From Macrostomum lignano (taxonomy: Eukaryota), in the NCBI GenBank assembly GCA_002269645.1, contig NIVC01000152.1, positions 186,001-250,000 of the forward strand: 64,000 nucleotides of DNA. The letters are read 5' to 3'. The notes below the pieces were generated by a model. That model was given only the letters and a program-made list of their open reading frames with translations, had not been told where the DNA came from and ran no database searches. Shown piece after piece: positions 1 through 64,000 of this stretch (position 1 is its first letter; every line of letters starts with the position of its first letter). Both the position numbers and the translations under genes were made by a program.

Positions 1-760
1 GTAGAAGTCAGAAAATAGTTTTATCTTTTTCAAAGACATTTATTTGATTAAATTCTATTTTTAGAACTCAGCCTCTCGCCGGTTGTGTGACAATGTCGCT
101 TAAGGGGTATATGACTTTTTAACGGATTTTAATAATAAACTATTTCTAACAATCCAATTGATTGATTATTATGTACTAGAGCTTCAACAGCAGACAAAGT
201 TATGTAAAGTTTAGTTAGTAGCTAAAAGACCTGCAGGAGATAGGTGGGTTGTTTTTCTGCAGGCTCCAGCTTTACAACATTAGCAATGGAAACGAATTTC
301 GTCGACCAAAATAAAAAAATTGCCTTTTTGCTGGATTTCGCTTTGGCCAGCGGGAGCCTCGCATGCAGCATTTTCTTGGTAATTTGAGGCGCATTATCGG
401 CGGCTGCATTCGACTAAGGAAAGGAGGAGGCGAGGAAAAAAATAAGAAAAATTAACCTCTCCCAATGCAGCCTCCACCTGAGGTTCCCTGCAGTCTGGCG
501 CCTCAGCCAAAAGCAGCAGAGCGCTGCGGTGAATTATTTTTTTTCAATTGGCACAGCTGTTTGCTTGTCAGGCGGCGTGCGTCAAAGAGCGTTGGAGAAT
601 AATTTCTTTGAGAATAATCTGCGCCATTTGTGGATGCCGGCGTGGCGTCCGCTTATCAAGGACTGTCTGTGATGTGCTGGTTGGCTGTCATCTTCTTGAT
701 CCGACACCTTGTGCAATCTGCAACCGAAAATTCAGCCCCACCTGAAACATTCAGTGCGCC

Positions 761-1443
761 CACCCTGAGCACTCACCCTGAGCACTCACCCTGAGCACTC
801 ACCCTGAGCACTCACCCTGAACACTCACCCTGAACACTCACCCTGAACACTCACACTGAACACTCACCCTGAACACTCACCCTGAACACTCATCCTGAAC
901 ACTCACCCTGAATACTCACCCTGAACACTCATCCTGAACACTCACCCTGAACACTCACCCTGAACACTCACCCTGAACACTCACCCTGAACACTCATCCT
1001 GAACACTCATCCTGAACACTCACCCTGAACACTCACCCTGAACACTCACCCTGAACACTCACCCTGAACACTCACCCTGAACACTCACCCTGAACACTCA
1101 CCCTGAACACTCACCCTGAACACTCACCCTGAACACTCACCCTGAACACTCACCCTGAACACTCATCCTGAACACTCATCCTGAACACTCACCCTGAACA
1201 CTCACCCTGAACACTCACCCTGAACACTCACCCTGAACACTCACCCTGAACACTCACCCTGAACACTCACCCTGAACACTCATCCTGAACACTCATCCTG
1301 AACACTCACCCTGAACACTCACCCTGAACACTCACCCTGAACACTCACCCTGAACACTCATCCTGAACACTCATCCTGAACACTCACCCTGAATACTCAC
1401 CGTGAACACTCACCCTGAACACTCACACTGAACACTCCCCTGA
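761..1443. repeat. Minisatellite, 13-bp unit CACCCTGAACACT, about 52 copies
   Basis: Unit read directly; minor variants (CATCC, GAGC). Confidence 0.97.
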
Positions 1444-2189
1444 GACACCTTCCTTCGTTGGACTTAATGGGGTGAGGCAAGCATTTTCGCACATCCGCCC
1501 ACCGCAGGCCGTAGTGCTTGCCACTTTGGTTACTGTTCCAAATTATTTTTAGTTGCCATGCAAGCAACGGACTCGAACGTCACACCTCCCCGAATCAAAG
1601 AGAGTTGCCAAGGCCAGGTGCATCCGATGCCACTCTGACAGCAGTAGGCGAATAGGTGCTGGAAAAACACCTTTCAAATTCGAAAATGGGTTCGAAATCG
1701 GGGTCTGAGTATTAAGGGTTTGGCTGGACAGTCCCACGTGTTGCCTCTGATCCTCCTGTCCCCATAATTAGTGAATTAGCGAACGAATATTAGAGTGGCA
1801 CCTGTACGCTCGAGTTCGAACAAACTTCAGTCTCTATACCCGGTTCATTGCCGCCAAGATTTCATAGAGCGATAGTGCAGCGCCCAGATGCTGAGATGAC
1901 AGAAGGAAGAAAAATAATTTTAATCATCCCCGTTTTTTAGACAATAAAATTTCAATGGGGTTTCAAAATGATAGCAGCTGGTGCTGTGCTCTGCTGATTA
2001 GTAAATATAATTATATAAATATAGTATCCAGTGAGATCGCTTGTTCTATACTGAAGGATGGGCAGTATCAATATACCCCAAGGCCCTCGAGGCATGGTCT
2101 ACCTGTTGTGACCGACCTTGGCTATTGATTGTTGGTTGGCATTCAGCCTATTTAAAATTATTTTTGTCATCCATCTGTGAGACAATTAG

Positions 2190-2288
2190 GAGTTCGTCTT
2201 GTCTCCGGGGTCGTCGCTATGCCATGTTATGACTGTCTATGACGACCGTTTTGAGCAAGAATTGGACTGCGGACTTCAGACAGCGAAA
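2190..2288 (+). CDS. Candidate internal coding exon (EFVLSPGSSLCHVMTVYDDRFEQELDCGLQTAK), possibly an upstream exon of the + strand orphan gene
   Basis: AG at 2188-2189, strong donor AAA|GTAAGA at 2289, 99 nt open, phase 0-0, compatible with the phase-0 exon at 7921. The acceptor pyrimidine tract is weak. Confidence 0.35.
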
Positions 2289-2359
2289 GTAAGAAAGCAA
2301 TTTTAACCTAATTCTTGGTCACCTTTGAAGCGTCATGTTGCATCCTTGAGGGTTCATAC

Positions 2360-3110
2360 TGAGGACTCATTTTGACCCCACTGACGACTCATTTTGACCC
2401 CACTGACGATTCATTTTGACCCCCTGGGGATTCATTTTGACACCCTGAGGATTTATTTTGACTCTCCTGAGGATTCATTTTGACTCTCCTGAGGATTCAT
2501 TTTGACTCTCCTGAGGATTCATTTTGACTCTCCTGAGGATTCATTTTGACTCTCCTGAGGATTCATTTTGACTCTCCTGAGGATTCATTTTGACTCTCCT
2601 GAGGATTCATTTTGACTCTCCTGAGGATTCATTTTGACTCTCCTGAGGATTCATTTTGACTCTCCTGAGGATTCATTTTGACTCTCCTGAGGATTCATTT
2701 TGACTCTCCTGAGGATTCATTTTGACTCTCCTGAGGATTCATTTTGACTCTCCTGAGGATTCATTTTGACTCTTCTGAGGATTCATTTTGACTCTCCTGA
2801 GGATTCATTTTGACTCTCCTGAGGATTCATTTTGACTCTCCTGAGGATTCATTTTGACTCTCCTGAGGATTCATTTTGACTCTCCTGAGGATTCATTTTG
2901 ACCCCCTGAGGATTTATTTTGACCCCTGAGGATTCATTTTGACTCTCCTGAGGATTCATTTTGACTCTCCTGAGGATTCATTTTGACCCCCTGAGGATTC
3001 ATTTTGACTGTCCTGAGGATTCATTTTGACCCCCCCTCCTTGAGGATTTATTTTGACCCCCCCTCCCTGAGGATTCATTTTGACCCCCCTCCCTGAGGAT
3101 TCACTTTGAC
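2360..3110. repeat. Minisatellite, 22-bp unit GAGGATTCATTTTGACTCTCCT, about 34 copies
   Basis: Unit read directly; edges are degenerate. Confidence 0.97.
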
Positions 3111-4812
3111 TCTTTTATGCAGCTTCACTTTGACTCATTGAAGTCCTCATTTAGACGTTTGAGAATATTTTTCACCTGTACATATGACAACTCTGCAGCA
3201 CCATCTGTGCTGACTGAAACGCCGTCTCCAAAAATTCTATGAAAAACAATTTTCCCATTGCAATTTTTGTGGCTTCTCTTCTAGGCGGAAGAAAGAGAAA
3301 CATCAAAACAATTTTAAAAATCTGCCGGTGGGATAAACTGTTGACGGCGAAACTCAACACTGCCGTTTTATGGTCCTTGGCGCACCTGAGGCCAGGATAA
3401 GTGGGGAATCAAAGACTGTGGAAGACTGCGAAGATATTTTTGAAAATGGAGGGCCCGCTAGGAGAAAGATGGAGAGAAATAGTCTCACCCGAGACTCTCC
3501 CGCTTTTTTTCCTTAATCCGAGTTTAAAGTAGAGAAGCAGTTTGAGATTTAACCTGCCAACCCCCCGCTGCGCGCGGCTTTCACAATCTCCCCCTAACCC
3601 CAGCGGGGAGCTCGGGGATTTGAACTGCTCTGGGGTCTAAATGGGATAAACCAGGCATAGAAAATCCCAACCCCTGCATTAGCTATGCATGGGCAAGCTA
3701 AAGCAGAAGGCCGCTGCAAACGCGTTTGGAGCAGATTACTGCTGCAAAATGCATCAGCGAGACAGGAACATGTAGCGCTGATGTTCCCGACCGATTTTGT
3801 CTATGGCCAAACCCCATTCAGCGCTGTGCAAAAATCTGTTTTGAAAATATGACTGTATTTTGAGCGCTTTCACTCGTCAATTTTTTTCGCAATTCTCTGT
3901 TTTGGCAAAACTTGAAAGAGCACCTCACTTTATTTTGGCGATCTGTGACTGCTGCGGCCTTCTGCCTCAGCTGTCACGCCAGCACAAAGCGAAAAGCAGA
4001 TCCGTTTTGCCAGGTTAGATGAAGGAAGCAGGGAAGCCAGTTGTGGCTTGAGAATCTTCCGATTTGCCTGACGCAGGAGCCTGATTGAGTTCAGATTTCC
4101 TGTTCCTTATCCAGTGTCAAACGAGTCTGGATCCCCTCAGTTACTGAAATCAGAGCGCCGCTGTTGCAGCATCCGTTCGAGTCTCAGTTCCGCTCCTTTC
4201 TGTCTTGAGTATCCGCCTGGCAACGTCTGTTCCAATCTCTCTTTATTTCCCATTGTGCCCGTGAGAGCAACACGATAGGCGCTTCTCCCCCTAGAAGAAG
4301 AAGCTAAGGGAGAGAAGTTGAAGCTTTACTCGCCTGAGGACTTCCAATGAGTCGAATGGAGCACGCATCTTTCCAAATAAAGCTTGCTATAGGAGATGGG
4401 GCAGTGATCAACTTGATACTCATTTTTAAACTCGCCGTCTTCTGATTTATCAAATCTATAAAGGTCTCAAATTTACACTCCCTAAACTCGTCAGTTCGAC
4501 GCTGCCTGAGGGCAGTTGCCGACCCCCCCCCCTCTCTCCCAACTGTTGCGCTGGACAATGGGATGTGGCACACAAAATCACGGTCGAGGGAAGGTTGGTG
4601 CACATGTTGAATCAGAGGAATTTAACTAGCCAGTCATTTGCTGCACAGGGGGTCCGGCTTGGCATACCCAGCCAAATATTTGCCTCCTGTTGTGTCAGAC
4701 ACCATTGATCAGTTCGCATGTTGTGCTTCTGCCTGGCATGGCAACTGCACATCAACACAGTAGCCATCCTAGCAGGTGTTAAGTATCGGACTCAATGCTT
4801 TGAACATTTCTT

Positions 4813-5248
4813 ATCACTCTTTCCGTTATCTCTCATCACTCTCTTTCCGCTATCTCTCATCATTCTCTTTTCCGCTATCTCTCATCACTCTCTTTCCGCT
4901 ATCTCTCATCACTCTCTTTCCGCTATCTCTCATCATTCTCTTTCCGCTATCTCTCATCACTATCTTTCCGCTATCTCTCATCACTCTTTTCCGCTATCTC
5001 TCATCACTATCTTTCCGCTATCTCTCATCACTCTTTTCCGCTATCTCTCATCACTATCTTTCCGCTATCTCTCATCACTCTTTTCCGCTATCTCTCATCA
5101 CTATCTTTCCGCTATCTCTCATCACTCTTTTCCGCTATCTCTCATTACTCTTTTCCGCTATCTCTCATCACTCTTTTCCGCTATCTCTCATCACTCTCTT
5201 TCCACTATCTCTCATCACTCTTTCCGCTATCTCTCATCACTCTCTTTC
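4813..5248. repeat. Minisatellite, 23-24-bp unit CTCTTTTCCGCTATCTCTCATCA
   Basis: Unit read directly; explains ORFs 4718..5251 and 4776..5333. Confidence 0.95.
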
Positions 5249-6429
5249 TGATCTTTTTCGTTCCTTTTCTCGGCTTCACCAAATGGCAAAAATCAATGTT
5301 CAATTATATATCACAACAGATATTTGTAATTAACCTAAAGCAGATATGACTCAGTGGTGCTCTTAATCTCTAAGGATCTTTTAAAATGAGAGACAATACA
5401 CTGGAGCACAATGAAGTTTGCATTAATTCTTCAGAGCCCAGAACACAACCCCAGCCAGCACACTGTCGCAGCCTTCAGTTGACTATTCTTTCATCCTGTT
5501 CTCCATCAACCAGAAGCCAAGCCAAATTCGAACTGTGAATAATACAGGAGAGCCTCGTTGTTGAGTAAAAGATGGGCGGACTGTTTAGTGGAAGGGGAAT
5601 AAAAGAAATAGGGGATCTTTCAAGCGGGATCTCTGCGATGCGGAAAAGCTGGGGGTCTGGCTGTGAGGCTGGGCTCAGCTGCGCCAGGCGCTGTAGGGGG
5701 CCTCAAATAAAGGACCGGAGCGCAAAGGGAGGCTGAAGAAACGATGGGGAACAACTCGGCTCTCTCTTTATCGGCGGGTAGGGGAGGAGGAAAGCCGAGG
5801 AAAAAAAATTCAAAGATCCCGGCGGGAGAAGCTGTGTCGAGTAGATAAGCATCGGGTGGGAAATCTGTGTTAAAGAGAGAGGAGTTAAACGAATCCAGGT
5901 GTGCCATTGTCTCGCTTGACCGTTTTTTTTCCTGTAGCGGCAAGCTTTTCTGTTAAATGTCGCGAATTTTCTGAGTTCATCTCGGAGGGTGGCGGGTTTA
6001 AGGGCGGACAATCTCCTATACTAGCTTGTTGTTCAATCTAGCTATTTCTCTCTTGAGTACACGAGTCAAAAAAATTTCGAACAAGTTTAACAATATTATC
6101 GACTATGATTTCAGAAATGCAGGTGTGTTACTATACTGCAGGCAGGCAAAGCAGAGTATAACTGTTAAGCTATTACGCATCTAATTATCTTTACTTCTGG
6201 AGTTTCAGAGTTTAGCACAAACTTTAATTATTATTATGGCTAGCCAGCGAAATTTCGTTCCACTGACATTTTCAAGGGCTCGTATTCGAGTCGTATACTA
6301 AACAACTAGACACAAAAATAAGGAATGAACAGTAAATTAGTCCCGTATAGGGCGGATCAAGTCTAGTTCCCTGTACAATTCAATATAAAATCAATAGTCA
6401 ATATCGTATATAGTCTCTACATATAGAAC

Positions 6430-6611
6430 CAGGGACTACTCAAATACCGGGACGGGAAACTAGGAATTTTTTACGAGGCTGGTCTTTTATCAGCAGTAGA
6501 AAATAACCATAGACAACAAATTGTAACACAGCATCTCTCTAATGCAAATAATTGCCAGCCAGCCTCGTAAAAAACTTTAGTTTCCCGTCCCGGTGTTTGA
6601 GGTAGTCCCTG
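6430..6611. mobile_element. Non-autonomous hAT-type MITE, 182 bp
   Basis: About 53-bp imperfect TIRs (6430-6482 / 6559-6611) with CAGGG...CCCTG termini, and a perfect 8-bp TSD TATAGAAC (6422-6429 and 6612-6619). 8-bp TSDs and CAG termini are typical of hAT elements. Confidence 0.85.
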
Positions 6612-7920
6612 TATAGAACTTCTGAGTTGGTGCTCCACCCCATTCAAGTTGATAGGCTTATGCATGCAATTCGACTTACGAAGCTGATCAAATTGTTTTT
6701 GCACCCATCTATCACATTTTGACAGCTGCATTGGATTGTCGTTGCATAGCATATGCAGCAAGGACGACTAAAGCCGTCCTTGTACAGCCGTCCGTGTACA
6801 GCTACAGTGTATACAGCTATATACAGTGGTCCTTGATATGCAGCTGCAACCTTTCGGATGCGTCGTTGCGTTTCTAAGCCTGGTCCAGCCGTTCCTGGAG
6901 CCATGGCTCCAAGCCTGACGCCGCTGTTTCCTACGTTCCATCAGATTCAGCTTGCCCCAGCTCCTATAGACGTGCAACCATGCAGTCATCCAAAGCAAGC
7001 GCAGCTCGGTGAGTCTTCGGGATTTACATGTAAGTACGTGAACCGACTCCTCGGCAACTTCCTGTACAGGAGTATACATGTAGATTGGCTGAACTGCTCG
7101 CCTGCACTTTGGTTCTGACATAATTAAAAAATTTACATGTATTACGTACTTAAAAATTTTTTAATTTTTGAACACCTTTTTGTTTAAGCGCTTTTAAACA
7201 TGCAATGCTTACAATAACAAAAAGTATACATTCGCTCATTGCGCTCGCTCCTTCGTTGCATGCATTGTATGCGCGCTTAGTTAAAATATGTATATCTTCT
7301 CCGTGACGCTCTCATGGCACGTTTCAAACTTAAATTGCAAATCACGAAAAAAAATCACCGGCTTCGTGTAATTTAAAGCAATTGAGGTTTTTAAGCAGTT
7401 AAACAAACTCAGAATCTGATTGTTTTACAGAGATTTTACTCAGACTGTTATACAAAGTAATCAGTTTAAATTCAGCTTTGAAAAAACTTGCGTACAGGAA
7501 ATATAAAAAATCCCTGGTAAATTTAGTGTACATCTCGAATTCTAAATTCTAGATGATCGCACAGATTTGATAACGTAACCAATTAACATACTTAGTACGT
7601 TTAATTGATAAAACTAGGTACTCTGACGATGATGCATTAAACTAAACAATAATGCAATAAAGAATACAATAAAGCAAAAGAGTTGAGAGTTTGCTACTTG
7701 ATTAAAACTTTTTTCTTTGAAACTCTTCAAACCAAACACATCAATTGGGACTAGAGAAAAAGACATCTGCTGTTTTAAGCTATGCATATCTGTGTCACTA
7801 TCTTAGCAAATACGTCTGGTTTTTAAAATGATGTGTCAAGCAAAATTTGGCGACAGGGCACATCAAAGAAATTTAATTGAAATATGCGGCACACTTGATG
7901 CAAATTCGTTCTTTTTAAAG

Positions 7921-8652
7921 CTCGACCAAAAAACAAATGAACGCAATAGAACGGTGAGTGTTTATTCTAATATTGTTGAGATTGAGATATTATGTCAGTC
8001 TTTTTGTTAGTCTGTGCTGTCTTTTAGTTATTTAATGTAGCCCAAATATAATTCCTATATGCTATGAAGTTATTATTTTTGCTATACATTTTATTTAACA
8101 GGTAACCAGCTTATCTTAAAAAAATATATCAAATTATATTTAACAATCCAAAATTTAAAATTTAAACACAAAATTACCCATGTGGCTTAAAATTTTATTT
8201 GAGTTGATACAAAAATATCTTTAAAAAAATTACAATCTTTTATAAATTTGATTTGCTTCAAACAAAGAAGTAAAAAGCAAATCGAAATTGGTTGATTTCC
8301 ACAATCAGGATTTTTTGTCAGTAAATATAATAGTGAACGTATGAGAAATTCTAAAAATGGATTCAGTAATTCCAATATCGAAATGACCGACTTTCAGGCC
8401 AGCGACAGGCGCAGCAACCAATTCCTCACCGGCTGGGAGACCGGGGTCGACAATCAGCTGACGCCGCCAAAGGCCGCATACACGGTGAAACCGATCGCCC
8501 GGCAGCAGCAGCAGCCCAGTTTCCTTAACAAGACTGGAGGTGGCATCCGGTCGAAGCCATTTGTCTTTGTACAGTCACTCAGCTCGGAGGGTTACCTGAA
8601 GTGCTACACCAATGAGCACAGCTACCTAGCAAATCTCTACGCTAGCGGGACT

Positions 8653-8689
<37 letters not shown>

Positions 8690-11600
8690 TTCTGCTACGC
8701 CAGGCGCCCTCAATTAGCGGCTTCCCCGTCCGACTGTCCTCGCCGCCTCCGTTCTTGTCTCCTCCGCCACCACCGCAGCCGCGGCCGCAGTCTCCGCCTC
8801 CGCCGCAACAAGCAGCGGCTCGTAGCGGCAGCGCTGGCAGCGAGCGGGTGACGCGGCTGTTCCAGCAGCAGACAGCCACCTCCTCTGCGGAGCTCGAGGC
8901 CGCAGGCTCCATCGGTCAGCAAGTCGATTTGGTCACCAAGTTAGTTGGCGCTTGGATTATTTTAATTCGCTCTTTCTGTGGAAAGAAAAAATAGTGAAAT
9001 TTTAGGCAGCATCAGATTTTCCGTCTGCGTCTACGGCCGGAGATCTCGAAGATCTTTTTAAATCCTGTCCCTCTCCTAGATCCTCAGCTGCTGAGCCAGC
9101 CTCCCAGATCCTCAGCTGCTGGGCCAGCCTCCCAGATCCTCAGCTGCTGGGCCAGCCTCCCAGATCCTCAATTACTGGGCCAGCCTCCCAGATCCTCAGC
9201 TGCTGGGCCAGCCTCCCAGATCCTCAGCTGCTGGGCCAGCCTCCAAGATCCTCAGCTGCTGGGCCAGCCTTCCAGATCCTCAGCTGCTGGGCCAGCCTTC
9301 CAGATCCTCAGCTGCTGGGCCAGCCTCCCAGATCCTCAGCTGCTGGGCCACCCTCCCAGATCCTCAATTACTGGGCCAGCCTCCCAGATCCTCAGCTGCT
9401 GGGCCAGCCTTCCAGATCCTCAGCTGCTGGCCAGCCTTCCAGATCCTCAGCTGCTGGGCCAGCCTTCCAGATCCTCAGCTGCTGGGCCAGCCTTCCAGAT
9501 CCTCAGCTGCTGGGCCAGCCTTCCAGATCCTCAGCTGCTGGGCCAGCCTTCCAGATCCTCAGCTGCTGGGCCAGCCTTCCAGATCCTCAGCTGCTGGGCC
9601 AGCCTTCCAGATCCTCAGCTGCTGGGCCACCCTCCCAGATCCTCAGCTGCTGGGCCAGCCTCTCAAATCCTCAGCTGCTGGTCCAGCCTCCCAAATCCTC
9701 AGTTACTGGGTCAGCCTCCCAGATCCTTAACTGGAGCACAGCCCTAAAAAGCTCTCCAGTTTGAGATACTAGTATCAGTTGCAGGTAGATTAAGTATCTG
9801 ACATCGCTCACTAATCAAAAACTTCTATTTAAGAGTGTCTGCAGTGCCAACAAATTAACTGACTCGCCTCCCTACCCTGCAGGAAAATTGTCCCTCCTTC
9901 GTACTTCATAATCAGGTGAGCGATAGAGGCGCAACCACGACAGGTGGAAAAATGACAACGCGCTCTCTCGGTTCTTTGTTAAACAGTTTTGTACTCTCAT
10001 AAGCTGGCCTAATAAAAGGCCGGAAACCGATGCGATAGCAGCAGCTGCTTGCTTGCTCGCTCATTGCGCCCAATTATAGATATACTCGTATCAAACTTTT
10101 ATTACAGTGGGGTCCAGTTTAATTGAATGTCCACTCTTCAATGCCGCTTCTCAGCAGAACAATAGCCGTCGAAGTGAAAAATGCCCGTCTCAGCCAGCGC
10201 TTAGTGTCATAAAATGATAACACTGGCATTTGTGAAATATGAGCTTATTCGGAAAAAATAGACCAACAACTGAGCAGGGGTCAGAAAAGGTTCGGCCCGC
10301 CGTCCTTTGAAACTTCACAATAGCAATTCGGGCCGCTCAAAAGCTCTCTTCTGTCCTCTCTTCCCTCTCCTCTCTTCTCTCTTCTCTTCTCTCTTCTCTC
10401 TTCTCTCTTATTCACTTTCTTTCTCGTCTCTCCTCTCCCCTCTTTTCTCTCCCCTCCTCTCTCTCCTCTTCTCTCTTTTCTCTTTTCCCATTTCTCATCT
10501 CTTCTCAAATCCCATAGCTCATACCATCTCTCCTCTCATATTCTCTTTTTGCCTTTATTCTAACTTCTCTTATCTCTTATCTATTTTCTCTTCAGTATCT
10601 CTATTCCGTGTCTTTCCTTCGCTCATCTACCCCGCAGACATTTAGCTATAGGCTATTTATTTCCCTGGAGGTAAAACAGTTCACCGAACCTGAACTACTC
10701 GTAATAGTAAAGCTTCAACCCAAAGTTTAGCATAGGCTAGAAACACCCAGAGAGAGAGAGAGAGAGAGAGAGAGCTAACTGTAGTTTTTATATTTGAATT
10801 TTCTCTCCCTGCTTTTGATAACTTAAGCAGAGGAAACAAAAAGAAAGTTTACGCCTGCACTAACAAGCAACAAATGCACAATTTAACATGACTTTTTGCG
10901 CTTCGAATGTCAGTAACATTGACGGCTTAAGTGGCATGGGGAAACTTGACTTCGTTTCTTAGAAAATCTTTGAAGGCTTGGGTTATACTATAGAGATAGA
11001 TGCACAACAACAGCAGCAACAACAACGACAACAATAACAACAACAACAACAACAATAACAACAACAACAACAACAATAACAACAACAATAACAATAACAA
11101 CAACAACAATAACAACAACAACGACAACAATAACAACAAAAACAACAACAACAACAATAACAACAAAAGCAACATCAACAACATCAACAACGGCCCGGAT
11201 GGACCAGGCTGGACGGCTGAAGCAGCTAAGCTGGAGATCAGGACCCACCTGCAGAGACGCAGCGGCTGGAGGCACACCAGGTCGGAGGCGACGTACGGCG
11301 CCGGCGGCCCCAAATGGCGCACCGAAGCCAGATGGCCGGTGGCGGAGAGGGCCGAATACGTGCGCTTCCGCGTTGGCCACAACACCAAGCTAGCGGCGTA
11401 CGCAAACCGCATCGGCCTTGCTACATCGGCGACCTGCCAGCACTGCGAACTTGGCGAACAAACGAACGTGCACGTGGCCACAGAATGCCCTGCCCTGGAC
11501 CGTGTACGACGACAGCTCGGCGTGACCAGCCTGAGCGACCTCTGCCGCGAGCCGGAGGCCGGTCGCCGGCTGTGGAATGCGTTTCTGCAACTTTAGAGAA

Positions 11601-14600
11601 CCGAGTTTGCCCGAATCAGACAGCCCCAACAACAACATTGCGAAAAAAACAAAAAAAACAAAAAACATCAACAACAACAACAGAATACGCTGTTAGGTCT
11701 TATGAAAACAGCGTCACAGGGCGCGAACATTGGCAAGTAACTGACGTCATAAAACAGTCAAGTCACAAGAAAGACAAGCATTCGATATTTTTAAAGAAAC
11801 GAAGCGTCCGCTTAAGGCCTGGTCCGACCTATTAAGGCCCATGGGTCGGCAAACCCCGGCCCGCGAAGCCTCTCTAACCGGCCCTCGCGTTCTTTGTAAC
11901 TTCACAATAGCAATCCGGCCCGCTCAAGGTTTTTATCGCTTCTCAGCTCTCTTCTCTCTAATTTCCTCTCTCTTCTCTCCTCTCTCCTCTCCCCTCCCTT
12001 CTCTTTTCCCTTCTCTCTTCTCACCACTCCTCTTCTCTTTTCTCCTCTTCTCTCCTCTCCTCTCCTCTCTCCCTATTCCGGCCCGCAATCATGCGCTGTG
12101 TTCTCCATCTGGCCCTTGAAGTAAAAAAGGTTTGCCGAACCCTGGCGTAAGCCGTCCTTGATCACTGCAAAGCTAAAAACCTGCTTAAGCGAAAAACCAC
12201 TGCGTCAACATGAAGGTATCGCAACCGAATCGTGTGGCCCAAATCTCAGAAATCTTCAAGGTAAAATTTTAAACGCAAGCAAACTGCTTCAATTTTCAAA
12301 TTTCGCCGTAACTACCGCTAATATCCCAGAAATTGCTTCAAAATTGATTTATCCCATGATGATTCGCAGTCGCTATATAATTTCAACAAAATACCGAGAA
12401 AATTAGAAAACTTGATCTCACTAAAATATGAATATGAATATGATGCTGTAATAATGCCAAAATAAACGCTTAATTTAATATTATACTACTCAGCTGCTTC
12501 GAGTAGTAAGTAGTACTGACCAGTTGTAAAGTTTTACTCTCTCCATCTGTCCCTCTCACTTCTATTCATTCACAGCGGTCGTGCCAAGCCCGAAGCGAAT
12601 TCGAGTGGCGCGAAACGCCTTGAGCCTCTGACTCTGCTTACTGAGGTGAGCTGGGCTGGCATGCACCACTAAATATTATTATCATATCGCTTGTTGTATT
12701 ATTCTTGTAGAAGCATCCTTTCCTACAACGATTGCATGTTTACTAATTCCAAATGAACTTTCTTTAAGTTTAGTTGGTCATTTAAATTGTAGTAGATGGA
12801 AAGAGTTCAATTGCATCTAAATTAACCGGCTATGGTTGCTTATTGAATGAACTGATTTCAAAATATTTGCAGCGGACTATGAAGTTTTTGACAGACTCTT
12901 CCGAAAATGGCAGACGAGCCCCTGCACAGGAGCCCAGAGTAAAAAACTTGTGCATTTTCATTGCAATCTGAGTGCAGTTTAATAAATCTCAGAGCTCTGA
13001 TGTGTTGTGGTTGGCATAACAATGACCTTTTGCGGTTGCGCCAGTAACTCAAAATTTACTAATCCGATAAATTAGCTTGATCTACAGGTGTTATTAACTA
13101 ATCGCTATGCACTTTTTCAGTTAATCGATCAACTCTCGGAATTTAACAGCCAAGCAATGAGCCTTCAATTAATAAAGTTTGCGCTTAAATTTCCTAATGA
13201 ATTTCCTTAAAATTTAATTCCTACAAGCATGTATTTAGATGCAACTATCTATGCAATCTATTACACCATTGATAAATTTCACCGTTTGTTTTTAGAATTC
13301 TGCCCAACAAAATTGCAAAAAATATTATCATAACCTATTGCGAGACAATCCAACAACAGACTCACAACAAAGTGCAACAATCCAACAACAGACTCACAAC
13401 CCAATGCAAAAATCCAACAACAGACTCACAACCCAATGCAACAATCCAACAACAGACTCACAACCCAATGCAACAATCCAACAACAGACTCACAACCCAA
13501 TGCAACAATCCAACAACAGACTCACAACCCAATGCAACAATCCAACAACAGACTCACAACCCAATGCAACAATCCAACAACAGACTCACAACCCAATGCA
13601 ACAATCCAACAACAGACTCACAACCCAATGCAACAATCCAACAACAGACTCACAACCCAATGCAACAATCCAACAACAGACTCACAACCCAATGCTACAA
13701 TCGAACAACAGACTCACAACCCAATGCAACAATCCAAAAACAGACTCACAACCAAATGCTACAATCGAACAACAGACTCACAACCCAATCCAACAACAGA
13801 GTCACAACCCAATGCGACAATCCAACAACAGTCTCACAACCCAATGCGACAATCCAACAACAGACTCACAACCCAATGCGACAATCCAACAACAGACTCA
13901 CAACCCAATGCGACAATCCAACAACAGACTCGCAACCCAATGCGACAATCCAACAACAGACTCACAACCCTCCGCCCCTGCCAGACCGGCACGCCCCGCC
14001 TGACTCACCACTCCAAGCCGCGGGTGCCCACGGCCGAGCGGGTGCGCCTGCGCGACTTCACGAGCTCGCATTTCGGCCCGGCGCTGCAGCAGCGTCTTCG
14101 GCTGCTGACGGACGCGGAGGTGGCCGCTGCGACGGCGGGGCGAACGGGCAAAAGCAGTCGGCATCCGGGTGGACATCCGCCGCCAACAACGGGACGAGCC
14201 TCGGCCTGGAGGTCAGCGGTGTTTCTCGCGGCCAATCGCGGCTGTCCGAAGCGTCGGGCGGCGGCGGCGGCGGCGGCGGCGCCAAGTCGGAGCTGCAGGG
14301 CCTCATCACTGCGGGGCTCACCGGCGGCAAAAAGTCGGTGAGTTGAGCTGGTCAGGTTGAGTTGAGTCAGCTTCAGCCAGCGTCGGTCAGGTCAGGTTTG
14401 TGTCAGGTTTGTGTCAGGTTGGATCAGGTTTGGGTCAGCTTGGGTCAAGTTAAGTCAGGTTTGGGTCAGGTTTGGGTCAGATTTGGGTCAGTTTGGGTCA
14501 GGTTAAGTCAGATTTGTGTCAGCTAATTGGGTCAGGTTAAGCCAGATTTGTGTCAGCTAATTGGGTCAGGTTAAGCCAGATTTGTGTCAGCTAATTGGGT

Positions 14601-15271
14601 CAGGTTAAGCCAGATTTGTGTCAGCTAATTGGGTCAGGTTAAGCCAGATTTGTGTCAGCTAATTGTGTCAGGTTAAGTCAGATTTGTGTCAGCTAATTGT
14701 GTCAGGTTAAGTCAGATTTGTGTCCGCTAATTGTGTCAGGTTAAGTCAGATTTGTGTCAGCTAATTGGGTCAGGTTAAGTCAGATTTGTGTCAGCTAATT
14801 GGGTCAGGTTAAGTCAGATTTGTGTCAGCTAATTGTGTCAGGTTAAGCCAGATTTGTGTCAGCTAATTGGGTCAGGTTAAGTCAGATTTGTGTCAGCTAA
14901 TTGTGTCAGGTTAAGCCAGATTTGTGTCAGCTAATTGTGTCAGGTTAAGCCAGATTTGTGTCAGCTAATTGTGTCAGGTTAAGCCAGATTTGTGTCAGCT
15001 AATTGTGTCAGGTTAAGCCAGATTTGTGTCAGCTAATTGGGTCAGGTTAAGCCAGATTTGTGTCAGCTAATTGTGTCAGGTTAAGTCAGATTTGTGTCAG
15101 CTAATTGTGTCAGGTTAAGCCAGATTTGTGTCAGCTAATTGGGTCAGGTTAAGTCAGATTTGGTGTAGGGTCAGCGCGCTCCGTCTGCTCTCGCCAATGA
15201 CTGCTTCGACTGCGCTGGCTGCGGGTGGGCAGTCAGCCTGCAGTAAACTTACATGCATCAGCGCCCAATAA
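7921..15271 (+). CDS. Unidentified multi-exon protein (Q/P/A/S-rich, likely disordered); 5' end not resolved
   Basis: Exon chain 7921-7953, 8398-8939, 9883-9915, 12576-12645, 13985-14337, 15169-15271. All introns are GT-AG, phases 0/2/2/0/2 are consistent, and 1134 nt = 377 aa + TAA. Reads LDQKTNERNRT|ASDRRSNQFLTGWETG...VTK|KIVPPSYFII|SGRAKPEAN...LLTE|TGTPRLTHHSKPR...AKS|RVSAL...ISAQ*. The last acceptor is weak. No family recognised. Confidence 0.55.
9078..9730. repeat. Intronic minisatellite, 28-bp unit CAGATCCTCAGCTGCTGGGCCAGCCTCC, about 23 copies
   Basis: Unit read directly. Confidence 0.97.
10275..10692. mobile_element. Decayed hAT-like MITE with CT-rich core (older copy of the element at 11840-12144)
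   Basis: Starts CAGGGGTC and ends ...CCGAACCTG. Internal 30-mer 10311-10340 matches 11898-11927 at 28/30. No TSD seen. Confidence 0.55.
11003..11191. repeat. (AAC/AAT)n trinucleotide microsatellite
   Basis: Read directly; gives the poly-N part of ORF 11000..11596. Confidence 0.97.
11192..11663 (+). mobile_element. 5'-truncated non-LTR retrotransposon (LINE) 3' end: ORF2 C-terminus with CCHC knuckle, short 3'UTR and A-rich tail
   Basis: RFRVGHNTKLAAYANRIGLATSATCQHCELGEQTNVHVATECPALDRVR contains CX2CX8HX4C with the upstream RxGH...RIG motif typical of I/R1/Jockey-group ORF2. TAG at 11594-11596, A-rich tail, and candidate 12-bp TSD AACATCAACAAC (11180-11191, 11664-11675). Confidence 0.85.
11840..12144. 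mobile_element. hAT (Charlie-like) MITE with CT-rich core, about 305 bp
   Basis: Left CATGGGTCGGCAAACC vs right-end reverse complement CAGGGTTCGGCAAACC (16-bp imperfect TIR). TSD not evident. Confidence 0.7.
13340..13970. repeat. Intronic minisatellite, 32-bp unit CAACAATCCAACAACAGACTCACAACCCAATG, about 20 copies
   Basis: Unit read directly; ends about 14 nt before the acceptor AG at 13983-13984. Confidence 0.97.
14386..15161. repeat. Intronic minisatellite, 34-bp unit GTCAGCTAATTGGGTCAGGTTAAGCCAGATTTGT
   Basis: Unit read directly; shorter GGTCAGGTTT-type units at the 5' edge. Confidence 0.96.
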
Positions 15272-16224
15272 AATATTCGTAATATTTCCAAAAATTTCCA
15301 AAACATCTGTTCCAGACTCAGCAGCAGCGCTGGTTCGAATCCGGGACCTCGGCAGCCCGTCCGGCTCCGTTCGTAGCGGCCGCCAAAAGGAAATAATTTA
15401 GTAACTCGAAGTAATTATTGACTGCAATATGTAAGCACTTTACTTGTGCATCTGTTTTTCAACGGTCAATAGCGATAGTTTATTTTATTATTTGGGAGAA
15501 ATATTCCGTATAAACAACAACCCTTACTATGGGAGATTTATTTGGCAGATAAAAATGAGTTATTCGCTAATTCGATTCAATAATTGTTTTAATTGAAATT
15601 TTCGTACTTCTTAATAATGCCGAATCAGGCACTGTAACAACATATTGGCAATTAATTTTAATTTTGTTTAAATTATAACTTTCAATGTTTTTTGATCGTT
15701 GCATTTTCGTAATTTAAATTCTTCGATTATTATTTCAAGTGCTAAATACTCTTACAATAGATATTACTATTTTTATTTTTATTTCTTCCATGTTAACTAT
15801 TCTGCTTCGAATTGTTTCTGTTGTATTTATAACCAACACTGTTCAAATTGGTGCCAAGTGGTTAGTTATAACTTCGAGTATATTAATTATTTGTACAATT
15901 GAGGTACATGCATGTACTTGAACTTAAAAACTTTTACACACTTGTGTATATCTTTTAAATTTCAAAATAACTGCAAATGGATATTGACTATTAATTGTTA
16001 TTTAATATACTTTACTGGCTTCAAGTAGTATTTATTTATCACTTCTTGCTAACGAGCTACTACGTATATTATGTACTTTTTGTGTCCTCCATTTGTTGAA
16101 CATTATATTTTCAATGCTTGTTTCACCAATTGTCAATTTTAAATTTTAATTATACCAGTGTAGGTATATTATTTTTATTGCATTGCAATTACTGCGTATT
16201 TGGTAAAACATCTCTGTCTATGTT

Positions 16225-16765
16225 TGACTGACTGACTGACTGACTGACTGACTGACTGACTGACTGACTGACTGACTGACTGACTGACTGACTGACTGAC
16301 TGACTGACTGACTGACTGACTGACTGACTGACTGACTGACTGACTGACTGACTGACTGACTGACTGACTGACTGACTGACTGACTGACTGACTGACTGAC
16401 TGACTGACTGACTGACTGACTGACTGACTGACTGACTGACTGACTGACTGACTGACTGACTGACTGACTGACTGACTGACTGACTGACTGACTGACTGAC
16501 TGACTGACTGACTGACTGACTGACTGACTGACTGACTGACTGACTGACTGACTGACTGACTGACTGACTGACTGACTGACTGACTGACTGACTGACTGAC
16601 TGACTGACTGACTGACTGACTGACTGACTGACTGACTGACTGACTGACTGACTGACTGACTGACTGACTGACTGACTGACTGACTGACTGACTGACTGAC
16701 TGACTGACTGACTGACTGACTGACGACTCACTGACTCACTGACTGACTGACTGACTGACTGACTG
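16225..16765. repeat. (TGAC)n tetranucleotide microsatellite, about 135 copies
   Basis: Read directly; lies between the convergent 3' ends of the orphan gene and Gli. Confidence 0.99.
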
Positions 16766-17505
16766 AGTTAAAGGTGAACACACTGCGGTCTAAAATCATA
16801 AATCAAAAAGCGATTAAAATATTAAAAAATTCGAGTTCAGGTGTCAGACATAATTAAGTAACTTTACTGCAAGTGCTCCATGCGCCGATGCAAACCTAGC
16901 AGTAAGTATATTCATATATTAGCCACATTTATTAAGCCTCACATATTGAGATAAGCGCGAAATCTGCACTACAAATATGTAATTTGAGCAGGCACATTAC
17001 TGACATAATTGTAAAATTGATAGAAATCACTAATTGTTACATGTAGAATTACAAGTTTTCTCTCGTTTACAGAAATAGTTATTCGACTATTGCAAAACTT
17101 AATTTCGAAAGGCTGCGAAATAACAGAGAAATTTGCGAGAGAATTTGAAACAATCAGTTTAAAAAATCGAAAGAAAACTCGAAATTGAAACGCGCAAAAG
17201 TGGAAATGAGGGAAGTTAAAGGGCTACAAGGGGTGGGGTTGGCGCGGATTCGAAAAAGGTGCACTAAAATTCCTTGTTTTTACCTGATGGATGCTTTGCA
17301 TTGGTTCCACTGATGTAGTAGCAATCTATTTTAACAGTGGAAACGTTTGAACATTTTTATTGATTGAGCAAAAACCTTAGAAGGTGAAATTTTTCAAACT
17401 TTCAGTCACGAATCTAAACTCGCAATTAATATTATTAAACAGCTTCTAAGAATGGAAAACTCACACGCAATGAGTCGTAGGCAAGGGTTACATAGTCAAG
17501 GCGAG

Positions 17506-19390
17506 TCAGTGCATGGCGTAGGCCTCCTGCTGGTGCTGAAAGCTGGTCTCAGAAGGTCCAGCTGGGTTCCACTGGCAAAGTCCAAGCGCCAGGTTTGAAG
17601 AAAAGTCCTGCTGTTGCTGCTGCTGCTGATGCTCCGGCAGCGTCTCCGGCGGCCCGTGCTGGAAAGGTGCGACATTCTGCGACGATTCAATAAGCTGGTC
17701 GATGTCATCAGTTGACACGGACGGTATGTCGCTGAGGTAGTGCCTGCCCGTGTTGGCCGAACGCTGCTGCTGGTAGGTGTGGTAGGCGGCAATAGGGTAG
17801 CCACTCCAGCTGCCGTATTTGGCGCAGTGCTGCTGTGTTGGCGGCTGCGGCTGGTGCTGTTGGTGCTGCACAGGATGTGAAGGCAGCTGCTGATGACAAC
17901 AGCACGAGTAGCAAGTTTGATGGTGCTGCTGCTGGTGCTGCTGATGATGCTGCAGCTGGAACTGTGGAGTCTGGCTCCCGTTAACCATCCAAGCCGACTG
18001 GTGATGACCAGCTGGCCGGATCAGCTGCGACCGGTTGTGCGGCTCTGCGAATTGGATTTGAAAAAATCAGTGCACATCAATGTACATTATTACAGATACT
18101 AATTGACGTGTTGGGGCAGGGAGTGAGGTGGCTGCAGGAAGAGTTGTGGTGTTGGGCAGGGAGTGAGGTGGCTGCATGAAGAGTTGGGGTGTTGGGCAGG
18201 GAGTGAGGTGGCTACATGAAGAGTTGGGGTGTTGGGGCAGGGAGTGAGGTGGCTGCAGGAAGAGTTGGGGTGTTGGAGCAGGGAGTGAGGTGGCTGCATG
18301 AAGAGTTGGGGTGTTGGGGCAGGGAGTGAGGTGGCTGCATGAAGAGTTGGGGTGTTGGAGCAGGGAGTGAGGTGGCTGCAGGAAGAGTTGGGGTGTTGGG
18401 GAAGGGAGTGAGGTGGCTGCATGAAGAGTTGGGGTGTTGGAGCAGGGAGTGGGTGGCTGCAGGAAGAGTTGGGGTGTTGGGGAAGGGAGTGAGGTGGCTG
18501 CAGGAAGAGTTGGGGTGTTGGGGAAGGGAGTGAGGTGGCTGCAGGAAGAGTTGGGGTGTTGGGCAGGGAGTGAGGTGGCTGCAGGAAGAGTTGGGGTGTT
18601 GGGGAAGGGAGTGAGGTGGCTGCATGAAGAGTTGGGGTGTTGGAGCAGGGAGTGGGTGGCTGCAGGAAGAGTTGGGGTGTTGGGGAAGGGAGTGAGGTGG
18701 CTGCAGGAAGAGTTGGGGTGTTGGGAAGGGAGTGAGGTGGCTGCAGGAAGAGTTGGGGTGTTGGGCAGGGAGTGAGGTGGCTGCAGGAAGAGTTGGGGTG
18801 TTGGGGAAGGGAGTGAGGTGGCTGCAGGAAGAGTTGTGGTGTTGGGCAGGGAGTGAGGTGGCTGCATGAAGAGTTGGGGTGTTGGGGCAGGGAGTGAGGT
18901 GGCTGCAGGAAGATTTAGGGTGTTGGTGGGGGCAGGGACTGCAGGGCAGAGAATTCTAAGGAATAGAAGCAATAGGCGATAGGCGGCGTAAAATTGGAAA
19001 AGCGGGGTGTAGACATTTTTGAGTCGGAGGGGTTGTGAGCTTGGGGGTAAGAGGCCGATAGACCAGCCAATAGGAAGTAAGAGAGGGAGGGAGGATAGCA
19101 TAGTTAAAGTTACAGTAAAGTCGAACTCAATATGTATGACTAAATGTATTTTAATGTCTTTCGTTGATTGCTACTAATGACAATCAAATATTGCTACTGA
19201 TAGTACACTGGCTAAGATTTTACAGCACAATGCTCGCATTGCAGCCGGTTTATAAAAGAAACTAAAATTAAAAAAAATACCTCCATAGCTCCAGTTGCGT
19301 TGCTGGTTGCCATGGGCATTTTGATGCAACTGCTGCATGGACTGATGCATCTGATGGTGCTGTTCGTGATGCCGCAGCTGGTATTGCTCC

Positions 19391-19428
<38 letters not shown>

Positions 19429-19487
19429 ATGCTCTGTCCAGTAGACTGGCTGCTCCGCCGTCTGAGTCTCTCGTTTAACGACTGAGC

Positions 19488-19525
<38 letters not shown>

Positions 19526-22500
19526 ACGCCGACGCTACCGACACTCGACGAGATCATGGACCCGCGGCCAGAGGACCCGATGCTCACTACGCTGGCATCG
19601 TCCGGTTGTGCAGCGGTGGGCGGAGCCATTAGTCCAGTCGGCCCGTTTGTCGATGCCTGGCAAGCGACGCCGACCAAAGTGGAGGAGCCGCACGAGCGCT
19701 CGGACTGTGGCGAAGGAGCCGACGACTGCTGGCTGATGTGGCTCATCGGCGAGGGCCGGTCGGAGTCTGGGGTTGGAGAAGAGTTTACTACGTATGGGAG
19801 CTCCGATGTTACATGTACGAGCTAGATGGCAAACTGCCAAGTATATCACTGACAGTCAAATGTCACTGGCAGTCAAATGTCACTGACAGTCAAATGTCAG
19901 TGGCAGTCAAATGTCACTGGCAGTCAAATGTTACTGGCAGTCAAATGTCACTGACTGTCAAATATCTTGCACTCACCAATTTAAAATAAAATTAAATCTT
20001 CAAATATTATTTCAACAATCAAAGAGTAAGTTTGATTGTTTGACGTGCTCAAGCCTTCAATGGATTAAGAAGAGATTAAGCAAGTGAATTTCACTCACAG
20101 GCCATGGGACTAACTAGCGCCTCAGTTTTAATTAGTCCGTCCTTCATCTGGCCGTACAGCCTCCCCGGATGATGATGATGTCGATGATGAAGCTGCTGAT
20201 GCTGAGCCACGGCAGCTTCGCCGCCGGCCGCGGGGCCACCCGCAGTCGATGGCATCAGCAGCTCGGCCAGTCCGCCATCGTCGTCCGACTCAAAGAAATC
20301 GGCCGGCAGCGACTCCGACATCGGGCTGGCCATTGAAATCGCGACGCCGCCGCCATTGCCGCCGCCGCTACCGCCGCCGCAGGCAGGAGCTGCAGAGAAA
20401 CCAAAATTTGAGCCTTGTTGTTGTTGTTTCTGCTGCTGCTGCTGCTGCTGCTGGCCGGCACCAGACTTGGAGCCGTATCGGCGCATTCGATTCTCCTCAG
20501 CCTTTGAGCTCCAACTTTCGCCTTTGAATTTTTTCGTAGCGTAAGCCTCGGCACCATGCACGGTTTTGATGTGCTTGCGCAGAGAGCTGGGGTCCGTGTA
20601 CCGCTTGGTGCAGCCAACCGCCGCCCGGCAGACGTACGGCTTCTCTGAGGAGTGAGTCCGGTTCTGGTGCTTGGCGCGGTCGGACGCGTTCGAGAACGCT
20701 TTCCCGCAGCCGGGCACCTCGCAGGGGTAGGGCTTCTCCCCCGTGTGCGAGCGCTGGTGCGTCTTCATGTTCTCCAGTCGGGAATAGGCCTTGTGACAGC
20801 CTTGGAACTGGTGGCGAAAGCAAAGGAAGTTACAGATCATTTGGAGCTTGTTTACGAAATTTGACTAGGCACAGAGCCCTGCACTGTCTGACAATGCCTG
20901 ATAATCCCCTGAGAGGGGAGGGACAGTTGAGGTAGAGAAGTGTCAGTGCCCAATCAGGCACAGTGCAGAGAGGGAGAGGCACATGGGAGAGAGGGAGAGA
21001 GAGAGAGAGGCACAGGAGAGAGGGAGAGACACAGGGGAGAGAATGAGAGTCACAGGGGAGAGAAGGAGAGACGGGGTAGAGAGGGAGAGGGGAACAGGGG
21101 AGAGAGGGAGAGAGGCACTGGCGAGAGAGGAAGAGGTACATGGAAGAGAAGGAGAGAGGGAGAGTCACAGGGGAGGGAGAGAGAGTCACAGGGGAGAGAG
21201 AGAGGCACAGGGGAGAGAGAGAGGCACAGGGGAGAGAAGGAGAGTCACAGGGGAGAGAGAGAGTCACAGGGGAGAGAGAGAGTCACAGGGGAGAGAGAGA
21301 GAGAGTCACAGGGGAGAGAGAGAGGCACAGGGGAGAGAGAGAGTCACAGGGGAGAGAGAGATTCACAGGGGAGAGAAGGAGAGTCACAGGGGAGAGAGAG
21401 ATTCACAGGGGAGAGAGAGACACGGGAGAGGGGAGGGACAGTTGAGGTAGAGAAGTGTCAGTGCCCAATCAGTGAAAACTTATTTCAGCTCACATTGCAT
21501 TTATACGGCTTTTCTCCCGTGTGTCGCCGCACGTGTACATTGAGCATGTACAGCGCTTTGAAGGGCTTCAGGTGCCGGTTGCAGTCCTGCCAGTAGCAGG
21601 CGAACTCCTTGCGATCGCAATTCTTCACGTGCAGCTCATTAACGTGCTGAAATATTCCAGGATAGAAAACTTAACTCTTCACATTTAGTAGCCCTAGAAA
21701 CAATCAGTTCTAATTAACTGTGTCATTTTTTCAATGAAAGCTAGCCATTTTAGGTACTGCCTTACAACAAGTTTGCACTGCAGATTTTATTCCAGATAGT
21801 TTCTTAGACACAAAATTTTCTGATCGTCTACTTCTATGGCCAGTCCTTTTCAAATTGTTGCCAGTCAAATGGCCTGGCCGCCCCGCGAAAACCCGGGGTT
21901 CGGACCATAGACTATAGCTTTTTCTGCTCTCAAGCATTAGCAGCCTGCAGCTGGTGTCTGTGGCCGCCCTAACCCAGACGGCTGCTAAATACACTGGGCA
22001 CATCTAAGTTTAGCGCCTCACCTCAACCAGTTCAGCGTTGGTCTCGAACTTGGCACCGCAGTTCTCCCAGCGGCAGTCGGTCTCGCCCGACGCTGTCTCT
22101 CCGTCGTCGTCGTCCAGTTCGCCGTCTGCGCTGCAGCCGCCGCCGCCGCCGCCGCCGCCAACGCTGCTTCCCTCGAGGCCGCAGGACGAGCTGCCCTGTG
22201 GACTGGTCAGGGCCGAGTGTTGCGGCGGGGCTACTCCGGGAGACACGGATGGAGCGCCCGATGGCCTGAAGATCGACATTGGCTGCGGCTGCTGCGGCAT
22301 CGGCGGCTGCGACGGCGGCGCCGGCGGCGGCGGTGGCTGCGGTGTGAACAGCGGCGACCCGCTGCCAAAAGAGGCAGCTGACAGATGCCCGATGGAGCCC
22401 TGGCTGCCCTTGGAGCTGGCGCAGGGCGACCGGCGCAGGCGCGGTATCCAGGACAGGCAGTCGTGCGACGCGGTCACCTGGCTCAAATCCATTCCGCTGC

Positions 22501-25500
22501 CTTCCATGGACGACTGCGACAGGGCGCGCTTCTTGGCGCCGCGGCCGAGAGTTGCCAGAGTTCCCTGCTGAAGAGGCAGCGGTGGCGGCGGCGCCACTGG
22601 CGGCCAGGCGGGGCTGGCGGGCTGGTAGGCAGGCTGGGGATAAGCCCATGGCGGCGGGCAGGGGAAGCTGGGGTTGCTAGGCACGGAGCGGGTGCCCGTT
22701 GGCGGCTGGGAGCAGAAGCCAGCATGGTAGTAAGGAGCCGCCATGCCGTAGAATCCGGCTCGGCCGTCTGAAGAAGATGGCGTTCGGTTGAAATGCCATT
22801 TTTATCCCGAAAATTGCCACTTTTCTAATTTAAGTGCTATTTTTATCCCAACAGTGCCATTTTAGCCAGATAAGTGCCATTTTAGCCAGATAAGTGCCAT
22901 TTTAGCCAGATAAGTGCCATTTTAGCCAGAGAAGTGCTATTTTAGCCAGAGAAGTGCCATTTTAGCCAGAGAAGTGCCATCTTAGCCAGAGAAGTGCCAT
23001 TTTAGCCAGAGAAGTGCCATTTTAGCCAGAGAAGTGCCATTAGCCAGAGAAGTGCCATCTTAGCCAGAGAAGTGCCATTTTAGCCAGAGAAGTGCCATCT
23101 TAGCCAGAGAAGTGCCATTTTAGCCAGAGAAGTGCCATTTTAGCCAGAGAAGTGCCATTAGCCAGAGAAGTGCTATTTTAGCCAGAGAAGTGCCATTTTA
23201 GCCAGAGAAGTGCCATTTTAGCCAGAGAAGTGCCATTTTAGCCAGAGAAGTGCCATTTTAGCCAGAGAAGTGCCATTAGCCTGAGAAGTGCTATTTTAGC
23301 CAGAGAAGTGCCATTTTAGCCAGAGAAGTGCCATTTTATACTGAGAAGTGCCATTTTATACTGAGAAGTGCTATTTTAGCCAGAGAAGTGCCATTTTAGC
23401 CAGAGAAGTGCCATTTTAGCCAGAGAAGTGCCATTAGCCAGAGAAGTGCCATTTTAGCCAGAGAAGTGCCATTAGCCTGAGAAGTGCTATTTTAGCCAGA
23501 GAAGTGCCATTTTAGCCAGAGAAGTGCCATTTTATACTGAGAAGTGCCATTTTATACTGAGAAGTGCTATTTTAGCCAGAGAAGTGCCATTTTAGCCAGA
23601 GAAGTGCTATTTTAGCCAGAGAAGTGCCATTTTAGCCAGAGAAGTGCCATTTTACCCAGAGAAGTGCCATCTTAGCCAGAGAAGTGCCATTTTAGCCAGA
23701 GAAGTGCCATTTTAGCCGGAGAAGTGCCATTTTAGACTGAGAAGTGCCATTTTTGTCCCGAGAAGTGCCATTTTATGCCTAACCGTGCCAGTTTTAGTTT
23801 TTTAAATGTCATTGCTGAAAAAATCTGGATTTTATTCAATATTACCCGATTTTAACTACAGAAATGTCAGTGGATAACCCATGCTAGTTGCATTCAAGAT
23901 TTTTCAAACAATAGCTCAGTTGATTAATCTATTAAGTTAACAGAGTTGAGCAGTGAAACGAGCTGAGCTGAGTCATCAACTCAAACGGTCCCCTCCTGGC
24001 CAAAGCAACTGTGCTCATATTTATTCTCTGACTGAGTGTCATGATCTACGCAGAATGCATAAATTATATCGTACATTTATACAATAAGAATGCAGCTCTG
24101 GAACTCTGTGACACCTCGAGTGGCTCTCAGCAGGGGTTTGAGGGCTTAAGAGCAGAGTCTTTCAACCCAGCCTAAGGTCGGCGCCCCCCCCCCCCAACCC
24201 GGAAAAAACTGCACTGCAATGCCAATCTTGCATTGTTCTGAATGCGACCGCCCCTCCCGCCTCGCTGCGTGCCACTTAATCGCAAAGCAAGGAAAAGAAA
24301 GAAAAGAAGAGATGGTTAAACCCATAAGCACCATCGCAATGGAGTCATGGAGGACTGCTCAGGTTGCTATTCGAGTGGGGGGGGGGAGGTGGCTGTCCCG
24401 AGTTCGTGCGTGCGGACTCAACGGGCGCCAACTCTAACAAAACAGTCTGGATTAGTTTCGAGTCCCTGTAAACTTTACAACTGGAAAGAAAAACACTGGG
24501 GCCTGTCATGAGAAAAGCTGCTGGGGGGGGGGGAGGAGGCCCGAGGCACAAACTGTCTCTTTCTGATGGAAAGATATGTATTTATTAAGGACCCCAAATG
24601 GCCGGGCATGAGCTGCTAAAAAACTAGCAGAAATGGCTGCGGACGGGGCAAGGGCCACCCAGACAGTCCAGAGAGCGCAAGAAACTGCTGTGCATTTTCT
24701 TGATATTGTTGAACAATGAGAAGGTAAAGAATGGGCATTTCTTTTTTTGGTATTGTTCAGCACTCGCCGCCATCCACAACCACCATAATCGACTGTAATT
24801 GCCAATTTCATTTGATGCGCTTACTCATTTACTAAACTCACACTGGTGAGAGGTGAGAATGAGAACGCATAATTGCGATGGGTTATTAACATCGCATAGT
24901 ATAGATCATCGCGTATATAGATTAACTAGGGAATTTGGTTAAGATTGGGAATGTGATAACTAAATTTAGCAACATTTTTTTCACTCTAGAAGTGGGCTTG
25001 TTTGAGCACCGGGTTATAGGAGGGGGGAATTGCGGCCTGTTTGAGCACCGAGTTATAGGAGGGGGGAATTGCGGCCTGTTTGAGCACCGGATTATAGAGG
25101 GGGGAATTGCGGCCTGTTTGAGCACCGGGTTATGGGGGAATTGCGGCCTGTTTGAGCACCGGATTATAGGGGGGAATTGCGGCCTGTTTGAGCACCGGGT
25201 TATGGGGGAATTGCGGCCTGTTTGAGCACCGGGTTAAGGGGGGGGGGAATTGCGCCCTTTTTGAGCACCGGGTTATGGGGGAATTGCGGCCTGTTTTATG
25301 GGGGGAATTGCGGCCTGTTTGAGCACCGGGTTATGGGGGAATTGCGGCCTGTTTGAGCACCGGGTTAAGGGGGGGGGAATTGCGCCCTTTTTGAGCACCG
25401 GGTTATGGGGGAATTGCGGCCTGTTTTATGGGGGGAATTGCGGCCTGTTTGAGCACCGGGTTAAGGGGGGGGGGAATCGCGCCCTTTTTGAGCACCGGGT

Positions 25501-25924
25501 TATGGGGAATTGCGGCCTGTTTTATGGGGGAATTGCGGCCTGTTTGAGCACCGGGTTATGGGGGAATTGCGGCCTGTTTGAGCACCGGGTTATAGGGGGG
25601 AATTGCGGCCTGTTTGAGCACCGGGTTATGGGGGGAATTGCGGTCTGTTTGAGGGCCGGGGAAGGTTCCTGCAGGACAGACTTCTCGGGAAAAAATTCAT
25701 TGTGGCGGACGGACAACAAGGGACAACACGTAACAACAATAAGAGCTTAGACGAAACTCACCAAATTCGTTAAAATTTCTTTGAAAAGGCTGCTGCTGCT
25801 GCAGACTTTCTGGCCCAGGTCCTGAACAGCAGTACAGCTGTTGACTTCCGGTTGCTTCGTGCGGTGGCTGCTGCTGCTGCGGCGGCGGCGGCGGCGGCCC
25901 CAGCCTAGGCGGGTAGCACTGCAT
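17506..25924 (-). CDS. gli: Gli/Cubitus interruptus family C2H2 zinc-finger transcription factor (Hedgehog effector family), about 931 aa
   Basis: Exons (- strand) 25924-25762, 22767-22022, 21646-21494, 20807-20099, 19766-19281, 18044-17506; all GT-AG, in frame, 2796 nt. Five fingers: CRWENC...[121 protein letters not shown] and [13 protein letters not shown] favour Gli over Glis. N-terminal KKRALS and GSIGHLS match the Gli N-terminal conserved block. Exon 1 and the start codon are less certain than the finger exons. Confidence 0.93.
18108..18925. repeat. Gli-intron minisatellite, 40-41-bp unit GGGGTGTTGGGCAGGGAGTGAGGTGGCTGCAGGAAGAGTT
   Basis: Unit read directly; explains ORFs 18067..19101 and overlapping ones. 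Confidence 0.97.
19846..19963. repeat. Gli-intron minisatellite, 17-bp unit CAGTCAAATGTCACTGG, about 7 copies
   Basis: Unit read directly. Confidence 0.92.
20958..21425. repeat. Gli-intron GA-rich minisatellite (GAGAGAGAGTCACAGGGGA-like, variable unit)
   Basis: Read directly; flanked by identical 47-bp direct repeats. Confidence 0.93.
22852..23775. repeat. Gli-intron minisatellite, 20-bp unit GAGAAGTGCCATTTTAGCCA, about 46 copies
   Basis: Unit read directly. Confidence 0.97.
24479..24562 (-). CDS. Possible optional 84-nt Gli cassette exon ([28 protein letters not shown])
   Basis: Acceptor CTTTCCATCAG at 24563, donor T|GTAAAG at 24478, phase 1-1 and frame-preserving between the 25762 and 22767 junctions. 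Confidence 0.35.
25000..25650. repeat. Gli-intron minisatellite, about 35-40-bp unit GAATTGCGGCCTGTTTGAGCACCGGGTTATGGGGG
   Basis: Unit read directly; G-run length varies. Confidence 0.95.
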
Positions 25925-26727
25925 TCGATTTGGGATTTGGGAGGAAAGTTGGACAGCTCAATGAAAGAAAACTGTTGCTGTGCTTCGGGACCAGCTGCTT
26001 AAAAGGGTGGTGAACCCTGAGAAGCTCTTTCTTTTTTTTACTTTCTCTCTCCGCCAGCCCGTCTGCTGTGCTGTCTTATTTTCTATTCTATTTAATTCTA
26101 TTCATTTTTCAGTCGGTAGGGCCATTTTTCGAACTCCATTTTGCTGCTGTTGCTGCTGGCCCCGCAACCCTCCGCTAGCTGGGACCCCCCCCCATCCAGC
26201 CATCCACCCTCCCCGTTGCATAGCCTCACCTACACTGACCCCTGCCCCAATAGACTGCTTTTGCATCAATTGCCAGATCTCTCAGCGTCTCTTTTCTCTC
26301 CCTCTTCTGCCTGTCCGACAGTCTCTCTGTCTCTCTCTGTCTCTCTCTGTCTCTCTCTCTCTCTCACTATTTTGTTTGTTATATGCAAAATCTGCGCAGT
26401 CAGCCGCTAGCATCCATTGCCCAATAATCTGCTATAGGCTAAGCTTTAACGATTAACTGGTTATGAAGCATATATATATATGTATGTTGATATGGCGAAA
26501 TATATTGTGGGTTTGGTTATTATCCAAATCTTTGGTCAGATCAAACTCTATAAAATCTGTGAAGTCGGTCTGCGTTTCTACGCTCGTATTTTAAGAAATT
26601 TTCCAACTTTGATTAGCTGGGGTTTGGGGGTGTGAAACTGCATACTGAAGTTCCCAGCTTGCTTTCTAGTATTTGCCAGCGGCCACTTTGATGTGCGCGG
26701 GAGCGAAATTTTATTGACGTTTCTTAG

Positions 26728-27590
26728 GGATCGGGATTGGGATCGGGATTGGGATTGTTGGGATTGGAATTGTTGGGATTGGGATCGGGATTGAGATAGT
26801 TGAGATTGGGATTGTTGGGATTGGGATTGGGATCGAGATTGAAATCGGGATGGATCGGGATTGGGATTGTTGGGATTGGGATTGTTGGGATTGGGATTGT
26901 TGGGATTGTGATTGTTGGGATTGGGATTGTTGGGATTGGGATTGTTGGGATTGTGATTGTTGGGATTGGGATTGTTGGGATTGGGATTGTTGGGATTGTG
27001 ATTGTTGGGATTGGGATTGTTGGGATTGGGATTGGGATTGGGATCGGGATTGGGATTGGGATCGGAATCTGGATGGGGATCGGAATTGGGATTGTTGGGA
27101 TTGAGATTGTTGGGATTGGGATTGTTGGGATAGGGATCGAGATTGGGATCGGGATCGGGATTGGGATTGGGATTGTTGGGATTGTGATTGTTGGGATTGT
27201 GATTGTTGGGATTGGGATTGTTGGGATTGTGATTGTTGGGATTGGGATTGTTGGGATTGGGATTGGGATCGGGATTGGGATTGGGATCGGGATTGGGATC
27301 TGGATTGGAATCGGTATTGGGATCGGAATCTGGATGGGGATCGGAATTGGGATTGTTGGGATTGAGATTGTTGGGATTGGGATTGTTGGGATTGGGATCG
27401 AGATTGGGATTGGGATCGGGATTGGGATTGGGATTGGGATTGGGATCGGGATTGGGATCTGGATTGGAATCGGGATCGGGATTGGGATTGGGATCGGGAT
27501 TAGGATCGGGATTGGGATCGGGATTGGGATCGGGATTGGGATCGGGATTGGGATCGGGATCGGGATTGCGATTGGGATCCAAATTGGGAT
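26728..27590. repeat. Compound (GGGATT/GGGATC)n and (GGGATTGTT)n microsatellite
   Basis: Read directly; source of the NPDP/GI-repeat ORFs. Confidence 0.97.
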
Positions 27591-28962
27591 TTTGTTTTTT
27601 GAAATTTTGAAATTCTCAAAAATCCAAATTTTCGAATCCCGCGGTTAAGAAGGCTTCAGAGCCAGCCAATTGCTCAGGAAAATTGAATCTCAAACAAACA
27701 GTGCTTGAGAAGCAGGATTGCAGGTAACAGAAGAGCTCAAAGTGTTTTCTCAGCTGGTAGACGACTCTCTCCTCTTTCCATATCTCTTCCACTTTCTGCT
27801 CAAATTGAAAGCGTGTTTTATTAATGAAAAATTGCTCCGGGTCGAGATTAGTGAGCTGACCTTCTTCTCACTTGGATCGGTGGCGATAAAAATTGAGTCA
27901 AGAGGTGAAGGGCTGATGAACACGGAATTTCCCAGTCTCCGCTCAAGTTTTATAATCGACATCAAAGAGAGCCGCCGGAGCAGCGAAATTTCCAAACCTT
28001 CTCTCCTGCCGAAAGAAAGTGTTGCCAATCTTAATGAAAAGAAAATGTCCCGCAAGAGGCTGTTTCCGATTCAGCAACAATAAAAATGCATTTCCCAATG
28101 AGATAAACTTAGCGAGACAAGTAAGCATTATATCAAGTGCTTAGCCTGAGGCGACTGCGGGCAAAAGCAGGCAGATCAGCTGTTTATACCAAAATCAATA
28201 AAACTAGTTTAGGGATCTGACCCGATCCTCTCTTACCTTAGACTGACTCCGCAAAGTGTGTTTGTAGTGACTGTAAATGGATTTAAGCTGGAAATGTATA
28301 AGAAAAAAGAATTCTGTGTGCTTCCGTGAAAATTCAATCCCAGGCCAGGACCCCCTTCATCTAAAAGGGATTTGCGCCCCGATTCCTGACTGGCTGACTG
28401 ACTGACTGACTGATGGCTGTCTTAAATACGATTTCTGGGTGTATCAGCCACGAGAGGGGCCACAACTTCATTCCCCAGAATCCGCTGCCCTCTCAGTCTT
28501 CTTTTAATTGCCGCCCGCCCATGCTGCCCGGCTGCAGCCAGTCTTAAATCTGGGCCCCGCTACAGCTGACTCATCATTAAAGTATAAAATATGGTTCCTG
28601 CAGCAGCAGCATCGGCTTCTGAATAGGTTCGATTAGAAAGAGAAGATCAAGAAGAGGTCACGTGTATTTTGGGATAAATCCACTTCGCTATTTGAATCCT
28701 TGAATTCTATTAATTATATACGCTTCTTTAATCCCCATTGCCGAAGATAAACACCAGTGAATGGATCAGGCCCTGCTAAACTACTACCTTCAATTAAAGG
28801 GGCCTGAAGCATTCTTTTTGGCTGCGTTTTTTTGGAAATAGTTTGGAATTGGGAATTATTGTTTTCTTTTGGGCTGCCGCTGCTGCTGCATGTACGGGCA
28901 AAAGTGGATAGGAATGACGAGTGGGATATGGCGAATGCTGGGTCTTAGCTAGCGAGATAGAA

Positions 28963-29571
28963 TGTGATCTTAGCTAGGAGGGTGGGATCTTGGCTAGGGG
29001 GATGGGATCTTGGCTAAGGGTGGGATCTTGGCTAGGGGGTGGGATCTTGGCTAGGGGATGGGATCTTGGCTAAGGGTGGGATCTTGGCTAGGGGGGTGGG
29101 ATCTTGGCTAGGGGGATGGGATCTTGGCTAAGGGTGGGATCTTGGCTAGGGGGGTGGGATCTTGGCTAAGGGTGGGATCTTGGCTAGGGGGATGGGATCT
29201 TGGCTAAGGGTGGGATCTTGGCTAGGGGGGTGGGATCTTGGCTAGGGGGATGGGATCTTGGCTAAGGGTGGGATCTTGGCTAGGGGGGTGGGATCTTGGC
29301 TAAGGGTGGGATCTTGGCTAGGGGGGTGGGATCTTGGCTAAGGGTGGGATCTTGGCTAAGGGTGGGATCTTGGCTAGGGGGATGGGATCTTGGCTAGGGG
29401 GTGGGACCTTGGCTAGGGGGATGGGATCTTGGCTAGGGGATGGGATCTTGGCTAGGGGGATGGGATCTTGGCTAAGGGTGGGATCTTAATTAGGGGAGTG
29501 GGACCTTGGCTAGGGGGATGGGATCTTGACTAGGGGATGGGATCTTGACTAGGGGGATGGGATCTTGGCTA
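28963..29571. repeat. Minisatellite, 20-22-bp unit GGGATCTTGGCTAGGGGGAT / GGGATCTTGGCTAAGGGT
   Basis: Unit read directly. Confidence 0.96.
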
Positions 29572-30402
29572 CACCGCAGATTCAAGCTATACCAAACCAA
29601 ATATATTTAAACTTAAGAAAGAGTTTAGAAAGAAAGAATATAGAAAGACTTCTATAGCTTGAAAAAGTCAGTTAGAATTTTTCGAAATCTTAGAAACGGA
29701 GCTGTGTGAACTTAATAATGACTTTTTAACGATGAAGTGACCCAGTTTCTAGCTGGCAATCGCGATTCTGTAGTGATTAAAACTTAGCAGTTAGCCGCCA
29801 TATTTCTGTAAATTAACTGTTTTACAAAACAACTATCTTGGCTTGCGGAGATGCCGGCTAGCAGAAAGAAATTGCTTCTAAAAGGACTTTTTTTGTCCGA
29901 GCAGGGGTCACGCTGAGGGAAGCAGGTATAAGGATCGGTTTATTGAGCATTTGAGGATTTGTCAGGCCTGAGGGTTTAAGGGTTTTTTGCTATCGTTTCA
30001 GTTCGAAGACAAGTTTTGAAATGTTTTCTTTAACTCTTCTCTTTTCTCCATCATTCTTGGTCGCGCATGGATACTAGAAGGAGACGGTGCTGACCAAACA
30101 AAGCAATTATGAGTTGTCGTAAGTGATATAGGCTCGTCTTCATTGTGGCCGTGTGGATCGATGAAAAAGCATCCCACTAGTTTAAGAATCTGGGTGATGT
30201 GATGAAGATGGTTGACTAGATCTAGATGCGGGTTGGGGAAGCTGGGGAACTCTTCATTGCGGACAGTCTCTGAAAAAAGTGCAACACGCTGGCCTGAGCT
30301 CTGATATCTTTTTAGTTTGTGATCGAGCGAGTTTGCAACCATCTCCTTTGTCTGGGAATTCATTAAAGAAGCGGGCGCCCAGATTTCCAAGGTTACAATA
30401 GC

Positions 30403-31542
<1,140 letters not shown>

Positions 31543-32907
31543 GCTAAAAGCGGAGCTCAAGCAAGGTGAGGGCACAGAATAGAGCTGTGTTGGGTCGGTG
31601 TGTAGTCAGGAGAGTTCAGGGGACACCCGTGTCTGTCTGTGCCAAATCTTGGGAACTTGGCCCCGCCTTTGTCCCGCTGCCCAAATTGAAATTGCCCCCT
31701 ATCCCCCTCCATGCCATTTGTTTAAAACTAAGAGCTGCACAAAAAAGCAAAATTCAACTTTGGGCTTCGATAGTGTTGGAGTGAGGGGCCAAGCGCAGTC
31801 TGGCTGGGCCCTTTCGGAACCCCTGCTAGAGACAGGTGGGCGGCCAGTTGTTCTAAACTAGACTGAGGCCGGGCTTCGGCCCCCATCAAGATATGGGCTT
31901 GAAGATGAAGACTAGTAGCTAGTTAGAGGACCTTCGAAGGCATCGCGGGCTCGGTACAAAGAGAAATTAAAGTACGCATATCAAACTATTACAGTTATAA
32001 AATACATTCCAAATATGGAAGTCAAAGATTTCTTCTATTTTTTCCTTTCCCATGGAGCCCAAGCAGAAGCAGACTGTGCATTATTTCTTATCTATGCAGT
32101 TTAACTGAAGTACAGCGAATTCTTTACAAGTCTAGCGTCAGAAAAAATGCATTAGAATACATAGGTATAACAACAGCAAGATTTTCTAGGACAATAAATC
32201 AATAAGCAAATTATGGCTTTAAAACTTACCAAAAGAAAATTTGTATGGTATGCAGTCCTCTGTAAACAACTTCGACTCGCTGATTTATCCAGTCAATTTC
32301 TGCTGATTAAACTGATTTCCGATACAAATTCTTGCACCATTTCCGGGGTGTTGTTCTCTTGTTATCACGGAAAAAGCAAAGGAATTTGAAGCAAGGGTTG
32401 GCTGTTCAAACCAGAACCATTGGGGGTTTGATAATTTCTAGTTGATTTTTTCCTCACGACAGCCTCCCACACCCCCCGGAGGAGAGGGGAGATCAATTTT
32501 AATTGGTCGCGAGTCATGAACTGGGGGATATTGGGGCACCAGACACAGTGCTGTGAAGGAGTGGAGAGAACTGCAGACAGCCAATCCTGTGCTGAGGTCG
32601 GAACTTGGCTCGTTTCCCTCTGAGAATTCCAGTTGCCCTGCATTGCGAGTAAAGTTTACGATTGAAGTGGGAACCCCTTTTTTAAACAGTCAGAACTGTT
32701 TCGCTGTAGACTGACTGTCGACTGTTTTTCTTACAGAAACTATAACTATTCGCAAGATTATTCTGAAGATTAGTTGCTAGGCTTTTATTATTCCTTCGAG
32801 AATATTAGATCGTTTTCGAAAAATCATGACACAGTGCGGGCACAGTGCTTTCCCGCTTAGTCCTGTTCATGTAGAAATCTTAATGAATTTAGTCTCAGAG
32901 CTGTAGT

Positions 32908-34043
32908 ATCTGGTCTCTGAGTGTGAGAATCTGGTCTCTGAGTGTGAGAATCTGGTCTCTGAGTGTGAGAATCTGGTCTCTGAGTGTGAGAATCTGGTCT
33001 CTGAGTGTGAGAATCTGGTCCCTGAGTGTGAAAATCTGGTCCCTGAGTGTGAGAATCTGGTCTCTGAGTGTGAGAATCTGGTCCCTGAGCGTGAGAATCT
33101 GGTCCCTGAGTGTGAGAATCTGGTCTCTGAGTGTGAGAATCTGGTCTCTAAGTGTGAGAATCTGGTCCCTGAGTGTGAGAATCTGGTCTCTAAGTGTGAG
33201 AATCTGGTCCCTGAGTGTGAGAATCTGGTCTCTAAGTGTGAGAATGTGGTCCCTGAGTGTGAGAATCTGGTCTCTAAGTGTGAGAATGTGGTCCCTGAGT
33301 GTGAGAATCTGGCCCTGAGTGTGAGAGTCTGGTCCCTGAGTGTGAGAATCTGGTCTCTGAGTGTGAGAATCTGGTCCCTGAGTGTGAGAATCTGGTCCCT
33401 GAGTGTGAGAATCTGGTCTCTGAGTGTGAGAATCTGGTCCCTGAGCGTGAGAATCTGGTCCCTGAGTGTGAGAATCTGGTCCCTGAGCGTGAGAATCTGG
33501 TCCCTGAGTGTGAGAATCTGGTCCCTGAGTGTGAGAATCTGGTCCCTGAGTGTGAGAATCTGGTCCCTGAGTGTGAGAGTCTGGTCCCTGAGTGTGAGAA
33601 TCTGATCCCTGAGTGTGAGAATCTGGTCCCTGAGTGTGAAAATCTGGTCCCTGAGTGTGAGAATCTGGTCCCTGAGTGTGAGAATCTGGTCCCTGAGCGT
33701 GAGAATCTGGTCTCTGAGTGTGAGAATCTGGTCCCTGAGTGTGAGAATCTGGTCCCTGAGTGTGAGAATCTGGTCCCTGAGTGTGAGAGTCTGGTCCCTG
33801 AGTGTGAGAATCTGGTCCCTGAGTGTGAGAGTCTGGTCCCTGAGTGTGAGAATCTGGTCCCTGAGTGTGAGAGTCTGGTCCCTGAGTGTGAGAATCTGGT
33901 CCCTGAGTGTGAGAATCTGGTCCCTGAGTGTGAGAATCTGGTCCCTGAGTGTGAGAGTCTGGTCCCTGAGTGTGAGAATCTGGTCCCTGAGTGTGAGAAT
34001 CTGGTCCCTGAGTGTGAGAATCTGGTCCCTGAGTGTCCCTGAG
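32908..34043. repeat. Minisatellite, 21-bp unit CTGAGTGTGAGAATCTGGTCC, about 54 copies
   Basis: Unit read directly; explains the SVRIWSL ORFs. Confidence 0.98.
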
Positions 34044-34778
34044 TTTTAGAGTGTTTGAGTGTGTTTTAATGTGGTCTCTGAATTTGAAAATCAGAAAATT
34101 CTCAGACTCAGGGACCTGATGCTCGCACTCAGGGACCTGAAACTCAAAGTCATTATCTCTGAATCGTAGAATCTGAATCTGAGCCCTGAGTTTTAGAGTC
34201 TAAACTAAATAATGCAACTAACTAGTTAAATAAATAAATTTGTCAACTAAATACTTCAAAAAGTAGGGGCTTTCTACACCAAATTTTTCATATTATCATG
34301 ATTAAAAAGCCATGGAGACCCTTAGAATAGCCTATCGCCATGAGCGCAATAATAAGAAGCCACTTGAAAAATATACCACAATAAAGACACTCAAGACCTA
34401 TAATCCCAAGCATGTCCTATCCTTACACCTGCCGGTTACTAATATATATTTAGCCGATAATTTGATTGAGTGGATATAAAGCATCAGTTAGATGTTATGC
34501 GGCCTATAATCCAAGTCAAAATATTCGTTCGCAATGAATAGCAGATAAATCCTGGACTGTATAAATAATGCGATAATTCTCTATTCTGTTCCAATTACTA
34601 TATGCAGGTTAATCCGCTTTAACTAACTGACACACCTTGGCAACTGCGCTGCGTTATCATGGCAATTTGTAATTCCGCCTAATTTTTGAGGCAGAGGGCC
34701 TGTCGTGAGACACTGCAGACTCCAACTGTGGACTGATTGCGCCAAAATAGATCTTTCATGGTTTGAATGAGTGTCATA

Positions 34779-36245
34779 GATGAGTTTCTGATGAGTTCTA
34801 GAAACTTTTAGATGAGTTTCGGATGAGCTTCAGATGAGCTTCAGATGATTTTCGGATGAGCTTCAGATGAGTTTCGGATGAGCTTCAGATGAGTTTCGGA
34901 TGAGCTTCAGATGAGTTTCGGATGAGCTTCAGATGATTTTCGGATGAGCTTCAGATGAGTTTCGGATGAGCTTGAGATGAGTTTCGGATGAGCTTCAGAT
35001 GAGTTTCGGATGAGCTTCAGATGAGTTTCGGATGAGCTTCAGATGAGTTTCGGGTGAGCTTCAGATGATTTTCGGATGAGCTTCAGATGAGTTTCGGATG
35101 AGCTTGAGATGAGTTTCGGATGAGCTTCAGATGAGTTTCGGATGAGCTTCAGATGAGTTTCGGATGAGCTTCAGATGAGTTTCGGGTGAGCTTCAGATGA
35201 TTTTCGGATGAGTTTCGGGTGAGCTTCAGATGAGTTTCGGATGAGCTTCAGATGAGTTTCGGATGAGCTTCAGATGAGTTTCGGATGAGCTTCAGATTAG
35301 TTTCGGATGAGCTTTAGAGGAGTTTCGGATGAGCTTGAGATGAGTTTCGGATGAGCTTCAGATGAGTTTCGGATGAGCTTCAGATGAGTTTCGGGTGAGC
35401 TTCAGATGATTTTCGGATGAGTTTCGGGTGAGCTTCAGATGAGTTTCGGATGAGCTTCAGATGAGTTTCGGATGAGCTTCAGATGAGTTTCGGATGAGCT
35501 TCAGATGAGTTTCGGATGAGCTTCAGATGAGTTTCGGATGAGCTTCAGATGAGTTTCGGATGAGCTTCAGATGAGTTTCGGATGAGCTTCAGATGAGTTT
35601 CGGGTGAGCTTCAGATGATTTTCGGATGAGTTTCGGGTGAGCTTCAGATGAGTTTCGGATGAGCTTCAGATGAGTTTCGGATGAGCTTCAGATGAGTTTC
35701 GGATGAGCTTCAGATTAGTTTCGGATGAGCTTTAGAGGAGTTTCGGATGAGCTTGAGATGAGTTTCGGATGAGCTTCAGATGAGTTTCGGATGAGCTTCA
35801 GATGAGTTTCGGGTGAGCTTCAGATGATTTTCGGATGAGTTTCGGGTGAGCTTCAGATGAGTTTCGGATGAGCTTCAGATGAGTTTCGGATGAGCTTCAG
35901 ATGAGTTTCGGATGAGCTTCAGATGAGTTTCGGATGAGCTTCAGATGAGTTTCGGATGAGCTTCAGATGAGTTTCGGGTGAGCTTCAGATGATTTTCGGA
36001 TGAGTTTCGGGTGAGCTTCAGATGAGTTTCGGATGAGCTTCAGATGATTTTCGGATGAGTTTCGGGTGAGCTTCAGATGAGTTTCGGATGAGCTTCAGAT
36101 GAGTTTCGGATGAGCTTCAGATTAGTTTCGGATGAGCTTTAGAGGAGTTTCGGGTGAGCTTGGGTGGACTTTCAGTTGAGTTTCGGATGAGTTTCGGGAG
36201 AGTTTCGGAAGAGTTTTGGATGAGTTTCGGGTGAACTTCAGATGG
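34779..36245. repeat. Minisatellite, 22-bp unit GATGAGTTTCGGATGAGCTTCA (two 11-bp halves)
   Basis: Unit read directly. Confidence 0.98.
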
Positions 36246-36785
36246 AATTTCAAAGTGTTTTGCACATTGTTGATGAAAATGTTTATCTTACGAGCTATAA
36301 TTAAAATCATCCATAAACTTTAAAACGAACAGATGTCTTAACAAGTATTTAACAGTTTTTGCTTTCCTTGAAATCTTTAACATTCTGTGTATTTACATGG
36401 CTTTTAGTTATTTCTACAATTTTCACTTGAAAAACTGTCAGGAGCGGAGCTGCAGGGCACACGACACAGATTTGCGCAGTTCAAAGCTGCGGTGCGATAT
36501 CAGATCTGGCTAAATTTAATAATTTGTCAAGTCTTTAAAAAGCACATTTTCTGTATCAGCAGAAGAGGCATTCGCTATTCTGTACTGCGCAACACTGCTA
36601 ACAGCAAATAATCTGATTAAAATGCTTCAAGTCAATACGTAGAGGAGAAACCTTACCCACGGACAGAGTTACAGCTGCGACAACCAATAATTAATGACAA
36701 TTATGCCCTAATTGCTGGCGCACGAGCTGCATCCATGCGAAACCGCAACAGTTTACGCGCGAACTTCTTTGACTATGCAACACTT

Positions 36786-37875
36786 TATGGCGCTTTGCTT
36801 ATGCTTCTCATGGCGCCTTGTATATGCTTCTCATGGCGCCTTGTATATGCTTCTCATGGCGCCTTGCTTACGCTTCTCATGGCGCCTTGCTTACGCTTCT
36901 CATGGCGCCTTGCTTACGCTTCTCATGGCGCCTTGCTTACGCTTCTCATGGCGCCTTGCTTACGCTTCTCATGGCGCCTTGCTTACGCTTCTCATGGCGC
37001 TTTGCTTATGCTTCTCATGGGGCCTTGTATATGCTTCTCATGGCGCCTTGTATATGCTTCTTATGGCGCCTTGTATATGCTTCTTATGGCGCCTTGTTTA
37101 TGCTTCTCATGGCGCCTTGCTTACGCTTCTCATGGCGCCTTGCTTACGCTTCTCATGGCGCTTTGCTTATGCTTCTCATGGCGCCTTGTATATGCTTCTC
37201 ATGGCGCCTTGTATATGCTTCTCATGGCGCCTTGTATATGCTTCTCATGGCGCCTTGTATATGCTTCTCATGGCGCCTTGCTTACGCTTCTCATGGCGCC
37301 TTGTATATGCTTCTCATGGCGCCTTGCTTACGCTTCTCATGGCGCCTTGTATATGCTTATCATGGCGCCTTGCTTATGCTTCTCATGGCGCCTTGTATAT
37401 GCTTCTCATGGCGCCTTGTATATGCTTCTCATGGCGCCTTGTATATGCTTCTCATGGCGCCTTGCTTACGCTTCTTATGGCGCCTTGTTTATGCTTCTCA
37501 TGGCGCCTTGCTTACGCTTCTCATGGCGCCTTGCTTACGCTTCTCATGGCAGCTTGCTTATGCTTCTCATGGCGCCTTGCTTACGCTTCTCATGGCGCCT
37601 TGTTTATGCTTCTCATGGCGCCTTGCTTACGCTTCTCATGGCGCCTTGCTTACGCTTCTCATGGCAGCTTGCTTATGCTTCTCATGGCGCCTTGCTTACG
37701 CTTCTCATGGCAGCTTGCTTATGCTTCTCATGGCGCCTTGCTTACGCTTCTCATGGCGCCTTGCTTACGCTTCTCATGGCAGCTTGCTTATGCTTCTCAT
37801 GGTGCTTTGCTTATGCTTCTCATGGCAGCTTGCTTATGCTTCTCATGGCGCCTTGCTTACGCTTCTCATGGCGCT
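36786..37875. repeat. Minisatellite, 23-bp unit TGCTTACGCTTCTCATGGCGCCT, about 47 copies
   Basis: Unit read directly; stop-free on + in all three frames, which produces three artefactual ORFs of about 390 aa. Confidence 0.98.
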
Positions 37876-40625
37876 CGATCTATTTATTACGAGAGTAAGT
37901 TTTGAGCTGATGAAACTGTTAAGAATCTGGATCAGAAAATTTCAACCTGCCTTTGAACTAAGCATTTAACTGGCTGTGTCCAATCGGGTTGATCCTCCTT
38001 CGGCATGTATTACTGTTTAAACATGAAGCGGCTATGCATGTATGTGTTGTCAATAAATGTTTGTCCAAAATCACGAGAGCATGTCGACTGGGCTGATCAT
38101 ACTCAATGCTAAGCCCGAATAGTATGCCCACATTTACCCAGTAAATAAATTCGAAAACAATTTCTACATATGCGGGACTGCAATGCCCACTGACAAGATT
38201 ATTGTTAGCGAATTGGGGGATAGGCGATCGCAGTGGGAGGAGTGAAAGACAGGATAAATGACGTCACAGTGTGATCTCGCAGACGCAAGCCGCTCTGACT
38301 TCCACGCCCCTCACACCCACAAGCTTATAATCTGTGTCAACATTTATGAAAGCCCCGCAAGAGGCCAATACTTGGTCTGCTGTGCTCAAATCTAATTCAC
38401 TTCTTGTAATACTTACATTGCTATTGTTCAGGTTGGAGTCATTGTTAAACCCATATCCCCAATTTTAGTCTTTTACGCATCCTCTTATACTGGACACTGA
38501 ATCATTTTTTGGCTTCTTAAACGGCCCCTAGGGCAAATTTTAAGTCAATACCATGCAGACATTTTGAGCTTAAAGTTCGAAAAGATTCGGGAATAAATGA
38601 GTTAGTGCTAAAAATCTTGCATTGTTATCTTAATTGGGTTTTCATAACTTCCTTAAAATCAAAATAATAGATTTTAAATATCGCCACGTGACCTACCTGA
38701 TCTGCCATACAAAACTACTCATGATTGCAGTACAGTCCGCAGTCAGTTAAAAAGATCGTAATTGTGGACTGAGGGATAGCTGCATGGCCATAGAGACTCA
38801 ATTCTTTTAATAGATCGATTGATTGAAGAGCTATATGAACTTCTGTAACTACTTTCTGCATATCACTTTTGGCGCAGTGAATCGCAGGTAATTATTTTTT
38901 ACATCCCTGGGGAAATCAGGAGTTACATATGTACCAAACTACGTACTATATATGCTAATGCCTATGTATCCATAATTTTAGCAGATTATTATTTTGACTA
39001 ATTATGTTTACTTTACTAGTGTGCTGCATTCTCTCTGAATGTTAGAATAAAAATACCTATATACTACTGCTTTTATTAAGTAGCTAAACCCTATTAACAT
39101 TGTTAGAAACTACCCTGCTGTATTCATTTACCTGAAGACTATCCTTCGGTCACATTAATTTTTCTATCGCATAGGGGCTATTATGAAGAGATCAGAAGTA
39201 GGAGCGAGTTCAAGTCATAGGTTGCTTCTGCTCTGTGTATGTGGCAGTTAGAGGTTGCACACAACTGCTTGTAACTGTAGGAATTGATGGAGCAAAATTT
39301 ATATTTAATAAATCAGGAATAGAAATTAAACTGACAACAATCTTTTTCAGTCTTCAATTAAAAGAAAGGAGAGAGGAAAAATAAAAACTGCCCTCTTGAT
39401 GCGCTTTAGGCCGTACGGTACAAATAAAAAGAACAAAATTAAGCAATAAAGACAGAAGAGCTTCTCACTTGAATGCACAGAAAAAACATGCAACAATTGA
39501 ACAAAAATTTTAACGTATGCAGCAGAAAACTTTTTTTGCTTTTTTGTTATAGTCTTTTTGCAAGAATGCGTTGTTTCAAAAAGATACACGCAATTTTGAT
39601 AATCATCGTATTAAAAAATATTATTTTGGCTTTTGATAACTGCGATACCCAAAAGGTATTGCCGAAAGGCGATTATGTCGGAGTATCTGAGTATCGGAAT
39701 TGTGCTAAACAGTGTATAATACATTTACTTATGCAAGCTTCCTTGCATATTATTTTTGTACCTTTTAAAGATTTTAAACTTTTCAGTTTTGACTAGGCCT
39801 AGGCTTTAGCAAACAAATAGCAGCAGAGACGAATAGTCCAGTGGTGGTGGTACCTTCTAACCTGCTGGCTGTCTTGGCAGTCTTGCCACACCATGCTGCC
39901 ATGTTAACTTTAAATAAATTATAGCTAATAAAAGTATAAGTTTGTCATCATTTAATTTTAAAAAGCAGAAATATCTTTATGAGTCGTGACTTTAGTCTGC
40001 TTAGTCACGGTAGTCACCTTTACCTAGATTAGGCCTAAGGATTTGGATTTCTACTAAACTAAAAAAGTGAATTATATAAATAATAATTATTTGCAGTTAA
40101 AAATGATACCTATTTACCTATGTCCTATGTTGATATAAATCTTCCATTAAAAAAAGTTATAATTTTTGTTAGGCCTATTATATATATATTAACATTTAGT
40201 AGGCCTAATATTCTAACTTAACATTTGCATAATACTAATATATAACAATAGTGTAGGCACCCAATAAAATGCAGAATTTGCATTAGAAGGATCTAGATAA
40301 ACTTGTCAACTTTTTATTCATCAACTTGATTCAACTAGGCCTATTCTAATACATGCTTGGGCACAACCTAGGGATTCACCCAGCCATTTTTATTGAAATG
40401 GAATTTGAAATGGAATAGAAATGGTCAAGTGATTCCCATGGTTGTATGTCGTGTATATTTTGACAAATTTATTAGGAAAATCCCAGCATACATGTCACCT
40501 TCAAAACTATGGTTGTAATTCCTAGTAGTTGGCATGGAAGATTCTTAGTTTTATTGTTAGTATAGTTTTGTATTTTATTTTATCATGGCAGACTAATTTG
40601 TACATGGCAGACTACGCCTACTAGG

Positions 40626-41147
40626 TAGTAAAGATTCCAATCCTGGGATCTTAGGATCCTAGGATTTGGCCTCTAAAGCTAGGATTTTAGTCCCAAGATT
40701 TTGGGACAAACACAGAATCCCAAGATTATAAATCTTAGGATCTAACTAGGCCCTATTTTGGGATCCCAGATCCTAGGATTTTGGCCCTAAAATCCTTGGA
40801 TTTCATTGGGATTATTTTATATTTTGTAACAATGTCTATAGAATAAAACCAAATAATATTCAATATTCAATATGGGATAATAACAAATCAATTGTAGCTA
40901 GCGTCTTGAAAGGTCAAAACAGAGAATTTGGACCACAATTAAGGCCAAAAACATAGGCTTTAGGATTAAAAATTAGATAGTAGATCTATTCTAATTCCTA
41001 GATCCCAAGATCCTAGGATTTCTTAAAGTTTAAAGCAGGATTGTCATATTAAACAAGTCCAAGATTTTTTAGGATTTATAACCATGGAATTTTGGGATTT
41101 TTTTAATCCTAGGATTATCAATTGTTGGGATTTTGGAATCCCTACTA
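40626..41147. mobile_element. MITE-like element with imperfect terminal inverted repeats and many ATCCTAGGAT palindromes
   Basis: Left TAGTAAAGATTCCAATCC vs right reverse complement TAGTAGGGATTCCAAAATCC. CCTACTAGGT occurs at both ends. Superfamily unclear. Confidence 0.45.
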
Positions 41148-41579
41148 GGTGTGGTATACGCTGCTATCTAGTATCCAATCAATCTAGTAAAAACCATAGT
41201 CTAGATCATGCTAGGTGCATGCCCAAACAAAAATTAAATAGTTACAAATGCATACCATAAGTGTATGCCCATACTCTCAAATCTAGGCTAGCATTGCAAC
41301 AATATATGACCTTTTGCATTGCAATAGTAAATGACCTTTTGCATCGCATAAAGGACATTTTTGGCTAATAATTTAATTGATTATGGGGCCTATTTGTCTT
41401 TTTTGCCTATATTATTTATAGCAAAAAAATTATCTACATAAACATTTATTTGAATGCTTTATTACCAGTTAAAAACGAGAAAGCCTAAAATTTATACTTA
41501 AATAGAACTTTTCAATCTTCTTTCCACCTAACACTAATTCTTTGGCATGAATCTATGTGATGCACACTAGGTATATACA

Positions 41580-41932
41580 TCTATCTAAATATACTAAATC
41601 TCTAAGGTTTGTATGCTTGAATGAATGTCCATAACGCTCTAGAGACTGCAATTCTTCACCGATTTTCATCGTGTTTTCGCCAAAAGATTCAAAATTGTCT
41701 GGAAAGAAGACAGTTAAAATTTCTTGTATCTGCTTCAATGCTAAAGGGATTAAATATTCGAAAAACTGTTTTAAATGGGCGAATTCAATGCAAATTTTAT
41801 CAGCCAGAAACTTCACTGCCAATTTTAATTGATTGCGCCAGAGCCAACTGATAAGAAAACTCACTCCGTTCCACTTAAAGGGGGGCAATAAAAAATTATT
41901 CTGGCTGCTGGCAGCCAGCTCTAATTAGCTAG
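41580..41932 (+). mobile_element. Non-autonomous Helitron-like element, 353 bp
   Basis: A|TC 5' start, 3' hairpin CTGGCTGC-TG-GCAGCCAG (41901-41918) 10 nt before CTAG|T, no TSD. These are the established Helitron hallmarks. Confidence 0.65.
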
Positions 41933-42033
41933 TCCATCCATCCAAATATACTAAATCTCTAAGGTTTGTATGTCCATAACACTCTAGAGATTGCAATTCT
42001 TCACCAATTTTGATCGCGTTTTCGCCAAAAGAT
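41933..42033 (+). mobile_element. Second, 3'-truncated copy of the same Helitron-like element, head-to-tail
   Basis: TCCATCCATCCAAATATACTAAATCTCTAAGGTTTGTATG...TTTTCGCCAAAAGATT repeats the 5' about 110 bp of the first copy. Confidence 0.6.
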
Positions 42034-42364
42034 TTGTAATCAGCCCAGGATTGTATGGTTAAAATCTCTTAATCTTATATACTATTTTCTTAAGAGTCAT
42101 GCATACCAACTATGCATGCCTAACTTCTGGCATGCAAACCCAATGCATGCCCATATTTTTGGCCATATATTATATAATCAATAGTGTGGCTTTTAAGTTT
42201 GTATCATAGGTTTAAATTTTCTTTTAGAATGAAAACATATATAAAGGTAATAATACATAAGAAAACTTTAGGTAAATAAAATAGTTGCAGTTTTGATAAT
42301 ATAATAATTTTGTTTTTACAAGGGTTTTTGATTTGATCTTTATTCATTTGTTGCTAAAAGCCAA

Positions 42365-42830
42365 CTATTGGGGCATGGAAAATGTGGGGTTTTAAGGTGG
42401 GTAGAATTTTTATAGAGATTGATTTCCATATACTAAAATGGTCTGTCTGTGTGTGTGTGTCTATTGACATGGAGACATAGGGTCTATTGAAGATTAGGTA
42501 GATAAACTCTAAGACTAAGAGGGAGGAAAGGTCTCAGAGGGGAAGGTGCTAACAAGTACCAACAACTGGGGCATAGGGAATGAGGGTTTTAGGGTGTGAT
42601 GAATCTTCATGGGTATTTATTTTTTGTACCTAAACTTTAATAGAGGCATGGGAGATTGAAGATTAGGTAGATAAATTTTGAGACTAATAAGGTTAGGTCT
42701 CAGGGGGGGGGGCTGATAACCACTAACAGCCAGGGTCATGTGGAATGGGGGATTTTAGGGTGAGGAGAATTTTCATAGGGATTGATTTTTATATGTACCT
42801 AAACTTCAATAGAGACATAGGGGTCTATTT
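42365..42830. repeat. Diverged tandem repeat, about 170-bp unit, 2.5-3 copies
   Basis: Recurring ATTGAAGATTAGGTAGATAAA, GGTCTCAG and TTTTAGGGTG...GTACCTAAAC blocks. Confidence 0.6.
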
Positions 42831-43668
42831 GGAAAATTGCAATGAAGCATAAATTAAAAATTCAGCAAGTTATCAAACACCTTGGAGAAAAATTATAATC
42901 CTATCAAAATTAATTGATATCAGCAGCTATAGTTACTTTCAGAATAGAGACAATGCAAATTAGTAGAAATTATTATAGGTAAACAGGTAAAGAATGTATA
43001 GCTGGTAGTCACAACAATGAGAAAATGACAATGAATCAAAAAGTGGGAGTTAAGGGGCAAGTTGAAGTATCTTGACATATTCTATGACAAAAAAACCTAG
43101 CCTAGAGAAAAGTGTTAAGCAGACTGATTATGTTAGTGACTTAGTAGTATAGATTCTAAAGTTAGCTAATTTGGTATGAAACTTTATTATAAAACTTGGA
43201 TATTTGCTTGTATGATTGGTAGTATTTTTTATTGTCATTTGCTAATCTGTATCATACATGCACAACACCCAGCCAATCGGGCTGGCTGGCAAGGGGCCCA
43301 GCTAAGTGGGCCTCAATCTATAGACAACTAATTAGCTGACGAGGCATTTAGCCTTAATAATACAATCATAGTTATTCCTGCCGTTTACCCAAAATTGCAT
43401 TAATTTTTGCTTACGTTTTTTCATAGATAAGTTACATTTTGGTCAAAAATCGCATGGCTGGTCTAATTCAGGGGGGTGTGCATGTATGATCGATATATAT
43501 ATATTTTTTTTGACAATACATTATACTATAATCATAACAGATAGAGTAGATTTATACTATTATAATATTTTCCTATTTTTATATCAAAAACTGTCCTAAA
43601 TAACTAGTGAAATGGCATCACTGTAAGAAAGCATGGATCAATTGAACAATTTTTTTGCAGTCAATTAA

Positions 43669-44025
43669 ATGCGTCGAGCTCAGCAGAGCACTCAGCCACA
43701 GCACCAGCCCTACAGTGGCTACACATCAACAACCACCAACCAAGAGCAGGTGGAGCAAGAGAATGACAATTTAACAAATCAGCTGCGGAGTAAGGTGTCG
43801 GAATTGAAACACCTGAGCATTAATATTGGCACAGAAATACGCGACCAGAATGGCATGCTGGGCAATATGCAGAGCGATTTTGACAAGTCTGAAGCTGTAC
43901 TCAGAGCGTCAATGGCCAAGCTGGTGCATATTAGTAAGACTGTGTGGAGCTCCAATAAGCTGCTAGTTAATCTGCTGCTATTTGCTCTGCTTGTATTCCT
44001 AATTATTTGGCTTCTGTATAGATAG
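43669..44025 (+). CDS. BET1: BET1 ER-Golgi Qc-SNARE, 118 aa, intronless CDS
   Basis: MRRA N-terminus, SNARE motif ENDNLTNQLRSKVSELKHLSINIGTEIRDQNGML...FD...MAKL, and C-terminal TM helix LLVNLLLFALLVFLIIWLL. Length and motifs match BET1 as I know it. AATAAA at 44514-44519. Confidence 0.93.
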   Translation: MRRAQQSTQPQHQPYSGYTSTTTNQEQVEQENDNLTNQLRSKVSELKHLSINIGTEIRDQNGMLGNMQSDFDKSEAVLRASMAKLVHISKTVWSSNKLLVNLLLFALLVFLIIWLLYR

Positions 44026-45685
44026 ATGGAGTCATCAGTGAGCTCGGACTCTCGATAGATGGAAGCTTTTCAAGCGTTTTATCTGTGTTCCTGGTGGATG
44101 GATTGAGAGACTTTTCATTTGGAATTAACAAGTCTTATGCGTGATTCTGAGCTGTCAGATTTCATTCCATCTCCACTCAAGACATACATATATATTAGTT
44201 GTACAGACATACTGCCTCACACTACTAGGGTAAGTAGTGTGAATAGAAAATCCCAAGTAGAATGATCGCTAAAACGGAAGCGTAACTTAAATGACAGGCT
44301 AAAACTTCAAAGGCACCCCATTGTAATTACTAAATTGATGATTTTATTTAATCTCCTTCCTGTTAAGCAATGAGTTCCATATACTATGAAATTATTTTAA
44401 TGTATGTTTCGATGGTTCATGTGGATTTGTTGTTTTTTTGTCTAAATATAATATATTTATGTTCTCTGATTGAAGTATTCTAATGTTTTTGCCGTTATAA
44501 TCTTGCAGTTGGCAATAAATGCTGTTATCAGGAATTATTTTTTAATTTTTGTCTGTCTAAAATGGTAAAACTAACTATCAAGTTATTAGTTACTCGCTAA
44601 GCAGTAATACTCGTAAAGTTCAACTGTAGCAGGAAGTCACGGCAGTAGTCGCATTTGCCTTTTCGGTTCTCTTAGTACCAAAACAATCACATTACCATCT
44701 AGCATTTTGGGTCCTTTAAAGTCATAATGCCAGCTGTATCAGTAACAAGTTCGAAATAAATAACGTCTTTATCCCTAAGTTTACATTGTTGGGCCTCTCT
44801 AACTCACATAAATCTGCAGAGTGTGGACTCTTGTTTACCGCTGACTTGAATTGGCAACTTATAGAAGTCTTGAATTAAACACCAAGAATCCCAATAACTA
44901 TGAATTAAAATATGAATTATAAAAATCATAGAACCTGGCGCCAATCTGCACAGAAGTTGCTTTAAAATGAGAGCCAACATCTGTCCCTAGCGCTTCCTGG
45001 CCTTTACTTGTCTGTGTTTGCAAAGATTATCTATGCCTACGGCAGTTTCATAGGCTTAAGTTCCTGTACAAGTGCTGGAATCGAACAGATAAAAATGAAA
45101 TATGTTTTGTTTCGATACTAGCAAATATTTACTCTGAAAGTCTTGACCGCGCAATGTGCCAGCTGTTAGTGCTTAGCCATGCAAAATACAATGCCGTACA
45201 ACTATACATGCAGGCAACAGCTGCGTATGTGACTATCGACTTTTCTACTTTTGACTGTCATATTTTCCTAGGAGACTACTTGATTTATTGATTCCGCGGG
45301 TTGCCGGGGAACTTAGATGCGGGTGTGGGTACTCAAATCGCGTATGCAAATTCTCTCGCCCCTCATCGAGAGTTTCTGCGTGGATTTTCTGTTTTTCTCT
45401 CTACAGCTGTCGTGGCTGATTTTTTTAGTTCGTCACGACTTGGCTGGCTGCATTGCATCCCCAGCGCGTTGCCTATAGGGATATCGGGTTTCAGTGTCAA
45501 ATTTCCCAAATAAACTCCATCTGAGCTTTCATGCAGACGGTTTTTTTATTGAGTATCGGTGAGCGCCGCCATGATTTGACCAGCTTCTGGGATTGCTTGC
45601 CACTGACGATTTTGGCTCTGAAAATATGATATATTTAGGCCACTTGGTGTGATTATGGTACTTGCTGACATCATTATAGTACAAG

Positions 45686-45760
45686 TTTGCTGACAATTTT
45701 GACCCTGCTGACAATTTTGATCCTGCTGACAATTTTGACCCTGCTGACAATTTTGACCCT
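45686..45760. repeat. Short 18-bp tandem repeat TGCTGACAATTTTGACCC, about 4 copies
   Basis: Read directly; lies just downstream of the SINE head on the - strand. Confidence 0.85.
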
Positions 45761-45861
45761 GATAACATGATTTTCTGGTTGGCTATAACGTGGTTGGCTC
45801 TCAAGGCCGTTAATTACACGAGCAGAGCCAAGCCGAGATTCCAATTCAGCCCCAAATTAAT

Positions 45862-45935
45862 GTGACTGCACTTGGAATCGAGCCTGGGTCGCTGGCACAC
45901 CAGAGCAGCTGCGCTACCGCTGGGCTACGGCCCCC
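45862..45935 (-). mobile_element. tRNA-derived SINE head or tRNA pseudogene
   Basis: Reverse complement GGGGGCCGTAGCCCAGCGGTAGCGCAGCTGCTCTGGTGTGCCAGCGACCCAGGCTCGATTCCAAGTGCAGTCAC has an A box (TAGCCCAGCGG) and a B-box variant (GGCTCGATTCC) at tRNA spacing. The acceptor and anticodon stems do not pair canonically. Confidence 0.6.
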
Positions 45936-46323
45936 CTTCTGCTGACATGATACTACAATAGTGCCGCTAACAAGGTGTTGTTGGCGCCCCTGACAGTAAA
46001 GGGCACGCTCGACACCTTTTTCGGTTTGGGCCGCGCTTGGTCCTTTGGGGAATGGGTGGCCATCAGCACAGAGAGAATATTAAAGATGCAACTCAAATGT
46101 TAAAAATCAAAAGAGCTTCTATCAGACACGCATCTAGATAGTTAATCTGCGAGACAAAACCGTTGGCTTAAATTCTGAAAGACTGCTCAAGAATCCTCCT
46201 TATAAGAAACAAAGGAAAATATAAATCCCCTAGAAAGAGGGCTGAAAAGGTCACTCTAATTAATTATTAACTTGCATTTATTTCACACGGAAAATAGTCG
46301 CATAAAAATGTCTGAATATAGAT

Positions 46324-46416
46324 AGGGGCGGGAGACCTATGGGATTTGGAAAGAGATTAAGGGATCGGCATCAGCTCTCCCATGCAGTCAATCTGATCTT
46401 CCCTTCTCGTGATTGG
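46324..46416 (+). promoter_or_regulatory. Possible proximal promoter elements of the GPCR (GC box, reverse CCAAT box)
   Basis: GGGGCGGG near 46325 and ATTGG at 46412-46416, 130-220 nt upstream of the ATG at 46547. Short motifs, could be chance. Confidence 0.2.
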
Positions 46417-46546
46417 CTGGTGAGGGTCGTCCATAGCTGGATTGCAGTATCTGGGCTTTACATATACACTGCGGTTTACGTGATCACGAATATATGGTTT
46501 TTATAGGCTTCTAAAGCAAGCAAATATTCAACTACCGGGTCTACTC

Positions 46547-49500
46547 ATGCTCCTGATGGAACAGGCCACTCTGGCAGATCCGGTGAGAGAAAATCTTTTG
46601 ATGCCTGTTCTGCTCGCAATGACGATATCGCCGTAGGCGTTGCGCCAGGGTGCCTGCAGCTGCAGCCCTCCTGCAAGTATTATATACACGTAATATTTTT
46701 AGCCAAAAGTCGTAAACCTGTGATACCGGCCTTGTGCCCTCTGGTCATCTGAGTACTGTAAAATTCCCCTAGTGTCCTTGATGATGTGATGCATGGATTC
46801 CCCAAGGAGCATCTGGACCTCGGCAGCACCAAAAGTATCCCCTGAACTGCGACAGGCATTTTTATCATAAGTCGTGCATTATTTATTACCCCAATATCCA
46901 CCCCAGTCAAATGCAAGCGAGTTCGAGGTGATCCAGCTAGTTCGCATCGGGGTCTCCGGTCGGCAAGGACTCAGCGCATCCGGCCTGTGCCTCATCACTT
47001 TGTACGCCCTGATCTCCGCAGCCTCCCTGGCAGGCAACGGATTGTTCCTGTTTCTCAGCCTCCGCTACAGAGGCCTCAGGCGGCACATCTCCTACATCAT
47101 GATGAGCTTAGCTGGTTCCAATTTGCTAGTCACCTGCATCTGCGTGCCAGCCTCTGCTTACAGACTCTTCTACCTGAGCTGGGGTCTCGGCGAGCTCGGC
47201 TGCAAGCTCGTCATGTTTGTCGAAGGTGAGATGACAGCGCGGGCAGCTGCAGTAGAAGCGGACTAACTGTGTGTAGGAGGACTGCAGTCTCGCCAAGTCG
47301 TGCCAATTTCACTGGAAAATTCATTGGCGAGACTCCTGTGTGAGTGTTTTAGGCTATAAATTCACAGCATCTCAGCTGGACTTTCCAATAGCAAGTGCGT
47401 GATGATAAAAATTGATATTTGCAAGGAGGGCTGCAGGCACCCTGGCACCCTGAAGCTTGGGATTGTGAAGCTTGGGGATTGTGAAGCTTGGGGATTGTGG
47501 AGCTTGGGATTGTGAAGCTTGGGGATTGTGAAGCTTGGGGATTGTGAAGCTTGGGATTGTGAAGCTTAGGGATTGTGGAGCTTGGGATTGTGAAGCTTAG
47601 GGATTGTGGAGCTTGGGGATTGTGAAGCTTGGGGATTGTGAAGCTTGGGGATTGTGGAGCTTGGGGATTGTGAAGCTTGGGGATTGTGGAGCTTGGGGAT
47701 TGTGGAGCTTGGGGATTGTGAAGCTTGGGGATTGTGAAGCTTGGGGATTGTGAAGCTTGGGGATTGTGGAGCTTGGGGATTGTGGAGCTTGGGGATTGTG
47801 AAGCTTGGGGATTGTGAAGCTTAGGGATTGTGGAGCTTGGGATTGTGAAGCTTGGTGATTGTGAATCTTAGGGATTGTGAAGCTTGGGGATTGTGAAGCT
47901 TGGGGATTGTGAAGCTTGGGGATTGTGAAGCTTGGGGATTGTGGAGCTTGGGATTGTGAAGCTTGGGATTGTGAAGCTTAGGGATTGTGGAGCTTGGGAT
48001 TGTGAAGCTTGGGGATTGTGAAGCTTGGGGATTGTGAAGCTTGGGGATTGTGAAGCTTGGGGATTGTGGAGCTTGGGGATTGTGGAGCTTGGGGATTGTG
48101 AAGCTTGGGGATTGTGAAGCTTAGGGATTGTGGAGCTTGGGATTGTGAAGCTTGGTGATTGTGAATCTTAGGGATTGTGAAGCTTGGGGATTGTGAAGCT
48201 TGGGGATTGTGAAGCTTGGGGATTGTGAAGCTTGGGGATTGTGGAGCTTGGGGATTGTGGAGCTTGGGGATTGTGAAGCTTGGGGATTGTGAAGCTTGGG
48301 GATTGTGGAGCTTGGGGATTGTGGAGCTTGGGGATTGTGAAGCTTGGGGATTGTGAAGCTTAGGGATTGTGGAGCTTGGGGATTGTGAAGCTTGGGGATT
48401 GTGAAGCTTAGGGATTGTGGAGCTTGGGATTGTGAAGCTTGGTGATTGTGAATCTTAGGGATTGTGAAGCTTGGGGATTGTGAAGCTTGGGGATTGTGAA
48501 GCTTGGGGATTGTGAAGCTTGGGGATTGTGGAGCTTGGGATTGTGAAGCTTGGGATTGTGAAGCTTAGGGATTGTGGAGCTTGGGATTGTGAAGCTTGGG
48601 GATTGTGGAGCTTGGGGATTGTGAAGCTTGGGATTGTGAAGCTTGGGGATTGTGAAGCTTAGGGATTGTGAAGCTAAGGGATTGTGAAGCTTGGGATTGT
48701 GAAGCTTAGGGATTGTGAAGCTAAGGGATTGTGAAGCTTGGGGATTGTGAAGCTTGGGATTGTGAAGCTTGGGATTGTGAAGCTTGGGATTGTGAAGCTT
48801 GGGGATTGTGAAGCTTGGGATTGTATTGAGAATCTGCGGTACACGCTCGAGTTCATGCAGGACAAATTCTAGCAGATAAATTGCCCAAATTATCAGACCG
48901 AGCAGCAGAATATTCCTTGCTCGCTCATCCGTTTCCACGCTGCCGATAGTTTAGGCGCAGCCATGCGGAGACGCAACCGGTCCGTCTTGGAGATCGCTGA
49001 GCCATCCGGATCGATGAATGATCCCAATTTATTTAGGCCCGAATATCCGACAGTTGGAGTTAATTTCTTGTTTCAGGGGTGCATTTAGCCATGATCTTAA
49101 CGGGGTGCTATAGCCTGCATGCACATGCGAGTTTGTCTGCTCGTCTCCTCAGTGAGGCAGCGAGTGAGTTCATCAATGAGATCTTGTGTTACTGAGAGAG
49201 ATCATGTGTTCTTGAGAGAGATCATGTGTTACTGAGAGAGATCATGTGTTCTTGAGAGAGATCATGTGTTACTGAGAGAGATCATGTGTTCTTGAGAGAG
49301 ATCATGTGTTACTGAGAGAGATCATGTGTTCTTGAGAGAGATCATGTGTTCTTGAGTGAGATCATGTGTTCTTGAGTGAGATCATGTATTTTTGAGTGAG
49401 ATTATGTGTTCTTGAGTGAGATCATGTGTTCTTGAGAGAGATCATGTGTTCTTGAGAGAGATCATGTGTTACTGAGAGAGATCATGTGTTCTTGAGTGAG

Positions 49501-50784
49501 ATTATGTGTTCTTGAGTGAGATCATGTGTTCTTGAGTGAGATCATGTGTTCTTGAAAGAGATCATGTGTTCTTGAGTGAGATCATGTGTTCTTGAGTGAG
49601 ATCATGTGTTCTTGAGTGAGATCATGTGTTCTTGAGTCAGATCATGTGTTCTTGAGTGAGATCATGTGTTCTTGAGTGAGATCATGTTTTCTTGAGTGAG
49701 ATCATGTGTTCTTGAGTCATATCATGTGTTCTTGAGTGAGATCATGTGTTCTTGAGTGAGATCATGTGTTCTTGAGTGAGATCATGTGTTCTTGAGTGAG
49801 ATCATGTGTTCTTGAGTGAGATCATGTTTTCTTGAGTGAGATCATGTGTTCTGAAGTTAGTTCAATCAGCAAGTTGGTGACTGTTCGTCATTGACTAACA
49901 CACAAACCCCACCCAATCGCCCCCGAGCAGCCCTGGCCCTGGCCGTGAACAGTTTCTCCCTGGCCAGCGTGGCCATCATCCGGGCCCGCCAGAGCGCCCT
50001 GATGATCCCGCCCAGCCAGGCTTCGAACCGCGGCCTGCGCCTTGCCGTGCCGGCCATCTGGCTGGTGGCCGCCCTGGTCAGTGTGCCCGCCCTGTTCGCC
50101 GTGTCCCTGCAGCAGATCGGCATGTCCGACCTGCTCAACCTGACCTCGCTGACCTCGCCGCAGACTTGGCCGCCAAGCAATTGGACGGACGCAGTTGCTT
50201 CATCTTCGCCGGGTAGGCCAGTGCTCCAGCTGTGCTCCGAGCATCGAAGCAGCGATGTTCAAGGCCGGACTAGCCAGAAGATCTACTCGGCATATTTCCT
50301 GCTCATTCTGTTCCTGTCGCCCTGCATAGTTCTGATGTTCTCCTACGGTTTCACAGCTCGCTTCATCACCAGGCAGTTCGCCCGCCTGCAGGCCAGGGCA
50401 CCGCAGCAGCCGGACACGCAGTTCGCTGCCGGCCTCACCCGACGGCCCGGCCGGTCGCAGAGCAGCAGCGCCGGCCGACACACGCCGCAGGCTGCGGCCG
50501 CCTGCCACGCCAGGGAGCTGCAGAAGCGGACAGTGAAAACTGTCGTAGTACTTGTAGCATTCTTCTTCTGCGCCTGGTTTCCCAAGGATCTGATCATTGC
50601 GCTGCAGGATTTTGTGTTCTACGATCAGCAGAGTCAGGCCGTGGCGGCGCTGCTGACCAAGTTCTATCCCTACACGCAGGCGCTGATCTACTTGCACAGC
50701 GCGCTCTGCCCCCTGCTCTACTGGTGCCTCAGTCGGGTCTTTCGACGGTACGTCTGTCGGGCGTTTCCCTGCCGGCGAGTCTGA
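46547..50784 (+). CDS. Class A (rhodopsin-like) GPCR of the neuropeptide-receptor type, 402 aa
   Basis: Exons 46547-46582, 46907-47225, 49931-50784 (GT-AG, phases 0 and 1, 1209 nt; branch point CTAAC at about 49895). N-glycosylation site NAS; TM1 GN (LAGNGLFL), TM2 SLAGSNLL, ECL1 W...GCK, TM4 IW...SVP, ECL2 C, TM5 P...Y, TM6 CAWFP, TM7 SALCPLLY, helix 8 FRRY with C-terminal Cys. Exon 1 is less certain. Confidence 0.9.
47451..48824. repeat. GPCR-intron minisatellite, 15-16-bp unit TTGGGGATTGTGAAGC
   Basis: Unit read directly. Confidence 0.98.
49178..49852. repeat. GPCR-intron minisatellite, 20-bp unit GAGATCATGTGTTCTTGAGT, about 34 copies
   Basis: Unit read directly. Confidence 0.98.
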
Positions 50785-51586
50785 CTTCACTGGCTAGCCT
50801 AGGAGTTGGCAGCGATTCTGATTGGCTCAGAGGCGACAACAACACTACAGAAACTATTCTGATTGGTCGAGGCGCAATACAGTGTTATAGAAGCGATTCC
50901 GATTGGTTGATTCAAAGTAAAGTGCTATATAGACGATTCTGATTGGTCGAGGCGCAGTACAGTGTTATACTTGAAGTAGAAATGATTCTGATTGGCCAGT
51001 GACCAGTAAAAAAGAACGGAACGTCTAAAATACGCCATTTATGGCTCTTGAATAAGCATAAACATTTAACGCGTCGAGCATCCGCTTGTTCAATGATGAT
51101 TGACCAACCAGTGTGATTTTTGTCTACTATTCATAATCAAAAAAGCGCCCTTTTGCCTGTTGTAATGCAAATTTGTGAGAATCTTTTCAGCAGCTAGTAA
51201 ATGACTTGTTTAAAATTACAATTTGTTAATGATTTGTTTCCCTAATAACTTGTAGTTTGCGTGTAGAATTCGAGGTATAGATTGTAATATTATGTTATGC
51301 AATAATATACAGCCAGTACTGCTCACTGCTGTTTAATTATTCATAAAGATAATAGAGTATACTTTTTTGAGCTCGGAGCAAACAACTACTTCTAATATTA
51401 TCATTACTATTGTTATTGATTTTCTTATTATTGTTATTATTATTAGTTATTATTATTATTAATATTACACCGTAGGAATACCAAGCCATTTTCCGCCCGT
51501 GGAACTACCAAGGGGGGAATCCCCCCTGACGATGTTTTTACTGCGCCGGAACGGAGCAACGCAGGCACACGAAATTCAAGAACACG

Positions 51587-52190
51587 GGCTAACTTTTTGT
51601 TGCGCACCTTCTCAAACAAGAATCAAGTCGCCAGCTCTCCGGACCGTCGAGATATTCGACGATTCTGCCAGAAGGTCGGAATTTTCCCATAAGCGCCAGT
51701 GTATTCAGTACACCCCTGTGCGCGACTCAGTGCAGCCTTGCCAAGCCAGCGTGTCCATAGTCGCATGGTGTCATCTGTTGAAGGTGCCGACGGCGTCGGG
51801 GTGATGTCGAAATGCTTGAGAGACCAGCTGAGAATGTCCGGCAGTCGAGGCTTGATTAGCGAAACTTCAGAAATTTGCATCAAGGTGTTCATAGTCATCT
51901 GGTGCCACCTGTTGAAGGTCCAGAAGCTCCGCCTGGGTGAAGGCCAGTGACCAACAAAGTCAGAGCTGATGCAGACACATGTGGCCGACGTGCTGATGAA
52001 ATTTGGGGGTTTGGCAAGGCGGAACTGAGTTGCAGTGCTGATTGGCGCACAGGGGTGTACTGAAATTACTGAATACACTGGCGCTAATGGAAAAAATCGG
52101 ACTTTCTGGCAGAATCGTCGAATATCTCGACGGTCCGGAGGGCTGGCGACTTGATTCTTATTTGAGAAGTTGCGCAACAAAAAGCTGACC
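51587..52190. mobile_element. Foldback/MITE-like element with long (about 160-180 bp) terminal inverted repeats
   Basis: 51587-51744 is the near reverse complement of 52011-52190 (e.g. CTTTTTGTTGCGCA.CTTCTCAAA.AAGAATCAAGTCGCCAGC.CTCCGGACCGTCGAGATATTCGACGATTCTGCCAGAA). GG termini; TSD not convincing. Confidence 0.8.
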
Positions 52191-52751
52191 GCAAATACGG
52201 ACGCCAATGACTGGGATTTTTATCTTTTATAATAAGTTATTAGGTGTAAAATATTTTATATCGTCTGCAGTAAGGTTTTTTAAAATTTTAAACTTCACCC
52301 GAGATTTGATGTTCAAACTTAATTGTTATATCATGGGGAGCACTTTGTTCAGGTCCTGCTCTCGTAAGGGAGCCTTTGGTTTCGCAGTGGCTCTGCAGCG
52401 TGTCTCAGTGTTAAGTAAATACGTTACTATTGCTGACATCTAATATTACCTTAGCCTTCATTTCTCACTCTGTATACAGCAGTTGTAATTTAGCTTTAAC
52501 CACCAGGGGATTAAAAGAAGAAATTTTTCACCTGATGTTTCATCACGAACACTAAACAAACCAACCTTATAATCCAGAGTCCACAATCTAGTTTTTCCAT
52601 ATTTCACGATTATTCGATACGCGTGTTGCAACTCTAAATTATACTGGCTTCCTGTTTCCTTCATCACGACTCCTTCATCAGGTAGCTGCTTTAGTAGATT
52701 AGAGCCGAAAAAGGGGAACAGATCCTCGGTAACTTCGACTAGATTGCTTCA

Positions 52752-53580
52752 GGCTAATTCTTGACTGAATCTGAGCTAATTATTGACTGAATCTGGGCTA
52801 ATTCTTTACTGAATTCAAGCTAGTTCTTGACTGAATTCTAAGCTAATTCTTGACTGTATCTGAGCTAATTCTTGACTGAATCTGGGCTAATTCTTTACTG
52901 AATTCAAGCTAGTTCTTGACTGAATTCTAAGCTAATTCTTGACTGAATTCTAAGCTAATTCTTGACTGTATCTGAGCTAATTCTTGACTGAATCTGGGCT
53001 AATTCTTGACTGTATCTGAGCTAATTCTTGACTGAATTCTAAGCTAATTCTTGACTGAAACTGAGCTAATTCTTGACTGAATCTGGGCTAATTCTTGACT
53101 AAATCTGGGCTAATTCTTGACTGAATCTGAGCTAATTCTTGACTCAATCTGAGCTAATTCTTGACTCAATTCTAAGCTAATTCTTAACTGTATCTGAGCT
53201 AATTATTGACTGAAACTGAGCTAATTCTTGACTGAATCTGAGCTAATTATTGACTGAATCTGAGCTAATTATTGACTGTATCTGAGCTAATTCTTGACTC
53301 AATTCTAAGCTAATTCTTAACTGTATCTGAGCTAATTATTGACTGAAACTGAGCTAATTCTTGACTGAATCTGAGCTAATTATTGACTGTATCTGAGCTA
53401 ATTATTGACTGAATCTGAGCTAATTATTGACTGTATCTGAGCTAATTATTGACTTAATCTGAGCTAATTATTGACTGAATGTGGGTTAATTCTTGACTGA
53501 ATGTGGGCTAATTCTTGACTGAATCTGAGCTAATTCTTGACTGAATCTGGGCTAATTCCTGACTGAATCTGGGGTAACTC
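52752..53580. repeat. Minisatellite, 22-23-bp unit GACTGAATCTGAGCTAATTCTT
   Basis: Unit read directly. Confidence 0.96.
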
Positions 53581-54015
53581 CCTGACGGAAATCTGAGCTA
53601 CTGCATGACGTAATAAATACAGATCAACGGCAGCTGCGTTTCCAGCCCAGTTTCCTAAAGGTCCCTGACTCTGTGTAAGTCTCAGGAACTCTGATCCAGC
53701 TTTATACTTACTAGTTCTGAACTCAATTTTCGAAACTATTTGTCGAAGGTAAGGCAGAACTTTACTTACCGTTCAGGATTTCCCGAATGCAAATAATTAT
53801 GGGAATTTTCTGGAATTTTCCCAGCCGGAGATGCCCGTATAAATCCCTCCGCTGCACCAGATGGTCGCAGAAATGAGTTGGAGATTAGCTCAGTGAGGTC
53901 TTTTTAGATTAATGCACATTTGGCCTGACCAAACTGCCTTGATCAATGTTAAGGGATTTCACTATCGAGAAAAGGTGGGCATTACTTTGCCCATATAAGC
54001 CCTGCATGCATGAGA

Positions 54016-57000
54016 AAATGGATTGCTAATTTACAGCCATCATGGATGAAGGTATAGAATGGATTGCTAATCTATAGCCATCATGGATGAAGGTATAGAA
54101 TGGATTGCTAATCTATAGCCATCGGGGATGAAGGAATAGAATGGATTGCTAATCTATAGCCATCGGGGATGAAGGTATAGAATGGATTGCTAATCTATAG
54201 CCATCGGGAATGAAGGTATAGAATGGATTGCTAATCTATAGCCATCATGGATGAAGGTAAAAAATGGATTGCTAATCTATAGCCATCACGGATGAAGGTG
54301 TAGAATGGATTGCTAATCTATAGTCATTACGTATGAAGGTATAGAATGGATTGCTAATCTATAGCCATCACGGATGAAGGTGTAGAATGGATTGCTAATC
54401 TACAGCTTGAATGTATAAAATGGATTGCTAATCTATAGCCATCACGGATGAAGGTGTAGAATGGATTGCTAATCTATAGCCATCATGGATGAAGGTATAG
54501 AATGGATTGCTAATTTACAGCCATCATGGATGCAGGTATAGAATGGATTGCTAATCTATAGCCATCATGGATGAAGGTATAGAATGGATTGCTAATCTAT
54601 AGCCATCATGGATGAACGTATAGAATGGATTGCTAATCTATAGCCATCATGGATGAACGTATAGAATGGATTGCTAATCTATAGCCATCATGGATGAACG
54701 TATAGAATGGATTGCTAATCTATAGCCATCATGGATGAAGGTAAAAAATGGATTGCTAATCTATAGCCATCACGGATGAAGGTGTAGAATGGATTGCTAA
54801 TTTACAGCCATCATGGATGAAGGTATAGAATGGATTGCTAATTTACAGCCATCATGGATGCAGGTATAGAATGGATTGCTAATCTATAGCCATCATGGAT
54901 GAACGTATAGAATGGATTGCTAATCTATAGCCATCATGGATGAACGTATAGAATGGATTGCTAATCTATAGCCATCATGGATGAAGGTAAAAAATGGATT
55001 GCTAATCTATAGCCATCACGGATGAAGGTGTAGAATGGATTGCTAATCTATAGTCATTACGTATGAAGGTATAGAATGGATTGCTAATCTATAGCCATCA
55101 TGGATGAAGGTGTAGAATGGATTGCTAATCTACAGCTTGAATGTATAAAATGGATTGCTAATCTATAGCCATCACGGATGAAGGTGTAGAATGGATTGCT
55201 AATCTATAGCCATCATGGATGAAGGTATACAATGGATTGCTAATCTATAGCCATCGGGGATGAACGTATAGAATGGATTGCTAATCTATAGCCATCATGG
55301 ATGAACGTATAGAATGGATTGCTAATCTATAGGCCATCATGGATGAACGTATAGAATGGATTGCTAATCTATAGCCATCATGGATGAAGGTGTAGAATGG
55401 ATTGCTAATCTACAGCTTGAATGTATAAAATGGATTGCTAATCTATAGCCATCACGGATGAAGGTGTAGAATGGATTGCTAATCTATAGCCATCATGGAT
55501 GAAGGTAAAAAATGGATTGCTAATCTATAGCCATCACGGATGAAGGTGTAGAATGGATTGCTAATCTATAGTCATTACGTATGAAGGTATAGAATGGATT
55601 GCTAATCTATAGCCATCATGGATGAAGGTGTAGAATGGATTGCTAATCTACAGCTTGAATGTATAAAATGGATTGCTAATCTATAGCCATCACGGATGAA
55701 GGTGTAGAATGGATTGCTAATCTATAGCCATCACGGATGAAGGTATAGAATGGATTGCTAATCTATAGCCATCGGGGATGAACGTATAGAATGGATTGCT
55801 AATCTATAGCCATCATGGATGAACGTATAGAATGGATTGCTAATCTATAGCCATCATGGATGAACGTATAGAATGGATTGCTAATCTATAGCCATCATGG
55901 ATGAAGGTATAAAATGGATTGCTAATCTATAGCCATCATGGATAAACGTATAGAATGGATTGCTAATCTATAGCCATCATGGATGAACGTATAGAATGGA
56001 TTGCTAATCTATAGCCATCATGGATGAACGTATAGAATGGATTGCTAATCTATAGCCATCATGGATGAAGGTAAAAAATGGATTGCTAATCTATAGCCAT
56101 CACGGATGAAGGTGTAGAATGGATTGCTAATTTACAGCCATCATGGATGAAGGTATAGAATGGATTGCTAATTTACAGCCATCATGGATGAAGGTATAGA
56201 ATGGATTGCTAATCTATAGCCATCATGGATGAACGTATAGAATGGATTGCTAATCTATAGCCATCATGGATGAACGTATAGAATGGATTGCTAATCTATA
56301 GCCATCATGGATGAACGTATAGAATGGATTGCTAATCTATAGCCATCATGGATGAAGGTATAAAATGGATTGCTAATCTATAGCCATCATGGATGCAGGT
56401 ATAGAATGGATTGCTAATCTATAGCCATCATGGATGAACGTATAGAATGGATTGCTAATCTATAGCCATCATGGATGAACGTATAGAATGGATTGCTAAT
56501 CTATAGCCATCATGGATGAAGGTAAAAAATGGATTGCTAATCTATAGCCATCACGGATGAAGGTGTAGAATGGATTGCTAATCTATAGCCATCACGGATG
56601 AAGGTGTAGAATGGATTGCTAATCTATAGTCATTACGTATGAAGGTATAGAATGGATTGCTAATCTATAGCCATCACGGATGAAGGTGTAGAATGGATTG
56701 CTAATCTACAGCTTGAATGTATAAAATGGATTGCTAATCTATAGCCATCACGGATGAAGGTGTAGAATGGATTGCTAATCTATAGCCATCATGGATGAAG
56801 GTATACAATGGATTGCTAATCTATAGCCATCATGGATGAAGGTATAGAATGGATTGCTAATCTATAGCCATCATGGATGAACGTATAGAATGGATTGCTA
56901 ATCTATAGCCATCATGGATGAACGTATAGAATGGATTGCTAATCTATAGCCATCATGGATGAACGTATAGAATGGATTGCTAATCTATAGCCATCATGGA

Positions 57001-58631
57001 TGAAGGTATAGAATGGATTGCTAATCTATAGCCATCATGGATGAAACGTATAGAATGGATTGCTAATCTATAGCCATCATGGATGAACGTATAGAATGGA
57101 TTGCTAATCTATAGCCATCATGGATGAAGTATAGAATGGATTGCTAATCTATAGCCATCATGGATGAACGTATAGAATGGATTGCTAATCTATAGCCATC
57201 ATGGATAAACGTATAGAATGGATTGCTAATCTATAGCCATCATGGATGAACGTATAGAATGGATTGCTAATTTACAGCCATCATGGATGAAGGTATAGAA
57301 TGGATTGCTAATTTAGCCATCATGGATGAAGGTATAGAATGGATTGCTAATCTATAGCCATCAGGATGAAGGTATAGAATGGATTGCTAATCTATAGCCA
57401 TCATGGATGAAGGTGTAGAATGGATTGCTAATCTATAGCCATCATGGATGAACGTATAGAATGGATTGCTAATCTATAGCCATCATGGATGAACGTATAG
57501 AATGGATTGCTAATCTATAGCCATCACGGATGAAGGTATAGAATGGATTGCTAATCTTACAGCCATCATGGATGCAGGTATAGAATGGATTGCTAATCTA
57601 TAGCCATCATGGATGAAGGTATAGAATGGATTGCTAATCTATAGCCATCATGGATGAACGTATAGAATGGATTGCTAATCTATAGCCATCATGGATGAAG
57701 GTAAAATGGATTGCTAATCTATAGCCATCACGGATGAAGGTGTAGAATGGATTGCTAATCTATAGCCATCATGGATGAAGGTATAGAATGGATTGCTAAT
57801 CTATAGCCATCACGGATGAAGGTGTAGAATGGATTGCTAATCTACAGCTTGAATGTATAAAATGGATTGCTAATCTATAGCCATCACGGATGAAGGTATA
57901 GAATGGATTGCTAATCTATAGCCATCATGGATGAAGGTATAGAATGGATTGCTAATTATAGCCATCATGGATGAGGTATAGAATGGATTGCTAATCTATA
58001 GCCATCATGGATGAAGGTATAGAATGGATTGCTAATCTATAGCCATCATGGATGAAGGTATAGAATGGATTGCTAATCTATAGCCATCATGGATGAACGT
58101 ATAGAATGGATTGCTAATCTATAGCCATCATGGATGAACGTATAGAATGGATTGCTAATCTATAGCCATCATGGATGAAGGTATGGATTGCTAATCTATA
58201 GCCATCACGGATGAAGGTGTAGAATGGATTGCTAATTTACAGCCATCATGGATGAAGGTATAGAATGGATTGCTAATTTACAGCCATCATGGATGCAGGT
58301 ATAGAATGGATTGCTAATCTATAGCCATCATGGATGAACCTAATCTATAGCCATCATGGATGAAGGTATAGAATGGATTGCTAATTTATAGCCATCAGGG
58401 ATAAACGCATAGAATGGATTGCTAATCTATAAGCCATCAGGGATGAACGCATAGAATGGATTGCTAATCTATAGCCATCAGGGATGAACGCATAGAATGG
58501 ATTGCTAATCTATAGGCCCTCATGGATGAACGTATAGAATGGATTGCTAATCTATAGGCCATCATGGATGAATGTATAGAATGGATTGCTAATCTATAGC
58601 CATCATGGATGAAGGTGTAGAATGGATTGCT
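54016..58631. repeat. Satellite array, 41-bp unit GAATGGATTGCTAATCTATAGCCATCATGGATGAAGGTATA, about 112 copies (4.6 kb)
   Basis: Unit read directly; variant cassettes recur. Confidence 0.99.
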
Positions 58632-59145
58632 GACTCCCAGTTCTCCGTAAAGCAGCACCCCTCTAAGAGACTCCATTAGTGCAAAATTTGAGCTGCGTTG
58701 CTGGGAGCACGCATTGGACTTGGACTTTCACCCTAGCAACAAAATCGCTGTAGGTAAAGCTCTTCCAAGTGAAGAAATTCCGCCTTCCCTGATCTTGGGC
58801 TGCAAGGGACAGCTTTTAGAAGTTGTCGGGCGATGTGGCTTAGAAAAATCGATAAACTTCCCCTCATGGGCCATTGTTCCCCCAGCAGCTGCCTCATCAA
58901 CTCAGCTGTACACTGGTCCGTCACACTTTTTGTTAAAAAGTTTTCTTTTACTTGCTGCTGCTACCCGCGCTCTCCTAGCAGACTTTGCACAAACATATAA
59001 TTGCTTTTCTGTCTCCAACTAGTGATTTGCTTCAGCTGGTGAATGAGCTAGAAATGCTACTTGTAAAAGTTCAGTAGCATATTCTGCCTACTAAGCCGAA
59101 ATATCTTTGTTTGAATATTATACCGTTTATTTAAAATAGACGCAA

Positions 59146-60153
59146 AATCAGTTCAGAATCAGTTCAGAATCAGTTCAGAATCAGTTCAGAATCAGATCAG
59201 AATCAGTTCAGAATCAGTTCAGAATCAGTTCAGAATCAGATCAGAATCAGTTCAGAATCAGTTCAGAATCAGTTCAGAATCAGTTCAGAATCAGATCAGA
59301 ATCAGTTCAGAATCAGATCAGAATCAGTTCAGAATCAGATCAGAATCAGTTCAGAATCAGTTCAGAATCAGTTCAGAATCAGTCCAGAATCAGTTCAGAA
59401 TCAGTTCAGAATCAGTTCAGAATCAGTTCAGAATCAGTTCATAATCAGTTCAGAATCAGTTCAGAATCAGATCAGAATCAGTTCAGAATCAGTTCAGAAT
59501 CAGTTCAGAATCAGTTCAGAATCAGTTCAGAATCAGATCAGAATCAGTTCAGAATCAGATCAGAATCAGTTCAGAATCAGTTCAGAATAAGTTCAGAATC
59601 AGTTCAGAATCAGTTCAGAATCAGATCAGAATCAGTTCAGAATCAGTTCAGAATCAGATCAGAATCAGTTCAGAATCAGTTCAGAATCAGTTCAGAATCA
59701 GTCCAGAATCAGTTCAGAATCAGTTCAGAATCAGATCAGAATCAGTTCAGAATCAGTTCAGAATCAGTTCAGAATCAGATCAGAATCAGTTCAGAATCAG
59801 ATCAGAATCAGTTCAGAATCAGATCAGAATCAGTTCAGAATCAGTTCAGAATCAGTTCAGAATCAGTCCAGAATCAGTTCAGAATCAGTTCAGAATCAGT
59901 TCAGAATCAGTTCAGAATCAGTTCATAATCAGTTCAGAATCAGTTCAGAATCAGATCAGAATCAGTTCAGAATCAGTTCAGAATCAGTTCAGAATCAGTT
60001 CAGAATCAGTTCATAATCAGATCAGAATCAGTTCAGAATCAGTTCAGAATCAGTTCAGAATCAGATCAGAATCAGTTCAGAATAAGATCAGAATCAGTTC
60101 AGAATCAGTTCAGAATCAGATCAGAATCAGTTCAGAATCAGATCAGAATCAGT
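59146..60153. repeat. Minisatellite, 11-bp unit GAATCAGTTCA / GAATCAGATCA, about 90 copies
   Basis: Unit read directly. Confidence 0.98.
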
Positions 60154-60375
60154 TTAGTTTAAATCCCTTCAGTTCATTACGAGTTAAAAGTGAGTTCAGA
60201 GCAAAAGTCATAATTAGCAACCAGATTGAGTTCACAATCTCAGCGAACAATGCTGTCTGCACGAGTCAAGCCCGTATATTTGAGATGCTGTTTGGATTGA
60301 GTTCACCACGACTCTAACTGCAGACTCATGGCGTCACTAGTCTAGTGTTTTTATTTATTAAAAAGATTTTAAGAG

Positions 60376-60699
60376 TCAAGCAGCCGAACGCCACCAGATC
60401 CGTCTGAAGCGCTGACCCAGTCGCCCTTGCAGGCGTCTCTGCTGCCGCATCAGCAGCTGCCCGATGCCGCGGTCGCTGGTCCATCGTCGAGTCTCCCGCT
60501 CGCCTGGTGGTTCTCCCTCATCCTGCGGAGCAGCGGGCCGCCGCTTGCCCATGGCCGGGAAGCCGGGACTGATGACGCCGTGATGGCGCCTGCCTGATCC
60601 GGCGAAGAAGTCGAAGCCTCCGGCGTCGACCTCGGAGGGAGCCAAGCTGATGGCAGCCACCAGCAGCAGCAGCAGCACCTGCAGCCAGGTGAATCGCAT
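60376..60699 (-). CDS. Secreted neuropeptide/prohormone precursor, 107 aa
   Basis: ATG at 60699 (alternative in-frame ATG at 60708). Signal peptide MRFTWLQVLLLLLVAAISLAPSEVDA, then GGFDFFAGS-GRR and HHGVISPGFPAM-GKR (Gly + dibasic = amidation/convertase sites), further RR sites, TGA at 60376-60378. GC-rich coding-like composition. Confidence 0.8.
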   Translation of the reverse strand: MRFTWLQVLLLLLVAAISLAPSEVDAGGFDFFAGSGRRHHGVISPGFPAMGKRRPAAPQDEGEPPGERETRRWTSDRGIGQLLMRQQRRLQGRLGQRFRRIWWRSAA

Positions 60700-61169
60700 T
60701 GAAATCATTATTAACGCTTGACAGATAACAGCCTGATTTTGCTTTCGTATTTCCTGCACGGAATTATCGCAGGCAATGAGGCCTGAACGGACCGCCGTTC
60801 TGGCTTTGCTTTTATATCCTCGCTTAGCTGTCCGCATTCCTCATTAGTGGATCCATCAATCGCTTTGACAGGTTCTGATAATCAAAGACTGTCAAATGGG
60901 CTCGTGCCGAACTTGGCTTTGCCGTCTCTTTGAGCTCGAATGGATACGCAGATGCGCAACTGCGCACTCCGGCGACAACTTTGTGGAAATACAACAACGT
61001 GCCAACTGTCTGTAATTATCAAAGCCTGAAATTTTGTGTCCTGTGTGAATGAAACTAACGGTGAATTGAAAGCAATTATCTCTTATTTAGGCCGTGGGGT
61101 CTAAATTTAGCACACTTCATGCTGTACTGCAACTGGTAATCCGGTTCTGACTGGCTTATTCCGACCTTG

Positions 61170-61960
61170 AAGTTGTTAATCCAGAAGTTTTTATCCCTAA
61201 GCCTGAAGCTTCATCCATGATCCTGAAGCTTTCATCCCTAATCCTGAAGCTTTCATCCATGATTCTGAAGCTTTCATCCATGATCCTGAAGCTTTCATCC
61301 ATGATCCTGAAGCTTTCATCCATGATCCTGAAGCTTTTATCTATGATCCTGAAGCTTTCATCCATGATCCTGAAGCTTTTATTCATGATCCAGAAGTTTT
61401 TATCCCTAATCCTGAAGCTTTCATCCATGATCCTGAAGCTTTTATCTATGATCCTGAAGCTTTCATCCATGATCCTGAAGCTTTTATTCATGATCCTGAA
61501 GCTTTCATCCATGATCCTGAAGCTTTCATCCATGATCCTGAAGCTTTCATCCATGATCCTTAAGCTTTCATCCATGATCCTGAAGCTTTCATCCCCAATC
61601 CTAAAGCTTTCATCCATGATCCTGAAGCTTTCATCCCTAATCCTGAAGCTTTCATCCCTAATCCTGAAGCTTTCATCCCCAATCCTAAAGCTTTCATCCA
61701 TGATCCTGAAGCTTTCATCCCCAATCCTAAAGCTTTCATCCATGATCCTGAAGCTTTCATCCCTAACCCTGAAGCTTTCATCCATGATCCTGAAGCTTTC
61801 ATCCCTAACCCTGAAGCTTTCATCCATGATCCTGAAGCTTTCATCCCTAATCCTGAAGTCATCATCCGTAATCCTGAAGTCATTCATCCCTAATCCTGAA
61901 GTTTTCAGCCTTAATCTTGAATGCTTCATTCTTAATCCTGAAGTTTTCACCATCCTTAAC
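61170..61960. repeat. Minisatellite, 21-bp unit ATCCTGAAGCTTTCATCCATG
   Basis: Unit read directly; explains the MDESFRI/MILKLSS ORFs. Confidence 0.97.
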
Positions 61961-62229
61961 ATGAATTAATCTCTCCTATTCAGATATTACTTTATTATGC
62001 ACTTATCGCGCAGAGTTCATGAAGTCAGCAGCCGATTCTGTACAAAATCTACCGAATTCTTCTGCGTAAAACAGCCGCTAAAATCTGGCAAGGAATATTG
62101 AATATAGAGTTCGAGGTGGCAAAGTGTTCTCCATTGCCTTCTGTAGTCAATTCGATATTAAATATAAATATAAACAAAAAATTAAACATGTAATTAGCAG
62201 TAGCAGAAAGCATTGGGTTGGTCTCTAGG

Positions 62230-62614
<385 letters not shown>

Positions 62615-63007
62615 TCGCAGTTTTTATTTGTTTCTTGTTAGCAACGCACTGAATGGCAAGCAGGTATTTTCCTCCAATAGTGCAGCAGCAGTAACAGGCC
62701 GTGCTCAGTTCCTCGTCGGGAATCTGCATGAGCTTTGATCCCCTCTGTCTCTGGGATGAGCAATCGCACGGGCTCATCCCTCCACGCCCGCCATTGGCCC
62801 GCCAGCGGGTAGGATGTTAAAACTAAACAAAAATCCTTGCTGGCAGCTCACGCGCTAAAAACTTTTAAAAAATTCGATACCATTGAACTTGGACAGAATT
62901 TCTTTTTATCGAGCTATTTATCTCGCAACTCGCTCGAAAGATTTTGCTACTCAGCAGCTGAGCACGCCTCTCGAATTTCGGAAGTCTCTTCTTCAAGCAA
63001 TTTTGCA

Positions 63008-63988
63008 ATGCCGTCTTTGCTTGGATGGCTGCTTATTGCCGTGCTGTTGCTTTCGGCTCCGGATTTCCCGAAAGCGGATGCTTCAAGCCTGAAGGTGGCT
63101 GTGGTGCTCGAGAGCTCCGGCGCATTGAATCGCAGCCTCATTGACAACGCCTTCGCCAGGCGGGTGGCTACCAACTGGCGACTGAGCAGCGGCCGCAGCC
63201 TCCAACCTGTTGTGCTGGACGCTTCATCCGCAACTCCAGCATCCCCGTCCTGCTCTGCTGCTGCGGCTGTGCGACTCCGTGAGTTATTCTATTCAGACAT
63301 CCCCGACTCAGACATCCCCGACTCAGACATCCCCGACTCAGACATCCCCGACTCAGATATCCCCGACTCAGATATCCCCGACTCAGACATCCCCGACTCA
63401 GATATCCCCGACTCAGACATCCCCGACTCAGACATCCCCGACTCAGACATACCCGACTCAGACATCTCCGCCTCAGATATCCCAGACTTAGACATCCCCG
63501 ACTCAGACATCCCCGACTCAGACATACCCGACTCAGACATCTCCGCCTCAGATATCCCCGACTCAGACATCCCCGACTCAGACATCCCCGACTCAGACAT
63601 ACCCGACTCAGACATCTCCGCCTCAGATATCCCAGACTTAGACATACCGGACTCAGATATATCCACGACTCAGTCATCTCCGACTCAGACATCCCCGACT
63701 CAGATATCCACGACTCAGACGTCATTGACTCAGACGTTCCGACTCAAAAAATGTCTCCGACTCAGTCATTATTGAACCATTCTTAACCCACTCAAGCCCT
63801 TCACTCCACTAACTGATTCTTCCCTAATCCCCTGTCCCCCCACCCCACAGTGTGCTCCCAATCGAACCTGTCGGCACTGCTCGCCATCGGACAGTGCAGC
63901 TTCCTTGCTCAGTTGAGATCGGCGGCGGCCAGCCTGCAGTTGCCGACCGTGGCTCTGCCGACACAGCTGTGCAGCGGGCTGGAGTTTG
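63008..63988 (+). CDS. N-terminal exons of a membrane receptor with a type-1 periplasmic-binding (ANF/LIVBP) domain, most likely an ionotropic glutamate receptor subunit or a receptor guanylyl cyclase; continues beyond the window
   Basis: Exon 63008-63278 (signal peptide MPSLLGWLLIAVLLLSAPDFPKADA, beta-strand LKVAVVL, NRS sequon) with donor C|GTGAGT. Exon 63851-63988 after CCCCACAG reads LCSQSNLSALLAIGQCSFLAQLRSAAASLQLPTVALPTQLCSGLEF with donor G|GTGAG. Phase 1 is consistent. The pattern C...AII/LLAIG...xLxLPxV is typical of this fold. Confidence 0.7.
63293..63765. repeat. Intronic minisatellite, 15-bp unit CAGACATCCCCGACT
   Basis: Unit read directly; the SDIPD run in ORF 62837..63775 is intron read-through. 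Confidence 0.96.
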
Positions 63989-64000
63989 GTGAGATCTTTG

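What the first reader, a model, noticed from the sequence alone, without database searches (positions are those of the whole stretch)
60376..60708. Prohormone predicting two unfamiliar amidated peptides
Seen: signal peptide, then GGFDFFAGS-G-RR and HHGVISPGFPAM-G-KR, plus basic-site-flanked spacers (WTSDRGIGQLLMRQQ). Established: Gly followed by a dibasic site yields C-terminal amides via PC1/2, CPE and PAM. The predicted products are GGFDFFAGSamide and HHGVISPGFPAMamide. I cannot assign them to a known family, so they may be lineage-specific neuropeptides.
Basis: partly seen in the sequence, partly recalled or inferred. Interest (0 to 1): 0.7.

Follow-up and report, generated by a model that had tools for sequence, protein, structure and literature searches.

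The report
Orphan flatworm neuropeptide precursor gene
This is a real, transcribed, single-exon gene of the flatworm Macrostomum lignano whose small secreted protein looks like a classical neuropeptide precursor for two amidated peptides of no known family; this is plausible but fairly ordinary, and no experiment has tested it.

Summary
The minus strand at 60708..60376 encodes a 110-aa protein with these parts:
- a hydrophobic signal sequence;
- GGFDFFAGS-G-RR;
- HHGVISPGFPAM-G-KRR;
- an acidic spacer;
- a cysteine-free, Arg/Trp-rich C-terminal tail with three more RR sites.

The window is Macrostomum lignano. The ORF matches GenBank PAA71461.1 ("hypothetical protein BOX15_Mlig029622g1, partial") at 99% identity, one of three annotated genomic copies. 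That annotation was built from RNA-seq, so a transcript exists.

Other support:
- A TATA box lies upstream, the 5'UTR has no ATG, and two AATAAA signals follow the stop.
- The CDS is 66% GC against 38-45% in the flanks.
- The ~2.5%-diverged copy differs at 5 CDS positions, 4 of them synonymous (p≈0.02), and both peptides with their processing sites are identical.
- A crude prohormone filter finds only this ORF in the window and none in 100 simulated windows.

No relative was found in about 5.8 billion proteins, in a full HMMER scan, in JGI metagenomes, or in the planarian and tapeworm tables that I could search.

The closest known look-alike is the molluscan small cardioactive peptide precursor (FPRMamide against FPAMamide), but it fails that family's defining motif.

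Verdict: a probable lineage-restricted neuropeptide or peptide-hormone precursor. It is a new member of a known kind and of moderate interest. A peptide-receptor-like GPCR gene lies 9.6 kb away.

The parts
60376..60708 (-). Complete single-exon CDS of the prepropeptide (110 aa plus TGA). A second in-frame ATG at 60699 would give 107 aa (MRFTW...).
   Evidence: 99% identical to PAA71461.1. GC is 66% (GC3 74%) against 38-45% in the flanks.
60622..60708 (-). Predicted signal peptide, residues 1-29. It has an n-region with Arg5, the h-region FTWLQVLLLLLVAAISL and the c-region APSEVDA. The predicted cut is VDA|GG.
   Evidence: The hydrophobic core has a mean Kyte-Doolittle value of 3.55. AlphaFold models a helix at residues 3-22. 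The -3/-1 rule was applied by eye; SignalP was not available.
60586..60621 (-). Peptide 1 with its processing signal: GGFDFFAGS (60595-60621) followed by G-R-R. Predicted product GGFDFFAGS-NH2, [M+H]+ 903.3995.
   Evidence: Identical in all genomic copies.
60538..60585 (-). Peptide 2 with its processing signal: HHGVISPGFPAM (60550-60585) followed by G-K-R-R. Predicted product HHGVISPGFPAM-NH2, [M+H]+ 1248.6306.
   Evidence: Identical in all genomic copies.
60484..60537 (-). Acidic, Pro-rich spacer PAAPQDEGEPPGERET followed by RR. Net charge about -3 (computed with the leading Arg57).
   Evidence: Modelled as disordered. Carries 2 of the 4 synonymous differences in the diverged copy.
60379..60483 (-). 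C-terminal 35-aa cationic tail WTSDRGIGQLLMRQQRRLQGRLGQRFRRIWWRSAA. Net charge +8, amphipathic, no Cys, with internal RR sites at residues 91-92 and 102-103.
   Evidence: Hydrophobic moment up to 0.86. AlphaFold helix at residues 78-108 with pLDDT about 75. The only non-synonymous paralogue difference (R92P) falls here and removes one RR site.
60709..60771 (-). 5'UTR, minimum extent. It is open in frame and has no ATG, which is why GenBank calls the protein 'partial' with 21 extra N-terminal residues.
   Evidence: P0001 and P0002 start at 60771, and P0003 starts at 60768. No ATG is present.
60809..60816 (-). TATAAAAG box, 38-45 nt upstream of the 5' end of the transcript-derived model.
   Evidence: Conserved in all copies.
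60350..60359 (-). Two overlapping AATAAA polyadenylation signals, 17-26 nt after the stop codon.
   Evidence: One AATAAA is retained in the diverged copy.

Best explanation
This is a bona fide small gene of Macrostomum lignano that encodes a 110-residue neuropeptide or peptide-hormone precursor.

Shown here:
- It is a TATA-driven, intronless gene with a transcript-derived gene model.
- The protein has a hydrophobic leader.
- Two short peptides are each followed by Gly plus a di- or tribasic site.
- An acidic spacer and a cationic helical tail follow.
- The protein has no globular fold and no cysteine.

Inferred from the established secretory-peptide pathway (signal peptidase, prohormone convertase PC2 or PC1/3, carboxypeptidase E, peptidylglycine alpha-amidating monooxygenase):
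- The leader is removed at VDA|GG.
- Convertases cut after RR41 and KR56.
- Carboxypeptidase trims the basic residues.
- The exposed Gly is converted to a C-terminal amide.
- The products are GGFDFFAGS-NH2 and HHGVISPGFPAM-NH2, released from dense-core vesicles to act on G-protein-coupled receptors.

The acidic spacer and cationic tail probably serve charge balancing or sorting, or yield extra non-amidated fragments. The peptides belong to no recognised family, so the gene is best treated as a lineage-restricted (macrostomid or flatworm) orphan precursor.
For: - The sequence and coordinates are exact.
- The organism and the existing gene model are identified. The GenBank models come from RNA-seq-based transcript assembly plus TransDecoder.
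- A TATA box, an ATG-free 5'UTR and AATAAA signals are present.
- The CDS forms a GC-rich island.
- Three genomic copies exist. The ~2.5%-diverged copy has 4 synonymous and 1 non-synonymous change, where about 26% synonymous would be expected (binomial p=0.019). Both peptides and their G-basic sites are unchanged.
- It is the only ORF in the window that passes a prohormone filter, against 0 of 100 simulated windows.
- AlphaFold gives a leader helix, a disordered peptide region and a C-terminal helix, with no fold.
- There is no Pfam domain.
- PC2-dependent, amidated peptides are documented in flatworms (Collins 2010, PMC2953531).
Against: - There is no direct evidence of neuronal expression, processing or peptides.
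- SignalP and NeuroPred were not run.
- No orthologue from another species was found, so the classic signature of conserved peptides with a diverged spacer cannot be tested. The paralogue comparison rests on only 5 substitutions.
- Neither peptide carries a recognised family motif.
- The gene ID was absent from the supplementary tables searched, so its tissue of expression is unknown.
- The cationic amphipathic tail also fits another kind of secreted peptide precursor.
Confidence: 0.65

Rival explanations
1. It is a host-defence (antimicrobial-type) peptide precursor. The functional product would be the C-terminal Arg/Trp-rich amphipathic helix, or its RR-delimited fragments, released from an acidic pro-region. 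That would follow the layout of many animal antimicrobial peptide precursors: signal, acidic propiece, basic site, cationic peptide. The two short amidated peptides would be by-products or co-products.
For: The tail has net charge +8 and a hydrophobic moment up to 0.86, and it ends in RFRRIWWR. The preceding spacer has net charge -3. AlphaFold models residues 78-108 as one helix.
Against: Two perfectly formed amidation signals directly after the leader are hard to explain as by-products. The single non-synonymous paralogue change puts a helix-breaking Pro in the middle of the tail, which hints at weaker constraint there, though this is only one change. Internal RR sites would chop the helix into 7-15-residue pieces. 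No homology to any antimicrobial peptide family was found.
Confidence: 0.12
2. It is a small secreted protein of a non-neural gland (adhesive, prostate/seminal-fluid, rhabdite or pharyngeal gland) that convertases do not process. The G-dibasic motifs would then be incidental in an Arg/Gly-rich, fast-evolving sequence.
For: After the leader the protein is very rich in Arg (16) and Gly (13), which raises the chance of G-R-R-type strings. M. lignano expresses many lineage-specific small secreted proteins. No homologues were found.
Against: Simulations with the window's own composition never produced a leader plus two G[KR][KR] sites. The gene ID is absent from the reproduction-related and germline or neoblast gene tables searched, which is only weak evidence. 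The two sites frame peptides of typical neuropeptide length right after the leader.
Confidence: 0.13
3. It is a divergent flatworm orthologue of the molluscan small cardioactive peptide (SCP/sCAP) precursor. Peptide 2 (…GFPAM-NH2) would be a degenerate …FPRM-NH2.
For: The overall layout is the same: a precursor of about 110-136 aa, two short amidated peptides immediately after the leader, then a long C-terminal part. In register, three of the last four residues match (F-P-x-M-NH2). The SCP features are taken. sCAP is listed among Bilateria-level families.
Against: The defining YXXFPRM motif is not met: there is no Tyr at -7 and no Arg at -2. Peptide 1 lacks the motif entirely. The conserved Cys residues of the SCP C-terminal region are absent, since this protein has no Cys. 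Neither protein search gave a hit to any SCP precursor.
Confidence: 0.05
4. It is not a functional coding gene, but a transcribed ORF that resembles a prohormone by chance.
For: There are no cross-species homologues. The evidence for selection rests on five substitutions.
Against: The substitutions are biased towards synonymous changes. The CDS is a GC-rich island with high GC3. The promoter and poly(A) signals are canonical. The filter found nothing in 100 simulated windows. The ORF is intact in all three genomic copies.
Confidence: 0.05

Closest known systems
Flatworm 'npp/spp' orphan neuropeptide prohormones (Schmidtea mediterranea, Collins et al. 2010, PMC2953531; parasitic-flatworm npp genes of McVeigh 2009 and Koziol 2016)
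   Same: Small precursors with a signal peptide and short peptides flanked by Gly plus basic residues. Many are lineage-specific and grouped only as 'miscellaneous amidated peptides'. Processing depends on PC2.
   Different: No sequence or motif match to any planarian prohormone or peptide in Tables S1-S7, nor to the Taenia npp material held. The planarian families (RL/RMamide, RFamide, RRVVamide, Wamide, pedal peptide, NPY-like) do not include -AMamide or -GSamide peptides.
Molluscan small cardioactive peptide (SCP/sCAP) precursor, e.g. Aplysia P09892
   Same: Precursor size, two short amidated peptides placed directly after the signal peptide, a long C-terminal remainder, and a peptide 2 C-terminus of F-P-x-M-NH2.
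   Different: It lacks the family-defining YXXFPRM motif, with Ser at the Tyr position and Ala at the Arg position. Peptide 1 is unrelated. The conserved cysteines are absent. There is no detectable sequence similarity.
Met-amide peptide families (tachykinins FxGLM-NH2; bombesin/GRP/neuromedin B GH[LF]M-NH2)
   Same: A C-terminal Met-amide. A neighbouring GPCR whose best solved-structure matches include the neuromedin-B and bombesin receptors.
   Different: The motifs do not align in register: G-F-P-A-M against F-x-G-L-M or G-H-F/L-M. The motif comparison is from my own knowledge and is not a database test.
Cationic antimicrobial peptide precursors (signal, acidic propiece, cationic amphipathic peptide)
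   Same: An acidic spacer followed by a basic site and a +8 amphipathic helical tail rich in Arg and Trp.
   Different: The two canonical amidation cassettes sit upstream. There is no homology to any antimicrobial peptide family, and activity is untested.

Membership tests
Neuropeptide / peptide-hormone prohormone (generic class) | N-terminal cleavable signal peptide | tested here: met
   There is an Arg in the n-region, a 17-residue uncharged hydrophobic core (Kyte-Doolittle 3.55) and a VDA|G site that obeys the -3/-1 rule. AlphaFold models a helix at residues 3-22. SignalP itself was not available.
Neuropeptide / peptide-hormone prohormone (generic class) | Candidate peptides flanked by di- or tribasic convertase sites, with Gly as amide donor | tested here: met
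   …AGS-G-RR and …PAM-G-KRR, plus three further RR sites.
Neuropeptide / peptide-hormone prohormone (generic class) | Gene is transcribed | tested here: met
   GenBank model BOX15_Mlig029622g1 and two sister models. The annotation is derived solely from RNA-seq transcript assemblies. The raw reads were not inspected.
Neuropeptide / peptide-hormone prohormone (generic class) | Peptide cores and cleavage sites conserved, spacers free to vary, among relatives | tested here: inconclusive
   Only recent paralogues are available. The peptides and their sites are identical, with 4 synonymous changes and 1 non-synonymous change in the tail. No orthologue was found.
Neuropeptide / peptide-hormone prohormone (generic class) | Expression in neurons or endocrine cells; mature amidated peptides detectable | not testable with these tools
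   No expression atlas or peptidome was accessible. The gene ID is absent from the supplements searched.
Small cardioactive peptide (SCP/sCAP) family | YXXFPRM(amide) motif in every SCP | tested here: not met
   Peptide 2 ends S-P-G-F-P-A-M and peptide 1 ends F-F-A-G-S. The motif definition is from PMC8735849.
Small cardioactive peptide (SCP/sCAP) family | Conserved cysteines in the C-terminal part of the precursor | tested here: not met
   The protein contains no cysteine.
Small cardioactive peptide (SCP/sCAP) family | Detectable precursor sequence similarity | tested here: not met
   No hit other than its own cluster in the word-indexed search or the full HMMER search.
Planarian prohormone families (Collins 2010) | Shared C-terminal peptide motif or precursor similarity | tested here: not met
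   The strings PAMGK, AMGK/R, PAMG, AGSGR, GSGRR, GSGKR, FDFF, GFDF and PGFP are absent from Tables S1-S7.
Cationic antimicrobial peptide precursor | Acidic propiece followed by a cationic amphipathic mature peptide | tested here: met
   The spacer has net charge -3, and the tail has net charge +8 with a hydrophobic moment up to 0.86 and a predicted helix. This is an architectural resemblance only.
Cationic antimicrobial peptide precursor | Antimicrobial activity, or expression in epithelial or immune cells | not testable with these tools
   Requires a bench assay.

The most novel reading that the evidence does not exclude
The two amidated peptides may be the ligands of the peptide-receptor-like rhodopsin GPCR encoded tail-to-tail only 9.6 kb away (exons at 46874-47266 and 49891-50784). 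Almost nothing but satellite DNA lies between the two genes. That would make a physically linked, lineage-specific ligand-receptor pair. Alternatively, the gene may be the long-missing flatworm representative of the SCP family. Either reading would give an entry point for deorphanising a flatworm peptide GPCR.
Probability: 0.06. Interest if true: 0.6.

Novelty: new member of a known kind. Interest (0 to 1): 0.35.

Why it matters
Flatworm peptidergic signalling is only partly catalogued, and most flatworm peptide GPCRs are orphans. Macrostomum lignano is a flatworm model with established transgenesis (PMC5730564). A validated new precursor with two defined amidated peptides would provide synthetic ligands for receptor deorphanisation. 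Its compact TATA promoter could also serve for neuron-subtype reporter lines. If the peptides are conserved in parasitic flatworms they could bear on anthelmintic target work, but nothing found here suggests such conservation. As it stands this is an incremental addition: one more orphan prohormone, predicted but not validated.

Tried and rejected
- **Homology searches.** The word-indexed search of about 5.8 billion proteins found only the gene's own cluster. Pfam gave nothing. The full HMMER scan of 1.84 billion representatives found the gene's own cluster plus P0004, a 2073-aa Glu/Gly-rich repeat protein whose score comes from nine low-complexity repeats; I rejected it as spurious. The JGI metagenome scan gave 600 pattern matches, none confirmed by tblastn.
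- **Exact-sequence look-ups.** Look-ups of the 110-aa and 153-aa forms, made to find RNA-seq contigs, returned nothing on record. This is uninformative about expression.
- **Literature.** The peptide strings gave only irrelevant hits such as plasmid names. The gene ID gave no hits in full text or in the supplements of three M. lignano transcriptome papers. 'Ml-npp' terms gave nothing relevant. McVeigh 2009 (PMC2749192) and McVeigh 2012 (PMC3862435) are not held, and I did not try to fetch Koziol 2016, so an earlier listing cannot be excluded.
- **Families considered and rejected from my own knowledge of motifs, not database tests.** Achatin (GFxD tetrapeptides in multiple copies), pedal peptide/orcokinin, myomodulin (RL/RMamide), allatostatin-A/buccalin (FGL/GGLamide), tachykinin, bombesin, and orexin (two peptides after the leader, orexin-B ending in Met-amide but much longer).
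- **The fragment LQGRLGQRF-RR.** It ends in RF but has no Gly, so it is not an RFamide.
- **Other candidates in the window.** A relaxed prohormone scan found one more weak candidate (11390-11668, minus strand, a single G-RR). I judge it a chance match.

Full report
**What is there.** The minus strand from 60708 to 60376 is an uninterrupted 111-codon reading frame. It encodes MISMRFTWLQVLLLLLVAAISLAPSEVDAGGFDFFAGSGRRHHGVISPGFPAMGKRRPAAPQDEGEPPGERETRRWTSDRGIGQLLMRQQRRLQGRLGQRFRRIWWRSAA. A mechanical ORF list extends the frame upstream to an ATG at 60837. That extension is untranslated leader that happens to be open in frame.

**Organism and existing annotation.** A search of about 5.8 billion proteins returned one cluster at 99% identity. 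It is GenBank PAA71461.1, 'hypothetical protein BOX15_Mlig029622g1, partial [Macrostomum lignano]'. The cluster has three members on three contigs of assembly GCA_002269645.1.
- The window is 100% identical to the NIVC01000152.1 copy in every unique segment tested.
- The NIVC01001556.1 copy is nearly identical.
- The NIVC01001164.1 copy is 1-5% diverged across the unique segments tested (about 2.5% over the gene region).

According to the genome paper, the GenBank models are derived only from RNA-seq transcript assemblies, with boundaries set from experimental 5' and 3' data and ORFs called by TransDecoder (PMC5730564). A model here therefore means a transcript exists. The 'partial' flag arises because the 5'UTR is open in frame.

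**Gene anatomy.**
- A TATAAAAG box sits at 60816-60809, which is 38-45 nt upstream of the 5' end of the models (60771 or 60768).
- The 63-nt leader contains no ATG, so the first AUG is the one at 60708, which has an A at -3.
- Two overlapping AATAAA signals lie 17-26 nt after the stop.
- The CDS is 66% GC (GC3 74%), embedded in flanks of 38-45% GC.
- It is single-copy in the window and has no intron.
- Satellite arrays flank it on both sides: an 11-bp unit x92 downstream and a 21-bp unit x37 upstream. The same satellite families flank the other genomic copies.

**Is it more than chance, and is it coding?** A deliberately crude filter asked for a Met-ORF of 50-400 aa, an uncharged hydrophobic decamer near the N-terminus and at least two G[KR][KR] sites. 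It picks out this ORF alone in all six frames of the window. It picks none in 100 order-2 Markov simulations of the window. Against the diverged copy, the CDS carries five substitutions. Four are synonymous in this frame, where about 26% synonymous would be expected (binomial p = 0.019). The single amino-acid change is R92P in the tail. Both predicted peptides, their Gly residues and their basic sites are unchanged. The sample is small, but it points to purifying selection on the protein.

**Predicted processing (inferred, not shown).**
- The leader has a basic n-region, a 17-residue hydrophobic core and a c-region APSEVDA. By the -3/-1 rule the best cut is VDA|GG. APS|E is a weaker alternative and would give EVDAGGFDFFAGS-NH2.
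- Convertase cleavage after RR41 and KR56, carboxypeptidase trimming and amidation of the exposed Gly would give GGFDFFAGS-NH2 ([M+H]+ 903.3995) and HHGVISPGFPAM-NH2 (1248.6306).
- Downstream come an acidic Pro-rich spacer (net charge -3) and a 35-residue tail (net charge +8) with further RR sites.
- AlphaFold, run on the single sequence (mean pLDDT 64), models a leader helix (3-22), a disordered stretch that carries both peptides and the spacer (23-77), and a C-terminal helix (78-108). There is no globular fold.

**Relatives and known families.** Nothing beyond the gene's own cluster was found.
- Pfam gave nothing.
- The full HMMER scan of 1.84 billion representatives gave only a spurious repeat protein.
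- The JGI metagenome scan gave no confirmed relative.
- The peptide strings do not occur in the searchable literature, and the gene ID is not mentioned.
- The planarian prohormone tables (families) contain none of the diagnostic strings. Neither does the tapeworm npp material held.

The nearest look-alike I could name is the molluscan small cardioactive peptide precursor. It has the same layout and size, and peptide 2 ends F-P-A-M-NH2 against F-P-R-M-NH2. That family is defined by YXXFPRM and by conserved cysteines in the C-terminal part (PMC8735849). Both features are absent here, so the gene is not a member. Two flatworm catalogues (McVeigh 2009; Koziol 2016) could not be read, so an earlier listing under an npp name cannot be excluded.

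**Rivals.**
- The acidic-spacer and cationic-helix arrangement also resembles antimicrobial-peptide precursors. The Arg/Trp-rich end (RFRRIWWR) makes this worth a simple assay. However, the two canonical amidation cassettes, the internal RR sites and the Pro substitution in the tail argue against the tail being the main product.
- A non-neural gland protein with incidental G-RR strings is possible, given the Arg/Gly richness, but the simulations do not support it.
- A non-functional ORF is unlikely.

**Verdict.** This is most likely a lineage-restricted neuropeptide or peptide-hormone precursor. It is currently annotated only as a hypothetical protein, and it has no evidence yet for cell type, processing or function. 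It is a new member of a well-known kind, of which flatworms have many orphans, so I rate its interest as moderate (0.35).

The most intriguing side observation is a two-exon rhodopsin-type GPCR whose best solved-structure matches are all peptide receptors. It lies convergently 9.6 kb away, with mostly satellite DNA in between. Whether it is the receptor for these peptides cannot be tested here.

Noticed in passing
window 46874-47266 (+) and 49891-50784 (+): These are two exons of a rhodopsin-family GPCR (Pfam 7tm_1, E=1e-16 for the second exon). The best matches of the joined translation among solved structures are all peptide receptors: neuromedin-B/bombesin, neurotensin, QRFP, NPFF, ghrelin, CCK and orexin, with E-values from 1e-15 to 1e-10. 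The DRY position appears to read IRA. The gene lies tail-to-tail with the prohormone gene, 9.6 kb away, and most of the DNA between them is satellite. It could be a coincidence or a linked ligand-receptor pair.
   Followed up: partly
window 52753-53600, 54017-58631, 59146-60154, 61179-61953, 62230-62614, 63293-63746: Dense tandem-repeat landscape around the gene: a 22-bp unit x38, a 41-bp unit x~107 (followed by variant 42/83-bp arrays to 58631), an 11-bp AATCAGTTCAG unit x92, a 21-bp unit x37, (CAGA)x96 and a 15-bp unit x30. The long ORFs at 61156-61969 and 62049-63775 are translations of these repeats, not genes. The same satellite families flank the other genomic copies, with different array lengths.
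   Followed up: partly
L001 (NIVC01001164.1), L002 (NIVC01000152.1), L003 (NIVC01001556.1): There are three genomic copies of the locus. Two are near-identical and one is 1-5% diverged. From my own knowledge, this fits the recent genome duplication and partial redundancy described for the M. lignano DV1 assembly. The window matches L002 exactly in every unique segment tested.
   Followed up: yes
window 60709-60837 (-): The 5' leader is open in frame with the CDS. This makes GenBank label the protein 'partial', with 21 spurious N-terminal residues (CDNS[A/V]QEIRKQNQAVICQALI). The true start is most likely the ATG at 60708.
   Followed up: yes
window 20091-20840 (-): ORF with C2H2 zinc-finger domains (Pfam zf-C2H2, E=1e-9), probably an exon of a zinc-finger gene. 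Eight other ORFs of 190-525 aa elsewhere in the window (10 scanned in all) had no Pfam hit.
   Followed up: no
window 11390-11668 (-): A 92-aa Met-ORF with a hydrophobic N-terminus and a single G-RR site. It is the only other ORF that passes a relaxed prohormone filter. It contains several Cys and has no second amidation site, so it is probably a chance match.
   Followed up: no
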